Part shown: in pieces, positions 1-64,000 of the stretch
Layout: the number at the start of each line of letters is the position of its first letter
Numbering within the stretch: position 1 is the stretch's first letter
Source of the DNA: Deltaproteobacteria bacterium
GTDB taxonomy: Bacteria; Desulfobacterota; Binatia; UBA9968
Direction of reading: 5' to 3'
Length of the DNA: 64,000 nucleotides
Assembly: GCA_016193465.1 (NCBI GenBank)
Contig: JACPSE010000124.1
Location: forward strand, 290 to 64,289
Program-made: the position numbers and the translations under genes
The notes under the pieces: model-generated
The model's database searches: none
The model's input: only the letters and a program-made list of their open reading frames with translations
Told to the model about the DNA's origin: nothing

Positions 1-861
1 CCCTCCTCGGCCCAGGTGGTGCAAAGGGTGAAGAAGATTCTCGGCGCGAAAAAGGTGGGGCATCTGGGTACTCTGGACCCCTTTGCCTCTGGTCTTCTTC
101 CGCTGGGAATCAACGACGGGACCAAGATCGCGGATCTGTTTCTAACGGCGCAAAAAAGCTATAGCGGCGTGATCGCTCTGGGGGTGGAAACGGATACCCA
201 AGATTCGACCGGCAAGGTCCTCGAGGTGCGAGACGTTCCTTCCCTGACTCGATCAGATCTCGAGAAGCTCCAGGAAGCCTTTACCGGGACTCTTACCCAG
301 ACTCCACCCATGTATTCCGCCCTTAAGAAGGGAGGCGTGCGTCTCTACCGGCTCGCCCGCCAGGGGCGAAGCGTGCCCCGTTCACCCCGGGAGATCAAGA
401 TCGACCGGCTTCGGCTTTGGTGTCTGGGCCCGGCGGAGGTAGGAATAGAAGTTACCTGTTCCAAGGGAACCTACATCCGAACGTTGGCCGCAGATATGGG
501 GCAATTTCTCGGCTGCGGGGCCCATCTCAAAAGCCTGAGACGTTTCTCCTGTGGTCCCCTCACGTTGGAGCGAGCGGTCCCGCTGAGCGACGTCGAGACG
601 CTCAGAGAGCAGGGAAAATTGCCGGTCATTTCCTTGAATCAAGCCCTGGCGTTCCTCCGCGAGTTTCGCCTGGCGGACCATTTGCTGCCGAGGCTCAGGA
701 TGGGCCAGCAAGAGATGCTGCGCGGTTTGCCCGGGCCGGAAGAAGGAGAATGCACGATCCGCCTTCTGGATGCCCAGGGCAGTTTGGTTGCGTTGGCCCG
801 GTGGTTGGAAGGCGTCCCGAAGGGGAGATGGCGCCTCTTTCGCGTATTCGGCTCTGGTTAA
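1..861 (+). CDS. truB: tRNA pseudouridine(55) synthase TruB, 5' partial (N-terminus outside window)
   Basis: Translation contains GHLGTLDPFASGLL catalytic-Asp motif and TruB-like body; begins mid-protein at window edge. Confidence 0.85.
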   Translation, partial: PSSAQVVQRVKKILGAKKVGHLGTLDPFASGLLPLGINDGTKIADLFLTAQKSYSGVIALGVETDTQDSTGKVLEVRDVPSLTRSDLEKLQEAFTGTLTQTPPMYSALKKGGVRLYRLARQGRSVPRSPREIKIDRLRLWCLGPAEVGIEVTCSKGTYIRTLAADMGQFLGCGAHLKSLRRFSCGPLTLERAVPLSDVETLREQGKLPVISLNQALAFLREFRLADHLLPRLRMGQQEMLRGLPGPEEGECTIRLLDAQGSLVALARWLEGVPKGRWRLFRVFGSG

Positions 862-2447
862 ATACTCCCTTTTTTCCAGTCCTTGAGAATCTCTAACGCG
901 GCCAATCGCCCCGATGCTGCCATCACGCCGCCGCCCGGATGAGTCCCGGCGGCGCACAGGTAAAGGTTCTTTATCGGCGTCCGGTATTGTGCCCATCCAG
1001 GGACAGGACGCATGAAGAAAAGCTGGTCCAGGGAAAGCTCGCCATGAAAGATGTTTCCCTCGGTGAGCCCGAACTCATGCTCCAGATCCCAAGGCGTCAG
1101 CACTTGGCGGTGCAGGATGATGTTTCTCAAATTTGGCGCGTACTCGCCCAGAGTCTCGATGACGGTATCGCCGAATTCCTCCCGTCGGTCCGGCCAGCTT
1201 CCTTCTTTCAGATGATACGGCGCGTACTGAACGAAGATCGACATGACATGTTTTCCTGGCGGCGCCAGAGTGGGGTCGATGGTAGAGGGGATGACGATGT
1301 CCAGGTAAGGCTGGCGCGAGAAGCTTCCGTACTTCGCATCGTCATAGGCGCGCTCCAGATAATCGACAGATGGGCTGATGGATATGGCGCCGCGAAGGTG
1401 CGGGCCTTCTCCAGGGAGGGCAGTAAAATTGGGAAGAGCATCCAAGGCCAGATTGACCTTTCCGGAGGAGCCGCGCATCCTGATCTGGCCTACCCGCTTG
1501 ACAAATTCCGGATCCAGATAAACCGGCTCCACCAGCTTCAAGAAGGTTCGCTTGGGATCTACAGCAGAGGTGACCACCTGGCTTTGAATTTCCTCGCCGC
1601 TCTCCAGCATCACTCCGGTAGCGCGTCCGTTCTTAATGAGAACTCGAGCGGCCCCAGCCTTGGTTCGAATCTCGGCGCCATCGCTCTCAGCGGCTCTTGC
1701 AAGAGCGCGGCTTAGGCTTCCCATGCCGCCTCGCGCCCATCCCCACGAGCGAAAAACGGCGTCAATCTCTCCCATGTAATGGTGGAGGAGTACGTAGGCG
1801 GTTCCGGGAGATCGGGGGCCGAGGAATGTGCCGATGATACCGCTTGCGGACATCGTGGCCTTGAGCGCCTCGGCTTCGAACCACTCGCTGAGATAGTCAG
1901 CCGAACTCATGGTCATGAGCTTCATCATGTCGTAGAGCAAACGGGCTCCCAGTTTCTGGAAGTGGCGACCGAGACGCAGGAGCTTAAAGAGCTCACGGGG
2001 GTTGAGAGAGGTAGGGTCGGGCGGCACCATAGCGAGCAAAGGCTTTACCGCCATAGCGATTTGGTGCATGAGCTTCCCAAACTGATCATAGGCTTCGGCG
2101 TCTGTCGGCGAGTGGCGCATAAGCTCGCGGCGGGTCTGGGCATGATCACTCCAGCGAGCGAGGTAGTTGCCGTCAGGCAGCGGCGTGAAGGTGGAATCCA
2201 GAGGGATCACTTCCAACCCGAATCTGGCCAGATCCAGCTCCCGGATTACTTCCGGCCTGAGGAGGCTCACCACATAAGAGCAGACCGAATACTTAAATCC
2301 AGGATAGATCTCTTCGGTTGCGGCTGCGCCGCCGATCACATGACGGCGCTCTAAAACCAGGACCTTCTTTCCAGCCTTAGCCAGATAGGCCGCGTGGGTG
2401 AGCCCGTTGTGGCCCGCGCCGATAACAATGACGTCATATTTTGTCAT
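858..2447 (-). CDS. FAD-dependent oxidoreductase, phytoene desaturase (CrtI/CrtD)-like family
   Basis: N-terminal Rossmann dinucleotide motif DVIVIGAGHNGL, about 530 aa, C-terminal GGGVMAASGR typical of amine-oxidase/CrtI fold; start taken at MTKYD (alternative 2492). Confidence 0.75.
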   Translation of the reverse strand: MTKYDVIVIGAGHNGLTHAAYLAKAGKKVLVLERRHVIGGAAATEEIYPGFKYSVCSYVVSLLRPEVIRELDLARFGLEVIPLDSTFTPLPDGNYLARWSDHAQTRRELMRHSPTDAEAYDQFGKLMHQIAMAVKPLLAMVPPDPTSLNPRELFKLLRLGRHFQKLGARLLYDMMKLMTMSSADYLSEWFEAEALKATMSASGIIGTFLGPRSPGTAYVLLHHYMGEIDAVFRSWGWARGGMGSLSRALARAAESDGAEIRTKAGAARVLIKNGRATGVMLESGEEIQSQVVTSAVDPKRTFLKLVEPVYLDPEFVKRVGQIRMRGSSGKVNLALDALPNFTALPGEGPHLRGAISISPSVDYLERAYDDAKYGSFSRQPYLDIVIPSTIDPTLAPPGKHVMSIFVQYAPYHLKEGSWPDRREEFGDTVIETLGEYAPNLRNIILHRQVLTPWDLEHEFGLTEGNIFHGELSLDQLFFMRPVPGWAQYRTPIKNLYLCAAGTHPGGGVMAASGRLAALEILKDWKKGSI

Positions 2448-2562
2448 AGCCTCTATTTGCTTCAGGGAGCATTTTTGGTAATTTTGTGCCATAAGTCAAC
2501 GACTGCAAAGACGACCGAGGACCGATGATGGACGACCGGTCTTCCGTCCCCGGTCTATTGTC

Positions 2563-3759
2563 TTGTTGATCATGCCCATCGGGACGCCTTTTCACTCACG
2601 CACTTCGGCCTTATGCATCAGCCACAACTGGCGCGTCTGGTCCGGCTATCTCGTGGCCAGCTCCTATGCGGTCCTTCACGACCATGAATATCACGCTATC
2701 AGGAATTCCGCAGCCCTCATCGATGTTTCTCCGCTCTATAAATATGACATCAGCGGCAGTGATGCCCTCAAGTTTGTCAACCGCGTAATGACCAGAGACG
2801 CGGCAAAGTGCGCTCTCCAGCAGGCGATGTACACCTGCCTCTGCGACGAAGAGGGAAAGGTCATCCAGGACGGTACCTTGTTTCGATTGGGAGAGGACCG
2901 CTTTCGCTTTCATCTGGCCGACCCGAGCCTTCGCTGGTTTCAGATTAATGCCACGGGCATGGACGTAACTATTCAAGATGTCTCCGAGCAAGTGGCTGCC
3001 GTGGCGCTCCAGGGACCCACCTCGCGCGATATTCTAAGGCAACTCCTGGATGCCGGTATGGATTCGTTGAAGTTCTTTCGATTTACCTCCGCCAGTGTCG
3101 GAGGGATTCCGGCCGTAATCTCCCGCACCGGCTATACGGGCGACTTGGGATATGAGATTTGGATCCCCTCGATCCACGCGGAGCGCATCTGGGACATCCT
3201 GGTGGAAAAAGGCAAGCCCTACGGTATTACACCAGCAGGGATGCTCGCATTGGATATGGCCCGGCTCGAGGCGGGTTTCATTCTGATCGAAGTGGATTAC
3301 ACCAGCGCGGAAAAGGCGCTGATACCGTCGCAGAGATATTCGCCTTTCGAGATTGGCCTGGGCTGGACCGTTAGTCTCGACAAGGAAAGCTTCGTTGGTT
3401 GCAGCGCGTTGCTTGGAGAGAGGCAGCACGGTTCATCGAGGCAACTCATAGGCCTGGAGATCGACTGGGACGACTATGAGCGCCTCTATCGGGAGACCGG
3501 CCTGGCTCCTCAGCTTCCAACGGCCGCGTGGAGGGGTGGGGTGCCCGTGTATCGGGATAACAGGCAAGCAGGGCAAGCAACCACCGGTGGTTGGTCACCG
3601 GCGATAAAGAAATATATTGCTCTGGCCACTGTTCAAAGCAAGTTCTCTCAGCCCGGAGCGGAGCTCTTTATGGAAGTGACTGTGGAGCACGTAAGGAAAA
3701 AAGTTAGGGCCGCCGTGGTCAAGCTACCATTTTTTGATCCTCCGAGAAAGCGTGCCTAA
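2563..3759 (+). CDS. Aminomethyltransferase (GcvT/DmdA) family folate-binding protein
   Basis: GcvT-like N-terminus (RTS..H..W..W.GY, EY.A.R..A.L.D.S...K..I.G.DA) and length; divergent from the FAD oxidoreductase. Confidence 0.7.
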   Translation: MLIMPIGTPFHSRTSALCISHNWRVWSGYLVASSYAVLHDHEYHAIRNSAALIDVSPLYKYDISGSDALKFVNRVMTRDAAKCALQQAMYTCLCDEEGKVIQDGTLFRLGEDRFRFHLADPSLRWFQINATGMDVTIQDVSEQVAAVALQGPTSRDILRQLLDAGMDSLKFFRFTSASVGGIPAVISRTGYTGDLGYEIWIPSIHAERIWDILVEKGKPYGITPAGMLALDMARLEAGFILIEVDYTSAEKALIPSQRYSPFEIGLGWTVSLDKESFVGCSALLGERQHGSSRQLIGLEIDWDDYERLYRETGLAPQLPTAAWRGGVPVYRDNRQAGQATTGGWSPAIKKYIALATVQSKFSQPGAELFMEVTVEHVRKKVRAAVVKLPFFDPPRKRA

Positions 3760-3762
3760 CAG

Positions 3763-3838
3763 GCTATCAGCAGCCAGCGCTCAGCTTTCAGCCGCTAACT
3801 TTTTTGGACAGGGCTGATAGCTGATGGCTGAACGCTTC
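3763..3838. terminator. Inverted repeat between convergent genes (gctatcagc / gctgatagc arms) with T-run; possible bidirectional terminator
   Basis: caggctatcagcagccagc ... ttttttggacagggctgatagctgatggct; located between converging stop codons. Confidence 0.35.
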
Positions 3839-3842
3839 CCGG

Positions 3843-4700
3843 CTACAGGTTCAGCACCGCGTGGATGACTCCTTGACAAACCCTCGCCATAAATTCGAGA
3901 TCGAGCGTTTCCACAGTATCGGACGGTCCATGATAATGGGGGTTGCGAAAGAAGGCAGTGTCGGTTACCAGCAGGGCGGGGTAACCGAGGTCCCAGAAGG
4001 GCGAGTGGTCGCTCAAGCGAACCTGGGGAACGAGAAATCCGTTGCCCATGACGGTTAGGGTCTCTACCGAAAGCCCGCGGACTTGGCGTAGCAGGCGGGA
4101 AAACTGTCTGAGGAGCAAGCTAGAGCGCCAGTTTCCGATCACGCCGATGAAGTCGCCGCGATCCGGGTAAAACCACCGAAGTCCGACAGGATATTGCTGG
4201 CTTCCGGGTTTCGGATCGGTAAATCCCACCATCTCTAGGGATACCATGGCCCGGACCTTCACTCCCGCTGCCTTGAGCTTTTTGGCGAAGTGCGCGCTGC
4301 CGATCATATTCAGCTCTTCGAGATTGAAGGCGCAAAAAAGCACCTGGGAGTGGAGCCTCAAGCCGGATAGAATTCTTGCCACCTCTAGAAGAACTGCAAC
4401 CCCGCTGGCGTTATCGTCCGCTCCGGGAGAGCCTTCCACTGAATCGAAATGGGCGCCGAGGATAATCGGCGGCCCACTGCGGGCGGCGCCAAGCCGTCCG
4501 ATGACATTGCGGTAACTCCTTCCCCAGTAGGTAAAGGTGTCGCTTTCCACGCTTAGCCCGTAGGACTCAAACTCCCTCTCGATGTAATTCTCCACCGCTG
4601 CCAAATGACGTGAGTTGCTGAAAGGGCTTCTCTCGCCGACAATGCGCTGCAGCTTCTTTTTTAGTTCTGCCGTGCTGGTTGTAGGTGAGGAGGCGATCAT
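3843..4700 (-). CDS. M28 family zinc aminopeptidase
   Basis: ILGAHFDSV...[14 protein letters not shown] metal-binding motifs of M28 peptidases. Confidence 0.75.
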
Positions 4701-5461
4701 GGATGGGTCAGCCGCACCGGGATGCCTCTCGCGTGGAGATAGCTCTTACATTCCGCGATGGTATATTCTCGATAGTGAAAGATCGAGGCGGCCAGGGCGG
4801 CACTGGCGCCGCCGGTAGTCAGCCCTTCGTAGACGTGCTCTAAATTGCCTACGCCGCCGGAGGCGATTACCGGAACCCGGACCTGCTTAGAGATAGCCCT
4901 GGTCAACTCCAAATCGTAACCCTCCTTAGTCCCGTCGCGATCCATGCTGGTAAGGAGGATCTCCCCCGCGCCGTAACCGGCCATCCTCTCTGCCCACTCG
5001 CAGGCGTCGATCCCCGTGGGTTTTCTCCCGCCGTGAGTGAAGACTTCCCAGCCGTTTGCCGCTCGCTTGGCGTCGATTGCCACAACGATACACTGGCTGC
5101 CGAAGGTTTCTGCCGCTTCGCGCACAAACTCAGGCCGGGCCACGGCGCCGGTGTTGATAGAGACCTTATCTGCCCCGGCCCTTAGTAGCTTGCGGATATC
5201 TTCAAGCCCGTTGATGCCGCCTCCGACGGTAAGGGGCATAAAGATTTCATCCGCCGTGCGGGAGACTACATCGAGGATGGTTTCCCTGTTTTCATGGGAA
5301 GCGGTGATATCCAAGAAACAGAGTTCATCCGCGCCCTCACGGTCGTAGACGCGCGCGACCTCAACCGGGTCGCCGGCATCGCGGAGACCGACGAATTTAA
5401 CTCCTTTAACTACCCGTCCCGCCTCTACGTCGAGACAGGGAATGATGCGCTTGGCAAGCAT
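4697..5461 (-). CDS. hisF: Imidazole glycerol phosphate synthase cyclase subunit HisF
   Basis: KRIIPCLDV...KGV.F...AGDP N-terminus and (beta/alpha)8 HisF hallmark motifs; 4-nt overlap with downstream gene. Confidence 0.9.
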
Positions 5462-5583
5462 ACGATGCCCGGTAGTCTAGCCGAGACTTTGGGATAGCTC
5501 AAGGTAAAAGAGGGGTCGGTTTTGCCGCGGAGTTAGCTTTCGAGTTGACATTATTACCGATCCTTGGATAGGCTCCGCCGATC

Positions 5584-7071
5584 ATGCCTCAGGTAGCGAT
5601 TAGACCTGGAACTGAGAAATGGCCCAGAACTCTTCTCAGGTGGACTATAACGGCCACTGCCATCTTCCTTGGCGGTTGTAGTCTCCATAGACCCATTCTG
5701 CAGGAACATGTCCCGGGACTGGGTCGCTTTGAATTCCGGGAACCGGCTGAAGGGATGGGGGGTGTCGTGGTCGGTGCCCCGCACGGGAGAACGGATCGCT
5801 ATTCGGACAGACTTGCTCGTGCGATCAGTGACCGGACAGGAGCCGGCCTGGCGATCGCCTACGGGTTCCGCTCTAAGCGGATTTCTGTGAATCAGCCTAT
5901 CGTCAGGTCGGGCGCATACTCGACATCCTGGAACTTTCCCCAACGCGGAAGCGTCTTCAGAGAGTACAAAAAGGTCCTGCGCAGAGCGGCCAAAGGGGAG
6001 ATCGACCTGTATATAGGGGTTCACAGATGGGGGACAGGGGAAGCTGATCGGATTGAAGTCGCCACCAGTGGCCTGACGTTTGAGGAGGCAATGATCCTTA
6101 AAGAGACCTACGCTCGAATCCGCGATGAGCTGGTTCCAAAAGGGCAGGCTCCCCGGCTCGAAATGGCCATCGAACCGATCGAGAGGATCTCTTGGCGAGT
6201 TTCGGGAGTGAAGCACCACGGAGTGCTCCTGATTGCGGAAAAGGGCCTGAATATCCGACTGCCCCAATTTTTCTCCTCCGACTCCGGGGAGAGACTCTAC
6301 GCGGAAATCTTATCTCGCTGGGTTGGCCAGGTGATAGTCGTCCTGCGGGAAAATCCGGGGAGACTCCCACAGATTCAGGTCCAGGTCACGGACTTGGGCA
6401 GGTTCGAATTGGTTGAGTCCAGAAAACGGTTTTCAGGGGTTGTCATCGGTTCTCCTCATGGCAGCTACGACGAATTCACGGCGGAGGTGGTGAAGCGTCT
6501 CAGTTATCGGACAGGATTTGCCGCGGTTATCGCCAAGGGCTTTACGCCCACCGAGACGGGGGGAACGCGCATCAACGTCAACCGGCCCACAGAGAAGTTG
6601 CCCTATTCGGAGGGGCGCGAGATCCACAGCCGGCGTGCGACGGAGACCTACCACGCTTTTAAAGATCTTGTGTTCGCCGCCTCGAGCGGAGACTTGGAGC
6701 TCTATATTGATATCCATCAATACAACACGGATAGCAAAATCCAGGTGGCCACAGTAGGTATCTCTCAGAGGGAGGCCAAGATCATCAAAAAGATCTACGG
6801 TGAAATCCGGGACCAAACCCTGAAGAGGCAATCTCATATCCCGGTGGTTGAGCTTCTCATAGAGCCGCTTGATGAGGTGGAGATTGGTGCCTGGGCAGCC
6901 AAGATCGAGGGCATCTTGGGCCAAGCCAAGAAGAGCTTGCACTTTGAGCTGCCGGGCGAAAAAGCCCTTACAACAAGCGAGACCCGGGAGGCCTACACCC
7001 GTATCTTGGCTGCCCTTCTGCGAGAGTCGGCGCCTATACTGGCATCGCGGGCGAAGACGCTAATACGATAG
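5584..7071 (+). CDS. Lipoprotein with two tandem ~200-aa homologous domains (possibly DUF867/poly-gamma-glutamate hydrolase-like)
   Basis: Lipobox LGGC after signal peptide; internal duplication (GVVVGAPHGRTDRYSD.. / GVVIGSPHGSYDEFT.. and LYIGVHRWGTGEADRIEVAT / LYIDIHQYNTDSKIQVAT); family assignment is tentative. Confidence 0.55.
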   Translation: MPQVAIRPGTEKWPRTLLRWTITATAIFLGGCSLHRPILQEHVPGLGRFEFREPAEGMGGVVVGAPHGRTDRYSDRLARAISDRTGAGLAIAYGFRSKRISVNQPIVRSGAYSTSWNFPQRGSVFREYKKVLRRAAKGEIDLYIGVHRWGTGEADRIEVATSGLTFEEAMILKETYARIRDELVPKGQAPRLEMAIEPIERISWRVSGVKHHGVLLIAEKGLNIRLPQFFSSDSGERLYAEILSRWVGQVIVVLRENPGRLPQIQVQVTDLGRFELVESRKRFSGVVIGSPHGSYDEFTAEVVKRLSYRTGFAAVIAKGFTPTETGGTRINVNRPTEKLPYSEGREIHSRRATETYHAFKDLVFAASSGDLELYIDIHQYNTDSKIQVATVGISQREAKIIKKIYGEIRDQTLKRQSHIPVVELLIEPLDEVEIGAWAAKIEGILGQAKKSLHFELPGEKALTTSETREAYTRILAALLRESAPILASRAKTLIR

Positions 7072-7194
7072 CGGAATCGTCAGGGACGGCTGGTCCGGCC
7101 TAGGTTGCGACTTTAGATTGACATCCTTCCGGGGAAGATGTAAAAGGCATCGTAATTACGGCATGTCACCATAACCGTGCGAAAGGAGAAAAAA

Positions 7195-7752
7195 ATGGCT
7201 GATCGTTTAAGTGTGGTGCTCTCCGGGTTAATGTTTTTCTCTTTTCTTGTGCTAACCGGCTGTCCCCCGCCGGCGACCAGCAAGCCAGAGGTGGCGCCTG
7301 CATCGCCCCAGGCAGCGGCTAAGGCAAGTCCCAAACAAAAAGTTGCCAAGTCAAAGTCTCCAGCTTCAAGTCTGGAAGCGAGGCGCGAGGGCAAGGCTCC
7401 GGCTGAGGGCCCCCTGAAGGATATCTATTTTGATTTTGACAAGTACGACCTTCGGGCCGATGCGCGGGCCACGCTTAAAGCGAATGCCAATTGGCTCAAG
7501 GCCAACCCCTCTGCCAGGGTGGAAATCGAGGGACACTGCGACGAGCGGGGAACCAACGAGTACAATTTGGCGTTGGGCGCCAAGAGGGCCCAGGCAGCTA
7601 GGGACTATCTCATTAGCCTGGGGATCGCCAAGGGGCGGACCTCTACCAAGAGCTACGGGGAGGAGTTGCCAGTGTGCAAGGAACAGAATGAGGGCTGCTG
7701 GCAGAAGAACCGCCACGACCGATTTGTTGTCATGGCTGCGCGATCGACTTAA
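7195..7752 (+). CDS. pal: Peptidoglycan-associated lipoprotein Pal (OmpA-family C-terminal domain)
   Basis: Lipobox LTGC, Pro/Ala/Lys linker, OmpA-like domain DIYFDFDKYDLR...NEYNLALGAKRA; RBS aaaggag upstream of ATG 7195. Confidence 0.85.
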   Translation: MADRLSVVLSGLMFFSFLVLTGCPPPATSKPEVAPASPQAAAKASPKQKVAKSKSPASSLEARREGKAPAEGPLKDIYFDFDKYDLRADARATLKANANWLKANPSARVEIEGHCDERGTNEYNLALGAKRAQAARDYLISLGIAKGRTSTKSYGEELPVCKEQNEGCWQKNRHDRFVVMAARST

Positions 7753-7828
7753 GAGTTTTCACCTCCAAGCGCCCTTCGTCCAGAGATCGTAGGGCAGGCT
7801 ATAGGGTCGGCCTGGCAAGGACCGCCAG

Positions 7829-7888
7829 GCCGCCCTCCGGTCTTCACCACCTTCAGCTTTTAAGGCTCGAAGACGGGCGGTTTTTTTT
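7829..7888 (+). terminator. Rho-independent terminator after pal
   Basis: GC stem ccgccc..ggtcttc / gaagacgggcgg followed by T8. Confidence 0.55.
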
Positions 7889-8011
7889 AATCGAACAACA
7901 AGCCCTTTTTCCTCTTGACAAAGGGTGGATTGTTACAGTATAGGGCTTAAGTCGTAGGCAATAATTGTGACCTAAGTCCTATGGAATGTTTAAAACAATT
8001 GGAGGGCAGAA

Positions 8012-8464
8012 ATGAATGGTTTACTTTCGGCAGCGGGTATTATTTTGGTGTTTTTTGCTCTTTCTTCCTGCGCCCTAGAACAGGAGATGGCGACCCCACC
8101 GGCAGAGCCAGCGACACCGGCGGTTGCCGAGGCAAAAAAAGCGCCGGAGCCACCAATCGTTGAGGCCAAGAAGGTTGCACCGCTAGCAAAAGCACCGGAA
8201 GCGAAGGCGAAACCGATCAAGACCTCAGGTGATGTAGGACTGCTGGATTTGGAGAAAAATTACCTCATCCTGGTGACCAAAGAGGGAAAGCTCATTACGG
8301 CCGATTTCAATAATAAGACAAAGGTCCAGAAACTCGTGCCCCAGCCGGCAAAAATGAGCGATATCAGTCTAGGACAAAGCGCTACAGTTGAATACCAACA
8401 GAAAGGTGGAAAAAATATAGCCACCTCCCTTGAATACACAACCAAGGCAAAGAAGGGCGAATAG
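8012..8464 (+). CDS. Small lipoprotein, paralog 1 of conserved ~80-aa secreted domain family (GDVGLLDxEKNYxILVTKEGKLIT)
   Basis: Signal peptide with LSSC lipobox, Ala/Pro/Lys-rich linker, conserved C-terminal domain shared with ORFs at 8490 and 11166. Confidence 0.7.
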   Translation: MNGLLSAAGIILVFFALSSCALEQEMATPPAEPATPAVAEAKKAPEPPIVEAKKVAPLAKAPEAKAKPIKTSGDVGLLDLEKNYLILVTKEGKLITADFNNKTKVQKLVPQPAKMSDISLGQSATVEYQQKGGKNIATSLEYTTKAKKGE

Positions 8465-8489
8465 GATTATAAATAAAGAGGAGACGGAC

Positions 8490-8825
8490 ATGGGAAAGAA
8501 ATTAGCTTGCGCTGCCATCATATTGACATTTTTCGCCGTAGCCCCGACCATGGCCGGGGAGAAAAAAGCTAAACCGTTGAAAGTAACCGGGGACGTTGGC
8601 CTTTTGGACACGGAGAAGAACTACATGATCGTCGTGACCAAGGAGGGCAAGCTCATTACTATTGATTTCGATAAGAAAACCAAGGTGACCAATTATGTCA
8701 CTCAAAAGGCCAAGATGAGCGATCTTAACCTCGGAGAAGCCGCCTCTATAACTTACAAGAAGCAGGGAGATAAAAACATCCTCGATGCCATCGACGTTAA
8801 GGTAAAGGCAAAAAAAGGCGAATAA
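8490..8825 (+). CDS. Small secreted protein, paralog 2 of the same family
   Basis: RBS aaagaggag; signal peptide (AxA cleavage TMA/GE); domain VTGDVGLLDTEKNYMIVVTKEGKLITIDF..KAKKGE. Confidence 0.75.
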   Translation: MGKKLACAAIILTFFAVAPTMAGEKKAKPLKVTGDVGLLDTEKNYMIVVTKEGKLITIDFDKKTKVTNYVTQKAKMSDLNLGEAASITYKKQGDKNILDAIDVKVKAKKGE

Positions 8826-8945
8826 TTTTAAAGGCGGGGCGACTAGCTGGAGTCACCCCATCCTGATGGGCTCAGGTTCCGATTTCTCTCGGGGCCTGAG
8901 CCCACCTCCTTGCGTAACTGGAACAGCAGTCGATCCAGCCGGCCC

Positions 8946-10160
8946 CTATTGGTTTTGGACCGCAACATTTTCTCCCCTTAAAGGTGCTCTAAAAGAGATT
9001 CTGGTTCCTTTGCCGGGAGAGGTTTCGATGGACAGTTCCCCACCGAGCTTATTGATTCTCTCTTCCATGGAAATCAAGCCGAATCCGCCGCCATTCCTTG
9101 CGGCAGAAAGATCAAACCCCACTCCATCGTCTTTCAACGATCCGCGGACTTCTGCCCCTGCTTCCGTCAATAGGAGCTCAGCGCTTGACGCTTGGGAGTG
9201 GCGGGCAATATTGCTCAGTCCTTCCCTGAGAACATAGTAGATTTCCTCCTCGACTTGGGAAGGGAGGGTCAGATCCTCCGGCTCACTCTCCAGCACTACT
9301 TGCAGTCCTAAGCCATCGCGCAAGAAGCGCATCTCTTCTTTTAGCTTTTCGATCAAGATTCCGGGCGTGAAATCCTGACTGTCTTTCCCCGTAAGAAATC
9401 TGCGGATCTCCTCCATCGAGTTTCGAGTAGCCTGCTCCATTAACTCAAGCTCCCGGCTGAGTTCTTCGCGGGTGTCCATCAGGTGCCTGCGGCAAGTCTC
9501 GAGCCGAAGAGTCAGGCTTGCCAGAACCTGGAGTAGGCGGTCATGGAGTTCACGGGCGATTCTTCGTCTTTCTTCCTGGGTTGCAGCTTCCCCGGCAGTT
9601 TTATAAAGGGCCATGAGTTTTTGATTCTGTTTTTTTTCAAATTCGCTGAGAAAGCCAAAAATATAGGCTAGCATGAAAAGGTAGATGGTCCTGATAATAA
9701 AGGTGTCGATGGCCAAAGGATTTTCCCAGAAGGGAGAGAAGCGGATAAATCCATAAAGAACGGCTCCAGCCAGGGCCACGAGGAGGCCTCCTTTGATTCC
9801 GTATCTGGAGCTGGCCGTGATGACGGGGAAAAGGTAATAAACAAAGAACGGCGCCCGGGAGCCGCCAGTGGAGAAGACCATCAAGGAGATCCATAAAATA
9901 TCCAAAAAGGTCGTCACGAGCCCGATGACCCTTGAGTCCCATTTTTCCTTTTTTATGAGATAAAGGACCAGGAGGCTGTAGAAGAAAAAAGAGAATAGGG
10001 AAATGTGGGAGAGCAGCGGGAATTTCGCCACCCTCAGCGGGTTGAGCTGGACGACCAGAAGGGCGGCAAGAGAAAAACCCAGTCTAACCCAGGCGAGCGT
10101 TTTCTCTTTCTGCAGCAGCCATTGATCCTCCAGCGTTACTATCCTCGATGCGGAAGCCAT
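8946..10160 (-). CDS. Sensor histidine kinase, NarL/LiaS-type (multi-TM intramembrane sensor, HisKA_3 + HATPase_c)
   Basis: Five to six N-terminal TM helices with no periplasmic domain; H-box ARELHDRL; ATPase motifs GLSNIARHS, DDGVGFD, GGFGL. Confidence 0.85.
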   Translation of the reverse strand: MASASRIVTLEDQWLLQKEKTLAWVRLGFSLAALLVVQLNPLRVAKFPLLSHISLFSFFFYSLLVLYLIKKEKWDSRVIGLVTTFLDILWISLMVFSTGGSRAPFFVYYLFPVITASSRYGIKGGLLVALAGAVLYGFIRFSPFWENPLAIDTFIIRTIYLFMLAYIFGFLSEFEKKQNQKLMALYKTAGEAATQEERRRIARELHDRLLQVLASLTLRLETCRRHLMDTREELSRELELMEQATRNSMEEIRRFLTGKDSQDFTPGILIEKLKEEMRFLRDGLGLQVVLESEPEDLTLPSQVEEEIYYVLREGLSNIARHSQASSAELLLTEAGAEVRGSLKDDGVGFDLSAARNGGGFGLISMEERINKLGGELSIETSPGKGTRISFRAPLRGENVAVQNQ

Positions 10161-10197
10161 GACAGCACCTTAAGAATGGCCAAGTTTTACCACTCGC

Positions 10198-10905
10198 TTA
10201 CGAACCGCGGCTTTTTCCCCTCCAAGCTTGGGATGGCGCGCCGGATTCCGCAGAGCGGTTCATAATGAGCAGGGCGGCCTTGAACCGGTTATTGACCTTG
10301 AGTTTGTCAAAGATGTTAGTCAGGTGTGTTTTCACAGTCTTCTCACTAATGAAAATCCTTTTGCCGATTTCTTCATTGGTCAGGCCTTCGGCAACGAGTC
10401 TCAAAATCTCCATCTCTCTTTTGGTTAAGTGCTTGATCGCCTCGTTTGCCGGTTCCGTTCCATGCTTGCCAGACTGTAATAAGGCGATCTCCTCGAAGGC
10501 ATCCGCCGAGGACATCTCTTTATCAACCCAAGAGCCACCGCTATGAACTGTCTTGATCGCCTGCAGCAGGGTGGCAGAGGAGACGCCTTTCAGCACATAA
10601 CCCTTAGCCCCTCCCTTCGCGGCATTGAGAATATTTTCGTCTTCGGAGAAGGCTGTGAGGATAAGGACTTTGGCGGTTGGTTTTTTTTCGTTTAAATCGA
10701 GTAGGGTTTGGACTACATCTCCTTTGGGCATTTTCAGATCCAACAGCACCACATCCGGTTTGGTCCGCTCTACCACCTTAGCCACTTCATCTCCTCGGGC
10801 GGCCTCTCCAACTACCAAGACGTCCTTTTCTAAAGAAAGGATACGCTTCAGTCCTTCCCGGAAAAGGGCATGGTCATCAGCGATGACGACTTTAATTGGT
10901 CCCAT
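10198..10905 (-). CDS. Response regulator, NarL/FixJ family (REC + LuxR-type HTH)
   Basis: VVIADDH...DVVLLDLKMP receiver; C-terminal LTKREMEILRLVAEGLTNEEIGKRIFISEKTVKTH HTH. Confidence 0.9.
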   Translation of the reverse strand: MGPIKVVIADDHALFREGLKRILSLEKDVLVVGEAARGDEVAKVVERTKPDVVLLDLKMPKGDVVQTLLDLNEKKPTAKVLILTAFSEDENILNAAKGGAKGYVLKGVSSATLLQAIKTVHSGGSWVDKEMSSADAFEEIALLQSGKHGTEPANEAIKHLTKREMEILRLVAEGLTNEEIGKRIFISEKTVKTHLTNIFDKLKVNNRFKAALLIMNRSAESGAPSQAWRGKSRGS

Positions 10906-11165
10906 GAATCCCTCCGCGGCAGTGGGGATGTGAAAGTATAGGTAAGATACATGAAATTCTCCGCCAAGCCAACGCCGTCGCAGAAGGTCAGTCTTTAAGG
11001 TGCCGTTGGGCTTCTTTTCCTACGACTCTAGTCTTATTCGCTTCCATTCGCGACCGGCAATGGGGACGAAAAATCCTACCTATAGCGTATTGTTAAGGTG
11101 CACCCCAACAGGTTAGGTATTAGCTTGCTAATTGGTGTCGGAGATTTTTTAAGGAGGAACATCAT

Positions 11166-11516
11166 ATGAAAATGAGGCCGATTTTATTTGCTGCCTGCGC
11201 CCTTTCTCTGATCCTGGTTTTCCCTTTGATGGCCCAGGAGGGAAAGAAGGCCGAGAAGAAAAAGGCGGAAAAGGCAAAGGGAGATGTGGGGCTCCTCGAT
11301 ACCGAAAAAAATTACATGATCTTGGTAACTAAAGAAGGTAAGCTGATCACCCTAGATTTCAACCAAAAGTCCAAGGTGACCATGCTGGAGGCAAAAGACG
11401 CCAAGATGGGTGATGTCGGCCTGGGCTCTTCCGCGGAGGTCGAATACGTTGCCGGTGAAGGGGACCAGAAGGTTGTCACCAAGATGGAATTTCGGCCGGC
11501 CAAAGGCGGCGATTAA
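11166..11516 (+). CDS. Small secreted protein, paralog 3 of the same family
   Basis: Signal peptide (LMA/QE), domain KGDVGLLDTEKNYMILVTKEGKLITLDF; RBS aaggagg upstream; divergent from response regulator. Confidence 0.75.
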   Translation: MKMRPILFAACALSLILVFPLMAQEGKKAEKKKAEKAKGDVGLLDTEKNYMILVTKEGKLITLDFNQKSKVTMLEAKDAKMGDVGLGSSAEVEYVAGEGDQKVVTKMEFRPAKGGD

Positions 11517-11801
11517 CCCTCCTTAAGTTTTCATCAGTTTAAAAACAGGGCGGGTTCTGAAACAGTTCAGGGCCTGCCTTCTTTTACTTCAGGCGAAGCT
11601 AATACAGCAAGACGGCTTTCAGATCCGGCACATTGGTTCCAGTTGATCCTCGAAGAGGGCTTCCCAAAGCGGCGCCGTCAGATCGACGCCCTTTCCTGCG
11701 CCAGCCACATAGACATTGCCTGTTAAAGGAGCTTGCGTCCCCAGCCTTTTTTCATCTATATTGTACATGCATCTGGATCTAGGAACCCGTTAGGAGGGGT
11801 T

Positions 11802-12332
11802 ATGAGTGACGCTGAGTTTGTTCCCCAAGAGGGGCCCAAGGCCTTTATAACAGTCTGGCGTAAGGTGATATTAGACCCCCGCGGGTTTTACGGCGACATG
11901 CCGGCGACCGGGGGCTTCGAAAATCCCCTGATTTTCTTGGGCATCTGCGCTCTCTTTTACTTTATACTCAAGGTTATTGTAGGGGGTCTTCCGGAAGCCA
12001 TAAATGCCCTCTTTTTGGTTGCTTTGGCATACATTTTCGGCCCTGGCATCCTGATGCTGGCCTCCCAGTTCATTTTCCAGGGAGAAGGGGACTATGAGGG
12101 GAGCCTGCGCGTATGCGCCTATGCTGGATCCTGTCTGGTTCTCGCCTGGGTACCGACCTTGGGCATCATCGCGTTTGTTTATAGCTTCTATCTCGTTTTT
12201 CTCGGCACGGAAAAAATCCACAAGCTTGACACGACCAAGGCCGTCATCGTCACCCTTGTCGCGATTCTTGTCACTGGAGCTATTATACTTTGGGTTCTCG
12301 GGTGGGACCGGATTCGCCGCCCTCTTTTCTAA
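11802..12332 (+). CDS. Yip1-family integral membrane protein
   Basis: Cytoplasmic N-terminus then 4-5 TM helices; Yip1-like topology and size; start at MSDAEF (long ORF from 11733). Confidence 0.5.
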   Translation: MSDAEFVPQEGPKAFITVWRKVILDPRGFYGDMPATGGFENPLIFLGICALFYFILKVIVGGLPEAINALFLVALAYIFGPGILMLASQFIFQGEGDYEGSLRVCAYAGSCLVLAWVPTLGIIAFVYSFYLVFLGTEKIHKLDTTKAVIVTLVAILVTGAIILWVLGWDRIRRPLF

Positions 12333-12368
12333 GGGGCCTGCTCGGATCAAAAGAAGGAGCTTGGAGAT

Positions 12369-12839
12369 TTACAGGTTATCGTCCTCAGTGTCCGTGATGG
12401 CGAGCTTGCGGTAGCTTCTCTCATCTTCGAACTTCTTTTGCAGCCTGCTTTCCTTTTCCATCTCCTCCTGGCACTTCACGCACAGCCGCGTAAAAGGAAG
12501 GACCTTGAGCCTTCCCAATTGAATCTCGCCCTCGCAGTTTTCGCAGCCGCACTCGCAGATCCCGTAGGTTTTGTCCTTGATCCTCTGAAGGGCCTCGTCG
12601 ATGGCTAACAGCTTTTCCCGCTCGCGGTCGTTAAGGATAAAGTTGATTTCCCGATCTCTCTCGTCGCTGGCCAGGTCGTAGGTGTCCCGCCCTTCGTCCT
12701 TGCTCCCCTCCGTCTCCTCCTTGACGCGCTCCTGGATCTCGCGGAGAAGCTGTTTCTTTGTCTCCAGCAGCGTTTCCTCGGCCTTTTTTAGGAGTTCTTT
12801 TCTCACCTTCTTATCCTGACTCGGTTTAGATTTAGGCAT
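12369..12839 (-). CDS. DksA/TraR-family C4-type zinc-finger protein
   Basis: Coiled-coil N-terminus and CECGCENCEGEI...CVKCQ four-Cys finger. Confidence 0.7.
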   Translation of the reverse strand: MPKSKPSQDKKVRKELLKKAEETLLETKKQLLREIQERVKEETEGSKDEGRDTYDLASDERDREINFILNDREREKLLAIDEALQRIKDKTYGICECGCENCEGEIQLGRLKVLPFTRLCVKCQEEMEKESRLQKKFEDERSYRKLAITDTEDDNL

Positions 12840-14187
12840 CTAATATCGCACCAATTAGATCATAGTCAAGGGCCTGGGTAATCTTCACCTGCACCATATT
12901 CCCAGGCCGCAGTTTTTTCTGTTGGCCTTGCGCGAGGTCATGTTCGAGATAGACGACACCGTCCACCTCGGGAGCGTGGGCTTGCGTACGTCCGAAAATC
13001 CTCTGCGATTCCGGTTCCAAACCATCGATCATCATCTGCTGCGCTGTCCCAACCAGGGTCTCGTTCTTCGCGCGAGAGATCCCCGCCTGTAGATCCATTA
13101 CCTCTTGCCAGCGTCTCTCCTTCTCTTGCTCGGCGATCTGATCCTCCATATGGGCGGCTGCGGTTCCCTCCTCCGCGGAATATTTGAAAACTCCCAAGCG
13201 CTCAAACTGCGCCTCTTCGACAAAATCCATAAGCTCCTGAAAATCCTCTTCCGTCTCGCCGGGGAAACCGACGATGAGCGAGGTCCGAAGGGTGACATCA
13301 GGGATCGCCCGGCGGAGCTTGTGGACCGCCTCACGCACAGCGCTGCCGCTTTTTCCCCTGCGCATGCTTCTCAGAATCCGGCCGCTGATATGCTGAAAGG
13401 GGATATCCACATACTTGCAGATCTTGTCGTTTTCGTGGATCAAGCGGAGCAGAGGCTCATCAAGAAAATTCGGATAGGCGTAGAGGAGACGGATCCACTG
13501 AGCCCCGGGAATCCGCGCCATCTCCTTCAGCAAACCATAGAGCGTGGCGCCGTCCCGGCGATCTCTGCCATATGCGGTAAGGTCTTGAGCAATGAGGTTT
13601 ATTTCTTTGACTCCCGCGCCAGCCAGCGCAATCGCCTCTTGCACGATGGAGTCGATCGGGCGGCTGCGGTGCGGCCCGCGGAGTCGGGGGATAATGCAAA
13701 AGGCGCACTTATGATCGCAGCCCTCCGAGACCTTGAGAAACGCGCTGTGGGAGGGCGCGCTCCGAAGCCGCGGCGTAGAGTGATCGTATAGATAGCGCGG
13801 GATGCCGACGTAGGAGCGCTGTTTTTTGGCTTGGCGATGCTCCTTTAGGATTTCGACGATGCGCGGGACCTCTCCAGTCCCAATAAAGAGATCCACTTCC
13901 GGCAGCTCTCGAGCGAGTTCTTCCGGGTATCTCTGAGAAAGGCAGCCGGCAACGACCAAGGTCTGCAGCCCGCCTTCTTCTTTCAGACGCGCTGTTTCCA
14001 AAATAGTGTCAATAGATTCCTCTTTGGCGGCATCGATGAAGCCGCAGGTGTTAACAAGGACGATGTCGGCCTCAGACGGCTCTGCGACCATTTCGTACGG
14101 GCCTTGCTGAAGGAGCCCTGCCATGACCTCGGTATCGACGAGATTTCGCGCGCAGCCAAGACTGATGATGTTAATTCTTTGTTTCAT
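12832..14187 (-). CDS. rimO: Ribosomal protein S12 methylthiotransferase RimO (radical SAM + TRAM)
   Basis: MKQRINIISLGCARNLVDTEVM..NTCGFIDAAKEES N-terminal MTTase domain, CDHKCAFC radical SAM motif, C-terminal TRAM. Confidence 0.85.
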   Translation of the reverse strand: MKQRINIISLGCARNLVDTEVMAGLLQQGPYEMVAEPSEADIVLVNTCGFIDAAKEESIDTILETARLKEEGGLQTLVVAGCLSQRYPEELARELPEVDLFIGTGEVPRIVEILKEHRQAKKQRSYVGIPRYLYDHSTPRLRSAPSHSAFLKVSEGCDHKCAFCIIPRLRGPHRSRPIDSIVQEAIALAGAGVKEINLIAQDLTAYGRDRRDGATLYGLLKEMARIPGAQWIRLLYAYPNFLDEPLLRLIHENDKICKYVDIPFQHISGRILRSMRRGKSGSAVREAVHKLRRAIPDVTLRTSLIVGFPGETEEDFQELMDFVEEAQFERLGVFKYSAEEGTAAAHMEDQIAEQEKERRWQEVMDLQAGISRAKNETLVGTAQQMMIDGLEPESQRIFGRTQAHAPEVDGVVYLEHDLAQGQQKKLRPGNMVQVKITQALDYDLIGAILDA

Positions 14188-14879
14188 GGAGATAGTGATC
14201 CCAATTCGATCACGTCGACGCCTTCGGGGAGCTGCAGGCGAAACAGAGAATCTTTCAGTCCCGTTCCCTTGCGCATATTGGAAAAACGGATTGTGGTAAC
14301 GTTGCGCGCCGCGTCCCGAATCCGGCTCCAAAGGATGCTGAACGAGTCACGATCGACTCCCAGCAAGATCTCGCCGACCCCTCCCAATTCTCCCTTCGGT
14401 CCAAGCTGGAGGACATAATGGCCCTGTTCCATATCTTTTAAGCTCACTGTGAAGTCCTTCTTAAGGTTGCCTATCCCCAGCAGAAAGGATAGAGGGATAT
14501 CCGAGCGAAAGGCGTTTTTAAGCGGGCTTTTCATGACCTGTCCTTGCCCCGGCTGGTAATAGTAAAGGCTTTTGCCGTCCGCCAAGACAAACTGGCCTTT
14601 CGGCTCATCGTAGCGCCAGAGCATCCTGCCAGGGCGTTTGAAATAGAGTTTTCCCCATCCCTTGAGGCTGCGGGTAAGCGTCTTAAGCTCCGTCTCTTGC
14701 TGAAAATCCGCGACAAAGTCAACTGCAGAATCATAGCTCTTCTGGAGACTTTCGATAACATGCGCTTCCTCCCCGGGCTCTCCCGCAGCCCCCTGAGAGC
14801 TGCCGGCGAGGAGAGACGAGGCAAGGAATAAAAAAGACAACCATTTAGCCAGGCTTCTACTCTTCGATTTTCCTCGCAT
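14184..14879 (-). CDS. lolA: Outer-membrane lipoprotein carrier protein LolA
   Basis: Signal peptide then LolA-like beta-barrel; located immediately after ftsK, the usual ftsK-lolA arrangement; start chosen at MRGKS. Confidence 0.7.
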   Translation of the reverse strand: MRGKSKSRSLAKWLSFLFLASSLLAGSSQGAAGEPGEEAHVIESLQKSYDSAVDFVADFQQETELKTLTRSLKGWGKLYFKRPGRMLWRYDEPKGQFVLADGKSLYYYQPGQGQVMKSPLKNAFRSDIPLSFLLGIGNLKKDFTVSLKDMEQGHYVLQLGPKGELGGVGEILLGVDRDSFSILWSRIRDAARNVTTIRFSNMRKGTGLKDSLFRLQLPEGVDVIELGSLSP

Positions 14880-17094
14880 AGACCTCCCGTGGCTTCGCGC
14901 CATCCGCCGGTCCCACCACTCCATCTCGCTCCATTTGCTCGATCATCCTGGCGGCCCGGTTGTACCCCACTCTAAGCCGTCTCTGGATCATGGAGATAGA
15001 AGCCTGCTCGGTCTCCGTGACCAACTTCACAGCTTGGTCATACATCTCGTCGTAATCGTCATCTCCGTTTGCCGCCTCGACCTCTTTTTTGGCATCGAAA
15101 ATCTCAGGGCGATAGCGCGGTTTTGCCTGCTGGTTGATGAACTCAACGACCTTGCGGACCTCTTGATCGGAGACATAAGCGCCGTGAATGCGGGAGATGC
15201 GCGCGGTGCCCGGAGGTAGAAAGAGCATGTCCCCATCTCCGAGGAGCCGCTCCGCGCCGATGGAATCCAGGATCGTGCGGGAATCCACCCGGGAGGTAAC
15301 CTGGAATGAGATCCGAGCAGGAAAATTGGCTTTGATAAGTCCGGTTATGACATCGACGGATGGGCGCTGGGTTGCCAAAATCATGTGAATTCCCGCTGCC
15401 CTGGCTTTCTGCGCCAGACGAGTGATGTGCTCCTCAATATCGCTTCTCACAGACATGATCAGATCGGCTAACTCATCTACGACAATCACAATCCGGGCCA
15501 GCCGCTCATGGACCAAAGGGGCTTTTTCCTCTAGATCTCCTCCTAACTCTTGTTCTCCATTGGGCTGCTCCGATTGCCGTAGCTCGATAACCCCGTGCCT
15601 ATCTGCCATTTCTTTCTCTAGCAGTCGGTTATAGTGATCGATGTTTCTGGCTCCTTTATCTCGCATCAGCCGGTAACGGCGGTCCATTTCATCCATGGCC
15701 CAAAATAGGGCTGCGGCGGCTTTTTTCGCATCGGTAACGACCGGAACGATCATGTGGGGAAGGTTTTCATAAACCGTGAGCTCAAGCATTTTCGGATCGA
15801 TCATTATGAATTGCACGTCTTGCGGGGCCGCCTTAAAGAGAATGCTTAAGACCATGGCGTTGATGGAGACAGATTTGCCCGTCCCCGTAGCGCCGGCAAC
15901 GAGCAGGTGGGGCATCCGCGCCAGATCCGCCAGAAAAGGAGCTCCGGAGATATCCTTCCCCAGGGCCAGAGTCAGCTTGGACTCGGCGCTTTGATAGGCA
16001 TCGCCCTCGAAGACCTGTTGCAGAAAGACTTTCTCGCGTCTCGGATTGGGTATTTCGATACCGACAACCGACTTGCCGGGAATCGGGGCCAGTATACGTA
16101 TACTCATTGCACGCAGCGCCATGGAGAGATCATCTGCGAGCGTGACGATCCGTCTTACTTTTACGCCTGGGGCAGGTTCAAACTCGTACATCGTGATGAC
16201 CGGTCCGGGTCGCACGGCCACCACCTTTCCCTCGACGCCAAAGTCAGCCAGTTTCTTCTGCAGGATGAGAGAATTGGCCTCCAGGGTTTCCTTGTCGATC
16301 TTGACGTGTTCTCCATCCGGAGAATCCAGCAGGGCGAGAGTGGGAAGCATGTAGCCCTGGCTAATGTCGGGAAAATCGAGCTGTGCCGGCGCAGCTTTCT
16401 TCCTCGGCTTCTTGGGCGGCTCCTCTTTAACTTCCTCTCTGAGGACAATCGGCGGAGGAACAAACTCCTTGCGCTCTTTCTTGGTATTCTCTCCTTTTGC
16501 CTTTTCCCTTCTCTCACGCCATTTCTTGCTCAAGCTCTCGAGGAGAGCCACGGACTGCTTGGCGAATTCTCTCGCCCCCTTCCTTCCCTTTTCCAGAAGG
16601 GTGACGAGAGATTTTTGGGTGACGGACATCAGCGCGAGCAGGAGCGCCGATAAAACGATAAGATAGGCCCCCACGCGGCTGAAGAGAGAAGTTAAGAGAT
16701 ATTTGGAAAAATCCCCCAGGACCCCTCCGGCAGCGGTGGCAACCTCGGTCTCACGGAGGAGACTTGTCAGTACCGCCACGCCCCAGAGAAAAAGGGCATA
16801 GCCGCTGGCCTTCGTCAGTCGGATTCCTTGGTAGGATTCGCGGAATAAATTGTAAGCGGCGATGAACAAAAACATAGATAGAAGGTAAGCAGAGCGGCCT
16901 AATCCGTGAAGCAAGAGATCGGCCAAGTAGGCCCCGACGATTCCGCCCCAGTTTTGGGTTTGTAGGCTCCCCGAAGGGGTGTTAAAGGAACGGTCGCTGG
17001 GGTTGTAAGAGAAAAGGCTCAATGCGACCAGCAGGGCAAAAACAAAGATAACTACCCCTAAAATCTCGCGGTTCAGCCTGGAGCCTTTTTCCAT
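14857..17094 (-). CDS. ftsK: DNA translocase FtsK
   Basis: N-terminal TM helices, Pro/Lys linker, Walker A GATGTGKS, C-terminal gamma wHTH; start MEKGSRLNREILGVV. Confidence 0.9.
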   Translation of the reverse strand: MEKGSRLNREILGVVIFVFALLVALSLFSYNPSDRSFNTPSGSLQTQNWGGIVGAYLADLLLHGLGRSAYLLSMFLFIAAYNLFRESYQGIRLTKASGYALFLWGVAVLTSLLRETEVATAAGGVLGDFSKYLLTSLFSRVGAYLIVLSALLLALMSVTQKSLVTLLEKGRKGAREFAKQSVALLESLSKKWRERREKAKGENTKKERKEFVPPPIVLREEVKEEPPKKPRKKAAPAQLDFPDISQGYMLPTLALLDSPDGEHVKIDKETLEANSLILQKKLADFGVEGKVVAVRPGPVITMYEFEPAPGVKVRRIVTLADDLSMALRAMSIRILAPIPGKSVVGIEIPNPRREKVFLQQVFEGDAYQSAESKLTLALGKDISGAPFLADLARMPHLLVAGATGTGKSVSINAMVLSILFKAAPQDVQFIMIDPKMLELTVYENLPHMIVPVVTDAKKAAAALFWAMDEMDRRYRLMRDKGARNIDHYNRLLEKEMADRHGVIELRQSEQPNGEQELGGDLEEKAPLVHERLARIVIVVDELADLIMSVRSDIEEHITRLAQKARAAGIHMILATQRPSVDVITGLIKANFPARISFQVTSRVDSRTILDSIGAERLLGDGDMLFLPPGTARISRIHGAYVSDQEVRKVVEFINQQAKPRYRPEIFDAKKEVEAANGDDDYDEMYDQAVKLVTETEQASISMIQRRLRVGYNRAARMIEQMERDGVVGPADGAKPREVYARKIEE

Positions 17095-17110
17095 AAGAAA
17101 CACCGGGGCT

Positions 17111-18766
17111 TTATGTCTCCATGATGAAGGGGAGGACAACCGGCCGCCGCTCCAATTTTTTATTAAAGTACCTCCGCAGCGCCTTCCGCACCTCCTCCTG
17201 CAGTTCCGTGGGGTCGGTCCGGGTCTCCCGATTGATTTCCCGTAGTGTCTCCAAGACGACTCTCTTCGCCTGCTCCATGACTTCTTCGCTCTCCTCGGCG
17301 CGCATGAAGCCCCGCGAGATAAGATCCGGTCCCGCCACAAGCTCGCCGGTCTGCTGGTGGATCGCCATTACAGCCAGGACCATCCCGTCTTCAGAGAGAT
17401 GGCGCCGGTCCCTGATCACGACATCCTCGACATCTCCCACCCCTTTTCCGTCGACGAAAAGTCGCCCGACAGAGACCGGCTCTAATTTTCTGGCGCTCTC
17501 GGCGGTGAGTTCCAAGACTCCGCCATCTTCCATAAGAAAACAGTTCTCCACCGGAATTCCCACCTTCTGGGCCAGTTGGATGTGTCTCACAAGGTGGCGA
17601 TATTCTCCATGGACGGGGACGAAGTAGCGCGGGCGGGTCAATTGGAGCATGGTCTTCAATTCCTCCTGGCTGGCATGGCCCGAGACATGAATCTCCGACA
17701 CCTTTTCGTAATGGACCTCGGCGCCACGCCGGTAGAGATGATTGATCAGATTGTTGATCGTTTTTTCATTGCCGGGAATGAATTTTGATGAAAGGACAAC
17801 CGTATCTCCCCGTTCTATTTTAATCCGTTTGTGATCATCCAGGGCGATCCTGTGAAGGGCCGAGAGCGGCTCTCCCTGACTCCCGGTGGTGAGAAAGGTG
17901 ATTTGGTCGCGGGGAAGATCCTGCCACCGCTCGCTCTCGGTTACCACCCCATCCGGGAGATGCAGGAAGCCCAAGTCGGAGGCGATCTGGCTATTGTTGA
18001 TCATGCTTCGCCCGCTCAAGATGAGCCTTCGGTCAAAACGCTCCGATAGCTCGGCGACCTGCTGGATGCGGGGAATGTTGGAAGAGAAAGTGGCGACGAA
18101 TAATCGTCCATGACTTCCATGAAAAATCTCTTCAAGGTTTTTCCCAACCTCCCGCTCCGAGGGGGTGTAGCCCTCCCGCTCCACATTGGTCGAATCAGAG
18201 AGCAGGAGAAGCACCCCTCTTTCGCCGTAGGCGGCAAATTTCTGGAAGTCGAACATCTCGCCGTTCATGGGCGTGTTGTCGATCTTAAAATCGCCGGTGT
18301 GGATGACGGTGCCGCAAGGAGTATCCACCGCCAGGGCGAGGCAGTCCATCAGGCTGTGGGTGACCTTTATCCCTTCGATCTTAAATGGGGCGAGCTCCCA
18401 GCCATAGCCGGCCCTGATTTCCCTGAGGTCCGCTGTTTTATCGAGGCCATGCTCTCGCAGCTTGTTCCCCAACAGGCCAAGGGTAAGCCGGGAGCCAAAA
18501 ACGGGAACCGCAAGCTGTTTCAAAATATAGGGGAGGGCCCCGATATGGTCTTCGTGTGCATGAGTGAGAACGATCCCCTTAAGCTTTTTCTTTTTTTCCA
18601 GAAGGTAGCTTATGTCCGGGATTACCAGATCGATTCCCAGCAGCTCCGCCCCGGGAAACATCAGGCCGCAATCGATGGCGATGGCCGACTCGCCATGCTC
18701 CAGGAGCATCATGTTCAATCCAAACTCTCCCAATCCGCCCAGTGGAATAATTCTAAGTGGTTCCAT
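17111..18766 (-). CDS. rnj: Ribonuclease J
   Basis: Metallo-beta-lactamase HAHEDHIG motif, beta-CASP and C-terminal domain, about 550 aa. Confidence 0.9.
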   Translation of the reverse strand: MEPLRIIPLGGLGEFGLNMMLLEHGESAIAIDCGLMFPGAELLGIDLVIPDISYLLEKKKKLKGIVLTHAHEDHIGALPYILKQLAVPVFGSRLTLGLLGNKLREHGLDKTADLREIRAGYGWELAPFKIEGIKVTHSLMDCLALAVDTPCGTVIHTGDFKIDNTPMNGEMFDFQKFAAYGERGVLLLLSDSTNVEREGYTPSEREVGKNLEEIFHGSHGRLFVATFSSNIPRIQQVAELSERFDRRLILSGRSMINNSQIASDLGFLHLPDGVVTESERWQDLPRDQITFLTTGSQGEPLSALHRIALDDHKRIKIERGDTVVLSSKFIPGNEKTINNLINHLYRRGAEVHYEKVSEIHVSGHASQEELKTMLQLTRPRYFVPVHGEYRHLVRHIQLAQKVGIPVENCFLMEDGGVLELTAESARKLEPVSVGRLFVDGKGVGDVEDVVIRDRRHLSEDGMVLAVMAIHQQTGELVAGPDLISRGFMRAEESEEVMEQAKRVVLETLREINRETRTDPTELQEEVRKALRRYFNKKLERRPVVLPFIMET

Positions 18767-18771
18767 GATGC

Positions 18772-19566
18772 CTACCCCTCTGCCCAGGCCTCCGCCGCAA
18801 CTAAAGCCTGCGCGCTGTCAGTTTCGCTGGGTGCATTACCGTGTCGCCGCGATTGAGACTCCATAATGGTCCGTACGCGACTCAAGAGGCCGCGGCTATT
18901 CCCGGCATGATACCGTTCCAGGGGAACAGGCTCGCTCACGATAACTTCTATTTCACCGCCTTTGATGCGCCAATCTCCCCTTGGCAGGATGGCGCCACTG
19001 CCATTGATCGTGATAGGGACTATCGGGGTTTGCGTCTTAACGGCAAGAACAAATCCGCCCCTTTTGAAGGGCAGGAGCTGTCCGTCGAAGCTGCGGGTCC
19101 CCTCAGGGAAAACGACGACGGAGATCCCCCCCTCAATTCTCTCTCTCGCCTTTCGCAAACTCGCCATCGCCTTGGCGCGATTCGATCGATCTACGACAAT
19201 ATGTTTCGAAGCCCACATAGCCCAGCCGAAGAGAGGAACGAAGAGCAGCTCTCTTTTTGCCACCCAGCGGAGCTGGAAATCGCTCAGACTCTGTACCAGC
19301 ACCGGGATATCGATATTGCTCTGGTGATTGGCCATGAAAATATACTGGCGGCCCGTGTCCAGATGCTCGAGACCTTTGACTTTCAGACAAATGCCGCCAA
19401 TTCTTAGAATTCCCCAGCTCCACAAGCGGGAAATTTTATAAGCGATCTTTCCTTCGCGATCGCAAAACCCCAAGGGGATAATGAGAAGGCTCGCAGGGAG
19501 GGTGATCAGAATGATCAAGGCCAGTTTTATGCCGTAAAGCATTAAAATAAAACTTGTTTTTAACAA
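18772..19566 (-). CDS. plsC: 1-acyl-sn-glycerol-3-phosphate acyltransferase
   Basis: NHQSNIDIP (HX4D) and VFPEGTRS acyltransferase motifs; N-terminal TM anchor. Confidence 0.8.
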   Translation of the reverse strand: MLKTSFILMLYGIKLALIILITLPASLLIIPLGFCDREGKIAYKISRLWSWGILRIGGICLKVKGLEHLDTGRQYIFMANHQSNIDIPVLVQSLSDFQLRWVAKRELLFVPLFGWAMWASKHIVVDRSNRAKAMASLRKARERIEGGISVVVFPEGTRSFDGQLLPFKRGGFVLAVKTQTPIVPITINGSGAILPRGDWRIKGGEIEVIVSEPVPLERYHAGNSRGLLSRVRTIMESQSRRHGNAPSETDSAQALVAAEAWAEG

Positions 19567-19732
19567 ACGCTAATTCATCAAAAAATCAGGAAAAACTAAC
19601 ACATTTTAATCTACGAATGGGGAAAAAGCAATAAAATCTACCGGGCCAAGCTAGGCTCTGGTTTTTTTATTGACTAAAGAGTTTCCTGGCGCTAAGGTCA
19701 ACAGAATAAGTAGGAAGGATGAGGGAGGTCCC

Positions 19733-20155
19733 ATGTCGGTTAATAAAGCGATCCTTATTGGCAATCTCGGCAAAGACCCCGAAGTGCGTTTTACCGCTAA
19801 TGGCAAGGCCGTGGCGCGCTTCCCCATCGCCACCTCCGAGGTGTGGATTGACGGCGAGGGTAACCGGCAGGAGAGAACGGAGTGGCACAACATTATAGTC
19901 TGGGGAAAGCAGGGCGAAAGCTGCGGCCAGTATCTGGCCAAGGGTCGGCAGGTCTTCGTTGAAGGCAGCATCCGTAGCCGCACCTACGACGACAAAAGCG
20001 GCAACAAACGGTACATAACCGAGATTGTAGCCCAGAGAGTCAGGTTCTTGGGCGGCGGTGGCGGAACCCGCGTTGCCACGGAGCCGGAACCCGAGCCTGC
20101 CGCAGAAGCCTCTGCCAGCCAGCCCCCGCCATTGGACGACGACATACCCTTCTAG
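19733..20155 (+). CDS. ssb: Single-stranded DNA-binding protein
   Basis: MSVNKAILIGNLGKDPEVRF OB-fold N-terminus, Gly/Pro tail ending DDDIPF. Confidence 0.9.
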   Translation: MSVNKAILIGNLGKDPEVRFTANGKAVARFPIATSEVWIDGEGNRQERTEWHNIIVWGKQGESCGQYLAKGRQVFVEGSIRSRTYDDKSGNKRYITEIVAQRVRFLGGGGGTRVATEPEPEPAAEASASQPPPLDDDIPF

Positions 20156-20182
20156 TTGGTCCCTCGCCCCATACGTCATGAG

Positions 20183-20659
20183 ATGGAGGCCCACCCGGGA
20201 ACTTATGCGCTTATCCTGCGCGCTTCAACTCGCCAGCGCCTCTTTGTCGGACAGCTTGGGCCGTTGCAGGTCAGCTTTGGTATCTATATCTACGTGGGCA
20301 GTGCCTTCGGCCCCGGCGGTTTGGCCGCCCGGGTAGCGCGCCACCAGCGCCAGACTCAAGTTCGGCATTGGCATATCGACTATTTGCGACCTCTCACGCA
20401 GCCCGAGGCGGTGTGGTACACGTATGATCAACTTCGGCGGGAACACCAGTGGGCTGGGCTATTCCAGGTTCTTCCGGGAGCGGTCGTCCCTTTACCGGGT
20501 TTTGGCTCTTCCGACTGTCAATGTGCCGCGCACCTGTTTTACTTTCGCACGCTACCGGCGTTTGCCACTTTCCGCAAGCATGCCTATGCTGAGGCTCCCA
20601 GTGCTTATCCCATATATCGTTTGGGGAGAGAGCAGGGTTGGGCTTCTGTCAACTTCTGA
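20183..20659 (+). CDS. GIY-YIG nuclease superfamily protein (DUF123-like)
   Basis: GTYALIL...GIYIYVGSA GIY-YIG core; size about 160 aa. Confidence 0.6.
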   Translation: MEAHPGTYALILRASTRQRLFVGQLGPLQVSFGIYIYVGSAFGPGGLAARVARHQRQTQVRHWHIDYLRPLTQPEAVWYTYDQLRREHQWAGLFQVLPGAVVPLPGFGSSDCQCAAHLFYFRTLPAFATFRKHAYAEAPSAYPIYRLGREQGWASVNF

Positions 20660-20743
20660 ACGGGTCTCAAGATAGGGCCGGACATCGCCCGGCAACCTAG
20701 GGTAAAAAAGGATCAAACGAGCTGGGAGTAAGGGGCTGGATTG

Positions 20744-21751
20744 CTACCCCGGCCCTGGGCCGAAAATTTCACCAAAGAGTTTCTGATAGTAGCCGACCTT
20801 GTCGCCGATCTCAGGATTGTTGATGTGAAGCTTGATGCCTTTGGGGACCCAGGGGGCATCAATGCCAGTCCGGGCAGGCTCAAGGCTCTCGCTAAGGTAG
20901 GCTTTTTGTCCTTCTTCGGAAAGAAGATAGTCCATGAAAAGCTTTGCGGCATTGGGATGCGGGGCGTTCTTACTGATGCCCCCAACCACCGTGTGGACGA
21001 TTGCGGGTTCAAGCACGTGCCAGTCTATGGGGGCCCCCTTTTGCTTTAGGCGCTCCACATTGTAGGCATATAGATCGAGCACCAAAGGAATTTCCCCTGT
21101 TGCCACTAAATTGGCCAGGAAGGTAGTTCCCGAGCGCAGGCTCACGTTCTGGCGCGCGAGCTTTTTCATATATTCGATTCCCTGGGCCTCGCCTTTGATC
21201 TTCAGAAGATTGACGAACCAGACGTAGGCGGCATCTTCAACTCCCAGATTATCTTTCCATTTGGGATCCAGGAGATCGTCGTACGAGCGCGGCAAGTCCT
21301 GCTTACGAACCAGCTTGGTATTGTACGCTAGGGCATGAAGGAACTTGTAAAGAGCGGTGTAATGACCGTCAGGATCTTTCAGCTCATTAGGGAAGAACTT
21401 CCTTTCCGGTGACTCATACTTCAGCAGCAGCCCTTTTTTCTTAAAAATGTCGATGTACCAGTCCGTCGTGCGCACGATGTCGGTGACATGTTTGCCGGCT
21501 TTGCTTTCGGCCTCGAAGCGGATCAGAAGTCTCTGGCTCTGGATGCGAAACTTTTTTGCCTGGAGGAACGGGTATTTTTTAGAGAAGTTCTTGCCCAGGA
21601 TTTCGTCGATTTCGCTTGAGCCTCCGCCATACCAGACGACTTCCCCTTCCTTCTTTGCGCCTTCAATAATTTCCGGGCTGGCCGCCAGCACGAGGGAGGC
21701 CGTGAGCCAAAAGCCGGCGAATGCCAAGAGGGTGATAGCGAATTTGCGCAT
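20744..21751 (-). CDS. Periplasmic solute-binding protein (ABC-type SBP family 1; iron(III)/polyamine-like), orphan
   Basis: Signal peptide, about 320 aa bilobed SBP pattern; no permease or ATPase adjacent. Confidence 0.6.
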   Translation of the reverse strand: MRKFAITLLAFAGFWLTASLVLAASPEIIEGAKKEGEVVWYGGGSSEIDEILGKNFSKKYPFLQAKKFRIQSQRLLIRFEAESKAGKHVTDIVRTTDWYIDIFKKKGLLLKYESPERKFFPNELKDPDGHYTALYKFLHALAYNTKLVRKQDLPRSYDDLLDPKWKDNLGVEDAAYVWFVNLLKIKGEAQGIEYMKKLARQNVSLRSGTTFLANLVATGEIPLVLDLYAYNVERLKQKGAPIDWHVLEPAIVHTVVGGISKNAPHPNAAKLFMDYLLSEEGQKAYLSESLEPARTGIDAPWVPKGIKLHINNPEIGDKVGYYQKLFGEIFGPGPG

Positions 21752-22068
21752 CTTGTCCTCCTTTGCGTCAGGAAAGCACCTTAAGTTTGCTTGCCGTGCC
21801 ATAGAATCTCAGAAAGCTTCATCTCCGCTATTATCCGCTATCACAGGGAAAGGTGCGGAATCAAGAGCATGCCCTCTCCCTCATTGGTGAAGCCTAAAAC
21901 TAAGTTCAAAACACAAGAACCGAAACGACCCTGAAAGAGATAACCGTGTATACCTTTCACGCCAAAACCTCGACACCAAACCGATACAACTGCTCGCTAT
22001 GATACCGATGTACGCTCTGCGATCACTGTCGTTGCAGAAGATCGGGATTGAGCGCACGCCCATCTCGC

Positions 22069-22995
22069 TTAATGTTCACACTTATGAACTTCAACGGTTG
22101 CGTGGACAAGCCCGATGTTGTCTGGCAGTAAACTTCTGTAGTGCTCAGGCGGTTTTGGTTGGTCGGTAACAATAGAGATGGCAGCCACGTAAACATCGAG
22201 GCCGATGGACCAAAGATGAAGATCAGCGATGCGGTTCCCGTCTTTTTGTTCGATGGCTTCCTTTATGCTCTTCTCCAACTGCGGTAAAGCCTGTTTATCG
22301 AGCAAGACACTGCTCGTATCTTTTAGCAGACCCCACGACCATCTGGAAACCAAGATTGCGCCTACGACGCCCATCAGCGGGTCCATCCACACAAGACCCA
22401 AAAACTTACCGGCTGACAATGCAAAGATGGCGAGTAAAGAAGTTAAGGCGTCCGCCAGAACATGGAGATAAGCGGCTCTTAGGTTGTGATCAGAGCGATC
22501 AGGTGAATATGGCGAGCAATGCCATTCCTCTTCGTCATGACGCTCACCCAAAATCCAAATACTCAACACATTCACTGCGAGGCCAACGACGGCCACGCCA
22601 ATTGCCGAATTGAAGATAATTTCAACGGGGTTGAGAAATCGATTGATGCTCTCCAGCGCCATAATCAGCGCGAAAACCGCAAGAAGAATAGCGCTGCTAA
22701 AACCGGCTAGTGCGTTAATCTTACCGGTTCCAAAACTAAAACGCCGATCGTGAGCGCGCCTTCGCACGTATAGGTACGCGAACGCCGTGATTCCCAAGGC
22801 CGTAGCATGAGATGCCATATGAAGGCCGTCGGCCAGTAGTGCCATTGAGCCAAAGGCAATGCCAGCGCCGATCTCGACGACCATCATGGCCGTGGTAATC
22901 GCAATAACCAGCAGCGTTCGGCGCTCGCCTGTCTTAACCTGATCCTGACCAAAAATATGCTCGTGCTGCCAAAGGTGAAGAGAATGGGTATGCAT
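22069..22995 (-). CDS. Cation diffusion facilitator (CDF) family metal efflux transporter
   Basis: Six TM helices with HxxxD-type metal sites (ALLADGLHMASHA, HVLADALTS), C-terminal cytoplasmic domain; locally lower GC. Confidence 0.8.
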   Translation of the reverse strand: MHTHSLHLWQHEHIFGQDQVKTGERRTLLVIAITTAMMVVEIGAGIAFGSMALLADGLHMASHATALGITAFAYLYVRRRAHDRRFSFGTGKINALAGFSSAILLAVFALIMALESINRFLNPVEIIFNSAIGVAVVGLAVNVLSIWILGERHDEEEWHCSPYSPDRSDHNLRAAYLHVLADALTSLLAIFALSAGKFLGLVWMDPLMGVVGAILVSRWSWGLLKDTSSVLLDKQALPQLEKSIKEAIEQKDGNRIADLHLWSIGLDVYVAAISIVTDQPKPPEHYRSLLPDNIGLVHATVEVHKCEH

Positions 22996-23113
22996 GAGTC
23001 ACTCCATGAAATTGTTTATTCGATCCGTCTTCAGATACTTTTTTTCGTTTGCGGTATAACGCACGGCTGAGCCGCCCTGTCGGTCTCAAGCCGATGGTTA
23101 GGCACCCCTAAGT

Positions 23114-23162
23114 AAGCCATTGGGGTCAAGTAAGCCATTGGGGTCAAAGCCATTGGGGTCAG
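23114..23162. repeat. Triple tandem REP-like repeat (aagccattggggtca x3) adjacent to RAYT transposase
   Basis: Three consecutive copies of a 15-mer immediately 3' of the transposase gene. Confidence 0.6.
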
Positions 23163-23166
23163 ACTT

Positions 23167-24093
23167 CTACGACTCAACAATTCTAGCAAGTCTCTCTACG
23201 TTCCGTGCAACCTGCTCGTCGGACTGCATCCGCTCGAATAGCCGCGCGACCAAGGTTCCCACCGTTGCCATGTCCCTTCGTAGATAGACCGCCACCTCTC
23301 CAATTCCATAGCCGAGTCGCCGCACTAACACGTACGCTATCATAGTCCGAGCCTTTGATACACTCCAACTACGATCCGGGCTCCTGAGCGCCTCAACTCC
23401 AATCTCCAACCCTTGGGCTAACTCCTTTAAAACAGCAGCGACGGGTTTTCGGTTAGCTGCTTTTTGCCCTTTTCCCAGCTTTTCTTGAATCTTATCCCCA
23501 AATCCTTCGGCTCCTAAAAACCTCTGATCCTCCACCTCGTAATACTCTTCCTTATGTCCATCACCGAGACCGTCAAGAACGAATCTCCTGTAGGCCCCTT
23601 TTCCACCAAAGAGCCTGAGCACTTTTGTTGTATCAAGGACTTCGGTCGGCTTGCCTTCCAAATACACCCTATGTCCACCGTAGCCATACCGCTCAGGTCT
23701 CTTCACTATCCCGGCCCGTACAGGGTTAAGATGAATGTAACGAATGAGCTCCAGTAAGTACTCATCTTTCTCACAAATAATGGCTCTGTATCTCCCCTGA
23801 AAAACGTGTCCGACCTTATGATGCCGTAAGTTAAAATACTGGCTGTAGGATTGCTGAAGTCCCTGCATGAATTTAGCCAAGGGCTGATCGGAACTCTCCA
23901 GCAATAGATGGACATGATTGGGCATCAAACAGTAAGCGTAGACCGAATAATCATATTTTCTACGGTACTTGGCCAGTCGTTCTATGTAGGCCTGATAGTC
24001 CTGGTCGTTAAGGAAGGTTTTCTGTCTTTGGTTTCCTCGAACAATGACATGGTAGAGCAGAGCGGGAGCGAACAATCGTGGACGACGAGCCAC
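23167..24093 (-). mobile_element. IS200/IS605-like Y1 (HuH) transposase of the REP-associated tyrosine transposase type, with C-terminal DnaA-C-like HTH domain
   Basis: YHVIVRGN, CLMPNHVHLL HuH motif, catalytic Tyr region; C-terminal ARTMIAYVLVRRLGYGIGEVAVYL resembles DnaA C-terminal HTH; lower GC than surroundings. Confidence 0.75.
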
Positions 24094-24305
24094 GACCTAT
24101 CTCGATGACCCCTATCTCCTCCCCTATCTCCTCCCCCTTGCACGTTATAGTGGCGCGTTTTGATCGCCTGGCGTACTTCTACCCCAAAGCGGGGTAACCT
24201 TCATATTCCCTTCTGCCCTGACTATCGGCTGACTCTTTAGACGAATGGGAATCAGCAGAGTTCAACAGGCCAAATGGCTGCGGGGTGTTAAACGGAAGGA
24301 AAGAC

Positions 24306-25460
24306 TTAGCCCTTGCAGACGATCCACTCGCGCCGGAAGGAGTTCAGGCTCTCGCAGCCGTTCTTGCGGACGAGCAGTGTCTCGCCGAACTGAAGGCCCA
24401 TCTTCTCGTCGTGGGTGATGACGTTGGGCTGGATAACGATGACCATGTTTTCGCGGAAGATCACTTCGCCGCTTTCGTGGCGGGCGGTGGTGCGGCTCTG
24501 GATGATGGGAGGGTATTGGTTGGCGCCGTGAATCAGATCGTCGTAGATGCTGTAGCCGCGCCGGTGGATGACCTCCGCGGCCTCTTCGGCCTCCCGCGTG
24601 GATGTCCCGTCTTTGATCAGTCCCGCCAGGATCTCGAATGCCTCGACGGCGGCATCGTGGAGCTTGCGCCATTCTGGAGTCGGCCCTTCGCCTAACGAGT
24701 AGCTGCGGTGAATCTGCCCGCTGTAGCCCCAATAGGCGCCGCTGATTTCGGTAATCAGGCAGTCGCCGCGCTGGAGTCGCCTGTTCGATTGGAACTGCGC
24801 CGGCACGGAAAAATGGGGGTCGCGCATCGGCATGCTGGTCATAAAATGGATGCCCGCATAGCCCCCGGCCTTAAGGTAAATCGGCTCGATCAGAGCGGGT
24901 ATCTCATCTTCGCGCATTCCGACCTTGATCCCGTCAGCGAGCGCCTGCATGGACTGGTCGGTGAGCTTCGAGGCGAAGCGAATGCGCTCGATCTCTTCCT
25001 GACTCTTGATCGTCCTCAACATCCTGAACTTACCGCTGAGATCGATGAATTCCGCCTGGGGAAATCGCTCCCGCATCTTTTGATACTGCGCGTGAGGGAT
25101 GCCTCCGACAAGCCCGACCCGCCTGTTCGCCAGCCCGCGCTCCTGGAGCAGCGCCGCAACCCCGTTCCCAGTGTTGGCGCCAGCCCAACGAACATCCCGC
25201 ACGACCGAAAGGACGCGCGCCATCGGCACATGATTGTAGAGCTGCACAAGCACGACAGGTTCCCGCTCCTGCTGGAACAGCACGTATGCCTCGCGGCCTC
25301 CCGGCCAGTCTGTCAACCAATAGATCTCTGACGCAAACCTGCCGGCCCCGTAAACCAGCAGGGCATGGAGATTGTTTTGATCCAGTAATTGACACACCTC
25401 GGCGTGGCGATTAGCCATCTCGCCGTGAGAGAATCGGAGGAACTGGGAACTGTCACGCAT
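24306..25460 (-). CDS. M24 family metallopeptidase (Xaa-Pro aminopeptidase/creatinase-like)
   Basis: Creatinase_N-like N-terminus and pita-bread fold with metal-ligand His/Glu pattern; start chosen at MRDSS, downstream of the repeat-containing upstream part of the long ORF. Confidence 0.75.
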   Translation of the reverse strand: MRDSSQFLRFSHGEMANRHAEVCQLLDQNNLHALLVYGAGRFASEIYWLTDWPGGREAYVLFQQEREPVVLVQLYNHVPMARVLSVVRDVRWAGANTGNGVAALLQERGLANRRVGLVGGIPHAQYQKMRERFPQAEFIDLSGKFRMLRTIKSQEEIERIRFASKLTDQSMQALADGIKVGMREDEIPALIEPIYLKAGGYAGIHFMTSMPMRDPHFSVPAQFQSNRRLQRGDCLITEISGAYWGYSGQIHRSYSLGEGPTPEWRKLHDAAVEAFEILAGLIKDGTSTREAEEAAEVIHRRGYSIYDDLIHGANQYPPIIQSRTTARHESGEVIFRENMVIVIQPNVITHDEKMGLQFGETLLVRKNGCESLNSFRREWIVCKG

Positions 25461-25533
25461 TGAAATCTTCCTCGAGGTCGGATATCCAAAGGTGATAGCG
25501 GAGATTATCCGATGATGAGCGGAACTGTCAACG

Positions 25534-25620
25534 CAAGCCCTTCGGGATTTCAAATAGCATATTTCAAATCTCAGATCTGAAATATGAGATCTGCAATGTG
25601 AGATTCCGAGCGGAGCGAGG
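25534..25620. repeat. About 88-bp intergenic palindrome-containing element, copy A (second copy inverted at 42751..42840)
   Basis: caagcccttcgggat..ttcaaatagca..tcagatctgaaat..tgagattccgagcggagcgagg; near-identical to the reverse complement of 42751..42840. Confidence 0.7.
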
Positions 25621-25621
25621 A

Positions 25622-26848
25622 CTACCGACTGTGCTCTTTGCGGTGGGCGTATAGATCGGTGGCGGTCTTGAAGGCAATCAGAAGGAGCAGAGCCGCCGCA
25701 GGAGTTCCGAGGGCCATCGTGAGGAAGCCCCCAAAGATGATGGTGAGGTGCATCACGATGATCCGTTTGTAGGGCTCGCCCATCTGCGTCTTCATGTCCA
25801 TGCCGACAAACTCGCGCCGGCCGACGTAATTCGTGAAAAAGGAGACGCCGTGGCTGATAAAGAGGCCGGCCAGCGCGGGCCACAGAGGGAGGAAGAGATC
25901 GAGCAGCGCGACCCATGCCCCGGGCTCGGGGCCGGTAGCAGCGAGGCCGCGCACAAAGAAGTAATAAAGGAAAAGGAAGTGGCCCGCCATGAATCCGCCG
26001 AAGTGGCCGACGAAGAACGGGACCACGAAAATAGCAACCCATTTCGCGACAATCACCAGCTTGAGCACGTTCCAGAAACCGATCACCGCGCTCTCGGCCC
26101 AGAAGAGAACCATCACCTCACCGAGCTTCCAGTTCAGGAAAAGCACCCCTCCGAGAGGAATCAAGTTCGCGCCGATCAGGGCGAGAGTGGAAGGGGGGGT
26201 GAGCGAGGGAACGGAACCCTGCCGTGCTGGCTGAGCGGCCGCCCGAGCCCGGGATGGAGCCGGAGAGGGCTCCGGAGCCGGCGGTGCGGCCATTTCGTCT
26301 GCTACGAGTCGGGAGGTGCGCGGGGCCGCCTGCCGGATTACCGCGATCAGTCTTTCCGCGTCGGCCCGCTCCATCGCGTCGCCCAGGCCGCTGCTGCCGT
26401 TGCCGTAATCGAAGCGTATCCGCACGGCCTCTTTGGGATGGCGCTCGGCGCGCTCCAGCCGGAGGTTGCGGATCTTTGCGAGATCGTACTCGGTGCGGAG
26501 CCGCAGCGGGCCCAAGCGGGGCGTGTGTATCAGACGCTCGCCAACTACCTGCGCGGACTCGCCGTAAAAGAAAAACAGGACGGTTAGCGCCCCCAGAAAG
26601 AAGACGCCGGCCGACCAGCCCAGGACCCAGAACCCCTGAAACAGGACGACGGCGAGATCGAAAACGTTCCTGATCTCGTGACCGCGCATCGAGGCGATCT
26701 GGCTCCAGGCGATGGCGGCAAAGATCAGGAACGCGCCCCCGAAGAAGATCCCTACGGGCCACATGCGCCGGGCGGGGAGGGGAAGCGGGATGCCACCCTC
26801 CTCATCGTAGAGCAAAATTCTGAAGCGTTCCGGGCGGGCTTTGCGCAT
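25622..26848 (-). CDS. Hypothetical integral membrane protein (two membrane domains joined by Pro/Ala-rich linker)
   Basis: N-terminal 3 TM + soluble region, PAPEPSPAPS linker, C-terminal about 6-TM domain; no recognisable motif. Confidence 0.45.
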   Translation of the reverse strand: MRKARPERFRILLYDEEGGIPLPLPARRMWPVGIFFGGAFLIFAAIAWSQIASMRGHEIRNVFDLAVVLFQGFWVLGWSAGVFFLGALTVLFFFYGESAQVVGERLIHTPRLGPLRLRTEYDLAKIRNLRLERAERHPKEAVRIRFDYGNGSSGLGDAMERADAERLIAVIRQAAPRTSRLVADEMAAPPAPEPSPAPSRARAAAQPARQGSVPSLTPPSTLALIGANLIPLGGVLFLNWKLGEVMVLFWAESAVIGFWNVLKLVIVAKWVAIFVVPFFVGHFGGFMAGHFLFLYYFFVRGLAATGPEPGAWVALLDLFLPLWPALAGLFISHGVSFFTNYVGRREFVGMDMKTQMGEPYKRIIVMHLTIIFGGFLTMALGTPAAALLLLIAFKTATDLYAHRKEHSR

Positions 26849-26928
26849 CCGGGTAAAGTCGGTAGCTCACCGCTCCACCCTTGGAGAATCGGGAAAAGGG
26901 GGAGCTGTCTCGCATCTGTTAACTCGCG

Positions 26929-27930
26929 TTACGCTATTTTTAGCAGGCGTCTGGCGTTGCCTTCGAGGATCAAGTTCTTCTCTTTGTCGGGGCACTCCAG
27001 GGCCTCGATTTTCTCCACCGTCATCCAGTCGCCCAGCGTGTAGGGGTAGTCCGTGCCGACCAGGATGTGCTCGGCTCCGACGATGCGCTTGAGGTAGTCG
27101 AGGGTATCGACGCGGTAGACCATGCTGTCGAAATAGAGGTTCTTCAAGTACTTGCTCGGAGGAGAGGAGGCCTGGGCCGCCCTGGATCCGGAACGGACCG
27201 CATGACCCTGGTCCAGTCTTCCGAGCTGGTAGGGGAAAAATCCGCCGCCGTGCAGGACGCAGAGCTTCAAATTGGGAAATCTGTCGAACACCCCGCTGTA
27301 GCTCATGTACGCCAAGCTCAGGGTGCTGTCGGCCGGGTTGCCGCAAATCAAGCGCAGCCCGTAGCTTTCCATCCGCTCCGAGCCGGCGACGTCTTCGGGG
27401 TGCATCACGATCAGCACGTCCAGGGCTTCGGCCTTTTGCCAAAAGGGATCGAACTTCGGGCTGTTGTAGTATTCTCCGTTTACGTTCGAGCCGATGTAAC
27501 CGCCGCGAAAATTCAGCTCGCGAACCGCATATTCTAACGTCTCCGCCGCGCGCTGAGGGTCTTGCAGCGGCACCGCGGCCAGGGCAACGAAGCGGTCCGG
27601 ATGCTTTTGCACAAGCTCGTGCGACCCCTCATTATAAAGGCGGCACCACCTCTCTCCTCGCTCGCCGTCGAGGCGATAGCCGAGGCTTGCCGTCTGGGCG
27701 ATCAGAGCGCCGATCGCGATCTTTCCCTTCTCCATGATCTCGAATCTCCGCTCCACTTCCGAGAGATCCGGATTGAGAGTGAACTTGGGGCTACCTGAGA
27801 AGGAGAGGGCGGTCTCGCCGTTCTTAGCCTCGGTCACCTCCACGCCTAAAGCCTCGCCATGGCGCCTGGCTTCTTCCAGAAGGCTCGGGGGGATATAGTG
27901 GTGATGGATGTCAATAGCGCAGGTATTCAT
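26929..27930 (-). CDS. Amidohydrolase_2 family protein (ACMSD/LigW-like metal-dependent decarboxylase or hydrolase)
   Basis: IDIHHHYIP N-terminal His-His metal site, TIM-barrel amidohydrolase-2 pattern, C-terminal VGTDYPY. Confidence 0.7.
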   Translation of the reverse strand: MNTCAIDIHHHYIPPSLLEEARRHGEALGVEVTEAKNGETALSFSGSPKFTLNPDLSEVERRFEIMEKGKIAIGALIAQTASLGYRLDGERGERWCRLYNEGSHELVQKHPDRFVALAAVPLQDPQRAAETLEYAVRELNFRGGYIGSNVNGEYYNSPKFDPFWQKAEALDVLIVMHPEDVAGSERMESYGLRLICGNPADSTLSLAYMSYSGVFDRFPNLKLCVLHGGGFFPYQLGRLDQGHAVRSGSRAAQASSPPSKYLKNLYFDSMVYRVDTLDYLKRIVGAEHILVGTDYPYTLGDWMTVEKIEALECPDKEKNLILEGNARRLLKIA

Positions 27931-27946
27931 GGGTTGGTGGTCAGGG

Positions 27947-29437
27947 TCAAATCGCATCATCCGGCCGCTCGTACCTCGCTCTTCCTCTTCTTTCCTTTAT
28001 GGTCGGGTAGGCGACAATAACGATAGTAATGATGATGAGAATGATAACGCTCGGGAACAGGAGCCACTTGCTGCCGTAGGCAGCGGTCGATATCCATAGA
28101 TAGTTCTCGGCAATTTTTCCCAGGATAAGTCCCAAAATAAGAGGCGGCCTGGGCCAGCCGTAGAGAACCATAAAGTAGCCCGCCACCCCGAAAATCAGCG
28201 TGGCAATAAGGTCGGCCAAACTATTGTTGGCCGTGAAGGAGCCAATAAAGACAAAAAATAACAGAAAGGGGATTAAAAGAGATCCGCGAATAAAAGTGAG
28301 GGCAGCGAGCTGATTCAAAATCAAAAAACATAAACCGGCTACGATCAAATTGGCAATGATCAGCACCCAAACCATGGCGAAGGTTACGTCCAGGTGCTGC
28401 TTGAGCATCTCCGGACCCGGATTGAGTCCGACGATCAGAAGCGCGCCAAGTAAAAGCGCCATGCTTCCGCTGCCAGGGATGCCGAATGCTACAGTGGGAA
28501 TGAGGTCCCCGCCACGGGTAGAATTATTCGCGGCTCCCGGACCTAAAACTCCTTCCACGGCACCCTTCCCTGCGTCCTTCACTCCTTGCACTCCATGCGC
28601 GTATGCAATCCATTGGGCGACATTGGCGCCCAAAACCGGCAGCACGCCGAAATAGACCCCGATGAGACTACAGCGCACGGTAAGCCAGAAATGGCGAAAG
28701 GTATCCTTTACCCCTTCGATCACTCCAACTAGTTTCGTCTTGGGAACCTCAGAAATACTCGTCCCCCTAACTGCCAGGTCAACGATCTCAGGAATGGCAA
28801 AGAGCCCAACCACGACCGGAATGATGTCAAGGCGGTCCCAGAGGTAGAGCGAGCCGAAGGTATAGCGCAAAGAGCCGGTTTGCGGATCAACGCCGATTGC
28901 CGCAAGCATCAAACCCACTCCCCCTGCCAGAAGTCCTTTGAGCAGGGAGGCGCCGGCAAGGGTGCCTATGAAGGTAACTCCCATGATCGCAATGATGAAG
29001 AGCTCAGGCGAGCCGAAGAGAAGGACAAGCGGTCGCATAATCGGGATCGACAAGGCAAGCGATAGCGCGCCGACCATAGCCCCAAAAACCGAGCTCGTGA
29101 TCGCCGCCCCGAGGGCCCTTCCCGCCTCGCCCCTTTTCGACATCGGGTAGCCGTCGAGAATGAGAGCGGCGGAAGAACCCTCCCCGGGAATACCAAATAG
29201 AATGGATGTGATATCGCCGGTCGTCCCGGTTACGGCAAGCATACCCAGGAGAAAACAAAACGCCTCAACAGGCTGCTTGATCGTGTAGGAAAAGGGCAGC
29301 ATCAAGGCAAGCGTAGCGAGCCCTCCTAAGCCGGGAAGAAGACCAACGAAAAACCCGACCGCGATCCCGATCAGCAAATAGCCAAAGGCCGGCCAGGCCA
29401 GCACCTGCCAGAAGCCGCTAACGAACGCATCAATCAC
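27947..29437 (-). CDS. tctA: Tripartite tricarboxylate transporter large permease TctA
   Basis: About 500 aa, many TM helices, duplicated Gly-rich TctA motifs (GLLPGLGG, GFLVGLLPG-like). Confidence 0.85.
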   Translation of the reverse strand: MIDAFVSGFWQVLAWPAFGYLLIGIAVGFFVGLLPGLGGLATLALMLPFSYTIKQPVEAFCFLLGMLAVTGTTGDITSILFGIPGEGSSAALILDGYPMSKRGEAGRALGAAITSSVFGAMVGALSLALSIPIMRPLVLLFGSPELFIIAIMGVTFIGTLAGASLLKGLLAGGVGLMLAAIGVDPQTGSLRYTFGSLYLWDRLDIIPVVVGLFAIPEIVDLAVRGTSISEVPKTKLVGVIEGVKDTFRHFWLTVRCSLIGVYFGVLPVLGANVAQWIAYAHGVQGVKDAGKGAVEGVLGPGAANNSTRGGDLIPTVAFGIPGSGSMALLLGALLIVGLNPGPEMLKQHLDVTFAMVWVLIIANLIVAGLCFLILNQLAALTFIRGSLLIPFLLFFVFIGSFTANNSLADLIATLIFGVAGYFMVLYGWPRPPLILGLILGKIAENYLWISTAAYGSKWLLFPSVIILIIITIVIVAYPTIKERRGRARYERPDDAI

Positions 29438-29460
29438 GTTGTTTCTCCACCTCTCCAGCG

Positions 29461-30486
29461 CTACATTCCCAGCATTTTTCTCATCCGCTCGACGATCTCC
29501 GCAGGCTGAGAGCTAACCTCCTTGGCTAATGCTTCCAGCTCCTCGCCGAAGGTCGCGTCAATCTCAAGTTTCTTCTTTTGCGCGTCCGCCAGGACGGCCT
29601 CGTCTTTCATAGCCTTCGCAAAGGCCTCGCGGACAATGTTCACCCGGTCAGCAGGCGTGTTCGGGGAAAGAACGTAGGGACGACCGAAGACACCCGCGGC
29701 CAGGATCAGCGTTGCCAGGCGTCTGGCAGCTTCGGGCGACTTGTATTGATCCATCAGCTCATAGATGGTCGGGACATCCGGCAGCCTTGGATCCCGCTTT
29801 CTTCCTGTCTGCATCAGCACGCGGACAAAGCCCTTCTTACGCCAGGTCGTGAAGGGCTCGCGGGCGAAGAAGGCCGTAATCGTGAAGGCGCGGCAGACAA
29901 CCTCGCCTCGCTCGACCGCTAGGTCAATGTCCTGGCCCGCCTGGTAGCCTGCGACAATGTTGAAATTCGTCCCGATGACTTGGTCCAGCAGCTTGGGAAC
30001 ATAGTACGCCGTTGAGGTCGTTCCAGTCGCGCCGCACTTCGGAGGCTCGGAAGCCTTCACGACGTCAGCCATGGACCTGTAGGGGCTATCGGCACGCATG
30101 TAGAGGAGGTGGTTCGAGGTTACCGGGCTTCCAATCCAGGCAAATTTGCTCCAATCGAAATTTACCTCTTTGCGGCCGATAACCTGATCGAAATAGAGGG
30201 CAGGGTAAATGGCCCCGATGGTCAGCCCATCAGGCTTGGCGACATTATAGACATGGTTTGCCGCAATCAGGGCGGCGGCGCCCGGCATGTTTTGGACAAT
30301 GATATTGGGGTTGCCCGGGATATTTTTGGGCAGGTGTTGCGCCAGGAGGCGCGCATACAGATCGTAAACATCACCCGCTTTGGTGCCCACAACGATCGTC
30401 ATGGTCTTGCCCTGATAGAAAGGGGTCTGCGCCTCCAGTCCAGAAGCCCAGAAGAACAACAAAAGAGCAAATGCAGTTTTCTTCAT
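29461..30486 (-). CDS. TTT-family periplasmic substrate-binding protein (TctC/Bug-like), copy 1
   Basis: Signal peptide; IVVGTKAGDVYDLYARLLAQHL...VQNMPGAAALIAANHVY..AKPDG pattern characteristic of Bug/TctC receptors. Confidence 0.65.
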   Translation of the reverse strand: MKKTAFALLLFFWASGLEAQTPFYQGKTMTIVVGTKAGDVYDLYARLLAQHLPKNIPGNPNIIVQNMPGAAALIAANHVYNVAKPDGLTIGAIYPALYFDQVIGRKEVNFDWSKFAWIGSPVTSNHLLYMRADSPYRSMADVVKASEPPKCGATGTTSTAYYVPKLLDQVIGTNFNIVAGYQAGQDIDLAVERGEVVCRAFTITAFFAREPFTTWRKKGFVRVLMQTGRKRDPRLPDVPTIYELMDQYKSPEAARRLATLILAAGVFGRPYVLSPNTPADRVNIVREAFAKAMKDEAVLADAQKKKLEIDATFGEELEALAKEVSSQPAEIVERMRKMLGM

Positions 30487-30531
30487 AATAAACTCCTTTC
30501 CGTTAGAAGAGAGCTGTTGAAAGATAGTCAA

Positions 30532-31623
30532 TTATTGGACAAACAATTTTTTGATCTGCTCGATCACCTCGGGTGGTTGGTCCATGCCCTCTTTAGCCAT
30601 GGTCTGCAGCTCTTCACCTTTCGTCGGGCTCACTTCTACTCGTCCCTTTTTCGCCTCGGCTACAAGGTCGGGGTCTTTCGTTGCCTTTTCGTAGGCTTCC
30701 CGCAGGATCTTAACCCGGTCCGGCGGCGTGCCCGGAGGGGCCAGAAGTGAGCGGGCCCATTCGCCGCCTAACAACATGGCTTGAGCGACACGACGGCTGG
30801 TGGCGGCGGTCTTGTATTCGTTCATGAGTTCGAAAATGGTGGGGGCGTCAGGGACGCGGCGATTCCTCTTGCGCCCACTCTGGGCGAGGAATCGAACAAA
30901 GCCTTTTTTTTGCCAGCTCAAAAAAGGCTCCCGGGTAAAGTAAGTGGAGACTGTCAATCCCATGCATATGACCTCGCCCCTTTCCATTGCCAGGGCGATC
31001 TCGCTGCTGCCTGGATAGCCCACTACGTTATCTATCTTTGCCCCTATGGTCTCCTCCAAGATTCTAGACATGACGTAGTCCGAGCTGCCAACGCCTGTCG
31101 AGCCGCACTTGGGCGGCTCCTTGGACTTGACGACATCTCCAATGGACTTATAGGGCGCATCGGCTCGCATGAATATCATCATATCGTCATTTTCCAATGA
31201 GCCGATCCAGTGGAACTTGAGAAGATCAAACTTGACCTCTTTATGCCCCGCAAGCTGGCTCAAGTAAACGTTGTTATGGGGCGTCAGGAGAGTTAAGCCA
31301 TCGGGCGTGGCCACTCCGTAGACGTAGTTGGCCGCGATCACGGATCCGGCGCCTGGCATGTTCTGGACAATCATCTCCGGGTTGCCGGGGATATATTTTC
31401 CCAAGTGGCGCGAGACAATCCGGGCTGCCCGGTCATAACCTCCGCCGGCGCTGAGGCCAACAACGATCCGAATTGTCTTGCCCTTATAGAAGGGTTCTTG
31501 GGCGCAGGCCGAAGTGACGGTTGAAAGGTTAAAATAAAGGCTTAAAGGGATGAAGAGATAAAGGGTTAAAGGGATTAAACCCTTGAACCCTGAGACCCTT
31601 AAACGCTTAAACTTACGCAGCAT
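30532..31623 (-). CDS. TTT-family periplasmic substrate-binding protein (TctC/Bug-like), copy 2; N-terminal signal region encoded by repeat sequence
   Basis: IRIVVGLSAGGGYDRAARIVSRHL...QNMPGAGSVIAANYVY; paralog of copy 1; first about 30 codons overlap the aagggtt repeat. Confidence 0.65.
   Translation of the reverse strand: MLRKFKRLRVSGFKGLIPLTLYLFIPLSLYFNLSTVTSACAQEPFYKGKTIRIVVGLSAGGGYDRAARIVSRHLGKYIPGNPEMIVQNMPGAGSVIAANYVYGVATPDGLTLLTPHNNVYLSQLAGHKEVKFDLLKFHWIGSLENDDMMIFMRADAPYKSIGDVVKSKEPPKCGSTGVGSSDYVMSRILEETIGAKIDNVVGYPGSSEIALAMERGEVICMGLTVSTYFTREPFLSWQKKGFVRFLAQSGRKRNRRVPDAPTIFELMNEYKTAATSRRVAQAMLLGGEWARSLLAPPGTPPDRVKILREAYEKATKDPDLVAEAKKGRVEVSPTKGEELQTMAKEGMDQPPEVIEQIKKLFVQ
31523..31615. 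repeat. aagggtt-type short repeat cluster, copy 1 (related copy at 41515..41565)
   Basis: ttaaagggatgaagagataaagggttaaagggattaaacccttgaaccctgagacccttaaacgcttaaac with internal inverted symmetry. Confidence 0.55.
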
Positions 31624-31646
31624 AAAGCCCTCCAGTCATTGAGTTA

Positions 31647-32135
31647 TTATAAACCTAACCAAACGAATAGTTGCCCTTCCGGAAAGGGGAGGTGGAGCAG
31701 CCAATCAAAAAGTCCCCAGAACAGGAACCACGCGGCCCCGGTAAGCAGAAGAGATAATCCCCATCTCTCACCCGATTGAACCTTCAAATAGAGGAAGACA
31801 AACGCCGGGATGGTAATCTTGAAACCGAGGAGCCAGATGCCGGCAAAAAGCCCGAAAATCCAGGAGAAGATGTTAATTGCCCGGCGCCGGGCGAGAGCAG
31901 GGTCGGTACCCCGCGTGAACTGGAAATCAACCGGGGCGGCGGATGGCTGGCTTGATGGCTTCTTCTTCCCCTTCAACTCCCAGATCATGTGCACGACCGA
32001 CAGCGCCAGCATCGGGATGCCAACCGCCCACGGGTAGAGGCGCGCCTGCAGACGCCAGTCTATGGCTTCGTACACGAAGACCAAGAAGAAAATGATAATC
32101 AGCAGATCAAAAAGAAGCTGGGGCCTAAGCTTCAT
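31647..32135 (-). CDS. tctB: Tripartite tricarboxylate transporter small subunit TctB
   Basis: About 160 aa, four TM helices, position at head of tctB-tctC-tctC-tctA array. Confidence 0.6.
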   Translation of the reverse strand: MKLRPQLLFDLLIIIFFLVFVYEAIDWRLQARLYPWAVGIPMLALSVVHMIWELKGKKKPSSQPSAAPVDFQFTRGTDPALARRRAINIFSWIFGLFAGIWLLGFKITIPAFVFLYLKVQSGERWGLSLLLTGAAWFLFWGLFDWLLHLPFPEGQLFVWLGL

Positions 32136-32276
32136 GGCTTCCTTCCTCATACCGGATGTTATCTCCGCTTATCACAGGGCGGTTTAGAAGGTCAATGTCT
32201 GCTTTTAGGCCCTTTCATTTTTTTGCAGACATGGTAAGACAGGGTTAAAATAATACCCATTAAGGAAGGAGTTTCC

Positions 32277-33095
32277 ATGTCAGACTATAAAACGATTTTG
32301 GTGGAGAAAAAAGAGGGCGTTGCCACTATTACCTTCAACCGCCCAAAAGTTAAAAATTGCATGAATCCTCAGATGCACCTGGATATGGTAGACGCCCTTA
32401 CGGAATTGGAGGACGACGATGAGGTGAGGGTGTTGGTGCTAACCGGAGCAGGGGACAGCTTCTGCGCCGGGCAGGATCTCAAGGAGTATTTCTACGAGAT
32501 CGACGACAACCCCAAGGCGCGAAGAAGGGCGCGGGAGGCGGCGACCACGTGGCGCAGCCATAAACTCAGGCTTTTTCCCAAGCCGACCCTCGGGGCAGTG
32601 AACGGCTGGTGTTTTGGCGGCGCCTTTTCCATCGTCGCCGCCTGCGATATTGTGATCGCCGCGGATGAGGCGGTCTTTGGCTTGAGCGAGGTCAATTTTG
32701 GCAAGTTCCCCGGCGGGATGGTCACCAAGGATGTCAATGATATGTTCCATCCCCGCGACGCCCTCTTCTATATTTTCACCGGGCGCAAATTCGACGGCAA
32801 ACAGGCAGCGGCGATGAAATTTGTTAATTATTCAGTTCCGAGAGAAAAGCTGATGGGTGAGGTTTACGCTCTGGCGGACGAACTCAAGGCCAAACATCCG
32901 GAGGTCTTGCGTATTGCCAAGGAGGCGTACAAATACGGGAAACGGTTTAACTACGAAGAGGCGTACGCGTTTTCGACTGCCAAGACAAGAGAGCTAGACT
33001 ATGTGGCAGGGAAAACATGGAAGCAGGGATTCACCCAGTTTAAAAAAAGGGAGATGAAGCCAGGGCTGGGAACGTACAAGTGGGATAAAGAATAA
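32277..33095 (+). CDS. Crotonase-fold enoyl-CoA hydratase/lyase, hydroxycinnamoyl-CoA hydratase-lyase (HCHL)-like, copy 1
   Basis: ITFNRPKVKNCMNP, LTGAGDSFCAGQDLKEYF, GWCFGGAFSIVAACD; C-terminal ..KQGFTQF..KPGLGTYK resembles HCHL tail. Confidence 0.75.
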   Translation: MSDYKTILVEKKEGVATITFNRPKVKNCMNPQMHLDMVDALTELEDDDEVRVLVLTGAGDSFCAGQDLKEYFYEIDDNPKARRRAREAATTWRSHKLRLFPKPTLGAVNGWCFGGAFSIVAACDIVIAADEAVFGLSEVNFGKFPGGMVTKDVNDMFHPRDALFYIFTGRKFDGKQAAAMKFVNYSVPREKLMGEVYALADELKAKHPEVLRIAKEAYKYGKRFNYEEAYAFSTAKTRELDYVAGKTWKQGFTQFKKREMKPGLGTYKWDKE

Positions 33096-33112
33096 TTAGG
33101 GAGGTAAAGAAA

Positions 33113-33940
33113 ATGACAAAATCTTATCAAACGGTGAAGGTCGAAAAGGACAATGGGATCACGTGGGTGATCCTGAATCGTCCGGAAAAACGCAACGCCA
33201 TGAGCCCGCAGCTCCATTACGATATGCTGGATGCGATTAACGAGCTGGAAACCGACAATGAGACCAGGGTATTGGTCCTGACCGGGGCCGGCGAGAGCTG
33301 GTGCGCGGGGCAGGACCTGAAGGAATATTTTCGCGCGCTGGACAACAATCCGGCCGAGCGGCGTCGCGCCAATTGGGCCTCGCAGGAGTGGCGCTGGCGG
33401 CGGCTGTTCACCTTTCCCAAGCCGACCATCGCCATGGTCAACGGTTACTGCTTCGGCGGGGCTTTTACCCCGCTCATTGCCTGCGATTTTGCGATCGCTG
33501 CGGAGGATGCGGTTTTCGGACTGAGCGAGATCAACTGGGGAATCTTTCCGGGCGGGCTGGTCAGCCGCGTGTTGGCCGATGCCCTGTGCTATCGGGACGC
33601 CGTGTACTACATCATGACGGGCGATCCCTTTGACGGAAAGAAAGCGGCAGAGATGAAGCTGGTGAACTTCGCCGTTCCGCGCGCGCAGTTGCGGGAAGAG
33701 ACAATCAAATTGGCAAAAAAACTTATGGAGAAGAACCCCCATGCCCTGCGCGCGGCGAAGGAGGTCTACAAGCTATGCCGGACCATGGACTATTCGCAGG
33801 CTGAAGACTATATGGGGGCAAAGAGCACGGCATTGCGGGCGACGGATCCGGAGAAAGGTCGTGAGGAGGGAACCAAACAATTTCTCGATGACAAGACCTA
33901 TCGTCCTGGTTTCGGAGCCTATGGGCGGAAAAAGGGATAA
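33113..33940 (+). CDS. Crotonase-fold enoyl-CoA hydratase/lyase, HCHL-like, copy 2
   Basis: ILNRPEKRNAMSPQL, LTGAGESWCAGQDLKEYF, SEINWGIFPGG, KQFLDDKTYRPGFGAY - closely patterned on 4-hydroxycinnamoyl-CoA hydratase/lyase. Confidence 0.8.
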   Translation: MTKSYQTVKVEKDNGITWVILNRPEKRNAMSPQLHYDMLDAINELETDNETRVLVLTGAGESWCAGQDLKEYFRALDNNPAERRRANWASQEWRWRRLFTFPKPTIAMVNGYCFGGAFTPLIACDFAIAAEDAVFGLSEINWGIFPGGLVSRVLADALCYRDAVYYIMTGDPFDGKKAAEMKLVNFAVPRAQLREETIKLAKKLMEKNPHALRAAKEVYKLCRTMDYSQAEDYMGAKSTALRATDPEKGREEGTKQFLDDKTYRPGFGAYGRKKG

Positions 33941-33966
33941 GCTTCTCAAAACTCAAAATTGATTGG

Positions 33967-34968
33967 ATGGACACTTCTACTCGTAGACTTATATCGGCCA
34001 TCCTGTTTTTAGTACTGGCCCTTATTGCCGGGCTTTTGGGCTATCAAATCATTGAAGGATGGAACTTCTCCGATTCTCTCTACATGACTGTCATCACATT
34101 GGCCACGGTTGGGTACGGAGAGACCAACCCGCTGACGCCGACCGGCAGGGTTTTTACAATGTTTCTGATCATGGTTGGGGTGGGGGCTTTGACCTATGGA
34201 CTCACCGCAGCCACAGCCTTTGTGGTTGAGGGCACTCTTACGGATATGATCGGGAGGAGAAGAATGGAGGCAGAGATCAATAAGCTTAAAGACCACATCA
34301 TCCTTTGCGGGATCGGGGAAATCGGAAGGCATATCGTGCGGGAGTTTCTCAAGACCCAGATCCCGTTTATCGTAATCGAGAAGGATGAGGAGAGGCTCAA
34401 GCAGATGGGGAAAATCGGTGGCTTTCTCTACATCGAAGGGGATGCCACTGACGATCATGTCCTGCTGCGGGCTCGAATTGGTGAGGCTAGGGGACTGGTA
34501 ACTGCGCTACCGCAGGACCGGGACAACGTCTTTGTCATCCTCACGGCCCGCGGACTGAATCCGAACCTGAGGATTGTCTCAAGGGTTGTTGAGGAGGAGT
34601 CGCGGGTCAAGCTGGTCAAAGCAGGAGCTGATGATACGGTATCGACGAACTTCATCGGCGGATTGAGGATGGCCTCGGTTATGATCCGTCCTACCGTGGT
34701 CTCTTTCCTGGACAAGATGCTGCGGGCGGGTGGCGATGATGTGAGGGTTGCAGAGGCGAAGGTTCCTCCAGACTCAGCTATCGTGGGGCGCAGCCTCGGG
34801 GAAGCGGGGATTTACAAGGAGACCGGTCTTATCGTGATTGGCATTGCCCGGGGTGAGTCCTATGAGTTGAATCCCGGGCCGGATACCCGGCTCCTGGGAG
34901 GGGACGGGCTTATTGTCTGCTGCTCGGTGGAGCAGTTGAAAAAACTAAACGACTTGGTCGCTGCCTAG
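33967..34968 (+). CDS. Two-TM potassium channel with RCK (TrkA-N/TrkA-C) domains, MthK-like
   Basis: Pore helix + selectivity filter TVGYGE; Rossmann GxGxxG (ILCGIGEIG) and C-terminal TrkA-C. Confidence 0.8.
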   Translation: MDTSTRRLISAILFLVLALIAGLLGYQIIEGWNFSDSLYMTVITLATVGYGETNPLTPTGRVFTMFLIMVGVGALTYGLTAATAFVVEGTLTDMIGRRRMEAEINKLKDHIILCGIGEIGRHIVREFLKTQIPFIVIEKDEERLKQMGKIGGFLYIEGDATDDHVLLRARIGEARGLVTALPQDRDNVFVILTARGLNPNLRIVSRVVEEESRVKLVKAGADDTVSTNFIGGLRMASVMIRPTVVSFLDKMLRAGGDDVRVAEAKVPPDSAIVGRSLGEAGIYKETGLIVIGIARGESYELNPGPDTRLLGGDGLIVCCSVEQLKKLNDLVAA

Positions 34969-35741
34969 TCATTCACGCGCTTGCAGGCGGAGATTAACGA
35001 AGCAAATATTTTTCTCTGAAGAACGTCCCTCTCAGTCAAGAACTCAGGGTGCCACTGGACTCCCAGTACGAAAAAGTGTCTAGTGCTCTCAATGCCCTCA
35101 ATGACGCCATCTTCAGCCGTTGCATTGACGATCAACCCCCTCCCCAGTTTTTTTACCGCCTGATGATGGGTGGTGTTGACCTCGAGTTTTTCCTGTTTCA
35201 CGATCAGCTTGAGTTTCGTCCCGTCGTGGACTGTTATTTTATGGCCGCCTATCTCTTTGAGTTTTCCCTGCTGATGCTGGCCCGCCTCGGGAAGCTGGCT
35301 GGCAATATCCTGGTACAGGGAGCCCCCGAGGGCGACGTTGATCGCCTGCGCGCCGCCGCACACGCCTAGTAGCGGAAGGTCCCTTTCCAGGGCCAAGGAT
35401 ATCAGTCCCAGCTCGAATTGGGTCCGTTCTTCCTTGATCTCTCCCAGTTTGTTTGTCGCTTCCTCACCGTAGAGTCTGGGGTGGATGTCGAAGTTTCCTC
35501 CGCTGACTAAGATGCCATCCAGGCGGTCTGCCATTTGCCGCAGAAGGGTTGAGGAAGAACTGATAGGTAGAATCAGAGGAACACCTCCAGCCTCCTGAAT
35601 CGCGCGTGCGTAGCGCTGCTGCAAAACAATCAACAGCTTCCCTCCGTTACCAGCGGCGCGTGACGGGCTTCTGCCGGTATCCGGGGTGATTCCGATCAGG
35701 GGCGCCTCAGTCCGAGGAGGTTTTTTCGTTCCTGGTATCAT
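34965..35741 (-). CDS. Class I glutamine amidotransferase / peptidase C26 (gamma-glutamyl-GABA hydrolase PuuD-like)
   Basis: LLGVCGGAQAINVALGGSLYQDI catalytic Cys, HH...W(H)PE motif; start uncertain (MIPG chosen; ORF extends to 35834). Confidence 0.65.
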   Translation of the reverse strand: MIPGTKKPPRTEAPLIGITPDTGRSPSRAAGNGGKLLIVLQQRYARAIQEAGGVPLILPISSSSTLLRQMADRLDGILVSGGNFDIHPRLYGEEATNKLGEIKEERTQFELGLISLALERDLPLLGVCGGAQAINVALGGSLYQDIASQLPEAGQHQQGKLKEIGGHKITVHDGTKLKLIVKQEKLEVNTTHHQAVKKLGRGLIVNATAEDGVIEGIESTRHFFVLGVQWHPEFLTERDVLQRKIFASLISACKRVND

Positions 35742-37767
35742 AGATCTTCCGGTAGATGCGGTGGTTGCGCAGCACGAGCTTAACATAGAGGCGGGTCTCT
35801 CTGTAGGGGATCCTCTCGATGAACTCGTCTTCATCCTCCGCCGTGATCTGTTTTTCCCAGCGGGCTACAGCGTTCTCTCCCGCATTGTAGGCGGCGATCG
35901 CTTTGACAAGGTTATTCGAGTAACGCTGGAGCAGCTCTCTCAAGTAATGAGTGCCAAGCGTCAGGTTGATGTCCGGCTCAAAAAGCTCTTCACGCTGCGG
36001 TGGAGGGACTCCCAATTGTTCGGCAGCACGAGCTGCAGTGGAAGGGAGAAGCTGCATCAGGCCAAAGGCTGAGGCCGGGGAGAGCGCCTTGGGATCGAAA
36101 ATGCTCTCCTGCCGAATCAAGGCCACTACGAGATAGGGATCGAGGGCCCTAACTTCGGTGATCTTCTGGATCGTCTCCCAAAAGGCTAAGGGATAACGGT
36201 AGCGGTTCAGCTCGTCTGAGGTAAGGGGGATTTGGTTCGCCAGGGCTACGCTGCGGGCGTAGGCGCTATTGCGGGCATATTCGCGCATCAGCGTGAGTTT
36301 TAACGGGAGGTCGTCATCGCCCGAGTTTCGGACCTCGTCCAGCTCGGCCACAGCCAACTGGTTCAGGGAGATCTCAGCCAGTTCCCGGGCACGGGAAAGG
36401 TGAAAAGAACGGTCTGGGCTAAGGGGGGGGAGCGCTTCAGGGAAGAGGATCGAGCTTGCCCTCTTTTTCTCCTCGACAGCAGCGCCCATTGTTTCCAGCC
36501 ATTTTGCGGCCGGGCCCTTATAGTAGCTGTCCTCCCGTGCGTTCAGGATCTGGGAAAAAAGCTGTTTCGCTTCCTCAGAAAGGCCCATCTTTTGGGCGCT
36601 ACGGGCCTGCCAGTAAAGAGCTGCGGCTTTGTAACGCCCGTCAACTTTATCTGCAACAAGGCGATTGAGCGCGCTGTAGGCACGCTTGTAATCGGCCTGG
36701 AGGTAGTGGAGCCAGGCGAGTCTCCACTGCGCCTCCTCGCGCATTGGGCTGTCCGGGAACCTCTTGGAAAAGTCTCGATAGAGGCGCAGGGCATCCCATT
36801 GTCTGCCCAGCGATTCGTAGATGCGCGCCGAGGCGAGATGGGCAAGATCGTTGAAGAAACTTTGCGGATAACGATCGCGCAGTTGCTTAAAGTGGTCAAG
36901 CGCTTTTACGTTTTCATCTCGGTTCCAGTAGCTCTCGGCCAGCCGGTAGAGAGCGGCCGGGGCTTGAGAACTGGAGGAATGTGCTTTGAAGATTTCGGAC
37001 AGCACAGGTATGGCCTCTTCCCTTTTGCGGGCTGACCGGTAGACGTTGGCGAGCCTCATGAGGAAATATGGCCGAAGAGGACCTTTGGGAACTTGATCCA
37101 GAATTTGGCGGTAACCCTTTTCCGCCTCGGCGTATTCCCGTTCCCGCGATAAGAGTTCTGCCTCCTCGGCGAGGGCATCGACCCTACCCAGGCGGAAGAG
37201 TTCGGGGTGCTTCCCCCTCAACCTCTTGATCTCGTTTCTCGCCCTCGCGGCCCACGGCGAAAGCGGCGAGGTGCGCCGCAGCTCCTGATATCGGGAGTAT
37301 GCCTGCTTCAACTCCCCGAGGGCCTCATGAGTCCGGGCAGTGAGAAACAGGGTCTCTTCAGCAATCTCCTTCTTTAGGCTGCGATTTGTGAGCGCGCGCA
37401 GCTCTCCCAAGGCCTGGTCGTTTTTATTCTCCGCCAGAGAGATTTTGGCTAGGTGGAGCTCCGCGTGGGCAACCCAGGTGCTTAGGGGAAATTGCTGCTT
37501 GAGTTTGGCGAAATGGGCGCGGCCACTTTCCAACTCGCCGCGCGAGACGGCGATGGCGCCGGAGAAATAGAGGCTATAATCCTCCAGGAGAAAATTGCTG
37601 TCCAGGGTCTTCTGGAAGAGATCCTCAGCCTGCGCGAGATTTCCTTCTGCGAATAAGGCATAGGCCTTGGAAAAGAGCTCCCGGGATTCCTGTTCTTGCG
37701 AATAAACTGAAGGGGGACCGGCGGCGAAGAATAAACACAGAAGAATAACGGCGAGGTTTTTCATCTC
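35707..37767 (-). CDS. Soluble lytic murein transglycosylase (Slt70-like: TPR/superhelical domain + lysozyme-like domain)
   Basis: Signal peptide, long helical repeat region, C-terminal ESIFDPKALSPASAFGLMQLLPSTA...AYNAGENAV transglycosylase SLT motifs. Confidence 0.8.
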   Translation of the reverse strand, partial: EMKNLAVILLCLFFAAGPPSVYSQEQESRELFSKAYALFAEGNLAQAEDLFQKTLDSNFLLEDYSLYFSGAIAVSRGELESGRAHFAKLKQQFPLSTWVAHAELHLAKISLAENKNDQALGELRALTNRSLKKEIAEETLFLTARTHEALGELKQAYSRYQELRRTSPLSPWAARARNEIKRLRGKHPELFRLGRVDALAEEAELLSREREYAEAEKGYRQILDQVPKGPLRPYFLMRLANVYRSARKREEAIPVLSEIFKAHSSSSQAPAALYRLAESYWNRDENVKALDHFKQLRDRYPQSFFNDLAHLASARIYESLGRQWDALRLYRDFSKRFPDSPMREEAQWRLAWLHYLQADYKRAYSALNRLVADKVDGRYKAAALYWQARSAQKMGLSEEAKQLFSQILNAREDSYYKGPAAKWLETMGAAVEEKKRASSILFPEALPPLSPDRSFHLSRARELAEISLNQLAVAELDEVRNSGDDDLPLKLTLMREYARNSAYARSVALANQIPLTSDELNRYRYPLAFWETIQKITEVRALDPYLVVALIRQESIFDPKALSPASAFGLMQLLPSTAARAAEQLGVPPPQREELFEPDINLTLGTHYLRELLQRYSNNLVKAIAAYNAGENAVARWEKQITAEDEDEFIERIPYRETRLYVKLVLRNHRIYRKIYDTRNEKTSSD

Positions 37768-37948
37768 TGGGGGAAAGTTTAACGAAGGAAAGGCGAATAG
37801 GCAACAGACAGGTTGCGGGGCTGCTCGGGTCTCTGCTAAGGAAAAGGAATAACGGCAGGATAGAAGCAAGCCCATGCGCCGTCCGGCGCCGTCATAGAGC
37901 AGGGAGGTAGGAACGATTTGAGATTAAATATTTAAGGAGGGAAATCTT

Positions 37949-38380
37949 TTGAAAATCGAGGGCAGTTATATTTTTAAGGCCCCCAGGGAGAAAGTCTGGG
38001 AGGTGTTGTTGGATCCGGAAATGATAGCCCAGTGCATGCCGGGATGCGAGGGACTCAAGGAGGTCGGGCCGGATCAGTATGAGGCGACAATGAAGATCGG
38101 CGTCGCGTCGGTTAAGGGCACTTATAAAGGGAAGGTGTCTATAAGAGAGAAACAGGCGCCTTCCCACTACGTCCTCAGCGGTGAAGGTTCGGGAAGTCCT
38201 GGCTTCATGCAGGGCGACATGAGCGTTGATCTCGAAGAAAAAAACGGCGAAACCATCCTGAAATACAGTGCTGACACGAAAATCGGCGGATTGATCGCCG
38301 GGGTGGGGCAGCGAATGCTCGGCGGAATAGCGAAGATGATGGCGGATCAGTTCTTCAAGAAGATGGAGAGTTTAGTCTGA
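37949..38380 (+). CDS. SRPBCC-fold protein, CoxG (carbon monoxide dehydrogenase subunit G)-like
   Basis: MKIEGSYIFKAPREKVWEVLLDPEMIAQCMPGCE typical CoxG N-terminus; 143 aa. Confidence 0.7.
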   Translation: MKIEGSYIFKAPREKVWEVLLDPEMIAQCMPGCEGLKEVGPDQYEATMKIGVASVKGTYKGKVSIREKQAPSHYVLSGEGSGSPGFMQGDMSVDLEEKNGETILKYSADTKIGGLIAGVGQRMLGGIAKMMADQFFKKMESLV

Positions 38381-39161
38381 TCAGGTGGAGACGTGGGTCG
38401 ATGGGCACGCCGTTGACGCGCACTTCGTAATGGAGGTGGGGGCTTGTGGTTTTTCCCGTATTCCCGCTCGCCGCGATCCGTTGACCCTTACGGACCCGAT
38501 CTCCCTTTTTGACGTTGGCCTTGGATAGATGCGCGTACTGCGTCGTAATGCCCTGACCGTGGCTCAAGACGACAGCGAGGCCGTTGCCGTTGCTCACCCC
38601 GACTGCTTCCACGACACCGTCCCCTGGAGCGTAGACCGGCGTTCCTATAGGGTTCGGGATGTCGAGCCCGGAGTGAAAATCGGGTTTTCCCGTCCAGGGA
38701 GAAAGACGTGTCCCGACCCCAGAAGTTACCCGTCCACTGACGGGCATGGCAGAAGGGATAGAGGCGATAAGACCCTGGAGGTCGCCTTGGAGCGCCGCAA
38801 GACTTTTTTCCAACTCTTTTATGGCCTGGTGACCATTAAAAGAAGATCTGTTTTGGGACGGAAGGGAGGCATGGACTCCTTGCTGCAGCCCTTTCCAATT
38901 GGCGAGAAGGAGCTGGAGATTCTTGGTCTGATCCTCCAAGAGCGAGAGTTGTTCTCGCTGGGCCAGGGCCTCCATTCGGAGCTCCTTAAGCTCTCTTTTT
39001 TGCATTTTCATCCACACATAGTCGCCCATTAGCCACGCGCCGATAGCCAGCAGAAAAACTCCTGCGGAGACAAGGCAACGAATCGAGTTTTGCGATAAGA
39101 TGAGGCGCCGCATCTGCGTTCCGCGCCATGGGAGAATAAGGATCGAGTACCTCTTGTCCAT
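38355..39161 (-). CDS. M23 family metallopeptidase (LytM/NlpD/EnvC-like) with N-terminal TM and coiled coil
   Basis: HSGLDI...G..V.A.GDG.V and HLHYEV zinc-ligand motifs; start ambiguous (39188/39161/39113). Confidence 0.75.
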   Translation of the reverse strand: MDKRYSILILPWRGTQMRRLILSQNSIRCLVSAGVFLLAIGAWLMGDYVWMKMQKRELKELRMEALAQREQLSLLEDQTKNLQLLLANWKGLQQGVHASLPSQNRSSFNGHQAIKELEKSLAALQGDLQGLIASIPSAMPVSGRVTSGVGTRLSPWTGKPDFHSGLDIPNPIGTPVYAPGDGVVEAVGVSNGNGLAVVLSHGQGITTQYAHLSKANVKKGDRVRKGQRIAASGNTGKTTSPHLHYEVRVNGVPIDPRLHLIRLNSPSS

Positions 39162-39165
39162 AGGA

Positions 39166-39549
39166 TCAGGAGCTTTTCTGTACCGCACGAAGCTCTTCGC
39201 TTTTCATTTTACAGTGGCCGTCAAAGACGACGCCTTCCTCCAGGACCAGCACAGGAGTTACGATGTCCCCGAAAATGCGCGCGCTGCTTCGCAGCTCAAC
39301 GCGCTCACGAGCGATGATGTTCCCTGTGATGTGGCCGCTTACGATGGCGGCGCCCACCTGCACCTCGGCCTCCACCTCTCCGGTCTCGCCCACCAGGAGC
39401 GTATCTGACGTGAAAAGTTCTCCCCGGAATTTGCCGTTCAGAACAAGCGTCCCGACAAATGTGAGACGCCCTTCGACCTCACACCCCTGATCAATGACAG
39501 ATGTCGAAGCGTGGTCGGGGGCGGAACTGTTCCCTCTCCAGCGCCACAT
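39166..39549 (-). CDS. Bactofilin (DUF583) family cytoskeletal protein, copy 1
   Basis: Beta-helical repeat of G.V.G.I pattern (EVQVGAAIVSGHITGNIIARERVEL). Confidence 0.8.
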   Translation of the reverse strand: MWRWRGNSSAPDHASTSVIDQGCEVEGRLTFVGTLVLNGKFRGELFTSDTLLVGETGEVEAEVQVGAAIVSGHITGNIIARERVELRSSARIFGDIVTPVLVLEEGVVFDGHCKMKSEELRAVQKSS

Positions 39550-39589
39550 GCGATCTGCTCCTAACTGCAGGCAGTTGCCAATGCTAGGC

Positions 39590-40018
39590 CTATCTCTTGG
39601 CAGCTACTTGTTTTTGGTCCAGCAGCGATGGCCCGCTGCGGCGCTCCGGGGCTATCTCAGCCCGTTGAATCTTGATCACATTGCCGTTGAAGAAACCTCC
39701 CTTGGAGATGACCAGGGAATCGGTCTCGATGTTGCCTGCCGCCCGGCCGGTCGAGGTAATTTCCACGTTACCCGTGGCTACCATATTCCCCTCGTACCGT
39801 CCCATGATCAGGGCATCGGCGGTGTGGACATCGGCCCGAACCACCCCTTTCTCTCCGATCACCAGCTTTCCATCCACATTGACCTCGCCGGCAAGTTCAC
39901 ATTCGATCTGAATCGATTCCGCGATGTTGAACTTACCCTCAAGGCGCGCGGTTTCGCCCATGATGGTGAGCAGGGGGCCCTCCCGCCCTGTGCTGTCAGG
40001 AGTTTTTTTGCCGAACAT
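39590..40018 (-). CDS. Bactofilin (DUF583) family cytoskeletal protein, copy 2
   Basis: TIMGETARLEGKFNIAESIQIECELAGEVNVDGKLVIGEKGVVRADVHT beta-helix repeats. Confidence 0.8.
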   Translation of the reverse strand: MFGKKTPDSTGREGPLLTIMGETARLEGKFNIAESIQIECELAGEVNVDGKLVIGEKGVVRADVHTADALIMGRYEGNMVATGNVEITSTGRAAGNIETDSLVISKGGFFNGNVIKIQRAEIAPERRSGPSLLDQKQVAAKR

Positions 40019-40153
40019 AGCTACCCTCCTTGTTTAAGGTCTCGCGTTAAAGGCGCCAGAGGAAAGAGAAATCACTCAGGCGAAAGCGGAAGGATACTAT
40101 CCCGACTTCTCACGGCTTGTCAATATTAAATTGGGGTGCTAGGAAAGATAAAA

Positions 40154-41059
40154 ATGCAGCCTTTAGTGAGCGTTGTTATCCCCACATACAATCGCTGGCC
40201 AATGCTCTGTGAAGCGATTGAGTCGGTTTTGCGTCAGAGCTTTAAAGACTTCGAGCTCATTGTGGTGGATGATGGGTCCGAGGATGGAACGGTTGGAAAC
40301 TTGATGAAATGCTTCTCGAACCTGCGCGTGCCCTCCCAGCCCCGCCGGGGCGTTGCGGCAGCGCGCAACCTGGGTGTTCGTTGTTCGAGCGGCAGATATC
40401 TGGCCTTTCTCGATTCCGATGATCTCTGGCGACCGAAAAAGCTTGAGGCCCAGGCTGGCTTTATGATGGCATCGCCGCAGGCCGAGATCTGCCAGACGGA
40501 GGAGATCTGGATACGGCATGGGCGAAGGGTCAATCCGAGAAGAAAGCATCGCAAACCCTCTGGAGATCTCTTTCGCGCCAGCCTCGATCTCTGTCTGATC
40601 AGCCCTTCGGCGGTGATGATGACCAGGGAATTGTTCGACAGGGTAGGAGGATTTGACGAGACCTTCGCGGTATGTGAAGACTACGACCTCTGGCTGCGAG
40701 TAACTGCCGATACGCCGGTTTACCTGGTTCCCGAGCCACTGGTGGTAAAAAGGGGAGGGCACCAGGACCAGTTGTCTCGCTCCACTTGGGGGCTGGACCG
40801 TTTTCGAGTTATGGCAATTAGGAAGCTGCTTGCCTCTGGCCTACAGGGGGAGAAGAGGATGTGGGCTATAGAGGCGCTGGCACATAAAGTGGCGATTTTG
40901 AGCCAAGGGGCACGGAAGAGAGAAAAAGAAAGCGAAGCTTTAAATTATGAGAGATTACTATTTGAAATTACTGGGGAAATAAGATATGCTAAACGAGAAG
41001 ATTCTCGCCTATGGGAGCGCGAAGGGGTTTCACCGAAAGAGCCTGGAGCGATGGCTTAG
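40154..41059 (+). CDS. Family 2 glycosyltransferase (GT-A fold)
   Basis: VSVVIPTYNR...LIVVDDGSEDGT...FLDSDD DXD motif. Confidence 0.75.
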   Translation: MQPLVSVVIPTYNRWPMLCEAIESVLRQSFKDFELIVVDDGSEDGTVGNLMKCFSNLRVPSQPRRGVAAARNLGVRCSSGRYLAFLDSDDLWRPKKLEAQAGFMMASPQAEICQTEEIWIRHGRRVNPRRKHRKPSGDLFRASLDLCLISPSAVMMTRELFDRVGGFDETFAVCEDYDLWLRVTADTPVYLVPEPLVVKRGGHQDQLSRSTWGLDRFRVMAIRKLLASGLQGEKRMWAIEALAHKVAILSQGARKREKESEALNYERLLFEITGEIRYAKREDSRLWEREGVSPKEPGAMA

Positions 41060-41516
41060 GCTGGCCGAGAACGATCAGGAGGCGCTCTTCGATCTGGCTC
41101 AGGGTTTGAAGCTTGGGGAAAACCATCTTAAGGATTTTCTGGAGTGGCTGGAAGAGATTGCGCTGCGGGACGGCGTGGGTCTCAGTGAAATTCTGCAAAG
41201 TGATTCCATGTCGCGGATCTCGTCGGACTCGAGACTGAGCCGCAACGACAAGCTCAAGCAGATGAAAGCGGAGCTCAGGCGGCTCAGATTCCCCAGACTG
41301 ACTTCTATGGAGGAGCAGATCCGGAAGAGGATCCACGAAATACGGCTTCATCCACAGATCCAAATGACCATTCCGCCCGGTTTGGAAGGGGGAGTAACCG
41401 TGCAGATGAGGGCCGCGAGCCATAACGAACTGAAGAGGTTGGTCGGAGAACTTTCCGAGCTTTTGGAGAAGAAGGCGGTAAGAGAGATGTTTTCATTACT
41501 AGAGGGGTCAGAGTGA
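40986..41516 (+). CDS. Hypothetical helical protein; 74-nt overlap with GT2 gene in a different frame
   Basis: ORF only; charged/helical composition; precedes SPL-family radical SAM gene. Confidence 0.35.
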   Translation: MLNEKILAYGSAKGFHRKSLERWLRLAENDQEALFDLAQGLKLGENHLKDFLEWLEEIALRDGVGLSEILQSDSMSRISSDSRLSRNDKLKQMKAELRRLRFPRLTSMEEQIRKRIHEIRLHPQIQMTIPPGLEGGVTVQMRAASHNELKRLVGELSELLEKKAVREMFSLLEGSE

Positions 41517-41565
41517 AAAAGGTTTAAGGGTTGAAGAGTTCAAGGGTTCAAAGGTTAAAAAAAGC
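41515..41565. repeat. aagggtt-type short repeat cluster, copy 2
   Basis: ggtttaagggttgaagagttcaagggttcaaaggttaaa resembles reverse complement of 31523..31615. Confidence 0.5.
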
Positions 41566-41605
41566 GGAAAAACTGACTGCTGATGGCTGGAGCGAAAAGA
41601 ACGGT

Positions 41606-42700
41606 ATGAAAGATTTTGAGCCTAGTGAGATCATCGTTGAGGCCGGCTCGGAGGGAAGCCCTCTTTACAGGAACCTGAGAAAGGCCTTCCCGGACGTTCC
41701 GTTTACTGTCGTCAACCAAACCGACGCGCACGGCCCAGCCCCTTTCGCTTCTCAGGATCCTTTCGGGGATGGGAAAACGCGACTCGTCTTGACGCGCCAC
41801 AAAGGGGATTTTCTGAAAAAGTGTCCCGGCAGCGACGGACAGCTCTGCTGCAACTATTTCGTCGTCAATTTTGCCAGCAACTGCCCGATGGATTGCAGCT
41901 ACTGCTATCTTCAGGAGTACCTTGGGCAGAACCCGGCGCTCAAGGTCTTCAGCAATGTGGGCGATCTTATCGAAGAGACCGATAGGCTTCTCAGCCGGCA
42001 TCGTCGGTTTTTGTTCCGCATAGGCACCGGCGAAATAACGGACAGTCTCGCGCTGGATCCCTATATCGGTTTTTCCTCCGAAGTAGTGCCGTTCTTTGCC
42101 GAGCAGCCCAATGCCCTGCTGGAGCTGAAGACCAAGAGCGACCGGATAGAGGGATTGCTCGGTTTAGACTCCAAGGAACGCGTGGTGGTCTCCTGGTCAA
42201 TGAACCCCCAGAAGGTGATCGATGCCGATGAGCCTCTTACGGCCTCCTTCGAGGAAAGGCTTACGGCTGCCCGGCATTGCCAGGAGGCTGGCTACAAGCT
42301 GGGTTTCCACTTCGACCCCATAGTTGAATATCCCGGCTGGGAAGTAGACTATCGGGAGATGGTAGAGAGGATATTTGCTGCTGTGGACCACCGCAGAATC
42401 GCCTGGCTCAGCATGGGGGTATTGCGCAACACTCTCGGCTTAAAACGGATCATGCGAGAGAGATTCCCTTCCACGCGCGTCCTCTCCGGAGAGCAGGTCC
42501 TCTGCGCGGACGGCAAGATGCGCTATTTCCAGCCGTTGCGCGTCAGCATGTATCGCAAGATGCTCGGTTGGATCCGCGAAGCCTCGCCGACGGTCTTTGT
42601 CTATTTGTGTATGGAGTCGAAGGAGGTCTGGCGGCAGGTCTTCGGCTTTGCGCCCACTTGCGAAAAGGAATTGGGCAACCGTCTGGTGGCATATGAATGA
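41606..42700 (+). CDS. Spore-photoproduct-lyase family radical SAM protein (SplB-like DNA repair lyase)
   Basis: CPMDCSYCYLQ CX3CX2C-type radical SAM cluster motif in SPL arrangement, about 360 aa; start chosen downstream of repeat. Confidence 0.7.
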   Translation: MKDFEPSEIIVEAGSEGSPLYRNLRKAFPDVPFTVVNQTDAHGPAPFASQDPFGDGKTRLVLTRHKGDFLKKCPGSDGQLCCNYFVVNFASNCPMDCSYCYLQEYLGQNPALKVFSNVGDLIEETDRLLSRHRRFLFRIGTGEITDSLALDPYIGFSSEVVPFFAEQPNALLELKTKSDRIEGLLGLDSKERVVVSWSMNPQKVIDADEPLTASFEERLTAARHCQEAGYKLGFHFDPIVEYPGWEVDYREMVERIFAAVDHRRIAWLSMGVLRNTLGLKRIMRERFPSTRVLSGEQVLCADGKMRYFQPLRVSMYRKMLGWIREASPTVFVYLCMESKEVWRQVFGFAPTCEKELGNRLVAYE

Positions 42701-42750
42701 CAGGTCCAGAGCCTTCGGGAAACGCGCCTTCGGCTGCGGCCGATGGGTCA

Positions 42751-42840
42751 AGTCCTCGCTACGCTCTGAATCTCAAATCGCAGATTTCAGATCTCAGATC
42801 TGCTATTTGAAATTTGAGATTTGCCATCCCAAAGGGCTTG
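42751..42840. repeat. About 88-bp intergenic palindrome-containing element, copy B (inverted relative to 25534..25620)
   Basis: Reverse complement reads caagccctttgggatggcaaatctcaaatttcaaatagcagatctgagatctgaaatctgcgatttgagattcagagcgtagcgaggact. Confidence 0.7.
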
Positions 42841-42915
42841 TCCGCAGCCTCACTCGCGCTCCCCTCGGGCTCGTCCGGTTGTTCCGGCCAGCAGCCCGCA
42901 TTGGTATCCTGCTTT

Positions 42916-43713
42916 ATGAATCGCGATAGCGCAATAGGCGTTTTTGACTCCGGCATTGGCGGGCTGACAGTTCTGCAAAGGATCATGGAGGCGCTGCCGA
43001 GGGAGAACACGGTCTATCTTGGGGACACCGCCCGCTCTCCCTACGGGACCAAGTCGGTGGAGACGGTGCTGCGCTACTCGTTCGAGAATACCGACTTCCT
43101 GTTGGAGAAGGGTGTTAAGCTGGTCGTGGTGGCGTGCAACACTTCGACGGCGATAGCCCTGGAGTCATTGAAGGAAAACGTTTCAGTCCCTGTTATTGGT
43201 GTGATTGAGCCCGGGGTCAGAGGGGCGCTGGAAAAGACGCGAAATGGGAAGATCGGCGTCATCGGAACAGAGGCCACGATCCAGAGCGGGGCTTATTCTC
43301 GAGCCCTCAAGGAAAAAGATTCCGGAGTCGAGGTTTACAGCCGCGCCTGCCCTCTCTTTGTTCCCCTGGTGGAAGAGGGCTGGCTCGATAACGCGGTAGT
43401 GAAGATGACCGTGGAATCGTACCTCGGCAGTCTCAAGCAAAGCGGCATCGATACGCTCATCCTGGGCTGCACCCACTATCCGCTGCTTAAGAAGACGATC
43501 CAGAAATTTTTGGGTCGCGGCGTGCGGCTCGTGGACTCGGCGGAGGAGACCGCCAAGCAAGTGCAAACAACCTTGAAGAAAAGGTCTCTCGCGCGTGAGC
43601 GAGGGAAAGGGGCACCGAGCTTCTTTGTCACCGACGCGCCGGATCGCTTCATCAAGGTGGGGCAGCGCTTTTTAGGCGAGAAGGTGGAGTCCGCGGTCCG
43701 GATCGAGCGGTGA
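42916..43713 (+). CDS. murI: Glutamate racemase
   Basis: IGVFDSGIGGLTV, VVACNTS, LGCTHYP motifs with the two catalytic Cys. Confidence 0.85.
   Translation: MNRDSAIGVFDSGIGGLTVLQRIMEALPRENTVYLGDTARSPYGTKSVETVLRYSFENTDFLLEKGVKLVVVACNTSTAIALESLKENVSVPVIGVIEPGVRGALEKTRNGKIGVIGTEATIQSGAYSRALKEKDSGVEVYSRACPLFVPLVEEGWLDNAVVKMTVESYLGSLKQSGIDTLILGCTHYPLLKKTIQKFLGRGVRLVDSAEETAKQVQTTLKKRSLARERGKGAPSFFVTDAPDRFIKVGQRFLGEKVESAVRIER
43611..43656 (+). repeat. Direct repeat copy 1 (inside murI 3' end), matched by 44141..44186
   Basis: ggcaccgagcttctttgtcaccgacgcgccggatcgcttcat vs ggcagcgagcttctttgtcaccgacgcgccggaccgcctcat. Confidence 0.7.
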
Positions 43714-43739
43714 GCCGACTCTGCATTTTGCTTGTCCTT

Positions 43740-43862
43740 ATGAACGAAGAAAGCCGCCCCATTCATGTGGTATGCTCGCCCAAGGACGATTACCTCGCGA
43801 TCATCACCGCGTATCTGCCGGACCCAGCGCAGGGGTCACCCGACTTTAAAAGGAGGCAGTAG
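43740..43862 (+). pseudogene. N-terminally truncated DUF4258-type toxin remnant (40 codons)
   Basis: HVVCSPKDDYLAIITAYLP matches C-terminal consensus of DUF4258; lacks about 40 N-terminal residues; immediately followed by zinc-finger antitoxin-like gene. Confidence 0.4.
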
Positions 43863-43864
43863 TT

Positions 43865-44095
43865 ATGGAATGCATCCATTGCAAAGGTCAGATGAAGAAG
43901 GCCACGGCACCGTTCACCGTCGACCGGAAGGGCTACCTCGTTCATTGGGACGCTATTCCTGCGTGGGTTTGTGTCCAATGCGGTGAGGCGTACTTTGAAT
44001 CACGAGAGGTTGACTTGATTCAGAAGGCCTTTTCGGTCTTAGACCGCGAGAGTGCTGCATTGACGGCTTCAAGCCGCGCAACTAATGCCAGATAG
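43865..44095 (+). CDS. YgiT/MqsA-type zinc-finger protein (putative antitoxin)
   Basis: CIHCKG...CVQCGEAY two CxxC pairs, 76 aa; RBS aaaaggagg. Confidence 0.6.
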   Translation: MECIHCKGQMKKATAPFTVDRKGYLVHWDAIPAWVCVQCGEAYFESREVDLIQKAFSVLDRESAALTASSRATNAR

Positions 44096-44140
44096 CATTC
44101 AATCGTAGGTTTCCCTTAAGAAAAATCCCTCCGATAGGGG

Positions 44141-44186
44141 GGGCAGCGAGCTTCTTTGTCACCGACGCGCCGGACCGCCTCATTTA
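44141..44186 (+). repeat. Direct repeat copy 2 (duplicate of murI 3' end)
   Basis: 42/45 identity to 43611..43656. Confidence 0.7.
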
Positions 44187-44256
44187 CCTTCAATGAAACC
44201 GGCCTGTCCCCTCTACATCTGCATCTCTCCGGTTCCGCAAGCACTCATACGGCCCC

Positions 44257-46647
44257 TTAGAGCGCCTGAGCCAGGCGAATTAGGATAGCTGCTTGGTCGG
44301 CAGTCAGCGCCTTCCCACTCTGGGCGTGAACCTCGTTGATGAAGGCGCCGATTGCGCCGGCCTTGGCCTGGGTGTTGCCACGGGCTGCAGCGGCCTCAGC
44401 CGCGTTCAGCTTGCTAATCATGGAATTGGCAACTCCCGCTTTGGTGACGAACTGCATGACCAGGTTCCCAAGGCCAGCGGCTGTCACCTGGACCGTAAAG
44501 CTAGTGGACCCGGTGCCCGTATTCCCCGCATTGTCGGTGGCGGACGCGGAGAAGTTGTTCGTCCCCAGAGGGAATGTGTAGGCCGCTCCACTGATGTTCA
44601 CACAGGTTGTGGAAGCGACACCAGACAGGGGGTCAGCAGCCGTGCAAGTGATGGAGACCATCTGGTCGATTGTATAGGTGCCCGCGTTGCCAGAGTACGT
44701 CACCGTGGGCGGTGTCTTGTCGATGTTGATCCCGCCCACCGTGGTCGATGCCGTATTGCCGGCTTTATCCACCGCCGTCCCACTCCTCGACTGTCCCATA
44801 CCCTCTGTAGTCACCACCTGAGGAGTAGGCCCGCAGCTATTAATGCCGGAAAGACCATCGGAGCAGGTGAAGCTCACGGTGACATCAGTGTTGTTCCACC
44901 CGTTGGCGTTGGGTCCAGGCGCGCGGAGGGCCATGATCGACGGTGGTGTCTTGTCGATCTGAACTGTCAAGTTCTTTGCCCCCTCGGTATTTCCTGCATT
45001 GTCTTTGGCGAAGTAGGCGAGGCTGTTCGTCCCCTCCGCTGAGATCACTACCGAAGCAACATTCCCGGCCACCACCGTCTCAGGGCCGCCGTTGAGCGAA
45101 TAGTGGATCTCCTTGACCCCGGAGCCTCCCTCGTTGTCCGTCGCGTTCAGCGTCACGGTTACATCCGTCCTATTCCACCCGTTGGCATTGGGCGCTGGGG
45201 AAGGAGTCGCGGTCGTTGTCGGCGCTGTCGTATCCGTAGGCGCCGTGCACATGCCCGCGCTGCCGGCGTTGAAGATGGCTTGGATTTCTGAAGCAGAGAG
45301 GGCGCGGTTGTAGACTTCAGCTTCATCCATAAGCCCAACAAACCTGTGCTCGTGAGGGACCGCTATCGGAGGGCGATGCCCCAGATAAAGATCGTAACTG
45401 GTCTGCGGCGTGATTGTTCCCACAGCTACAGCAGCGACCGGATTCCCGTTCAGGTAGATTTTGGCAATGCCCGTCTGCTTTTCGTATGTCAGGGCGACAT
45501 GTTGCCACACGCTTGCCTGGACGATGCCTCCTGAGGTGCCTACGAGGTGATGAGCTCCAGTCGTATCAACGAGGGTTGCAGCCAGAGCCGCGCCTGGCAC
45601 TATCCAGAAAACCGCCCCAGGTCCGAATTGCCCCGATCCATTGTTCCATTCGAAGAGTGGCCGGTACGTTGAAGCATCAGCCGGCTTGATCCAGGCATCG
45701 AGCGTGAAGCCACTGCCCAGCCCGACATCAAGATTGGCAGACGCCGGAATCTTTACAAAGTCATCCACACCATCAAAGCTGAAGGCCTGCCCGACCTTTC
45801 CAGGGGCAAAAGTCGCGCCGCCTTGCAATGTGCCGTCGTTGCCATCCGCAATATCATCCGCATTCCCCTCCCCTGGCCACCAGGAGACGAGTCCTGATGG
45901 GGGCTCGACGCATGTGTCGGCCGGTGGCGGAGGTGCCGTCCCTTCGTACAACTCTCGAATCTCCGCATCCGACAAGGCACGGCCATAGATGCCGACATCA
46001 TCTATGGTGCCCTTGAAAGAAAACCCATCGAAGAAACCACCACCGCTTCTGGGATGCACCCCAATCATCCAAGGAATAGTATCGATTGGTATTCCTTGAG
46101 AATACGGCGTACTTCCATCCAGCACACCATTCAGAAAAACCTTGATGTGTGAACCGTCATACGTTGCAGCAACGTGATACCACCGATCGCCAGCCAATGG
46201 GGTGCTTCCCAGTGCTTGGTGCCAGACACTGCTACCATCTCTATTGAGTATCATCGCTATGACGTTGCCTCTGATCTCCAAAGCAAGATTGCCTGGTGTA
46301 TCCCAGCCAGTCAGTTTTGCGATGATCACCTTTCTTCCTGTTGCATCCGAGTCATACTTAACCCATGCATGTAGAGTCAAATATGTTGGGCTATAGGCAT
46401 AAAGCGATGGAAGATCGACATAACTATTGCTCCCATTGAAACTATACGCTTGATTGGAATTTCCGAGCCTGTCCGTGGTCAGTGTCGCGTTGCTGACGAC
46501 GCCGTTGTTCCCATTCCCGCTCTCATCGTTGGCATTGCCATTGAACGGCCAGTAGGCAACAAGGCCATCATTCATGCCTGCGTGGGTGGGACTGAAGACA
46601 AGAAACACTAACAAGAACGTGACAAGTACCCCAATCGACTTCTTCAT
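44257..46647 (-). CDS. Large secreted LamG-like (concanavalin A-like lectin) repeat protein with OmpL47-type Ig-like domains and C-terminal helical domain
   Basis: Signal peptide; three repeats of the LamG_3 pattern (LVAYWPFNGNANDESGNGNNG, ..FDGVDD.V..P.S.., ..L.AW.K), two NANGWN.TDVTV..A.D..SG OmpL47-like modules. Confidence 0.75.
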   Translation of the reverse strand: MKKSIGVLVTFLLVFLVFSPTHAGMNDGLVAYWPFNGNANDESGNGNNGVVSNATLTTDRLGNSNQAYSFNGSNSYVDLPSLYAYSPTYLTLHAWVKYDSDATGRKVIIAKLTGWDTPGNLALEIRGNVIAMILNRDGSSVWHQALGSTPLAGDRWYHVAATYDGSHIKVFLNGVLDGSTPYSQGIPIDTIPWMIGVHPRSGGGFFDGFSFKGTIDDVGIYGRALSDAEIRELYEGTAPPPPADTCVEPPSGLVSWWPGEGNADDIADGNDGTLQGGATFAPGKVGQAFSFDGVDDFVKIPASANLDVGLGSGFTLDAWIKPADASTYRPLFEWNNGSGQFGPGAVFWIVPGAALAATLVDTTGAHHLVGTSGGIVQASVWQHVALTYEKQTGIAKIYLNGNPVAAVAVGTITPQTSYDLYLGHRPPIAVPHEHRFVGLMDEAEVYNRALSASEIQAIFNAGSAGMCTAPTDTTAPTTTATPSPAPNANGWNRTDVTVTLNATDNEGGSGVKEIHYSLNGGPETVVAGNVASVVISAEGTNSLAYFAKDNAGNTEGAKNLTVQIDKTPPSIMALRAPGPNANGWNNTDVTVSFTCSDGLSGINSCGPTPQVVTTEGMGQSRSGTAVDKAGNTASTTVGGINIDKTPPTVTYSGNAGTYTIDQMVSITCTAADPLSGVASTTCVNISGAAYTFPLGTNNFSASATDNAGNTGTGSTSFTVQVTAAGLGNLVMQFVTKAGVANSMISKLNAAEAAAARGNTQAKAGAIGAFINEVHAQSGKALTADQAAILIRLAQAL

Positions 46648-46763
46648 ACTACTACCCTCCGTTCAGTTACCAGTAAAATGTCCGCTGGGGGCGGTGAATT
46701 GCACGAGCTGGCGATCGCACACGCGATCCCCAGTACTGCCGCTAGGAAGATGCGTCGGCTCAT
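46644..46763 (-). CDS. Possible 39-aa signal-peptide-like small ORF overlapping start of LamG gene (ATGA)
   Basis: Strong SD ggaaggagg 4 nt before ATG; MSRRIFLAAVLGIACAIASSC; speculative. Confidence 0.25.
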   Translation of the reverse strand: MSRRIFLAAVLGIACAIASSCNSPPPADILLVTERRVVV

Positions 46764-46968
46764 ACTGCCTCCTTCCTGAGAGCGTAGTCGCCATAAAAGG
46801 CCCTTATGAGTTTCACCCCTTAAGATCACACGTTCTGGTCTTTTCATGACTTTCTCCCTCAGGTCAGATTTATCGCTGCGTTTTCCTGCACCGGCCTTGA
46901 CAGTTTGCTTTTTTCCGACTGATTTGACAATAATCACTTTCAATCATTTTTATGATTAACCTGACCAC

Positions 46969-47631
46969 ATGCGCCTCAAGGAAATCAGAAAATTAGTCGA
47001 GAGCACAGGCGATCCTGCGTTCGCGGTTGATGGCTTGGGTTTGATTGTTGCCTGGAACTCCGCCGCCGCGGCTCTATTCGGCGTGACCGCCGGGGAGACG
47101 GTGGGTAAACCGTGCAGCCAGATCATTCAAGGCGCCGATGAGTGCGGCCTCGTCTGCTCTAACGTTTGCACAGTGCTACCGGCGGCTCGAAAGCGCCGTC
47201 CTGTCAGCAACTTCGACCTTCAGATTGAGACCAGGCAAGGCCGCAAGTGGTGTAACGTGTCGGTCTTGATAGCGCGCGAACGGGAGTCAACATCGCCGTA
47301 TTGCATCCACATCGTTCGCCCCACCGATATTCCCAAACGGCTTGAGTTGTTGATGCGCGATTTTATAGTTACTGAGACAGGGCTACCCCCTAAATCTGCC
47401 AGGAGGCTCGGCTCTTTGCGCCGTATTCCTACGGGCGAGGCAGAGCTGACAAAGCGGCAGGGTGAGATTCTCCGCTTACTTGTCAAAGGCGCCACAACGG
47501 CATCCATAGCCGTAGAGCTACATATCAGCCGGACCACCGTCAACAACCACGTTCAGCAGATCCTCCGCAAGCTCAATGCGCACACGCGCCTGGAGGCGAT
47601 CCGGCGCGCTGAGCGCGCAGGCTCGATCTGA
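46969..47631 (+). CDS. PAS-domain LuxR-family transcriptional regulator
   Basis: N-terminal PAS-like (FAVDGLGLIVAWNSAAAALFG); C-terminal LTKRQGEILRLLVKGATTASIAVELHISRTTVNNHV HTH. Confidence 0.75.
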   Translation: MRLKEIRKLVESTGDPAFAVDGLGLIVAWNSAAAALFGVTAGETVGKPCSQIIQGADECGLVCSNVCTVLPAARKRRPVSNFDLQIETRQGRKWCNVSVLIARERESTSPYCIHIVRPTDIPKRLELLMRDFIVTETGLPPKSARRLGSLRRIPTGEAELTKRQGEILRLLVKGATTASIAVELHISRTTVNNHVQQILRKLNAHTRLEAIRRAERAGSI

Positions 47632-47777
47632 GAATCTTGACGCCTTGCGGCGCTGGAGTGACGTTAATCGTTAATGGCTATTCGTCGGGGACACTGGGCG
47701 CAAGCGCAAACGCCGAGTAACGATTATACGAGTAACGAATCTCTTGTATCAACTGTCCAGAATCGTGTATTTTAATC

Positions 47778-47850
47778 AGAAGGCATTAGGCAATAGGCAG
47801 AAGGCAACAGGAAGATGATTTAACTCTCGCCTCACGCCTTTCGCCTGAAA
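47778..47850. repeat. Heptamer-arm hairpin element (AGGCNNG arm / complementary arm), upstream of secA
   Basis: aggcattaggcaataggcagaaggcaacagg-aagatgatttaactctcg-cctcacgcctttcgcctg. Confidence 0.6.
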
Positions 47851-47855
47851 GCTTT

Positions 47856-50800
47856 ATGCTTAACTTCATCAAAAAAATCATCGGCACGAAAAACGAGCGC
47901 GAGATCCGGCGCATTCAGCCCCTGGTGGAGCAGACTAACGCCCTCGAACCCCAATACGAGAAGCTCACCAACGCGGAGCTAAAGGCCAAGACTGACGAGT
48001 TTAAGAAAAGGATCCAGGAGGCGACCTCAGCCTGCCGCGCCGCGCTCGAAGAGAAACAAGCTCAGGCTGCGGCGGTAACCGGGGAGGAGCGCGAGGAGCT
48101 GAAGGCTGAGGCGGAGGGGATCGAGAAAGAATTGCGTCTGGCCGGAGCTAAGGTTCTCGATAGCCTCATCCCCGAGGCCTTTGCCGCAGTGCGCGAGGCC
48201 TCCAGGCGCACGATAGGGCTGCGCCATTTTGACGCCCAGCTCATTGGCGGCGTGGTCCTGCACGAGGGCAAGATCGCCGAGATGAAGACCGGTGAGGGCA
48301 AGACCCTGGTGGCCACGCTCCCGTTCTATCTGAACGCCCTTACAGGAGATGGAGTTCACCTCATCACGGTCAACGACTATCTCGCGCGCCGGGATGTCCA
48401 ATGGATGGGACCGATTTACCATCTGCTGGGTCTTTCCGTGGCCTCCATGGTGCACGAGGCGAGCTATCTCTTCGACCCTGCTTACATCACCAAGGACTAC
48501 CGTTATCTGAATCTCCGCCCCATCTCGCGCAAAGAGGCTTACCTGGCGGACATCACCTACGGGACCAACAATGAGTTTGGCTTCGATTATCTGCGCGACA
48601 ATATGAAATTTTCCCTGGAGGAATATGTCCAGCGGGATCTGAATTACGCCATCGTGGACGAGGTCGACAATATCCTGATCGACGAGGCCAGGACGCCGCT
48701 GATCATCTCTGGTCCTGCGGAGGAATCGACCGACAAGTACTACATCATCGATCGGATTATCCCCAAGCTGCAGCGCGGCGCGGTCATTCAGGGGGATGCC
48801 TCGCAGGAAAAGCGCGCCGAGATCGAGGCGCAGGGCGACTATACGGTCGATGAAAAGAGCCGGACGGTTACGCTGACCGAGACCGGAGTGGCCAAGGTCG
48901 AGCGCCTGCTCAGTATCCACAACCTCTACGATCCGCGGCAGATCGATACCCTGCACCACGTTAACCAGGCCCTTAAGGCCCACGCGCTTTTTAAACGCGA
49001 TGTCGATTACGTCATTAAGGATGGCGAGGTGATCATCGTCGACGAATTCACCGGCCGCCTCATGCCCGGAAGGCGCTGGTCCGACGGTCTCCATCAGGCG
49101 ATCGAAGCCAGAGAAGGGGTGCACATTCGCGAGGAGAATCAAACCCTGGCGACGATCACGATTCAGAACTATTTCCGCATGTACAAAAAGCTCGCCGGCA
49201 TGACCGGGACAGCCGACACCGAGGCCACGGAGTTCAAGAAGATCTATAAGCTCGACGTGGTGGTTGTCCCAACGCACAGGAAGATGATCCGCAATGATAA
49301 TGCCGATATGGTCTACCGGAGCGAGAAAGAGAAGTTCGACGCGGTAGTGGAGGAGATTGAGGCGTGCGATCAGAAAGGCCAGCCGGTTTTGGTCGGCACG
49401 ACCTCGGTGGCGAAGTCCGAGCGTCTCTCCCGGATGCTCAAGAAAAAAGGGATCAAGCATAACGTGCTGAACGCCGTAAATCACGAGGCGGAGGCGAGCA
49501 TCATCGCCCAGGCCGGTCGGTTTGAGGCCGTGACCATTGCCACTAACATGGCCGGGCGGGGGACCGATATTTTGCTCGGTGGCAATCCGGAATTTTTGGC
49601 CCGTTCGGACATGGAGAACGAATGGATCAGCCGGGCCTCCAAACTGCCGTTGCAAGGGGCCACGCGATACGAAGATGCGCTGCGGGAGCTAAGGGAGAAA
49701 TGCGAAGAGGAGATCCAGCGGGTGGAAGCGCGTTATCGCAAGGAAGCGGAGATCCACGAGCAGAAACGAGGGAATGCGCTGAAAAGGGCCACCGAGATCC
49801 AGCGCCGCTTAAGAGAGCTTTCCCCGTTTCGAGGGCTGCGGCAGGAATACGAAGAGGTCTCAACCAGCGAATTGATCGAGGCGCTGCATGAGCTGCGCGG
49901 CATTCCCGGGGGTTACCTTAAAGTTAAGGAGAAGCTGGAAGAAACCCTTTTTAAGGAAGGGGATGCGGGAGCTATCGAGGCCCGGCGCGCCTTTGAAGAG
50001 GCCCGCGACTCCTTCGGAGAATACCTGGATCGCTGGCAGCGGGGGGATGGTGAAAGACGCGAACTCATGGAGGCCCTGGACGAGAAGAGGCGCAACTACG
50101 AACAGCGTATTAACGATTACGAGGTCGGGGTGACGAACGCGGTTCTGTCGCAGGGGGAACATGCTCCCTTGGTCGCGGAATACGAGGAGACTCGCCGGGC
50201 GTATGAAGAGGCGGAGGCGCGCTGCGAGGAACTCCGGCGTCCTTACGAGGAGGCGGTTCGTGAGGCGCAGAGGAGTTACGAGGCCAAACGGCAGGAGTAT
50301 GTTCGCATAGTCGAGGAGATTCGAGAACAGTTGGAGAAGGCCCCGGAAGCCTACCGGCAGAGATACGAGGAGATCCTGGAAGGGTATAACAAGCTGTGCG
50401 CCGAAGAGAGGGAGAAGGTTATTGCCGCCGGGGGGCTCCACATCGTCGGGACAGAACGGCACGAGAGCCGCAGGATCGACAACCAGTTGCGCGGCCGTTC
50501 CGGCCGCCAGGGCGATCCGGGTTCGTCCCGTTTCTACCTTTCGCTGGAAGATGATCTCATGCGCATCTTTGGCGCGGATCGGATTCAGGGCATTATGAAC
50601 CGCTTGGGCATGGAAGAGGGCGTGCCTATCGAGCATCGCCTGGTGACCCGGGCCATAGAGAACGCCCAGAAAAAGGTCGAGGCCCATAACTTCGATATCC
50701 GCAAACACCTCCTGGAATACGATGACGTTATGAACAAGCAGCGGGAGGTGATCTACCACCAGAGGAGGGAAGTCCTCAAAGGGGAGAACCTGAAAGAGGA

Positions 50801-51452
50801 TGTCCTGGAAATGGCCCAGGGCTTGGGTGAGGATATGGTGGGGCGCTGCGTGGATAAAAATCTCCACCCCTCGGAGTGGGACCTCAGCGGGCTGCGGGAG
50901 GCGCTCTATCACCAATTTAATTTTCGTCTGGATCTGAAGCCAGAGGAACAGGAAGATTTGAGCGTCGAGAAGCTGCAGGAAATTGTTGTGGAGAAGCTAA
51001 GCCAGACCTACGAGAAGAAGGAAGAGCGGTTCAGCTCTCCTATGCTCCGGCAGTTGGAGAAGATTATCATGCTCCAGACGATCGACAGCTTGTGGAAGGA
51101 CCACCTCCTTAATATGGACCATCTGAAAGAGGGGGTTGGGTTGCGTGGTTATGGCCAGAAGAACCCTTTGCAGGAGTATCAGAAGGAAGGGTTCGAGATG
51201 TTTGAGGAGATGGTCCGCCAGATTCAAGTGGATGTCGTGCAGAAGCTCTTTACCATTGAAATGGCGCGGGAAGGCGCTTTAGAAGAGATGGAAGTTCAGC
51301 GTCGCCCGCAGAGAATTGTTTTGAGCCATGGCGGCGACGGGGAAGAGCCGGCGCGGGTGACCCCGATCAAGCGGCAGGGCAGTAAGGTTGGCAGGAACCA
51401 GCCTTGTCCCTGCGGCAGCGGCAAGAAGTACAAACGTTGTTGCGGCAAATGA
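47856..51452 (+). CDS. secA: Preprotein translocase ATPase SecA with about 270-aa expanded variable (VAR) subdomain
   Basis: Walker [42 protein letters not shown]-terminal zinc site [14 protein letters not shown]; 1198 aa with E/R/A-rich insertion about 49600..50430. Confidence 0.95.
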
Positions 51453-51490
51453 GAACGTGGCTCGTGATCGTGGTTCGTGCTCGTCGTGGG
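51453..51490. repeat. CGTG/CACGA-rich repeat, left flank of four-helix-bundle gene
   Basis: gaacgtggctcgtgatcgtggttcgtgctcgtcgtggg. Confidence 0.5.
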
Positions 51491-51532
51491 TAAGAATACT
51501 TGGCAGATCGCCCCAAAGAGGTCGCGGAATCA

Positions 51533-51889
51533 ATGAAATCCGTTGAGGACCTAGACGTCTTCAAGCTTGCCCATGAACTCACTCTAAGAATCTACAAAGT
51601 AACGGCTGATTTTCCGCGAGAAGAGAGCTTTGGCATTGTCTCGCAGATGAGACGAGCGGTAAGCTCTGTAGGAGCGAATTTAGTTGAGGGATCCATGAGG
51701 CTTAATAGCCGGGAGTTCAGGCAGTTTGTAGGTATTGCTAGGGGCTCAGCGGCTGAAGTCGGCTACCAACTACTTTTGGCCAGGGATTTGGGCTATATCT
51801 CAAATCAGGTCTACGAAGAAACTCGGTCAGACTACGACAGAGTAGGTCAGATGCTTACTTGCCTGGGTCAATCACTGGATCGTGAGTAG
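51533..51889 (+). CDS. Four-helix-bundle protein (23S rRNA intervening-sequence protein family, TIGR02436-like)
   Basis: DLDVFKLAHELTLRIYKVTADFPREE..GIVSQMRRAVSSVGANLVEG...ARGSAAEV.YQLLLARDLGYI. Confidence 0.7.
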   Translation: MKSVEDLDVFKLAHELTLRIYKVTADFPREESFGIVSQMRRAVSSVGANLVEGSMRLNSREFRQFVGIARGSAAEVGYQLLLARDLGYISNQVYEETRSDYDRVGQMLTCLGQSLDRE

Positions 51890-51950
51890 CGAGGACGAAC
51901 CACGAGCACTATCAATGAAACGAACACGAGCAACGAGCACGAACACGATT
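51890..51950. repeat. CGTG/CACGA-rich repeat, right flank (inverted relative to left flank)
   Basis: cgaggacgaaccacgagcactatcaatgaaacgaacacgagcaacgagcacgaacacga. Confidence 0.5.
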
Positions 51951-53126
51951 AAAGGTCCCGGTTTTAAATTCGCCGGCGTCGCCTGCGGCATCAAGAAAAG
52001 CAAGAAAAAGGATCTCGCCTTGATCTTTTGCGAACGGCCCGCCACGGCCGCCGCGCTTTTTACCACCAACCGGGTGAAAGCCGCCCCGGTGCTTGTCGGG
52101 ATGAGACGAATGCGCCGCGGGATCGCTCAGGCGGTAGTCGTGAACAGCGGCAACGCCAACGCCTGCACCGGCGCCAGGGGGCTTCGGGACGCCGAAGCCA
52201 CCTGCCGCCAGGTCGGTGCCCGGCTCGGGATAGACCCCGGGCTGGTGATTCCTTGCTCCACGGGTATTATCGGAGTCCCGATGCCCATGGAAAAAGTGAG
52301 GAGCGGGATCGAGAGGGCTGCTGCCAGCCTTTCGGCCGATTCTTTTTCACATGCCGCCGAGGCGATCCTTACGACCGATCGTTTTATCAAGGTTGCCTCC
52401 GCTACCTGTTCGCTGAAGGGCAAAAAGGTCGTGCTTGCAGGAATGGTGAAAGGGGCGGGAATGATTGCCCCTAACATGGCCACCATGCTGGCCTATATTC
52501 TCACCAATGCGGCAGTGGAGCATCGTAGTCTCCGTAGTATCCTGCGCCGCTCGGCGGAAGAGAGCTTCAACCGTGTCACGGTGGATGGGGATGTGAGCAC
52601 GAACGACACGGTTCTCTTTCTGGCCAACGGCCTTGCCGGGAACTCCCCGGTAAGGCGGGCAAGCAGGGAGGAAAGAGTTCTCGTCAGAGCGGCTCAGGAG
52701 CTCATGAAGGAGCTTGCCATCAAGCTGGTCGAAGACGGGGAGGGAGCGACCAAGGTCGTTGAGGTTTTTGTCGAGGGCGCCCGCACTGTGGCCGAGGCCA
52801 AAAAGGTTGCCTTCTCTGTTGGCAATTCCAAGCTTGTCAAAACCGCGTTTTTCGGATCCGACCCCAATTTTGGCCGCATCATGGCGGCTATCGGTTATGC
52901 GGGGGTGCCAATCCGCCCTGAACGGATCGACATTGCCTTTGACAACGTTACGGTAGTGAAGAGCGGTGTAGGGATGGCGTCCAGAGAAAAAAAGGCGGCC
53001 CGTGTCTTAAGGCACCCCTCGTTGCGGCTGAAAATAGACCTGCATCAGGGAAGGCGGTCGGCCGCTGTGTGGACCTCGGATTTAAGCTACGAATACGTGC
53101 GTATTAACTCGGCTTATAGAACGTGA
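51915..53126 (+). CDS. argJ: Bifunctional glutamate N-acetyltransferase / amino-acid acetyltransferase ArgJ
   Basis: ATMLAYILTNAAV self-cleavage site region and ArgJ body; start chosen after repeat-encoded leader of ORF. Confidence 0.85.
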   Translation: MKRTRATSTNTIKGPGFKFAGVACGIKKSKKKDLALIFCERPATAAALFTTNRVKAAPVLVGMRRMRRGIAQAVVVNSGNANACTGARGLRDAEATCRQVGARLGIDPGLVIPCSTGIIGVPMPMEKVRSGIERAAASLSADSFSHAAEAILTTDRFIKVASATCSLKGKKVVLAGMVKGAGMIAPNMATMLAYILTNAAVEHRSLRSILRRSAEESFNRVTVDGDVSTNDTVLFLANGLAGNSPVRRASREERVLVRAAQELMKELAIKLVEDGEGATKVVEVFVEGARTVAEAKKVAFSVGNSKLVKTAFFGSDPNFGRIMAAIGYAGVPIRPERIDIAFDNVTVVKSGVGMASREKKAARVLRHPSLRLKIDLHQGRRSAAVWTSDLSYEYVRINSAYRT

Positions 53127-53172
53127 ACAAGGCTTCAGCCATCAGCTTAAAGCACAATTGACGGCTGAGAGC

Positions 53173-54618
53173 TTAGTTTCCTAGTTTTTTCCTCAGTATC
53201 TCATTGACCATTTGGGGGTTGGCCTTGCCCCGGGTGGCCTTCATGACTTGCCCCACCAGAAAGCCGAAAACCTTCTCTTTTCCGGCGCGATAGTCTGATA
53301 CCTGCTCCGGCTGGCCGGCAAGCACCTCGTCGATGGCCCTTTCGATGTTGCCCGCGTCCGTGACCTGCTCTAAGCCTTTCTCGCGGACTATCCTGTCCGG
53401 GGACTCTCGTCGTTCCAGCATCTCTAGAAATAGAGCTTTGGCCATCTTGCCGCTGATCTTTCCTTCATCGATCATGCGGACCATCTCGGCTAAATGATCG
53501 GGGGCAATCGGCCAGGCGGTGATGCGGAGGTTCTCATCCAGTTTCTTCTCCCTGATGATCCGAAAGAGATCGCCCATGACCCAATTGCTGATCGCCTTGG
53601 GATTGGGGTGGCTCTTCACTGCCGCTTCGAAGTAGTCCGCCACATCCCTGCGACTTGTGAGAAGCTCGGCATCGTAGAGGGGGAGAGCGTATTCGGACAT
53701 AAAGCGTTCCTTTTGCTGCTCTGGCAGTTCCGGAAGGCCGGCCCTGATCGCTTCGATCCATTTTTCCTCGATGATAAGGGGGAGCAGATCTGGCTCCGGG
53801 AAATAGCGGTAGTCGTGGGCAAACTCCTTGGAGCGCATGGAGCGGGTGATTTCACGCTCCGCGTCCCAAAGCCTGGTTTCCTGGATAAGTTTGCCTCCTT
53901 CCGAGAGGGTCTCGATCTGCCTCCGGATCTCATATTCCAGGGCCTTTTCTACCGCCTTGAAGGAGTTCATGTTCTTGATCTCAACCTTGGTGCCGAACTC
54001 GCTGGAGCCGCGCGGACGCACGGAAATATTGGCATCGCAGCGAAAGGAGCCTTCCTCCATGTTGCCATCGCAGACCTCTAGATATTGCAAAATGGCTCTC
54101 AGATTCTTGAGGTAGCGGCCGGCCTCTTCGGCGCTGCGGATATCCGGCTCGCTGACGATCTCCATGAGCGGGACGCCGGCTCGATTCAGATCTACCAGAC
54201 TGTAGTCCCCACGGACGTCGTGGATGTTTTTTCCCGCGTCTTCCTCCATGTGGATGCGGGTCAGGCGGATTTTCTTTTTGCCCCCATTGGACTCGATCTC
54301 GATGTGACCGTTGCGGCATAAGGGCAGCTCGTACTGGCTGATCTGATAGCCCTTGGGAAGGTCGGGGTAGAAGTAGTTTTTTCTGGCCCAACGGCTGAAG
54401 CGCGCGATCTCGCAGTGAGTGGCCAGCCCTGTGCGGACGGCGAATTCAACGACTTTCTTGTTGAGCACCGGCAAGACTCCAGGGAATCCCATGCATACCG
54501 GACAGCTATTTTGGTTGGGATGTGCCCCAAAACGTGTCGAGCAGCCGCAGAAAATCTTGGACTCGGTTAAAAGCTGGGCGTGGACCTCAAGGCCGATGAC
54601 AGGCTCGTAGTTGCTCAT
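53173..54618 (-). CDS. gatB: Asp/Glu-tRNA amidotransferase subunit B
   Basis: [16 protein letters not shown]..., C-terminal YqeY-like domain. Confidence 0.95.
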
Positions 54619-55016
54619 TTCTTACCGCCTATCTTTTCCCGAATCTCAGTAACGATGGCTTTCGCGTCTTTCAGTGCATTTTGAGCATCCGCCTTCGTAG
54701 GCTCCCCCGCGGGCAGCAGGCCTGGAAGGGCATCGGCATATCGTGTCGGAATGTAGAAACGATCCAGGTTCCGGCACAGTGTCCGCCACTTCCGCAGCTC
54801 AGTGCGGATTCCAGCGTCGTAGAGAAGCATCTGCTCCAGGGAATGGCTCTTGGGATGAGTTCCTAGTCGGGCATCCAAGAGTCCCTTTAGTGCTTTTTCA
54901 ACGGCCTGCTGGGCGTGAAAGCAGGTTTGCCGGAAAATGCTCCGAGACAAGGCGTATTCAGCCATCTCGATGTCTTCATTCGCAAGTTCCAACCAGCGCT
55001 CAGCCTCAGGCTTCAT
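54615..55016 (-). CDS. HEPN domain protein (putative toxin/partner of adjacent nucleotidyltransferase)
   Basis: HEPN helices with R..(4-6)..H-type motif ([12 protein letters not shown]) ; 133 aa; 4-nt overlap with upstream NTase gene. Confidence 0.65.
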
Positions 55017-56203
55017 ACCGGAAAAAGCACTTGCCCTTTCTTGAGAATCTCACCCCTCACGAAGAAGTGCCCCTCCTGCTCCGCCCGATTAAACTCCTCA
55101 GGGGTATAGACAATGGCATTCAGGCCAACCCGTGGTTGGAGCAGGTCCATGACTTCTCGGATGCGATCCAAGAAGCTCGCCGGAGTCGATTTCACAATAG
55201 CCAGATCAATATCGCTCCACTGGTGAACCGCATCTGGGGAATGGTCGGCAAGGGAGCCGAAGAGGATAATACGCTCAGGACGATACTGTTCGACCAACTT
55301 GCTCTTGATTCGTTCCAGCTCTCGTAGGAGCGTTTCTCTCCTGTCAAAGAGCTTCCGGAAGATTTTTTTGAGCTCTGGCCTTAGGGGGTGAGCCGCCCGC
55401 GGGTTTGTAAACAGACGACTATGGACTCTCACATCGTGAAAGTGTGGGACTAGCTTCATCCATACGAGAGCGCTTATGCGGGATGTTCCTCCCCTATCGT
55501 CAGGGAGACAAAAGAGCCCATCGGGGACTCGCTCGTTTCTAATTTCACGTCTTAGAGCATTAGCCTTGTAAACCTCATCCCCCCAGAGGACCGACTCCAT
55601 ATCTTCTAAGCGGCCTCCGCGTGCTCCGACAACCAGGACCGTCGGCTTCCCGGACGGGAGTTGGTCAAGTTCTTTCGTAATTCGTTGACGCAACTCCTGA
55701 GAGGCCGGAATTCCTCGGATCTCTGAATTATCTCTAGCGGTGGTCGGATCAAAGGTTGCCTCGACGGTGACGCGACCATAGACACGCGTATCATCAGCAA
55801 CGGTATCCGACCCGTAAACAGGCGGGAACCTATCCTCCCTGGTCGTGACCTCGAGGAATACTTCTTGCCCCTTTAACTGGCACTTCAAGTCACATTTGGC
55901 GGCGCCAACTTTCGGCGCCAGTTCCAACTTGTCGGCAACGGGAGCTAGCATGGCTGCAACTCTTATTTCGTACATCGCCGCGAGGAACTGGCCGGCGTTT
56001 TGCAACAACGTTCGATAGGCGGTTGCGATTTTAACGCATGGCAAGTGACGTGTCAGAAGCTCAAGGTCTTGTTCCACCTGCCACAGCGGAAGGATGCCGA
56101 GTTGCTCAAACTCGCGCTTCCGCGCACTAAGGTTGCGACTCCCAAGCAGTTCGGCTAGACGAGGGAACTTATTCGAGATTAGAGAAGTCAACGTATTATC
56201 CAT
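55013..56203 (-). CDS. Minimal nucleotidyltransferase (MNT) domain protein with about 290-aa N-terminal domain of unknown function
   Basis: C-terminal [10 protein letters not shown]...DIDLAIV (GS...D.D) pol-beta-type NTase motif; start MDNTL overlaps gatA stop by 8 nt; upstream ORF extension overlapping gatA rejected. Confidence 0.6.
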
Positions 56204-57662
56204 GGTCGAGCAGCGGTTTCTTTTTGTGCCATTCCGTGGCCTGCTCATAGGCGAAGGCCAGCCTGAGGATCGTGGCCTCGTCGAAATGCCTGCCGATGAT
56301 CTGCATGCCGATGGGTAGCCCCTCAGCGTCAAAACCGCACGGCACCGAGATTGCGGGGAGCCCCGCGAGGTTCGCCGAGATGGTAAAGATATCGGAGAGA
56401 TACATCTGCAACGGATCCTGGGTCTTTTCTCCGATCTTAAATGCGGTGGTGGGCGCCGTGGGGGTAATGATGGCGTCACATTTTCGGAACGCCGCTTCGA
56501 AATCCTTCTTGACGAGAGTCCTCACCCGCTGGGCCTTCAGGTAATAGGCGTCGTAGTAGCCGGCTGAGAGGGCATAGGTCCCGAGCATGATCCGCCGCTT
56601 CACTTCCGCTCCGAATCCTTGCTCCCTGCTCCTCGTGTAGGTCTCAGTGAGATCCCTGGCGAGGGCGCGATAGCCGTACTTCATGCCGTCGTAACGCGCC
56701 AGGTTGGAGCTGGCCTCGGCCGTTGCGATGATATAATAGACCGCGACCGCGTACTCCGTGTGCGGCAGAGAGACCTTCTCGATTCTGATGCCGTTTTTTT
56801 CCAGCACGCGAATCGCCTCTTTAACGGCCTGTTCCACTTCCGGCTGCATTCCGGGGATAAAATACTCTTTGGGGATCCCGACTCTTAGCCCTTTCGCATC
56901 GCCGTTCAGAAAGCTGGCGTAAGCGGGGACAGGCGCGTTGACCGAAGTGGAGTCCGACGGATCATAGCCGGCGACCGCCTCCAGCATCAGGGCGCAGTCA
57001 GTGACATTTTTTGTCATCGGGCCGACCTGATCCAGGGAAGAGGCGAAGGCGATGATGCCGTAGCGGCTGACTCGACCATAAGTAGGTTTTAGCCCCACGA
57101 TCCCGCAGCAGGCCGCAGGCTGGCGGATGGAGCCTCCCGTATCGGTCCCCAGCGCAGCGATGCATTGATCCGCAGCCACTGCCGCTGCTGAGCCGCCGGA
57201 GGAGCCGCCGGGGACCCGATCCAGTTTCCAGGGGTTATGGGTTATGGCGATAGCGGAGTTTTCCGTCGAGGAGCCCATGGCAAACTCGTCCATGTTTGTT
57301 TTCCCCACGGCGACGGCTCCGGCTTCTTTCAATTTTCTTACCGCAGTGCCGTCGTAAGGAGGGACAAAGTTTCCCAATATCTTGGAGGCGCAGGTCGTCA
57401 ACACCCCTTGGGTGAGAAAGATATCCTTCAGGGCAAGTGGAATGCCCAGCAACGGGGAAGATTCTCCGCCTTTTCCGAGTCTTTCGTCGGCCTGCTTCGC
57501 CTCTGCAATGGCCTTGTCCCGGCAAAGCGTGATATAGGAGTGTAATTTATCCTCGGTGGCCGAGATCCTGCGGAACACCGACTCGGTGACCTCTACCGAC
57601 GAGACCTCGCGCTTTTTGAGTTTCCCGTGCAGCTCGTGAAGGGTTAAGGTATGGAGGCTCAT
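56196..57662 (-). CDS. gatA: Glutamyl-tRNA(Gln) amidotransferase subunit A
   Basis: Amidase signature [13 protein letters not shown], Ser-cisSer-Lys triad region. Confidence 0.95.
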
Positions 57663-57946
57663 TCAATGATCTTTGGAACTTTAAAGAAATCCCTTTCCCG
57701 TGCCGGCGCGTTAGCAAGCAGGGTATCGGGCGAGGGTTGGTTGACAACGCGATCTTCGCGGAAGGCGTTGACGATGTCCGCCACGTGGGCGAGTGGCTCC
57801 ACATTTGCCGTATCCAGTTGGTTCAGCTTCTCGATGTATTGAAGGATCCTGTCCAGTTGGCCGGTTAGAATTTCCTCCTCTTGCGGAGAGAACTGCAGGC
57901 GGGCCAACAGGGCGACTCGCTGGACTTCGTCACGGGTAATTTTCAT
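57659..57946 (-). CDS. gatC: Asp/Glu-tRNA amidotransferase subunit C
   Basis: [25 protein letters not shown], 95 aa, overlaps gatA. Confidence 0.9.
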
Positions 57947-57960
57947 ATGATTTTTCTAAC

Positions 57961-58066
57961 ATAGGCGAATAGGCAATAGCAATCAGCGGACTTAGGCGTG
58001 AGGCGGTAGGCGTCAGGCAACAGTTGAGCCTTTTCTATCGCCTATTGCCTGATGCCTGTTGCCTTC
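57961..58066. repeat. Heptamer-arm hairpin element between gatC and rnhB
   Basis: ataggcgaataggcaatagc...gcgtgaggcggtaggcgtcaggcaacag-ttgagcc-ttttctatcgcctattgcctgatgcctgttgcc. Confidence 0.6.
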
Positions 58067-58118
58067 TTTTTTAGCTTTTTATTTGCAGTTCTATTCCCTT
58101 TTGGTTAAAAAGGAGTGC

Positions 58119-58961
58119 ATGAAGGAAAGTTGGAATAGCGCCGAACTGGAGGAAGAAGCCTATTCTCGCGGCTTTAAGTGTGTCGCCGGGCTGGACGAAG
58201 TAGGCAGGGGACCGTGGGCGGGTCCGGTGGTGGCCGCCGCTGTGGTTCTCCCTCCGGGTGTGAGCCATCCAGAGATCAAAGACTCGAAACTCCTTACCGC
58301 TAAGAAACGGGAGGAACTAACGATTTGGATTAGAGAGCGGGCCGTGGCGTGGGGATTAGGGGTTGTTGAGTCCGAAGAGATCGACCGGATGAATATCCTG
58401 AAGGCGAGCCTTCTGGCGATGTCCCTCGCTTTTAAGCGCCTCAATCCGCTCCCGGATTACCTGCTGATTGACGGGCCGCATAAAATTCCGTTGGAGTTCC
58501 TAAGGGCAGAAGAAGCCAGGCAACAGGCAGAAGACAGGCGAGAGGCAACAGGCAACAGGCTAGAGCCGGGAGGCGACAGGAGGGAGGAAGATGATTTAGC
58601 TCTCGTCTCAAGCCTCACGCCTTCCGCCTCATGCCTTTCCCCTCACGCCTCGCGCCTCACGCCTCATGCCTTGCCCTTCCAGAAGGCGATCAAGAAGGGC
58701 GACCGGTTGTCTATTTCTATTGGCGCGGCCTCTATCGTGGCCAAGGTGGCGCGGGATGAGATAATGAAAAAATATGACAGCCTGTATCCTGAATACGGAT
58801 TTAGGCAGCATAAGGGCTACGGATCCCCTGCGCACCTGGCAGCGCTCCGTCGCTATGGCCCGGCGCCGATTCACCGCAGGAGCTTCAGGCCGGTGCGGGA
58901 ATGTCTCAGCTTACCAGCCTCCCAGCTTCCTAGCCTCCTAGCTTGGAGGCGAGAAGGCTAG
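58119..58961 (+). CDS. rnhB: Ribonuclease HII carrying an in-frame about 56-aa low-complexity insertion derived from a heptamer hairpin element
   Basis: GLDEVGRGPWAGPVV, LLIDG, KGD..S.SIGAASIVAKV, GYGS motifs; insert between LIDG and KGD (58514..58676); RBS aaaggag before ATG 58119. Confidence 0.85.
   Translation: MKESWNSAELEEEAYSRGFKCVAGLDEVGRGPWAGPVVAAAVVLPPGVSHPEIKDSKLLTAKKREELTIWIRERAVAWGLGVVESEEIDRMNILKASLLAMSLAFKRLNPLPDYLLIDGPHKIPLEFLRAEEARQQAEDRREATGNRLEPGGDRREEDDLALVSSLTPSASCLSPHASRLTPHALPFQKAIKKGDRLSISIGAASIVAKVARDEIMKKYDSLYPEYGFRQHKGYGSPAHLAALRRYGPAPIHRRSFRPVRECLSLPASQLPSLLAWRREG
58514..58676. repeat. Heptamer-arm hairpin element inserted in-frame within rnhB
   Basis: aggcaacaggcagaagacaggcgagaggcaacaggcaacaggc...ggaggaagatgatttagctctcg...cctcacgccttccgcctcatgcctttcccctcacgcctcgcgcctcacgcctcatgcc; centre matches 47778 element. 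Confidence 0.7.
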
Positions 58962-58974
58962 AAAGCCTGATCGC

Positions 58975-59340
58975 ATGGAAGGTCAAAAGCAGATTCTGGG
59001 CAAAGAAGGGGAGCGGATTGCCGAGACGTTTCTCAGGAAGAAAGGCTACAGGCTCGTGGAACGGAACTACCGCTGTCCGGTCGGGGAGTTGGACCTTGTT
59101 TTGTTGGATCGCCGGGTTTTGGTTTTCGTTGAGGTGAAGACCCGCACGGATGATCGCTTCGGCGGGCCTCTTGAGGCGGTCCATCCGCGCAAGCAACATA
59201 AGATGGTCAAGGCAGCGCTTTTTTTCCTCAGCCAGCATCGGCTGCACCACAGGGAAGCGAGGTTCGACGTCGTGGGTATCTCCTGGAAAGACCGAGAACC
59301 GCTGGTGGAACATGTGCAAAATGCCTTTGAGATTTCATAA
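58975..59340 (+). CDS. yraN: YraN family (UPF0102) endonuclease-like protein
   Basis: GE..AE.FL...GY....RN.R...GE.DLV......LVFVEVK.R pattern; follows rnhB as commonly seen. Confidence 0.8.
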   Translation: MEGQKQILGKEGERIAETFLRKKGYRLVERNYRCPVGELDLVLLDRRVLVFVEVKTRTDDRFGGPLEAVHPRKQHKMVKAALFFLSQHRLHHREARFDVVGISWKDREPLVEHVQNAFEIS

Positions 59341-59425
59341 AGAAGGCGTGAGGCGTGAGGCATGAGGCGCGAGGCGTGAGTAAAAACTTCTTCTGGTTGC
59401 CTGTTGCCTTTCGCCTCAAGCCTAA
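59341..59425. repeat. Heptamer-arm hairpin element between yraN and serS
   Basis: aggcgtgaggcgtgaggcatgaggcgcgaggcgtgag-taaaaacttcttctg-gttgcctgttgcctttcgcctcaagcct. Confidence 0.6.
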
Positions 59426-59436
59426 AGTGTTTTCTC

Positions 59437-60708
59437 ATGCTGGATATTAAGCTTCTTCGAGACAATTTGGATCTGGTTAAAGAGCGGATCGGCGCCAGGG
59501 GGACGAAGATCGACTGGGAAGAGTTCGGCGCCGTGGACCGGGAGCGCCGGGAGACGCTGGCGAAGTGGGAGAGACTGAAGGAGAAAAAAAATCAGCTTTC
59601 CGGCGAGATCGGCAGGCTAAAAAAATCGGGTCAGGATGCCGCTTCGCTGATGCGGGATGTGGAGCAGCTTTCCCAGGCGATCCGCGACGGTGAGGGACCT
59701 TTAGCGGAGATCGAAGGGCGATTCCAGAAATGGATGCTTTGGATTCCGAACCTACCGCACCCCAGCGTGCCGTTGGGATCGGGCCCCGAAGACAACAAGG
59801 AGGTGAGACAATGGGGCGAGCTTCCCCGTTTCGATTTTTCTCCGAAAAACCATTGGGAGATAGGGGAAGAGCTGGGAATTCTGGATTTTACCAGGGCGGC
59901 AAAAATTGCGGCCTCTCGGTTCGCGATTTACTATAGACAGGGGGCGTTGCTGGAGCGGGCGCTGATCAATTTCATGCTCGATCTGCACACGCGCGAGCGT
60001 GGTTACCGGGAGACGGTGCCGCCGTTTCTGGTGAATCGAGAGACCATGACGGGCACGGGGCAGCTACCAAAATTTGAAGAAGAGCTTTTCCGCACCGCGG
60101 AACCGGAGCTTTTCCTCGTGCCAACGGCTGAGGTGCCGTTGACGAACATCCACCGGGATGAGGTTTTGAGCCGGGAAGATATCCCTATCTGCTACGTCGC
60201 CTATACTCCTTGCTTTCGCCGCGAGGCGGGCTCCTACGGACAGGACGTGCGCGGGCTGATACGCCTGCACCAGTTCAACAAGGTGGAGCTGGTGAAATTG
60301 ACCGGGCCGCAGAATTCTTACGAGGAGCTGGAGAAAATGGTGCGGGATGCCGAGGAGGTCCTTCAAAGGCTTAGGCTTCCTTATCGCGTCGTGGAGCTTT
60401 GCGCTGGCGATTTGGGCTTTTCCTCGGCGAAAACCTACGATTTGGAGGTGTGGCTGCCAGGGCAGGGGGCTTACCGGGAGATCAGCTCCTGCTCGAACTG
60501 TGAGGATTTTCAGGCGCGCCGGGCTCAAATCCGCTATCGCCCGGAAAAAAAAGGAAAACCCGTTTTTGTCCACACGCTCAACGGCTCCGGCCTGGCTGTG
60601 GGAAGGACAGTGGTTGCGGTCTTGGAGAATTACCAGCAGAAGGATGGGACCGTGATTGTGCCGGAGGCGCTACGTCCGTATATGGGAGGTCTGGAGCGGA
60701 TCAGCTAA
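59437..60708 (+). CDS. serS: Seryl-tRNA synthetase
   Basis: N-terminal coiled coil, class II motifs ([23 protein letters not shown]). Confidence 0.9.
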
Positions 60709-60852
60709 AAAAACAGTTTTGAGTGGTGAGTTTTTAGTTCTTAGTTGACAGAAGTTTCCTTTCAACTCAAAACTAATAACCTAAAATTAAAAACTTAAAT
60801 GTTGAGCTGGAGCCTATTTACTATTGACTATTTACTGTTTACTGTAATTGCA

Positions 60853-60941
60853 GGAGGGGTGGCCGAGCGGTTTAAGGCACCGGTCTTGAAAACCGGCGTC
60901 CACTGCGTGGACCGCGAGTTCGAATCTCGCCCCCTCCGCCA
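60853..60941 (+). tRNA. tRNA-Ser (anticodon TGA)
   Basis: GGAGGGGTGGCCGAGCGGTTTAAGGCACCGGTCTTGAAAACCGG + long variable arm + GAGTTCGAATCTCGCCCCCTCCGCCA; near-identical architecture to E. coli tRNA-Ser(UGA). Confidence 0.9.
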
Positions 60942-60955
60942 CTAGTTTGGATAAA

Positions 60956-61015
60956 ACGTGTCCCGTGTTCGTGATTCGTGTTCGTACGAGCACGAGAAAC
61001 GAGCACGATCACGGC
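60956..61015. repeat. CGTG/CACGA-rich inverted repeat between the two tRNA-Ser genes
   Basis: cgtgttcgtgattcgtgttcgtacgagcacgagaaacgagcacgatcacgg; same family as flanks of four-helix-bundle gene. Confidence 0.5.
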
Positions 61016-61029
61016 TTTTACTTCACCAC

Positions 61030-61122
61030 GGAGAGATGGCCGAGCGGTCGAAGGCGCACGCCTGCTAAGCGTGTGTACCCCTTAAAAGGGTACCGAGGGT
61101 TCGAATCCCTCTCTCTCCGCCA
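61030..61122 (+). tRNA. tRNA-Ser (anticodon GCT)
   Basis: GGAGAGATGGCCGAGCGGTCGAAGGCGCACGCCTGCTAAGCGTGTG + long variable arm + GGGTTCGAATCCCTCTCTCTCCGCCA. Confidence 0.9.
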
Positions 61123-61158
61123 TCAATTCAGTAAATTTTGCTATTCACTATTTGCCGG

Positions 61159-61584
61159 CTAGCGCCGCCCGGTCACGGAGGCGTGGATAGCTCTCCACCT
61201 CTTCAGTTGTTCGGGGGAAAGGAGCCTGTTAACTTTTCTTTCTGTGGCAATTTCGCCGACCCTCAAATTTGTCTGGATGTCAGCTTTCTCTCTTAACCTT
61301 TTTTCAATCTGCGCCGGATCAGCTTCCTTCTCGGTAAGATCCTCCAATTCGTCGTCGATAAGGACAATCTTTGCGCTGGCTAGGCGGCGCTGTCTAAATT
61401 GTTGCTTCCAAATGGCACTGATCTCGCTTACCTGATTGTCGGTCAATTTCAGATCATCCCTTACATCTATGATTAGCGGGACAGGGTCCGCATAGGCCAC
61501 AGTAGAAAAGCTGATAGCTAAGAGCTGACAGCTAAGAGCAGAGAGGGCGAGAGAGAGCAGAAAAACCTTTAAACGGCTTTGCAT
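61159..61584 (-). CDS. Periplasmic LTXXQ-motif (Spy/CpxP-like) protein, copy 1; signal peptide encoded by heptamer repeat
   Basis: Signal peptide; LTDNQVSEI and LSPEQLKRW motifs. Confidence 0.65.
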   Translation of the reverse strand: MQSRLKVFLLSLALSALSCQLLAISFSTVAYADPVPLIIDVRDDLKLTDNQVSEISAIWKQQFRQRRLASAKIVLIDDELEDLTEKEADPAQIEKRLREKADIQTNLRVGEIATERKVNRLLSPEQLKRWRAIHASVTGRR

Positions 61585-61589
61585 CGTAA

Positions 61590-61700
61590 TAGCTGAAAGC
61601 TAAGGGCTGAAGGCTAATAGCTAAGAGCGAATAGCTGAGGGCTAAGAGCTTAGACAAACGGCTCTCGGCTCTAGACCCTAAGCTCTAGAGCTGTTTTTCT
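61590..61700. repeat. Heptamer tandem repeats (AGCTNAG/GGCTNAR type) between the two LTXXQ genes
   Basis: agctgaaagctaagggctgaaggctaatagctaagagcgaatagctgagggctaagagcttagac; 7-nt periodicity. Confidence 0.6.
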
Positions 61701-62158
61701 TATCTGGCGGCGGCCTGAATCCCCCTCCATCTCTTGAGCTGCTCGGGGGAAAGAGTTCGATTGATCTTTCTAGTTGCCTCAATGTCGGCGATTCTCATAA
61801 CTATACGAATGTCAGCCGCTTCTCTCAGCTTCTTCCTAATGAGGTCGAGATCGCCCTCTTTGTTGAGAAGATCCTCCAGCTCAGAATCAATGATAACAAG
61901 CCTCGCATTGCTCAACCGGGCGTCTTTGTTAAGGTTTTGCAGGATGGTCCTGATGTCCTGCTCCTGCTTGTCTGTCATATTGAGATCGCCCTTATAGTCG
62001 AATATGGTCCTTCCCCGAGCCGGCTCGGCTTGCGTGGGCTGAGCCGTAGGGGAGGGCGCTGCCTTTGCTGCGGGTGCAACCTGAGCCGGCTGAGCCGTGC
62101 CCACCATGACAATACTGACAACAACCATCGTCGCAATCTTCAAGAAGCCTTTGACCAT
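61700..62158 (-). CDS. Periplasmic LTXXQ-motif (Spy/CpxP-like) protein, copy 2
   Basis: Signal peptide, Ala/Pro/Gln linker, MTDKQEQDI and LSPEQLKRW motifs; paralog of copy 1. Confidence 0.65.
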   Translation of the reverse strand: MVKGFLKIATMVVVSIVMVGTAQPAQVAPAAKAAPSPTAQPTQAEPARGRTIFDYKGDLNMTDKQEQDIRTILQNLNKDARLSNARLVIIDSELEDLLNKEGDLDLIRKKLREAADIRIVMRIADIEATRKINRTLSPEQLKRWRGIQAAAR

Positions 62159-62210
62159 CTATTCGTTCCTCCCTGTAAAAATTATCGTCTCACTCCATTT
62201 CCCTTTTGTA

Positions 62211-64000
62211 TCATCCGCCGATTCCCAGCCTGCGCTTCAGTTCCTCCTCAAGCTCGATCTCTTTTGGCTCCTCGGTAACTATGGCCTCTTCAGCCAGGCT
62301 GATGAGCCTCCCGGTAGTGGTTGCAGGGCCTCCGGTTTCGGAGACGGTGCTACCAAATACACCCAATATGAGCAAGCCTTTAGTACCGCCGATGGACCCT
62401 TGGAAGTCAAGGATTCCTGTGACGCCTCCATCTGTTGGTGCGGGCGAGCCCTCAAGGAACGCATCGCCACTGGCCGAAACAGTGAATCCTCCTCCTGAGA
62501 CATTGTACGCGAAGGGATTGGCGTCCGATCCAATGGAGCCGCCATTTGCCTTGAGTTCAGAGTTAGTCCCTGCGGTCAGGTTGGGATCGAAATTGCCCGC
62601 CATTATGCCTCCAGCCGAGGTGAGGAAAATCCCACCGTTGGTCGCCTCTACCTGGTTCACGGTCATGTCGCCGGATATCGTCTGAAGCACAACGTCGCCG
62701 TTTGTGGTCGTTGCGGTCAGCGTGGATTCAGAGATCTCAAGGGGTTCTGACTGGGTCCCAATCCCATTGCTTGCTGTGAGATCCAGCGTACTACCTGTGA
62801 TATCCACGCCGGCATCCGGGTTCTCCAAAATGGCGCCAGCGGCCGTTATGGTTACCGTGTCATTCTCCGCTTTGACGTCGTCAACGATGATGTCACCGGA
62901 CCCAGTGGTTTCAAGAGTCAGATCTCCGTCGCCAGGGGCCGCCGTGCCTGCCGTCACCGTCTGTGCTTTTAGGTTCGCACCGGCATTCTGTAAGGTAATA
63001 TCCCCGGAAGTCGTAGTGACATTGACGAAGGTTACGGCCCCGCCTCCACTCTGCTCAAAGGTGATGGTTCCTGTGCCTGTGGTGAGGCTATTGACCGACA
63101 CGGCCGTACCTAGCGCATTGTCAATGTCAATGTTGCCGTTGGTGGTGTCAGCGGTAATTGTGCTAGCCGCCAACTCCAGGGCTGTGGTGTTTCCGATACC
63201 TGTGGTGGCATCGAGGTCTGCCGTTGAAGCGGTGATCAAGCCAGCGCCGTTGATCGAACCGGAGGTAACATTCAGAGTAACAGTGCCTGCCCCCGCATTA
63301 ACCGCCTGGCTGACCGTCAGATTGCCTCCAGTCTGGACCGTAACGTTCCCACCATTGGAGCTAATACCGCTCAAGGAGCCCACCGTGCCAATCGTCATAT
63401 CATCGGTATCCCGGATCTTAATATCCCCGGCTGTATCGGCCTTGGCTGCCACGGTGTTGACGTCATTGCCAGCTTGGTTGACGGTAATTGGGCTACCGGA
63501 CTCCAAGGAGAGCTTATCAGCGGTGATGGCGCCGCCAGTCTGATTGATGGCGCCGTCTGAGACGAGGGTGACCGTGCCCGCACCGGCGCTGATGTTGACA
63601 CCGATGGTAAGGGCACTAGTAGAATCCAGCGTGACGTTGCCGTCAGCCGTGGTGATATTCCCGTTAGCGTTGATGGTGTCCGCCGTCACGTCCAGAGCGT
63701 CTAGGGCCATGGTAGTGCCGACGGCGCCCCCTAGTGTCACCGTGCCGCCACCCGCTGTAATGGTAAGCCCCTCAGTGCCTGCGGTAGTGGCATCAATGGT
63801 GGAGGTAAAGGTTAGGCTGTTATCTGCTGCGCCATCGGTGTCGATGGTGACGTTGGCTCCTAAGACCACCGCCCCTGTAAAGGTCGCCGTGGCCCCACCG
63901 GCCCCGTCATCCACTGTCACGCCCGTGCTGTTCAGATTGATCGTGGCTGCCGTCACGTCCAGATCGGCTAGCGCCTGTGTGCCGCCCACGATCCCGCCAA
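62211..64000 (-). CDS. Large Thr/Gly/Ala-rich beta-helical repeat protein (filamentous haemagglutinin/adhesin-like), N-terminus outside window
   Basis: Long tracts of T/G/A/V/N-rich repeats (TVTLGGAVGTTMALDALDVTADTINANGNITT...), typical of secreted beta-helical adhesins; ORF runs to window edge. Confidence 0.65.
   Translation of the reverse strand, partial: GGIVGGTQALADLDVTAATINLNSTGVTVDDGAGGATATFTGAVVLGANVTIDTDGAADNSLTFTSTIDATTAGTEGLTITAGGGTVTLGGAVGTTMALDALDVTADTINANGNITTADGNVTLDSTSALTIGVNISAGAGTVTLVSDGAINQTGGAITADKLSLESGSPITVNQAGNDVNTVAAKADTAGDIKIRDTDDMTIGTVGSLSGISSNGGNVTVQTGGNLTVSQAVNAGAGTVTLNVTSGSINGAGLITASTADLDATTGIGNTTALELAASTITADTTNGNIDIDNALGTAVSVNSLTTGTGTITFEQSGGGAVTFVNVTTTSGDITLQNAGANLKAQTVTAGTAAPGDGDLTLETTGSGDIIVDDVKAENDTVTITAAGAILENPDAGVDITGSTLDLTASNGIGTQSEPLEISESTLTATTTNGDVVLQTISGDMTVNQVEATNGGIFLTSAGGIMAGNFDPNLTAGTNSELKANGGSIGSDANPFAYNVSGGGFTVSASGDAFLEGSPAPTDGGVTGILDFQGSIGGTKGLLILGVFGSTVSETGGPATTTGRLISLAEEAIVTEEPKEIELEEELKRRLGIGG

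Follow-up and report, generated by a model that had tools for sequence, protein, structure and literature searches.

The 64-kb stretch of DNA analyzed here (the window; Deltaproteobacteria bacterium, Binatia, UBA9968, assembly GCA_016193465.1, contig JACPSE010000124.1, positions 290 to 64,289 of the forward strand) carries a locus that probably works as a self-contained circuit for sensing the envelope, of the same kind as LiaSR, CesSR, and VraSR, with genes for small secreted proteins as its outputs. The host is an uncultured soil bacterium of the Binatia and is diderm, as its neighboring pal and lolA genes indicate. The small genes are most likely the direct local regulon of the encoded response regulator, because a palindrome in their promoter regions is conserved, resembles LiaR and CesR sites, is almost confined to these promoters, and has degenerated in two of the three loci from which the two-component system is missing.

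The locus comprises three small genes, a kinase gene, and a regulator gene, all five at the positions assigned to them by an earlier sequence-only reading. That reading had also placed the module just downstream of pal, and the gene at 7177 to 7752 does pass the NCBIfam Pal equivalog cut-off. The genes and hairpins are as follows.

7177..7752, plus strand: pal (peptidoglycan-associated lipoprotein); TIGR02802 Pal_lipo 135.1 bits against a cut-off of 125.35, Pfam OmpA 4e-22
7865..7888, plus strand: intrinsic-terminator-like hairpin and T-run after pal, GCTCGAAGACGGGC then GGTTTTTTTT
8012..8464, plus strand: small protein 1, a lipoprotein of 150 aa; lipobox FALSS/C, then a Pro/Ala/Lys-rich linker of ~50 aa and a CusF-like beta-barrel domain of ~78 aa
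8490..8825, plus strand: small protein 2, a soluble secreted paralog of 111 aa; Sec-type signal ending TMA/GE
8867..8904, no strand assigned: hairpin with a 16-bp stem (centroid structure) between the convergent small-gene operon and kinase gene
8946..10160, minus strand: intramembrane-sensing histidine kinase; six transmembrane helices, HisKA_3 and HATPase_c
10198..10905, minus strand: NarL/LuxR-type response regulator; Response_reg and GerE domains
11166..11516, plus strand: small protein 3, a soluble secreted paralog of 116 aa; signal ending LMA/QE, Lys/Glu-rich linker
11547..11590, plus strand: terminator-like hairpin of 15 pairs, which makes the small protein 3 gene monocistronic

On the left, the two small genes run toward the kinase gene and meet it at its 3' end; on the right, the small gene and the regulator gene are transcribed away from each other. 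The first hairpin separates the small-gene operon from pal, which is an upstream neighbor and serves as context only. The hairpin at 8867 to 8904 is likely a bidirectional terminator; it lies within a folded 128-nt stretch (8823 to 8950), to which as a whole the z-score of -3.75 applies. On one side, these terminators set the small-gene units apart from pal; on the other, from a downstream gene for a Yip1-domain membrane protein.

The kinase had been described as having five or six transmembrane helices and no periplasmic domain. We found six hydrophobic segments and a longest outward-facing loop of 12 residues, in agreement with that description, and by its sequence the protein is a kinase of the intramembrane-sensing type. 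The best NCBIfam models for it, MacS (98 bits against a cut-off of 300) and LiaS (94 against 450), scored far below their cut-offs. The MadR score of the two-component system (175.5 against 300) also fell far short. Its Pfam scores were 23.6 bits for 6TM_PilS (gathering cut-off 27, E = 4.8e-5) and 23.9 bits for DUF4118 (cut-off 28.4). The solved structures nearest to the kinase are DesK and VraS; those nearest to the regulator are NarL, DevR, and VraR/LiaR, and the regulator is about equally close to VraR/LiaR and NarL. With the LiaFSR, CesSR, and VraSR systems of Firmicutes, the window system shares a HisKA_3 kinase without an extracytoplasmic sensing domain and a NarL/LuxR-type regulator. 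It differs from them in its diderm host, in the six membrane helices of its kinase as opposed to two, in LiaS and MadR scores that fall so far short, and in the absence of a LiaF- or VraT-like gene, which we found neither in the window locus nor in the related loci. A LiaF or VraT partner is normally indispensable to LiaS-type systems; its absence from the locus counts against a LiaSR-type reading.

The three small secreted proteins are true paralogs, as had been claimed: they are 51 to 60% identical, and 48 columns are invariant among them, including GDVGLLDxEKNYxIxVTKEGKLIT, far beyond chance. The domain was also correctly called uncharacterized, in that neither Pfam nor NCBIfam describes it; the CusF_Ec, DUF5666, and DUF1344 models of Pfam do not match the three window proteins even at E ≤ 1. 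Small protein 3 has 5156 homologues, with a precomputed Pfam domain in none of the 120 listed, and the family exceeds 5000 sequence clusters. By profile comparison, the domain is a divergent, Binatia-restricted branch of the CusF/DUF5666/DUF1344 small beta-barrel proteins. An hhalign comparison of the family alignment with 29 distant secreted proteins gave 99.4% (E = 9e-22), a score that may partly reflect the signal peptide, because the alignment starts there; Pfam matches among those 29 proteins were to CusF_Ec (10), DUF5666 (10), and DUF1344 (3). A widened profile reached 94.8% (E = 5e-8) against Escherichia coli CusF in hhalign. A PDB profile search found CusF (2vb2, E = 1.7e-6) and SilF (E = 2e-3). 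The likeness to CusF/SilF, DUF5666, and DUF1344 consists of profile-level homology across the whole domain, together with a signal peptide, five predicted strands, and a length of about 75 to 80 residues. What sets the window family apart is the near-invariant GD(V/I)GLLDxEKNYMILVTKEGKL, unique to its branch, its confinement to one locus and one lineage, the failure of the window proteins to reach any Pfam threshold, and the lack of conservation of the Cu(I)/Ag(I) ligands. Fold searches with the confident model of the domain (pLDDT 90), which is all-beta, returned no significant match, CusF included.

Two other relationships were rejected. A resemblance to YgdI/YgdR (DUF903), small lipoproteins with a short NY..T.DG..I-like stretch, had been suggested from the sequence; hhalign gave a probability of 1.4%, Foldseek scored YgdR (2jn0) at E = 2.7, and there was no Pfam match. 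The YgdI and YgdR sequences used were validated as DUF903 (E = 7e-24 and 2e-24, respectively). Homology to the helical LTXXQ proteins CpxP, Spy, and ZraP was dismissed on the lack of any Pfam or NCBIfam match and on the all-beta domain model.

The profile homology to CusF and SilF raises the question of whether the small proteins are CusF-type periplasmic metallochaperones and the two-component system is metal responsive; the JGI label of the distant relatives, "Cu/Ag efflux protein CusF," points the same way. However, the CusF metal ligands are not conserved in the family alignment. We take the Cu(I)/Ag(I) site of CusF to be His36, Met47, and Met49 with Trp44, and in hhalign the CusF stretch holding these residues pairs with a shorter family stretch that has no His, Trp, or Cys and whose only ligand-type residue is the Met of NYM. 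No His, Cys, or Trp is conserved anywhere in the family alignment, none of the loci examined carries cusCBA-like, P-type ATPase, or multicopper oxidase genes, and the kinase, unlike CusS, has no periplasmic metal-sensing domain. A role in copper or silver handling is therefore very improbable, and because the CusF ligands are not conserved, the small proteins probably bind a conserved envelope component instead.

We fetched 73 genome and 6 metagenome loci, many of them on incomplete contigs. The layout is kept: a lipoprotein gene plus soluble gene(s), the kinase and regulator genes on the opposite strand, and again a lipoprotein gene plus soluble gene(s), with small genes around the two-component system in numbers of 1+1, 2+1, or 2+2. 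Among left pairs, the product of the first gene has a lipobox in 27 of 30 cases, and among right pairs in 35 of 36; the second gene almost never encodes one. Small genes adjoin the kinase and regulator genes in nearly all loci, and three loci have no two-component system. The linkage of domain and kinase proposed earlier thus recurs in the fetched Binatia-type loci, but every one of them lies in the same hisF...pal...dksA-rimO-lolA synteny, so that adjacency alone proves little and co-occurrence is inseparable from inherited gene order; with one synteny and one lineage, conservation is not independent evidence. Among the distant CusF-like relatives, one of four genomic contexts contained a two-component system, of a different type.

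The upstream regions of the small genes contain the following predicted elements.

7915..7944, plus strand: predicted sigma-70 promoter for the two left small genes; TTGACA at 7915-7920, 18-nt spacer, TATAGG at 7939-7944
7941..7956, no strand assigned: putative left operator 1, TAGGGCTTAAGTCGTA; 7-2-7 palindrome overlapping the predicted -10 hexamer and transcription start
7966..7981, no strand assigned: putative, weaker left operator 2, TGTGACCTAAGTCCTA; second-best site by position matrix
10944..10972, minus strand: predicted promoter of the regulator-kinase operon; TTGGCT at 10972-10967, 17-nt spacer, TATCTT at 10949-10944
11021..11036, no strand assigned: putative right operator, TACGACTCTAGTCTTA; 7-2-7 palindrome in the divergent region between regulator and small gene, one mismatch to consensus
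11069..11095, plus strand: conserved block AAAAATCCTACCTATAGCGTATTGTTA, from k-mer counts and alignment

CTTGACA occurs in 41 of 42 left upstream regions by k-mer counts and is visible in the alignment; since a strict consensus scan did not list the left promoter, we infer it from these features. Left operator 1 is conserved across loci. The center of left operator 2 lies 25 bp farther downstream, after the predicted start site but before the ribosome-binding site, and most left regions show a second site at a similar distance in the alignment. In the right-region alignment, GCCAA and AAAATAC blocks are conserved, and the regulator-kinase promoter was assigned from the sequence. The block at 11069 to 11095 probably holds, as a tentative assignment from sequence, an UP-element and the -35 hexamer (TTGTTA, 11090-11095) of a weak small protein 3 promoter. 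The distance from the right site to the small-gene start is 113 to 139 bp in most aligned loci.

The palindrome, with the consensus TA(C/A/G)GACT-NN-AGTC(T/G/C)TA (TACGACTnnAGTCGTA), is conserved in the small-gene promoter regions on both sides and is close to exclusive to them. At up to three mismatches it has only two matches in the 64-kb window, both upstream of small genes. In the position matrix of the right region, built from 52 loci, T at position 1 (52/52), C at position 6 (52/52), G at position 11 (51/52), and A at position 16 (49/52) are near invariant. Sites matching at least 12 of the 14 specified bases numbered 61 in ~20 kb of promoter regions against 21 in ~700 kb elsewhere, and 16 of those 21 adjoin small genes, in regions missed by the promoter definitions used. 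The palindrome fits the Enterococcus faecalis LiaR consensus T-N4-C-N4-G-N4-A as quoted in bioRxiv 10.1101/2022.11.16.516778 (citing Davlieva 2015), and its core fits the lactococcal CesR motif TCAGHCTnnAGDCTGA (PMC4447274). The likeness to LiaFSR, CesSR, and VraSR includes a 16-bp 7-2-7 inverted repeat with the core G(H)CTnnAG(D)C, at which binding is predicted here.

These sites might instead serve another regulator, in which case the two-component system would have no regulatory link to the small genes and would just happen to sit within their ancient tandem array. The linkage could be inherited, all loci being syntenic; small genes can stand alone where the system is missing, and one such locus (L028) keeps the palindrome. 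Against this, the 7-2-7 geometry and the T-N4-C-N4-G-N4-A spacing are typical of the LiaR/CesR family, which is the class of the encoded regulator; one of the sites falls within the divergent region that contains the regulator's own promoter; and the palindrome is lost in the other two loci without a system (L022 and L056), which retain the TTGACA promoter. We consider such a coincidence quite unlikely. Motif type, position, and a co-loss seen in only two of three loci point to the encoded regulator as the protein that would bind the palindrome.

In the favored reading, a local envelope-stress regulon, the six-helix kinase without a periplasmic domain would sense a condition in or at the inner membrane and phosphorylate the NarL/LuxR-type regulator, a dimer of which would then bind the 7-2-7 palindromes in the two promoter regions flanking the regulator-kinase operon. 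The position of the sites suggests repression on the left, because operator 1 overlaps both the -10 hexamer and the start site of a strong promoter (TTGACA), with another site 25 bp downstream. On the right, it suggests activation of the small gene and autoregulation of the regulator-kinase operon, a likely further parallel to the Firmicutes systems, because the site lies upstream of both the weak small-gene promoter and the regulator-kinase promoter. Two points count against this scheme. Near-identical sets of paralogs would, oddly, be regulated in opposite directions, and the right site would lie ~97 bp upstream of the tentative small-gene start and ~91 bp upstream of the regulator promoter start in the window (an estimated ~70 bp in other loci). 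The products would be periplasmic proteins, each consisting of a single small CusF-like beta-barrel carried by a long flexible linker; across the lineage, a lipoprotein and a soluble form typically occur together as a pair. By analogy with liaIH, cpxP/spy, and zraP, they probably act as stress effectors. The predicted targets, like the main targets in the LiaFSR, CesSR, and VraSR systems, are small envelope-protein genes adjoining the system, but they encode CusF-fold periplasmic proteins and not LiaI/LiaH (PspA-like).

In Enterobacteria, the gene for a small periplasmic protein lies beside, and often divergent from, its two-component system, as in CpxAR-cpxP, ZraSR-zraP, and QseBC-ygiW; YgiW is an OB-fold periplasmic protein. 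The window shares with these systems a small secreted gene that diverges from the regulator-kinase operon, with a (putative) site in the shared intergenic region. The resemblance is one of gene arrangement only, with no sequence relationship. CpxP and ZraP are helical and act on kinases with periplasmic domains, whereas in the window, paralogs, a lipoprotein form among them, stand on either side of the system.

The sequence-only reading had cast the paralogs as accessory ligands or chaperones of the kinase, that is, as part of a three-component system in which they would interact with the kinase, or with a ligand, and control kinase activity. Intramembrane-sensing kinases often rely on partner proteins, as LiaS does on LiaF and BceS on BceAB, and further precedents for accessory input are CseA for CseC, LpqB for MtrB, and NlpE for CpxA. 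The near-invariance of the N-terminal half of the domain across the family suggests a conserved binding partner, the small genes stay next to the kinase and regulator genes in nearly all loci, and the first gene of each pair encodes a lipoprotein that could reach across the periplasm, because its linker is flexible and 40 to 50 aa long. An accessory role is also compatible with the small genes being targets, as in CpxP-type feedback. However, at most 12 kinase residues are exposed to the periplasm, the outward loops show no higher conservation than the remainder of the kinase, and adjacency is confounded by synteny. Three loci keep small genes without a two-component system, which argues that the small proteins have a system-independent function. 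The accessory role gained no support from these results, and we regard it as unlikely. Of the earlier interpretation, the paralogs, the intramembrane kinase, and the recurring linkage stood, and the YgdI/YgdR kinship did not. A more elaborate version, to which we give little credence, is an envelope sentinel: the lipoprotein, tethered by its long flexible linker, and the free protein paired with it would bind a component of the envelope that is conserved, and the occupancy or localization of the two proteins would be reported to a kinase devoid of a periplasmic domain, with the two promoter sets wired differently. Left operators at repressing positions and a right set placed for activation would then amount to a built-in feedback or switch, and the locus would represent a new three-component sensing mechanism for diderm bacteria.

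If the small proteins do signal back to the kinase, they would form a new accessory-protein class in two-component signaling; if not, the locus adds one more local stress regulon. A large family without a Pfam or NCBIfam model is now placed as a branch of CusF/DUF5666 in which the CusF metal ligands are not conserved, and the locus provides a probable example of a LiaSR-like, within-membrane-sensing system that does without LiaF in a diderm host. For the Binatia, an abundant group that is still uncultured and whose envelope sensing is almost wholly undescribed, the locus offers a small circuit open to experiment, in which the operator sequence is predicted and the targets are defined.

All five genes that the sequence-only reading had placed at 8012-11516 were confirmed in their coordinates, domains and paralogy:

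8012-8464, plus strand: small protein 1, the lipoprotein paralog, with lipobox FALSS|C and then a Pro/Ala/Lys-rich linker
8490-8825, plus strand: small protein 2, a soluble secreted paralog
8946-10160, minus strand: histidine kinase (HisKA_3 and HATPase_c)
10198-10905, minus strand: response regulator (Response_reg and GerE)
11166-11516, plus strand: small protein 3, a third soluble secreted paralog

Within the window, identity among the three small proteins is 51-60%, with 48 invariant columns. A hydropathy scan of the kinase found six membrane segments and a longest outward loop of 12 residues, in agreement with the earlier description of a kinase without a periplasmic sensing domain. The gene upstream of the module passed the Pal equivalog cut-off, so that the module does lie downstream of pal. 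The G+C content is 0.49-0.52 at about 7500-12500, compared with 0.55-0.60 on both sides; Lys/Glu-rich coding sequence and AT-rich promoters may be the sole cause of this dip.

Pfam and NCBIfam scans returned nothing usable for the small proteins, and a search of PDB sequences with a family-only profile gave no match. A database search yielded 5156 homologue clusters. Among the matches listed, a Pfam domain was absent from 120 of 120, the few with a source name were annotated as hypothetical proteins from metagenome genomes of "Candidatus Binatia" or "Deltaproteobacteria", and the motif GD(V/I)GLLDxEKNYMILVTKEGKL(I/V)T was nearly invariant. Only 140 matches came out of an exhaustive profile search that covered 1.8 billion representative proteins, the distant ones being secreted proteins with single or multiple repeats; those of the distant relatives that were scanned matched DUF5666, CusF_Ec or DUF1344. 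Profile comparison of the family with 29 distant relatives gave a probability of 99.4% (E = 9e-22), a score that does not come from the domain alone because the alignment starts in the signal peptide. The widened profile matched Escherichia coli CusF at 94.8% (E = 5e-8), and a PDB profile search returned CusF (E = 1.7e-6) and SilF (E = 2e-3). At the level of sequence profiles, these comparisons confirm a relationship of the small proteins to CusF/DUF5666/DUF1344-type proteins. A relationship to YgdI/YgdR (DUF903) lipoproteins, to which a loose resemblance had been noted earlier, was rejected at an hhalign probability of 1.4%.

In an alignment with E. coli CusF, the metal-ligand stretch of CusF pairs with a shorter family stretch lacking His, Trp and Cys, and no His, Cys or Trp is conserved in the small-protein family; a copper or silver role therefore appears unlikely. 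The idea of a copper/silver chaperone was rejected on these missing ligands and on the absence of efflux genes from the loci. Some family members (homologous proteins P0030, P0056 and P0088, and the genes at L002 3984-4436 and L056 6001-6423) have about 22 extra residues inserted between their last two strands, and the insert looks like a charged helix (e.g., EDKALEAKIKATEEELNRLRNEQKK). In the metagenome protein P0121 (222 aa), a lipoprotein-type domain is followed by a second family domain in one polypeptide. The protein may be a product of gene fusion or else an artefact of gene calling or of a frameshift; a true fusion would hint that the lipoprotein and soluble forms act jointly.

Species-representative genomes supplied 73 loci for comparison, and metagenome contigs another 6. 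The recurring order is hisF ... pal, small gene(s), kinase and regulator on the opposite strand, small gene(s) and dksA-rimO-lolA-ftsK, and it is not visible as a whole in every locus because many contigs are truncated. A Yip1-domain gene stands ahead of dksA, as does a MOFRL-domain gene in some loci. This glycerate-kinase-like MOFRL/DUF4147 gene separates the right-hand small gene from the Yip1-domain gene in L001-L004, where it is on the opposite strand; the window, L005 and L006 lack it. Between hisF and pal, the window has a 495-aa ORF (5584-7071, plus strand; lipobox FLGG|C) that is internally duplicated, GVVVGAPHGRTDRYSD...IAYGF appearing again as GVVIGSPHGSYDEF...IAKGF. It had no Pfam or NCBIfam match, and homologues occupy the equivalent position in some related loci (e.g., L012, L013, L020, L054 and L074).

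On contigs spanning the whole unit, two small genes on the left and two on the right was the commonest arrangement (21 loci), with 1+1 in 13 loci and 2+1, the form of the window, in 6. The unit is a pair of small genes, the first nearly always encoding a lipoprotein with a Pro/Ala-rich linker and the second a soluble protein with a Lys/Glu-rich linker. All loci have one flanking synteny in common. The family is thus confined to one locus in one lineage, and its position beside the two-component system does not count as independent evidence that the two are functionally linked. The proposed linkage of the domain to a kinase and regulator was upheld in part: it recurs in the compared loci, but within one shared synteny, and outside Binatia no HisKA_3 system was found in four contexts of distant CusF-like relatives. 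One of these four, L082 (Thermodesulfovibrionales; 2075-5426), has a two-component system of a different type: the gene of the CusF-like protein immediately follows those of a HAMP/HisKA kinase and a sigma-54-dependent response regulator, an arrangement similar to zraSR-zraP.

K-mer counts and alignment of upstream regions identified a 7-2-7 palindrome, TA(C/A/G)GACT-NN-AGTC(T/G/C)TA, that is conserved in both small-gene promoter regions. The putative regulatory features are as follows:

7915-7920 and 7939-7944: predicted left promoter, TTGACA and TATAGG with an 18-nt spacer
7941-7956: operator 1, palindrome in the left promoter region
7966-7981: operator 2, weaker palindrome in the left region
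11021-11036: right operator, palindrome in the right promoter region
strand opposite the right small gene: predicted promoter of the regulator-kinase operon, TTGGC(T/A)-N17-TAT(C/T)TT

The sites at 7941-7956 and 11021-11036 are the only matches with up to 3 mismatches in the 64-kb window. Across all loci, 61 sites with at least 12 of the 14 specified bases fell within promoter regions (about 20 kb in total) and 21 elsewhere (about 700 kb), and 16 of these 21 adjoin small genes in regions outside the promoter definitions used. The regulator is roughly equally close to VraR/LiaR and to NarL. The palindrome fits the Enterococcus faecalis LiaR consensus as quoted, T-N4-C-N4-G-N4-A (bioRxiv 10.1101/2022.11.16.516778), the four positions of which are near-invariant in right-region sites, and it also fits the core of the lactococcal CesR motif, quoted as TCAGHCTnnAGDCTGA (PMC4447274).

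The left promoter escaped a consensus promoter scan, its -10 hexamer being without the final T, so the promoter assignments are based on conservation across species; of 42 left regions, 41 contain CTTGACA. Operator 1 overlaps the predicted -10 hexamer and the start site; 25 bp downstream of it is operator 2, and this layout would be of the repression type. In most loci, the palindrome on the right is 113-139 bp away from the start of the small gene, and it is followed by a conserved block ending in a weak -35-like TTG(A/T)(G/T)A, and the layout suggests activation together with autoregulation. Predicted terminators isolate the transcription units. The leaders had no Rfam match and belonged to no known RNA family; an RNA element was rejected for this reason and because the 2-nt spacer of the palindrome was judged a poor hairpin loop.

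In 2+2 loci (e.g., L025, L032, L039 and L040), many right-hand regions share a further conserved palindrome of another sequence, CACGATAAGTATCGTC. It is located about 35-45 bp ahead of the first small gene on the right and overlaps the likely -10 region; it is missing from the window. In L001, pal is inverted, and operator-like sites (2827-2842 and 2926-2941; 12 of 14 bases) just upstream of it hint that the regulon can extend to pal in certain genomes.

The best-supported reading is that of a LiaSR/CesSR-like intramembrane-sensing system with the flanking CusF-fold periplasmic proteins as its direct local regulon. The kinase and regulator would control the flanking small genes as direct targets, with the left promoter repressed at operators 1 and 2 and the right small gene and the regulator-kinase operon activated. 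The sequence-only reading had suggested that the small proteins are an accessory-ligand or chaperone set of an envelope-sensing module. Such an input role appears less likely: it gains no support from the kinase, whose outward loops are short and not specially conserved and do not point to a docking surface on the periplasmic side, and the small genes persist in three loci that lack the two-component system (L022, L028 and L056). L022 and L056 have kept the TTGACA promoter and lost the palindrome, which fits constitutive expression; L028 has kept the palindrome. All three combine a left-type promoter with a single small-gene set, the structure expected from recombinational deletion, and direct repeats flanking the two-component system could allow such a deletion. 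In L061, the left and right pairs (5367-6231 versus 8470-9328) hardly differ: the soluble proteins match from end to end, and the lipoproteins do so except in the signal peptide, which implies gene conversion or recent duplication.

The two-component system and its circuit logic, as read here, are of a known kind. What is new is a small-protein family that has no Pfam or NCBIfam model, the duplicated arrangement of its genes on both sides of the system with two differently placed operators, and a Lia-like system in a diderm, without LiaF.

Follow-up and report, generated by a model that had tools for sequence, protein, structure and literature searches.

Putative composite locus of a TTT-amidohydrolase module and an HCHL-family crotonase module in an uncultured Binatia genome

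The locus described here comes from an uncultured Binatia genome with the NCBI label 'Deltaproteobacteria bacterium', and can be read as a composite of a TTT-amidohydrolase module and an HCHL-family crotonase module, a reading to which we give a probability of about 0.5. The window, i.e. the whole stretch of 64,000 nucleotides that was analysed, has tctB, two tctC paralogs, tctA and an amidohydrolase_2 gene on the minus strand and two crotonase genes on the plus strand; the open reading frames and Pfam matches bear out this layout, which had been given in the initial annotation. Beyond the amidohydrolase, the minus-strand operon extends downstream with genes for a DUF6498 membrane protein and an M24-fold protein. 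Comparative genomics across Binatia loci shows that the two modules are conserved independently of each other, and the earlier idea of one single functional cluster is thus not upheld.

Judged by its sequence, the first module has the family membership and the gene order of a TTT importer. The first operon gene, tctB (31647..32150, minus strand), encodes the small membrane subunit of 167 aa (PF07331, E 2e-9), and orthologues with 52-63% identity are found at the equivalent position in L001, L014 and L033. Then come two genes for periplasmic solute-binding proteins, tctC paralog a (30532..31623, minus strand, 363 aa ORF, PF03401, E 4e-24) and tctC paralog b (29461..30531, minus strand, PF03401, E 2e-15); the latter probably starts at 30486, which gives 341 aa, since the hydrophobic N-terminus MKKTAF... 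is found there. That the two are paralogous had been proposed and agrees with their 48% identity, and sister loci have 2-7 tctC copies. The large membrane subunit of 496 aa is encoded by tctA (27947..29437, minus strand, PF01970, E 5e-116), with 84-92% identity in L010-L015 and L032-L034, and in these loci the amidohydrolase gene comes after it. The order tctB-tctC(n)-tctA-amidohydrolase_2, usually followed by the M24-fold gene, occurs in at least nine Binatia loci. As in the known TctABC systems (TphC for terephthalate, AdpC for adipate, the Bug binding proteins), all three components share one operon, and the extra TctC paralog is reminiscent of Bug-rich genomes, but the order tctB-tctC-tctC-tctA and the catabolic genes joined to the operon differ. 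The two binding proteins would hand a carboxylate to TctAB. Di- and tricarboxylates are the classical TTT cargo; the TctC proteins of the window are only remotely similar to solved TctC/Bug proteins (best E about 1e-13 to 7e-13, with 7NDR at 7e-13 for paralog a), and the ligand class is therefore not transferable.

The amidohydrolase_2 gene (26929..27960, minus strand, PF04909, E 4e-39) most likely starts at 27930, which gives 333 aa, because its orthologues have 331-333 aa. The product is an ACMSD-like metalloenzyme that has the Amidohydro_2 TIM barrel in common with ACMSD, LigW and gamma-resorcylate decarboxylase. NCBIfam models gave no match; the enzyme matches human ACMSD (E 1e-51, full length) and, far more distantly, LigW (E 5e-29). 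The initial annotation was right in placing the enzyme in the ACMSD/LigW decarboxylase branch, within which it is ACMSD-like rather than LigW-like, and without Arg47. ACMSD's metal ligands (His6, His8, His174 and Asp291), its catalytic His224 and also Arg235 are retained and invariant in 120 orthologues, but at the position of Arg47, a substrate-binding residue of ACMSD, these orthologues have Phe, Tyr or His, and Trp191 is replaced by Leu. The surroundings differ from those of ACMSD as well: no kynurenine or nitrobenzoate pathway genes were found near the gene, which is fixed downstream of the TTT transporter. The dN/dS is 0.12. Of 15 loci with more distant homologues (30-40% identity) from alphaproteobacterial MAGs, for the most part Xanthobacteraceae, 7 place a TctC-like gene next to the amidohydrolase gene. 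By its relatives the enzyme is a probable, putative non-oxidative decarboxylase. With its divalent metal it would most likely decarboxylate the imported compound non-oxidatively in the cytoplasm, though hydratase or hydrolase chemistry may apply instead; the M24-fold protein presumably acts after it. That creatinase/prolidase-like protein (24306..25460, minus strand, PF00557 and PF01321) is the usual last gene of the conserved block and is found after the amidohydrolase in L011-L015; five of six informative loci have it there. Its metal site is non-canonical, with E/Q/Q/Q/E at the five prolidase ligand positions, and this is kept in L011-L014. The DUF6498 gene (25622..26848, minus strand, PF20108, E 1e-53) is an insert in the operon that varies between loci: L010 and L015 have it, L012-L014 do not. 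The initial annotation stopped before both of these genes.

Between the divergent operons is an intergenic region (32151..32276) in which either strand has promoter-like hexamers. An inverted repeat in it, TGTCTGC-N22-GCAGACA (32196-32231), is absent from the related loci searched, and an Rfam search of the region gave no match. The second module is a two-gene operon on the plus strand, made up of crotonase 1 (32277..33095, 272 aa, ECH_1 E 7e-46), a divergent HCHL-family enoyl-CoA hydratase and perhaps lyase, and crotonase 2 (33113..33940, 275 aa, ECH_1 E 3e-53), a close homologue of the HCHL-family hydratase/lyases. They are 51% identical, and both genes have strong ribosome-binding sites, with a gap of 17 bp between them. 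Against the curated HCHL equivalog model of NCBIfam (NF006588, cut-off 276 bits) crotonase 1 has 319 bits and crotonase 2 415 bits, while the MenB model gives 118-125 bits, under its cut-off of 343, and scores against ECH models are far below. HCHL structures in the PDB are matched with E 5e-101 by crotonase 2 and 2e-68 by crotonase 1, and MenB with about 1e-31 to 1e-34. The two proteins, which had been said to follow HCHL, do so, and they group there and not with MenB or the fatty-acid enoyl-CoA hydratases. Crotonase 2 is 58% identical to the P. fluorescens HCHL and crotonase 1 43-45% identical to HCHL; six proven or context-supported HCHLs share 97 invariant positions, of which crotonase 2 retains 87 and crotonase 1 66, and just three are systematically changed in crotonase 2 compared with the proven ones. 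With HCHL/Ech of P. fluorescens AN103 (2J5I/2VSS) and FerB of Sphingobium SYK-6 (7XWC) they share the crotonase fold, a length of about 275 aa, the motif GLSE(I/V)N(W/F)G with a single Glu143, and DLKEYF, which bears Tyr75. The C-terminal KQFLDDK..PG tail is matched in crotonase 2, to which the tail quoted in the initial annotation (KQFLDDKTYRPGFGAY) belongs. Glu143, the catalytic residue of HCHL, is invariant among 237 homologues, and Tyr75, which holds the phenolate in that enzyme, is also kept in both window proteins; 55 of 119 crotonase 2 orthologues have Phe there. Unlike in HCHL, Met70 is replaced by Gln, and Tyr239 is replaced as it is in FerB. In the tree the proven or context-supported HCHLs form a clade that includes neither crotonase and has the crotonase 2 clade as its sister.

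A rival reading, in line with the initial annotation, takes the locus as one integrated cluster for lignin-derived hydroxycinnamates, where the TTT would import ferulate or p-coumarate, CoA activation would be encoded elsewhere, the HCHLs would release vanillin or 4-hydroxybenzaldehyde and acetyl-CoA, and the amidohydrolase would be a LigW-like decarboxylase. The HCHL cut-off passed by both crotonases, the identity and conserved positions of crotonase 2 and the presence of Tyr75 and Glu143 in both agree with this, but not their place outside the proven clade, nor the alternation of Tyr75 with Phe in about half of the crotonase 2 orthologues. The absence of Tyr239 is not disqualifying, as the residue is Ile in proven FerB and Val in the pAt copy of Agrobacterium, whose gene lies beside those of a CoA ligase and an aldehyde dehydrogenase. 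The amidohydrolase fits in belonging to the decarboxylase branch, but it is much nearer ACMSD than LigW, and its gene is linked with those of the transporter and the M24 protein rather than with the crotonase genes. A MarR regulator, a CoA ligase and an aldehyde dehydrogenase stand beside HCHL in all three context-supported loci (Ralstonia, Rhizobium and Agrobacterium), but neither the window nor any Binatia locus examined has this set. Among the window's ORFs of at least 180 aa judged to be plausible genes, with nested and overlapping ORFs left out, there were no domains of CoA ligase, as had been stated before, nor of CoA-transferase, acyl-CoA dehydrogenase or aldehyde dehydrogenase. The last was not found near any Binatia crotonase copy examined, which is odd for an aldehyde-producing lyase. 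We consider the hydroxycinnamate cluster rather unlikely, and lignin-derived phenylpropanoids as the substrate a guess.

Each crotonase stands at the head of a separate CoA-dependent cluster in sister genomes (with ACADs, CoA ligase or CoA-transferases, thiolase and binding proteins), and the partners in these Binatia relatives, in contrast to HCHL operons, are ACADs and family-III CoA-transferases. The crotonase 1 orthologue of L001 (87%) is divergent from tctB and is followed by two ACADs, a thiolase, DUF35, an AMP-forming ligase and a CoA-transferase, and in L014 and L033 ACADs are divergent from tctB. These three are fairly close relatives, and the link that synteny makes between the modules may reflect a gene order passed down from an ancestor and not a common function. 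In L002 the crotonase 1 orthologue (80%) adjoins a 718-aa ADP-forming acyl-CoA synthetase, which has the architecture reported for Sphingobium FerA, and this speaks for hydroxycinnamates. In every locus examined for crotonase 2 (L006, L007, L008, L035 and L036; orthologues 84-91% identical) the gene is followed by an ACAD, and in L006, L007 and L035 also by two CoA_transf_3 genes, with TctC-like binding protein genes embedded in the clusters of L007 and L035. Such partners could serve non-aromatic carboxylates, perhaps C4-C6 dicarboxylates, in a CoA-dependent route where a family-III CoA-transferase would activate the acid, a short-chain-type ACAD would form the enoyl-CoA, and the HCHL-like enzyme would hydrate it, with or without a retro-aldol cleavage that yields an acyl-CoA and a small aldehyde, for example glyoxylate or malonate semialdehyde. 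The best NCBIfam matches are acryloyl-CoA reductase or non-decarboxylating glutaryl-CoA dehydrogenase for the ACAD, and succinyl-CoA:mesaconate and succinate-glutarate CoA-transferases, dicarboxylate types that do not suit hydroxycinnamates, for the transferases, but because all are far below the curated cut-offs they indicate family only. The citrate-synthase-like and PrpD-like genes that immediately precede the crotonase 2 orthologue of L036, and MmgE/PrpD genes in L002 and L004, are consistent with such a route, as are the classical TTT cargo, the dispensability of both phenolate-binding tyrosines in the crotonase 2 clade and the lack of a nearby aldehyde dehydrogenase. Against it, crotonase 2 departs systematically from the proven HCHLs at just the three positions mentioned, and we know of no HCHL-family enzyme with an aliphatic substrate; we regard this route as unlikely.

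No other locus examined has the tandem of crotonases. In the window crotonase 2 abuts a K+ channel gene, the orthologue of which (81-83%) is the far end of the crotonase 2 cluster in L035 and L036, about 9 kb and 5 kb further downstream respectively. Together with the partner genes of every sister locus being missing, this could mean that the adjacency is a meaningless by-product of deletion, and that the crotonases are stranded remnants of two decayed clusters with no pathway role. That is very improbable: both ORFs are intact, with their ribosome-binding sites and operon-like spacing, and the genes are under purifying selection (dN/dS 0.06 for crotonase 2, low dN and saturated dS for crotonase 1), although these values average the whole divergence and are therefore compatible with function having been lost recently. 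The genome may also have paralogous ACAD and CoA-transferase genes at other places.

We thus return to the composite of two modules. Each crotonase would use Glu143 to hydrate a beta-substituted acryloyl-CoA and then probably, like HCHL, split the 3-hydroxyacyl-CoA in a retro-aldol reaction that gives acetyl-CoA and an aldehyde; for the lyase step beyond hydration we infer this from the likeness of the proteins. As the partner genes are absent, the locus could presumably not run the pathway alone, but the MAG was sampled through one contig and these genes may therefore sit elsewhere in the genome. With the activating and aldehyde-handling genes missing it is an ordinary, partly interpretable catabolic locus, and the initial interpretation as a whole is partly supported. 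A near parallel is the Agrobacterium pAt cluster (L039) of ACAD, HCHL, CoA ligase and aldehyde dehydrogenase, an arrangement that lends something to the hydroxycinnamate reading too. There an HCHL homologue without Tyr239 is paired with an ACAD, like the crotonase-ACAD pairs of Binatia, and such pairs suggest that a saturated (dihydro) acid enters the pathway. The ligase of L039 is AMP-forming, and besides the aldehyde dehydrogenase the cluster includes MarR and an MFS transporter; the window lacks all four. The clusters that the crotonases head in sister genomes are those of CoA-dependent side-chain shortening, for which an arylpropanoid acid is one candidate substrate among several.

The genes that the initial annotation had joined into one cluster, for uptake and catabolism of lignin-derived phenylpropanoid acids, form two modules, a transporter block and a pair of crotonases, and each of them is conserved independently. 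All the genes that it named are present where it placed them and are confirmed by Pfam, with E-values from 2e-9 (TctB) to 5e-116 (TctA). On the minus strand lie tctB (31647-32150, PF07331), two tctC paralogs, a (30532-31623) and b (29461-30531, both PF03401), tctA (27947-29437, PF01970) and the gene of an Amidohydro_2 enzyme (26929-27960, PF04909). On the plus strand are the tandem genes of crotonase 1 (32277-33095) and crotonase 2 (33113-33940), both with an ECH_1 domain. The window takes up nearly all of a contig of 65,372 bp, and the close relatives of its proteins are nearly all labelled Candidatus Binatia/Binatota or "Deltaproteobacteria" MAGs. The neighbours of the locus are housekeeping or unrelated genes, among them those for FtsK, RNase J, SecA, ArgJ and GatA/B and for a K+ channel, a C26 peptidase and a lytic transglycosylase. 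The SecA protein (47856-51452, plus strand) is unusually long, 1198 aa, and its SecA_DEAD match stretches over residues 6-461 for a profile of 290 positions, which implies a large insertion. An Rfam scan of 24000-36000 found no riboswitch or other RNA family. The divergent intergenic region between tctB and the crotonases holds a perfect 7-bp inverted repeat, TGTCTGC-N22-GCAGACA (32196-32231), which occurs once in the window against a chance expectation of 0.01; it is absent from all the related loci checked and is hence not conserved.

Both crotonases were likened to hydroxycinnamoyl-CoA hydratase-lyase (HCHL) in the initial annotation, and by model as well as by structure HCHL is their best match. 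NCBIfam NF006588 (p-hydroxycinnamoyl-CoA hydratase/lyase) gives 319.3 bits for crotonase 1 and 414.8 bits for crotonase 2, both above the curated equivalog cut-off of 276, and the next-best crotonase model for either protein is EchA19 at about 160 bits. The top match in the PDB is likewise HCHL (E 5e-101 for crotonase 2 and 2e-68 for crotonase 1). A reading of the two as MenB or fatty-acid enoyl-CoA hydratases fails because the scores for these families are far lower: the MenB model TIGR01929 reaches 118-125 bits with a cut-off of 343, and the MenB and ordinary hydratase structures give E-values of 1e-31 to 1e-34. The C-terminal tail quoted in support of the HCHL likeness was located in crotonase 2. 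The two proteins share 51% identity, and their genes, separated by 17 bp, both have a strong Shine-Dalgarno sequence. Of the 97 positions that are invariant in six proven or context-supported HCHLs, 87 are kept in crotonase 2 and 66 in crotonase 1. In a neighbour-joining tree with 100 bootstraps the proven or context-supported HCHLs form a clade with 91% support and neither crotonase falls inside it; the crotonase 2 clade, itself at 100%, branches as its sister with a weak support of 47%, and crotonase 1 belongs to a separate, poorly resolved HCHL-like group. PDB entry 6P5U, deposited as an "enoyl-CoA hydratase", is an HCHL-family protein that is 64% identical to the HCHL of P. fluorescens. 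Purifying selection acts on both crotonases, with a dN/dS of 0.06 for crotonase 2 and, for crotonase 1, a dN of 0.08-0.11 at saturated dS. A metagenome scan with crotonase 1 peptides gave only one match, which was irrelevant (30%).

The catalytic Glu143, in the GLSEINWG motif, is found in both crotonases and in all 237 homologues tabulated. Two tyrosines reportedly hold the phenolic end of the substrate in HCHL: Tyr75 is said to hydrogen-bond the 4-hydroxyl, and Tyr239 to bind the phenolic hydroxyl in the Pseudomonas enzyme as a second phenolate ligand. Tyr75 is present in both crotonases, as it is in each of the six HCHLs that are proven or context-supported. Position 239 is Gly in crotonase 2 and, depending on the alignment, Thr or Phe in crotonase 1, and none of the 119 crotonase 2 orthologues has Tyr there. 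We considered this loss as an argument against hydroxycinnamoyl-CoA, i.e. phenolic, substrates and dropped it, since Ile stands there in the proven FerB (7XWC). Val occupies the position in the homologue on Agrobacterium pAt, which has a CoA ligase and an aldehyde dehydrogenase as its gene neighbours. Because of these two proteins, Tyr239 marks only the Pseudomonas/Ralstonia/Rhizobium type of HCHL. The 6P5U protein has Ala at 239 and groups within the proven clade. More telling than the loss of Tyr239 is the alternation at position 75 among the crotonase 2 orthologues, 64 of which have Tyr and 55 Phe.

The HCHL loci of Ralstonia, Rhizobium and Agrobacterium all have a MarR regulator, a CoA ligase and an aldehyde dehydrogenase, and it is here that the window differs from them. 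The domain scan covered those window ORFs of at least 180 aa that were judged to be plausible genes and stand clear of longer domain-bearing ORFs, and none of the ORFs scanned has a CoA ligase domain, as was already noted at the outset, nor a CoA-transferase, acyl-CoA dehydrogenase (ACAD) or aldehyde dehydrogenase domain. The hydroxycinnamoyl-CoA synthetase and aromatic aldehyde dehydrogenase of the known operons, which usually come with MarR, are thus absent from these ORFs, and with activating and aldehyde-oxidising genes lacking among them the locus is incomplete as a pathway. Some Binatia crotonase loci carry a CoA ligase or synthetase; none of those examined has an aldehyde dehydrogenase or MarR gene. 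The locus of Novosphingobium RL4 was tried as a FerA-FerB reference and rejected, as the neighbouring genes code for unrelated proteins (PKD-domain, SDR and DUF2891). A score above an HCHL equivalog cut-off is not proof of ferulate catabolism in a locus that lacks the ligase and aldehyde dehydrogenase partners.

In relatives, mostly sister Binatia, the two crotonases have different surroundings. The crotonase 1 orthologue of locus L001 (87% identical) is divergent from tctB, as in the window, and behind it lie the genes of two ACADs, of an SCP2-type thiolase and a DUF35 protein, and of an AMP-forming CoA ligase and a family-III CoA-transferase; in L014 and L033 ACADs are divergent from tctB and the crotonase is missing. 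Another orthologue (L002, 80%) adjoins a 718-aa ADP-forming acyl-CoA synthetase and an arylmalonate-decarboxylase-like gene. Crotonase 2 belongs to a Binatia clade whose 119 sequence clusters share at least 82% identity, and its orthologues at 84-91% identity are followed by an ACAD in all five loci examined (L006, L007, L008, L035 and L036), usually together with two CoA_transf_3 genes and several solute-binding proteins, which in L007 and L035 include TctC-like ones. In L035 and L036 the last gene of the cluster is orthologous (81-83%) to the K+ channel gene found immediately after crotonase 2 in the window, and the C26 peptidase and transglycosylase genes that lie downstream in the window are present in L008 too. 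The window looks like a collapsed form of two such clusters, in which crotonase 1 stands without its tail of ACAD, thiolase and ligase genes and crotonase 2 without its ACAD, CoA-transferases and binding proteins, as if these had been lost. The tandem of crotonases 1 and 2 was seen in no other locus examined, which in L035 included a check of the 228 bp that precede the orthologue, and a heteromeric crotonase pair was rejected on that ground. Locus L004 has within 20 kb (305-14654) five crotonase genes, four of them HCHL-like, with a PrpD-like gene, arylmalonate-decarboxylase-like genes and two ADP-forming acyl-CoA synthetases, one of which is cut at the locus end.

The amidohydrolase goes with the transporter genes across loci, which speaks against a single cluster. 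TctA, TctB and TctC are encoded together as in a complete tripartite tricarboxylate transporter (TTT), with scores above the gathering cut-offs for PF01970 (388 bits), PF07331 (38 bits) and PF03401 (86 and 58 bits). The order tctB-tctC(n)-tctA-amidohydrolase is a conserved unit, and tctA followed by the amidohydrolase was found in L010-L015 and L032-L034, with two to seven tctC copies per locus; the window has two, 48% identical. At least six to eight tandem tctC paralogs precede tctA in L001/L032 and L034, and an Amidohydro_3 gene, which is inserted in some of the blocks, lies there among or after them. More distant amidohydrolase homologues (30-40% identity), from alphaproteobacterial MAGs that are mostly Xanthobacteraceae, have a TctC-like neighbour in 7 of 15 loci. 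Since the tctA-amidohydrolase order and the tctC adjacency recur, we regard the enzyme as functionally tied to TTT uptake and not to the crotonases. The TctC proteins resemble solved binding proteins only remotely (best 7NDR, E 7e-13), and the ligand class can therefore not be inferred from them.

The amidohydrolase itself had been placed with decarboxylases such as LigW and ACMSD. It falls in that group, with significant similarity (PF04909, E 4e-39), but it is not a LigW orthologue. Its closest solved relatives are human (E 1e-51) and bacterial (1e-37) ACMSD, ahead of LigW (5e-29), gamma-resorcylate decarboxylase (1e-25) and the hydratase LigJ (only 1e-14), and no NCBIfam model matches it. 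The metal ligands of ACMSD (EC 4.1.1.45), His6, His8, His174 and Asp291 in human numbering, and the catalytic His224 are kept, and they are conserved in 119-120 of 120 orthologues. From the arginine pair that binds the ACMSD substrate, Arg235 is invariant in the orthologues; the essential Arg47 is replaced by Phe in the window protein and by Phe, Tyr or His in the orthologues, which leaves the pair incomplete, and Trp191 is Leu. With ACMSD nearest, the metal and catalytic residues kept and Arg47 and Trp191 changed, these residues point to an ACMSD-like metalloenzyme with a substrate different from that of ACMSD, probably a decarboxylase.

The transporter operon continues past the amidohydrolase. 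A DUF6498 multi-pass membrane protein (25622-26848, minus strand), with an N-terminal extension of about 210 aa and a Pro/Ala-rich linker, is encoded next; its gene is found in L010 and L015 and not in L012-L014. The last gene codes for an M24-fold protein (24306-25460, minus strand) and follows the amidohydrolase in five of six informative loci as well as in the window. Its metal site is non-canonical: aligned to the prolidase of P. furiosus (1PV9), whose dinuclear-metal ligands we take to be Asp209/Asp220/His284/Glu313/Glu327, the five positions read Glu/Gln/Gln/Gln/Glu, a pattern shared by the orthologues of L011-L014. The protein is unlikely to be a standard metallopeptidase and might be creatinase-like. 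Directly past the end of the conserved block, a 308-aa protein (23167-24093, minus strand) has an IS200-like Y1 transposase domain and a weak, sub-threshold match to the DnaA C-terminal helix-turn-helix domain, and may be a REP-associated or domesticated transposase.

The original interpretation is supported in part, for the HCHL family and the ACMSD/LigW branch; the single cluster was not borne out. We propose that the TTT would import a carboxylate that the ACMSD-like enzyme would then decarboxylate. The crotonases would hydrate a beta-substituted 2-enoyl-CoA, with a predicted and probable cleavage to an aldehyde and acetyl-CoA, and would act together with an ACAD and CoA-activating enzymes encoded elsewhere; the TctC-like proteins that relatives encode within their crotonase 2 clusters (L007 and L035) could plausibly form a functional bridge to the TctAB membrane components. 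An arylpropanoid is a possible substrate, by analogy with the Agrobacterium pAt cluster, where the ACAD-HCHL pairing of the Binatia relatives is also found. A non-aromatic one is also possible. NCBIfam naming was tried on the partner ACADs, CoA-transferases, thiolase and ligases and on the M24 protein, and as all scores are far under the cut-offs the names hold at family level only, but the best resemblance of the partner ACAD and CoA-transferases, below cut-off throughout, is to short-chain and dicarboxylate enzymes. These, and the citrate-synthase-like and PrpD-like genes of L036 (3854-8592), which immediately precede the crotonase 2 orthologue and its ACAD, keep a non-aromatic substrate as a candidate. 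A bolder reading, to which we give roughly one chance in five, is that the Binatia crotonase 2 clade may define a CoA-dependent pathway not described before, where the substrate of an HCHL-type hydratase-lyase is a non-phenolic, possibly dicarboxylic enoyl-CoA, and that the operon of TTT, ACMSD-like enzyme and altered M24 protein may be a second, separate and uncharacterised catabolic module. Under a non-phenolic reading mesaconyl- or fumaryl-type thioesters, for instance, could be cleaved to glyoxylate and an acyl-CoA.

The proteins add new members, from an uncultured lineage, to known families, and the NCBI pipeline already names them at family level. Binatia, an uncultured group with a global distribution, have so far been portrayed chiefly as methylotrophs and alkane degraders. 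One Binatota genome survey makes no mention of aromatic compounds, feruloyl, TctC or enoyl-CoA hydratase, and a literature search gave nothing usable on Binatia together with hydroxycinnamoyl. The window alone adds little, as it offers family-level assignments and an incomplete pathway. The clusters of crotonase, ACAD and CoA-transferase found throughout Binatia are a more interesting possibility than the window itself, and naming the substrates of these conserved, TTT-linked and CoA-dependent clusters would widen the picture of the carbon sources that Binatia use.

Follow-up and report, generated by a model that had tools for sequence, protein, structure and literature searches.

Tandem accretion of elements lacking a recombinase at the 3' ends of genes is well known, and minimal mobile elements lying between conserved flanking genes were reportedly described by Saunders and Snyder in 2002. 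To our knowledge, descriptions of minimal mobile elements and of toxin–antitoxin (TA) hot spots mention no modules that are bounded by partial copies of a neighbouring core gene. Restriction-modification units show long target duplications of 45–423 bp without mobility genes (PMC2853133). TA systems cluster in small spots and are re-acquired at the same spot, with frequent pseudogenization of the toxin (PMC13617665). No TA cassettes with a long target duplication, and no arrays bounded by gene tails, were found in the literature searched.

The locus described here lies in a stretch of 64,000 nucleotides from a Candidatus Binatia bacterium, referred to as the window. With a probability of roughly 0.6, the feature behind murI represents the first, now decayed, member of a stack of selfish addiction modules that occupies the interval between murI and secA in one Candidatus Binatia clade and would have arisen by long target duplication without a recombinase. 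The features of the window that bear on this reading are as follows.

42916–43713, forward strand: murI (glutamate racemase), full length (Pfam Asp_Glu_race, E 1.9e-26).
43609–43656, forward strand: repeat copy 1, within murI, at −105 to −58 counted from the end of the stop codon.
43714–43749, no strand: short leader remnant after the murI stop, resembling the HicAB cassette leader in sister genomes.
43746–43862, forward strand: 3' remnant of a DUF4258 (RelE/ParE-superfamily) toxin, codons ~66–105 of 105 (DNA homology, tblastn and Pfam).
43865–44095, forward strand: intact YgiT-type zinc-ribbon antitoxin of 76 aa (TIGR03831), with two CxxC pairs and no HTH domain.
44096–44137, no strand: cassette 3' flank, from the antitoxin stop to the murI-tail copy, with the same junction in L083/L084/L086.
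44138–44186, forward strand: repeat copy 2, a partial murI tail that lacks its right-hand part (nhmmer E 2.1e-7).
44187–44256, no strand: junction into the 3' flank of the convergent LamG gene, with no murI similarity.
44257–46647, reverse strand: LamG/Ig-domain secreted protein of 796 aa (Pfam Laminin_G_3, 4e-50).
46969–47631, forward strand: PAS-LuxR regulator, with which the variable stretch ends as far as genes are concerned (Pfam GerE and PAS).
47741–51452, forward strand: secA promoter motif TCTTGTA-N17-GTGTATTTTA plus secA (named by eye), the conserved right border.

The MurI of the window, for which an exact-sequence look-up gave no record, aligned over residues 1–265 with its counterparts in relatives at 76–91% identity. 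The direct repeat was recovered with the three mismatches first claimed for it, 41 of 44 positions being identical between 43609–43652 and 44140–44183. The initial annotation had taken the repeat to be the last 46 bp of murI; because murI runs from 42916 to 43713, the repeated piece is instead an internal part of the 3' end (−105 to −58), and copy 1 is followed by 57 nt more of murI before the gene ends. Copy 2 is itself truncated: it corresponds to positions 17–65 of a profile of murI tails, and its in-frame reading is GGAASFFVTDAPDRLIYLQ followed by a stop, after which murI similarity is lost. The equivalent copy in L084 extends to the stop codon, and the tail copy behind the same cassette in L083/L084 spans −110 through the stop codon. 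A dispersed repeat was ruled out, since the exact 27-nt core GAGCTTCTTTGTCACCGACGCGCCGGA occurs at just two sites in 64 kb (0 expected in shuffles). Two Logan contigs (L001 and L002), which are independent assemblies, reproduce the region from 43644/43675 to past 44300 at 100% identity, and L002 covers the last 70 nt of murI, the cassette, copy 2 and the LamG gene. These contigs break beside the repeat, as assemblers do, and copy 2 is closest to the resident murI; both points would suit a repeat that is unrelated to the insertion, be it a local tandem duplication, a gene-conversion tract or a two-strain assembly artefact. Such an origin is highly improbable, given that L002 spans the whole arrangement at full identity, that the junction between cassette and copy is identical in the window, L083/L084 and L086, which are other samples with DNA 8–9% different, and that eight or more loci, mostly on metagenome contigs or MAGs, are built in the same way.

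Comparison with Candidatus Binatia relatives revealed the empty site that the initial annotation had proposed to look for downstream of murI. In about 100 of them (most of the ~50 GTDB relatives in which secA was found, plus >50 JGI loci) secA lies 82–170 bp after murI, and at two of the empty sites (L095 and L091) MurI is 91% identical to that of the window. The piece that is repeated here at 41/44 is a single-copy target in L095, L091 and ~100 other relatives, in agreement with the earlier view that part of the murI tail was duplicated and that the resulting repeat is linked to the insertion; the murI 3' end is the duplicated target. The gap between murI and secA measures 4142 bp in the window (43714–47855). 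What had been regarded as a self-contained insert of 480 bp is rather the first element of this 4.1-kb variable stretch, for which sister genomes hold multi-module arrays. The LamG gene was absent from 80/80 GTDB relatives fetched, and LamG homologs occupy the same stretch in L093, L097, L098 and L100. Junctions analogous to that between copy 2 and the LamG flank were found elsewhere in the tail copy, at profile position 76 in L100 and position 90 in L099. In L093 and L086 a murI-tail copy that begins at profile position 21–22 comes after the same PAS-LuxR gene; no closing vestige of a tail copy was detectable between LuxR and secA in the window.

The 40-codon ORF had been interpreted as the C-terminal part of a DUF4258 toxin, and this identification holds. 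The remnant can be read as 40 codons from an ATG (43740–43862) or as 50 codons from a GTG (43710–43862), the latter overlapping the murI stop. It aligned with positions 43–70 of the 71 positions of the DUF4258 Pfam profile PF14076 at 23.8 bits, below the cut-off of 25, and tblastn matched it to residues 62–104 of intact 105-aa toxins, whose PF14076 label is a precomputed Pfam annotation and which adjoin antitoxins 91% identical to that of the window. A full-length 40-aa toxin was ruled out, the family form beside the related antitoxin being 105 aa. DNA homology to the intact cassettes, at 91–92%, begins at 43746; a conserved RW is changed to QG in the remnant, and its pN/pS of 0.8–2.2 rests on very few changes. 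Toxins of the RelE/ParE superfamily are presumed to be RNases. With residues ~62–105 as all that is left of the toxin, the locus falls short of a functional type II TA pair, and the initial description of a TA remnant in which a degraded toxin accompanies an intact antitoxin, inserted relative to the empty site, is borne out.

The leader remnant is ~75% identical (~27/36 positions, counted by eye on the alignment) to the sequence after the murI stop in L092 and L099, and resembled neither the DUF4258 leaders of L085/L086 nor the empty sites of L095/L091; because the stretch is short (~36 nt), the assignment is made with moderate confidence. The window lacks the region that holds the leader and promoter in intact cassettes, and a search for sigma-70-like promoters found none in 43300–44400. 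A single deletion appears to have joined the HicAB-type leader (43714–43749) to toxin codon ~62–66. Of the erosion first proposed for the toxin, the remnant itself stands; point-by-point wearing probably did not occur, the 36 nt after the stop matching a HicAB leader.

The antitoxin gene is intact and, as first noted, has a strong ribosome-binding site, AAAGGAGG being located 7 nt upstream of its ATG. Its product belongs to TIGR03831 (YgiT_finger; 41.2 bits against a cut-off of 20.2), its CxxC pairs are C3-x2-C6 and C36-x2-C39 in the translation, and its 76 aa are typical of 117 homologs, mostly of 70–77 aa. It falls outside the MqsA family (TIGR03830, 26.6 against a cut-off of 61.8) and scored 18.6 against the cut-off of 30 for PF15731, matching only profile positions 1–66 of 131. 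The DNA binding of MqsA comes from its HTH domain, and the protein of the window ends ahead of it. Against the intact cassettes pN/pS is ~0.2, a value that adds both branches, including the one having an intact partner, and the antitoxin probably remains under purifying selection. It would be transcribable only via read-through from murI, and may confer immunity against related toxins. The expectation that an orphan antitoxin beside an eroded toxin is a recurrent outcome was supported by L088, L089, L171 and L175/L176, and the same has been reported (PMC13617665). For annotation, this means a pseudogene for what is left of the toxin, a murI fragment for copy 2 and an orphan antitoxin.

The antitoxin might have left the mobile relic through domestication and now serve the host, either in the role of a small zinc-ribbon regulator or in that of an anti-addiction gene sharing its transcript with murI, with the repeat an irrelevant scar; because it has no promoter of its own, its expression would depend on murI. 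The intact frame, the ribosome-binding site, the low pN/pS and the recurrence of orphan YgiT genes in other contexts (L088, L089, L171 and L175) are in line with this proposal, which is nevertheless rather doubtful in view of the missing HTH domain, the contribution to pN/pS of a branch with an intact partner and the absence of the gene from 80/80 GTDB relatives fetched. Domestication is compatible with the stack of addiction modules rather than opposed to it.

In the closest relatives the stretch behind murI consists of a module, a partial murI tail, a further module and a further partial tail. The TA modules of these arrays are HicAB, VapBC, Phd-PIN and DUF4258-YgiT, and blocks of LamG, LuxR and TPR genes are likewise bounded by tail copies. 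Two to four tail copies each were found in L092, L093, L098, L099 and L100, where they separate HicAB, VapBC, Phd-PIN, DUF4258-like, LamG, LuxR and TPR modules; in L004 the final 57 nt of murI are repeated after vapBC. Three contigs that overlap at 100% identity (L085/L084/L083) carry the intact cassette behind murI, with a 105-aa toxin and a 76-aa antitoxin, then a tail copy covering profile positions 14–123 with an in-frame stop inside, and further on a second two-gene module, a tail copy covering positions 54–123, and vapB. The left edges of the tail copies vary by module (profile positions 5, 14, 21–24, 43, 54–68 and 89), and a given module meets the tail copy that follows it at a fixed point, whichever modules adjoin it in the different arrays:

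DUF4258-YgiT junction: tail profile position 14.
VapBC(A) junction: tail profile positions 64–67.
LuxR junction: tail profile positions 21–22.
Phd-PIN junction: tail profile positions 23–24.

Judged from these sequence comparisons, the modules move as units. They are merely 0.7–0.9 kb long with both junctions intact, and the HicAB module ends within a vapC remnant rather than at any att-like junction. L087, where the genomic context is unrelated, shares part of the DUF4258 leader, which so belongs to the cassette; the idea that leaders are duplicated native intergenic DNA with the secA promoter is unsupported for the same reason. Clustering of 60-nt tails gave mixed results as to a resident or donor origin of the tail copies, which are short. 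Three features of the arrays are such as a site-specific system would produce, namely at least six module types at one gene end, the co-orientation with murI of all TA pairs except one reverse-strand PIN gene (L093), and a similarity of the copies that stops at the stop codon. The end of similarity at the stop codon can be argued to reflect that coding sequence is conserved and intergenic sequence is not.

The same TA family was also found at other targets. On a Rokubacteria-like contig (L175/L176), the 3' end of an acyl-CoA-synthetase gene is present in two 93-nt copies, 89% identical, that enclose an eroded DUF4258 toxin together with an intact YgiT antitoxin; L177 provides a clean empty site matching this insertion, and the right-hand copy in L175 runs on into the original downstream gene. 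In L174 a 76-nt repeat (97% identical) surrounds a TA island of 3.4 kb. No duplication was found around a HEPN/nucleotidyltransferase insertion in gatCAB. By sequence, then, long duplication by this TA family is not murI-specific.

Pfam scans of the large ORFs in ~45 kb of arrays matched no integrase, transposase or other mobility gene; in L093, L098, L099 and L100 these scans covered the fetched DNA, which ends before secA. Likewise, no mobility family was found by Pfam in the four main ORFs of the window insert (43714–47855), a set that does not include the 99-aa ORF at 46644–46943; for the rest of the window the ORF list was read only by eye for recombinases, and no mobility gene was seen. 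Folding of the murI tail as single-stranded DNA gave z-scores of −0.4 to +1.1, no better than shuffles, which ruled out an attC-like hairpin; the separators of the arrays are murI coding sequence without excess folding and no integrase was found beside them, unlike in an integron. Nor do the junctions share a constant core, the left edges being module-specific. Site-specific integration, as the initial annotation had suggested, is thus unsupported, with no integrase in the scanned ORFs, edges that differ, and a 93-nt duplication of another gene in another phylum.

A related possibility is that the modules are remnants of integrative elements which entered the murI 3' end through a tyrosine or serine recombinase acting in trans, each bringing a replacement murI tail and displacing the old one to its far end, with only addictive TA genes surviving the decay. 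The gathering of six or more types of module at a single gene end, the murI orientation of nearly all TA pairs, and displaced copies that begin where the module dictates and extend to include the stop codon, like icd' beside e14, would all be expected of such elements. The absence of a recombinase match among the large ORFs of ~45 kb of arrays and, by eye, in the window outside the insert, the scattered left edges with no shared core, modules of 0.7–0.9 kb with intact junctions, a HicAB module ending inside a vapC remnant and long duplications by the TA family of two other unrelated targets make it unlikely.

Long target duplication without a recombinase accounts for these observations more readily, with one departure: copy 2 stops at −58 and abuts the LamG flank, and so does not continue into the original downstream sequence, and in L084, L004 and L092 the right-hand copy reaches the stop codon and is then followed by other modules rather than by the original sequence. 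In the proposed course of events, a DUF4258 toxin/YgiT antitoxin cassette would have been added directly after murI, duplicating ~110 nt of the murI 3' end through host replication or recombination. Candidate routes are two template switches in replication, the ligation of a linear fragment into two sister duplexes at points that are offset from each other, and a single crossover with a circle bearing a murI-tail fragment. The tail copies could then act as short homologies, through which modules would be gained, lost and reshuffled as units. One later deletion would have fused the HicAB-type leader to toxin codon ~62–66, with loss of the cassette promoter and two thirds of the toxin, and another would have truncated the tail copy at −58, so that it now abuts the LamG gene on its 3' side; the toxin is presumably dead. 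That the partial murI tails are working recombination sites of a gene-capture platform that piles up addiction modules and other cargo after an essential gene, served by host homologous recombination alone or an unrecognised recombinase, and that long target duplication is a general TA route across phyla, is a long shot.

Among known systems, chromosomal integron arrays share with the murI arrays their ordered, mostly co-oriented small cassettes, many TA pairs and an order that varies between relatives. They differ in that the murI arrays have neither IntI nor attI, are separated by homologous copies of coding sequence instead of structured attC sites (z ~0), and contain cassettes with promoter-like leaders of their own, as suggested by leader conservation across contexts. 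CIME/ICESt at fda, SCC/pseudo-SCC at rlmH and e14/phage 21 at icd resemble the locus in forming series of modules, some recombinase-less, each bounded by a direct repeat of the gene 3' end, with the functional gene intact at the left; here, by contrast, no recombinase or constant core was found, the repeats are long with a module-specific extent, and the modules are <1 kb. As in TA erosion hot spots (Belot et al. 2026, PMC13617665), TA systems are gathered in small intervals between core genes, acquisition recurs at one spot, and the toxin is lost first, the antitoxin remaining. The murI arrays form a natural series of empty, one-module, many-module and decayed states in which gain, shuffling and erosion can be ordered.

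Like the restriction-modification units with long target duplications (Nobusato et al. 2000, Gene 259:99; Furuta et al. 2010, NAR, PMC2853133), the modules are small post-segregational-killing units without a mobility gene, and their flanking direct repeats of >30 bp align with a target that genomes with an empty site possess once; the repeat length varies from event to event (44–119 nt at murI, 93 nt in L175 and 76 nt in L174). Unlike those units, the cargo here is a type II TA pair with a presumed RNase-type toxin, events stack into arrays behind one essential gene, and the right-hand copy in the window is truncated. Because the TA cargo is not DNA-cutting, a restriction-break mechanism cannot apply here. 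At the murI locus, in the sister arrays and in L175 (empty site L177), TA pairs entered with target duplications of 44–119 nt, a signature so far described for restriction-modification units and tentatively tied to DNA cleavage. Since TA toxins of this family (RelE/ParE superfamily) are presumed RNases, this route may be a general host-recombination pathway for small addictive modules.

A toxin-antitoxin (TA) cassette of the DUF4258-YgiT type follows murI in the window and is enclosed by two copies of a murI segment:

42916-43713, plus strand: murI (Pfam Asp_Glu_race)
43609-43652: copy 1 of the repeat, inside murI
43740-43862 (ATG, 40 codons) or 43710-43862 (GTG, 50 codons): toxin remnant ORF between the repeat copies, with a DUF4258 profile match
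43865-44095: YgiT-type antitoxin, 76 aa, between the repeat copies (NCBIfam zinc-finger model)
44140-44183: copy 2

The copies are identical at 41 of 44 positions, and their exact 27-nt core occurs at only two places in the window, where none is expected by chance. The repeat described in the initial annotation is thus borne out and is not a dispersed element. It is not, however, the very end of murI as proposed there: the duplicated segment spans the stretch from 105 to 58 nt upstream of the stop-codon end and is followed by 57 further murI nucleotides. In frame, copy 2 encodes GGAASFFVTDAPDRLIYLQ*, beyond which murI similarity is absent. Cassette, copy 2 and next gene recur at 100% identity in two independent Logan assemblies, and no unusual single-strand folding was seen in the murI tail. 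Of the 71 positions in the DUF4258 profile, the toxin remnant covers just 43-70. Because the closest antitoxin homologs (91% identity) adjoin, across a 2-nt gap, a DUF4258 toxin of 105 aa, the 40-aa ORF is not a full-length family member, and the window retains just the ~40 final toxin codons. The antitoxin is whole (homologs usually have 70-77 aa) and passes the NCBIfam YgiT zinc-finger model but fails the MqsA model because the HTH half is absent. The suggested pairing of a degraded toxin with an intact antitoxin therefore holds; a search of the window for a second DUF4258 gene found none.

The top MurI matches are Candidatus Binatia MAGs, and murI with its two upstream genes is syntenic in about 40 relatives, where the gene 3' of murI corresponds to secA. 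Two window features belong here:

47741-47775: promoter-like motif TCTTGTA-N17-GTGTATTTTA upstream of secA, also in relatives and conserved across Binatia
47856-51452: secA (named by eye from sequence)

Between murI and secA lie 82-170 bp in most GTDB species with secA located and in >50 JGI metagenome loci. The window has 4142 bp there, occupied by the TA remnant and copy 2, a convergent gene with a LamG domain, a small ORF and a regulator of the PAS-LuxR type. The expected empty site was found in related genomes, including contigs L095 and L091 (both 91% MurI identity), so that occupancy is polymorphic among close relatives.

Elsewhere in the window, two palindromic elements of CAGATYT-like heptads (25558-25593 and 42769-42823, the latter just upstream of murI) occur where 0 are expected by chance, and an IS200/RAYT-like ORF was identified by eye at 23167-24093. 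HEPN and nucleotidyltransferase-type ORFs (54615-56200, by eye; the HEPN-domain ORF at 54615-55016, minus strand) lie between gatB and gatA, interrupting the gatCAB cluster; no flanking direct repeat was found around them.

An intact form of the cassette could be ordered from three overlapping contigs (identical overlaps of 693 and 897 nt), and JGI contigs with 89-91% identical MurI have a matching design, each with 2-4 partial copies of the murI 3' end (tail copies; positions refer to a profile built from murI tails).

Gene order in module arrays behind murI
Intact array: murI; leader, 223 nt; toxin and antitoxin, both intact; tail copy, profile positions 14-123, in-frame stop; two-gene module, unknown family; tail copy, positions 54-123; vapB
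L099: HicAB, vapC remnant, copy, VapBC, Phd-PIN, copy, LamG-like gene, LuxR
L093: VapBC, PIN, copy, LamG-like gene, LuxR, copy (split by 141-nt MITE-like insert), TPR gene
L100: distant DUF4258/YgiT pair, copy, LamG gene, further genes, Phd-PIN, copy, TPR gene
L098: two secreted-protein genes, copy, TPR gene, copy, VapBC
L092: HicAB, vapC remnant, copy
L004 (MAG, MurI 81% identical): vapBC, copy of final 57 nt of murI

The insert in L093 (13706-13846) has a TCAA duplication, and sequences like it, GGGCTCAGGACGAAC...GTGGTGAGC, widen the murI-secA spacer in L005 and L006. In L083 (553-1067) one cassette position of the array is taken by a two-gene module (67 aa and 104 aa) without a match in Pfam or NCBIfam, which may be an undescribed TA pair; a homolog of its 67-aa protein lies inside the murI-secA gap of L103 (2937-3182). 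In the Binatia contig L112, ~7.5 kb after murI (8780-16350) encode a CopG antitoxin, a DUF4258 toxin, an HNH-repeat protein and a Phd+RelE-like pair, followed by leuS in place of secA. TA genes occupy the murI interval of L043, L103 and L112, from other lineages, with no detectable tail copy.

The window is homologous to intact DUF4258 cassettes from 43746 onwards. The 36 nt past the murI stop (43714-43749) are ~75% like the HicAB cassette leader of L092 and L099 (own count on the alignment) and resemble neither DUF4258 leaders nor empty sites. The simplest reading of these alignments would be a single deletion that began in a HicAB-type leader and ended inside the toxin gene, taking with it the cassette promoter and toxin codons 1-65. 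No promoter-like site was found between murI and the antitoxin, whose expression would thus need murI read-through. Against the nearest intact cassettes, pN/pS is ~0.2 for the antitoxin and 0.8-2.2 for the toxin remnant, the latter from few changes, which include loss of a conserved Arg-Trp. Toxin-first erosion is also seen in recent surveys (PMC13617665), and as relics go the window feature is ordinary: dead toxin, orphan antitoxin and gene-fragment scar.

In tail copies before different modules, the shared similarity reaches no further than the stop codon. The left edge varies between modules and is fixed per module across arrays with different neighbours:

DUF4258-YgiT junction: profile position 14 (window, L084, L086)
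VapBC type A junction: profile positions 64-67 (L004, L092, L098, L099)
LuxR junction: profile positions 21-22 (L086, L093)
Phd-PIN junction: profile positions 23-24 (L099, L100)

Given this constancy, each junction was probably formed a single time; the modules would then have moved as units, with exchange inside the tail copies. The type A VapC stop codon sits at the murI-tail junction, AAGAAGAGA|TAGGCCAGCGC (L004 5540-5546; L092 about 2020; L098 about 12415; L099 about 9510), so that the fusion provides the end of the toxin gene. Right edges short of the stop codon (position 65 in the window, 76 in L100, 90 in L099) all abut the 3' flank of a convergent LamG-type gene, at differing points, and look like deletions. 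A site-specific integrase supplied in trans is a possible agent that placed the modules at the murI end, and would explain why so many, in nearly uniform orientation, occupy one gene end. Nevertheless, none of the array ORFs scanned matched an integrase, transposase or resolvase family, no such gene was seen among window ORFs read by eye, a common core is absent, and the HicAB module terminates within a vapC remnant. The clean stop-codon boundary may reflect conserved coding against fast-diverging intergenic sequence.

Moreover, this TA family has other targets as well. A second, independent case lies in the Rokubacteria-like contig L175 (2673-3386; likewise in L176), where an intact YgiT antitoxin sharing 77% identity with that of the window adjoins a DUF4258 toxin eroded to its last 15 recognisable codons, and the pair has a 93-nt copy of an acyl-CoA-synthetase 3' end on either side, the two copies being 89% identical; the related L177 (2395-2520) has a clean empty site with the flanking genes 7 nt apart. 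In L174, a 76-nt direct repeat (2106-2181 and 5625-5700, 97% identical) surrounds a 3.4-kb island of TA pairs (NTP_transf_2, DUF4258+YgiT, DUF433+PIN), and a 49-nt repeat (3339-3387 and 4558-4606, 98% identical) follows two inner modules. The DUF4258/YgiT cassette of the murI site recurs in L087 (4351-6220), at 86% DNA identity and in a different genomic context; there a DUF433/PIN pair is bordered by partial copies (6023-6058, 6155-6220) of the 3' end of a gene for a 176-aa protein. No repeat was found around the TA genes in two other contexts (L171/L172 and L089/L090). Duplication-linked TA insertion is thus not murI-specific, and these targets, with the lack of a recombinase match among the ORFs scanned, the absent core and the HicAB end, disfavour the integrase. 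Of the site-specific integration with target duplication first proposed, the duplication stands and the site-specificity is not supported.

What rises above routine is the context: TA cassettes in two phyla come with long target duplications, and tail fragments of an essential gene separate the modules of the arrays. No description of the two together for TA systems was found in the literature searched. The arrays would reflect repeated insertion events and recombination between the resulting short homologies, and the duplications may have arisen by template switching, staggered joining to sister duplexes or a Campbell-type crossover, all of which fit the data. The murI pattern agrees with "insertion with long target duplication", as published for restriction-modification units that lack mobility genes and have 45-423-bp repeats (PMC2853133), and on these grounds the window repeat is read as a putative remnant of such a duplication. 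With those units the TA units at murI share long direct repeats and, among the ORFs scanned, the lack of a mobility gene.
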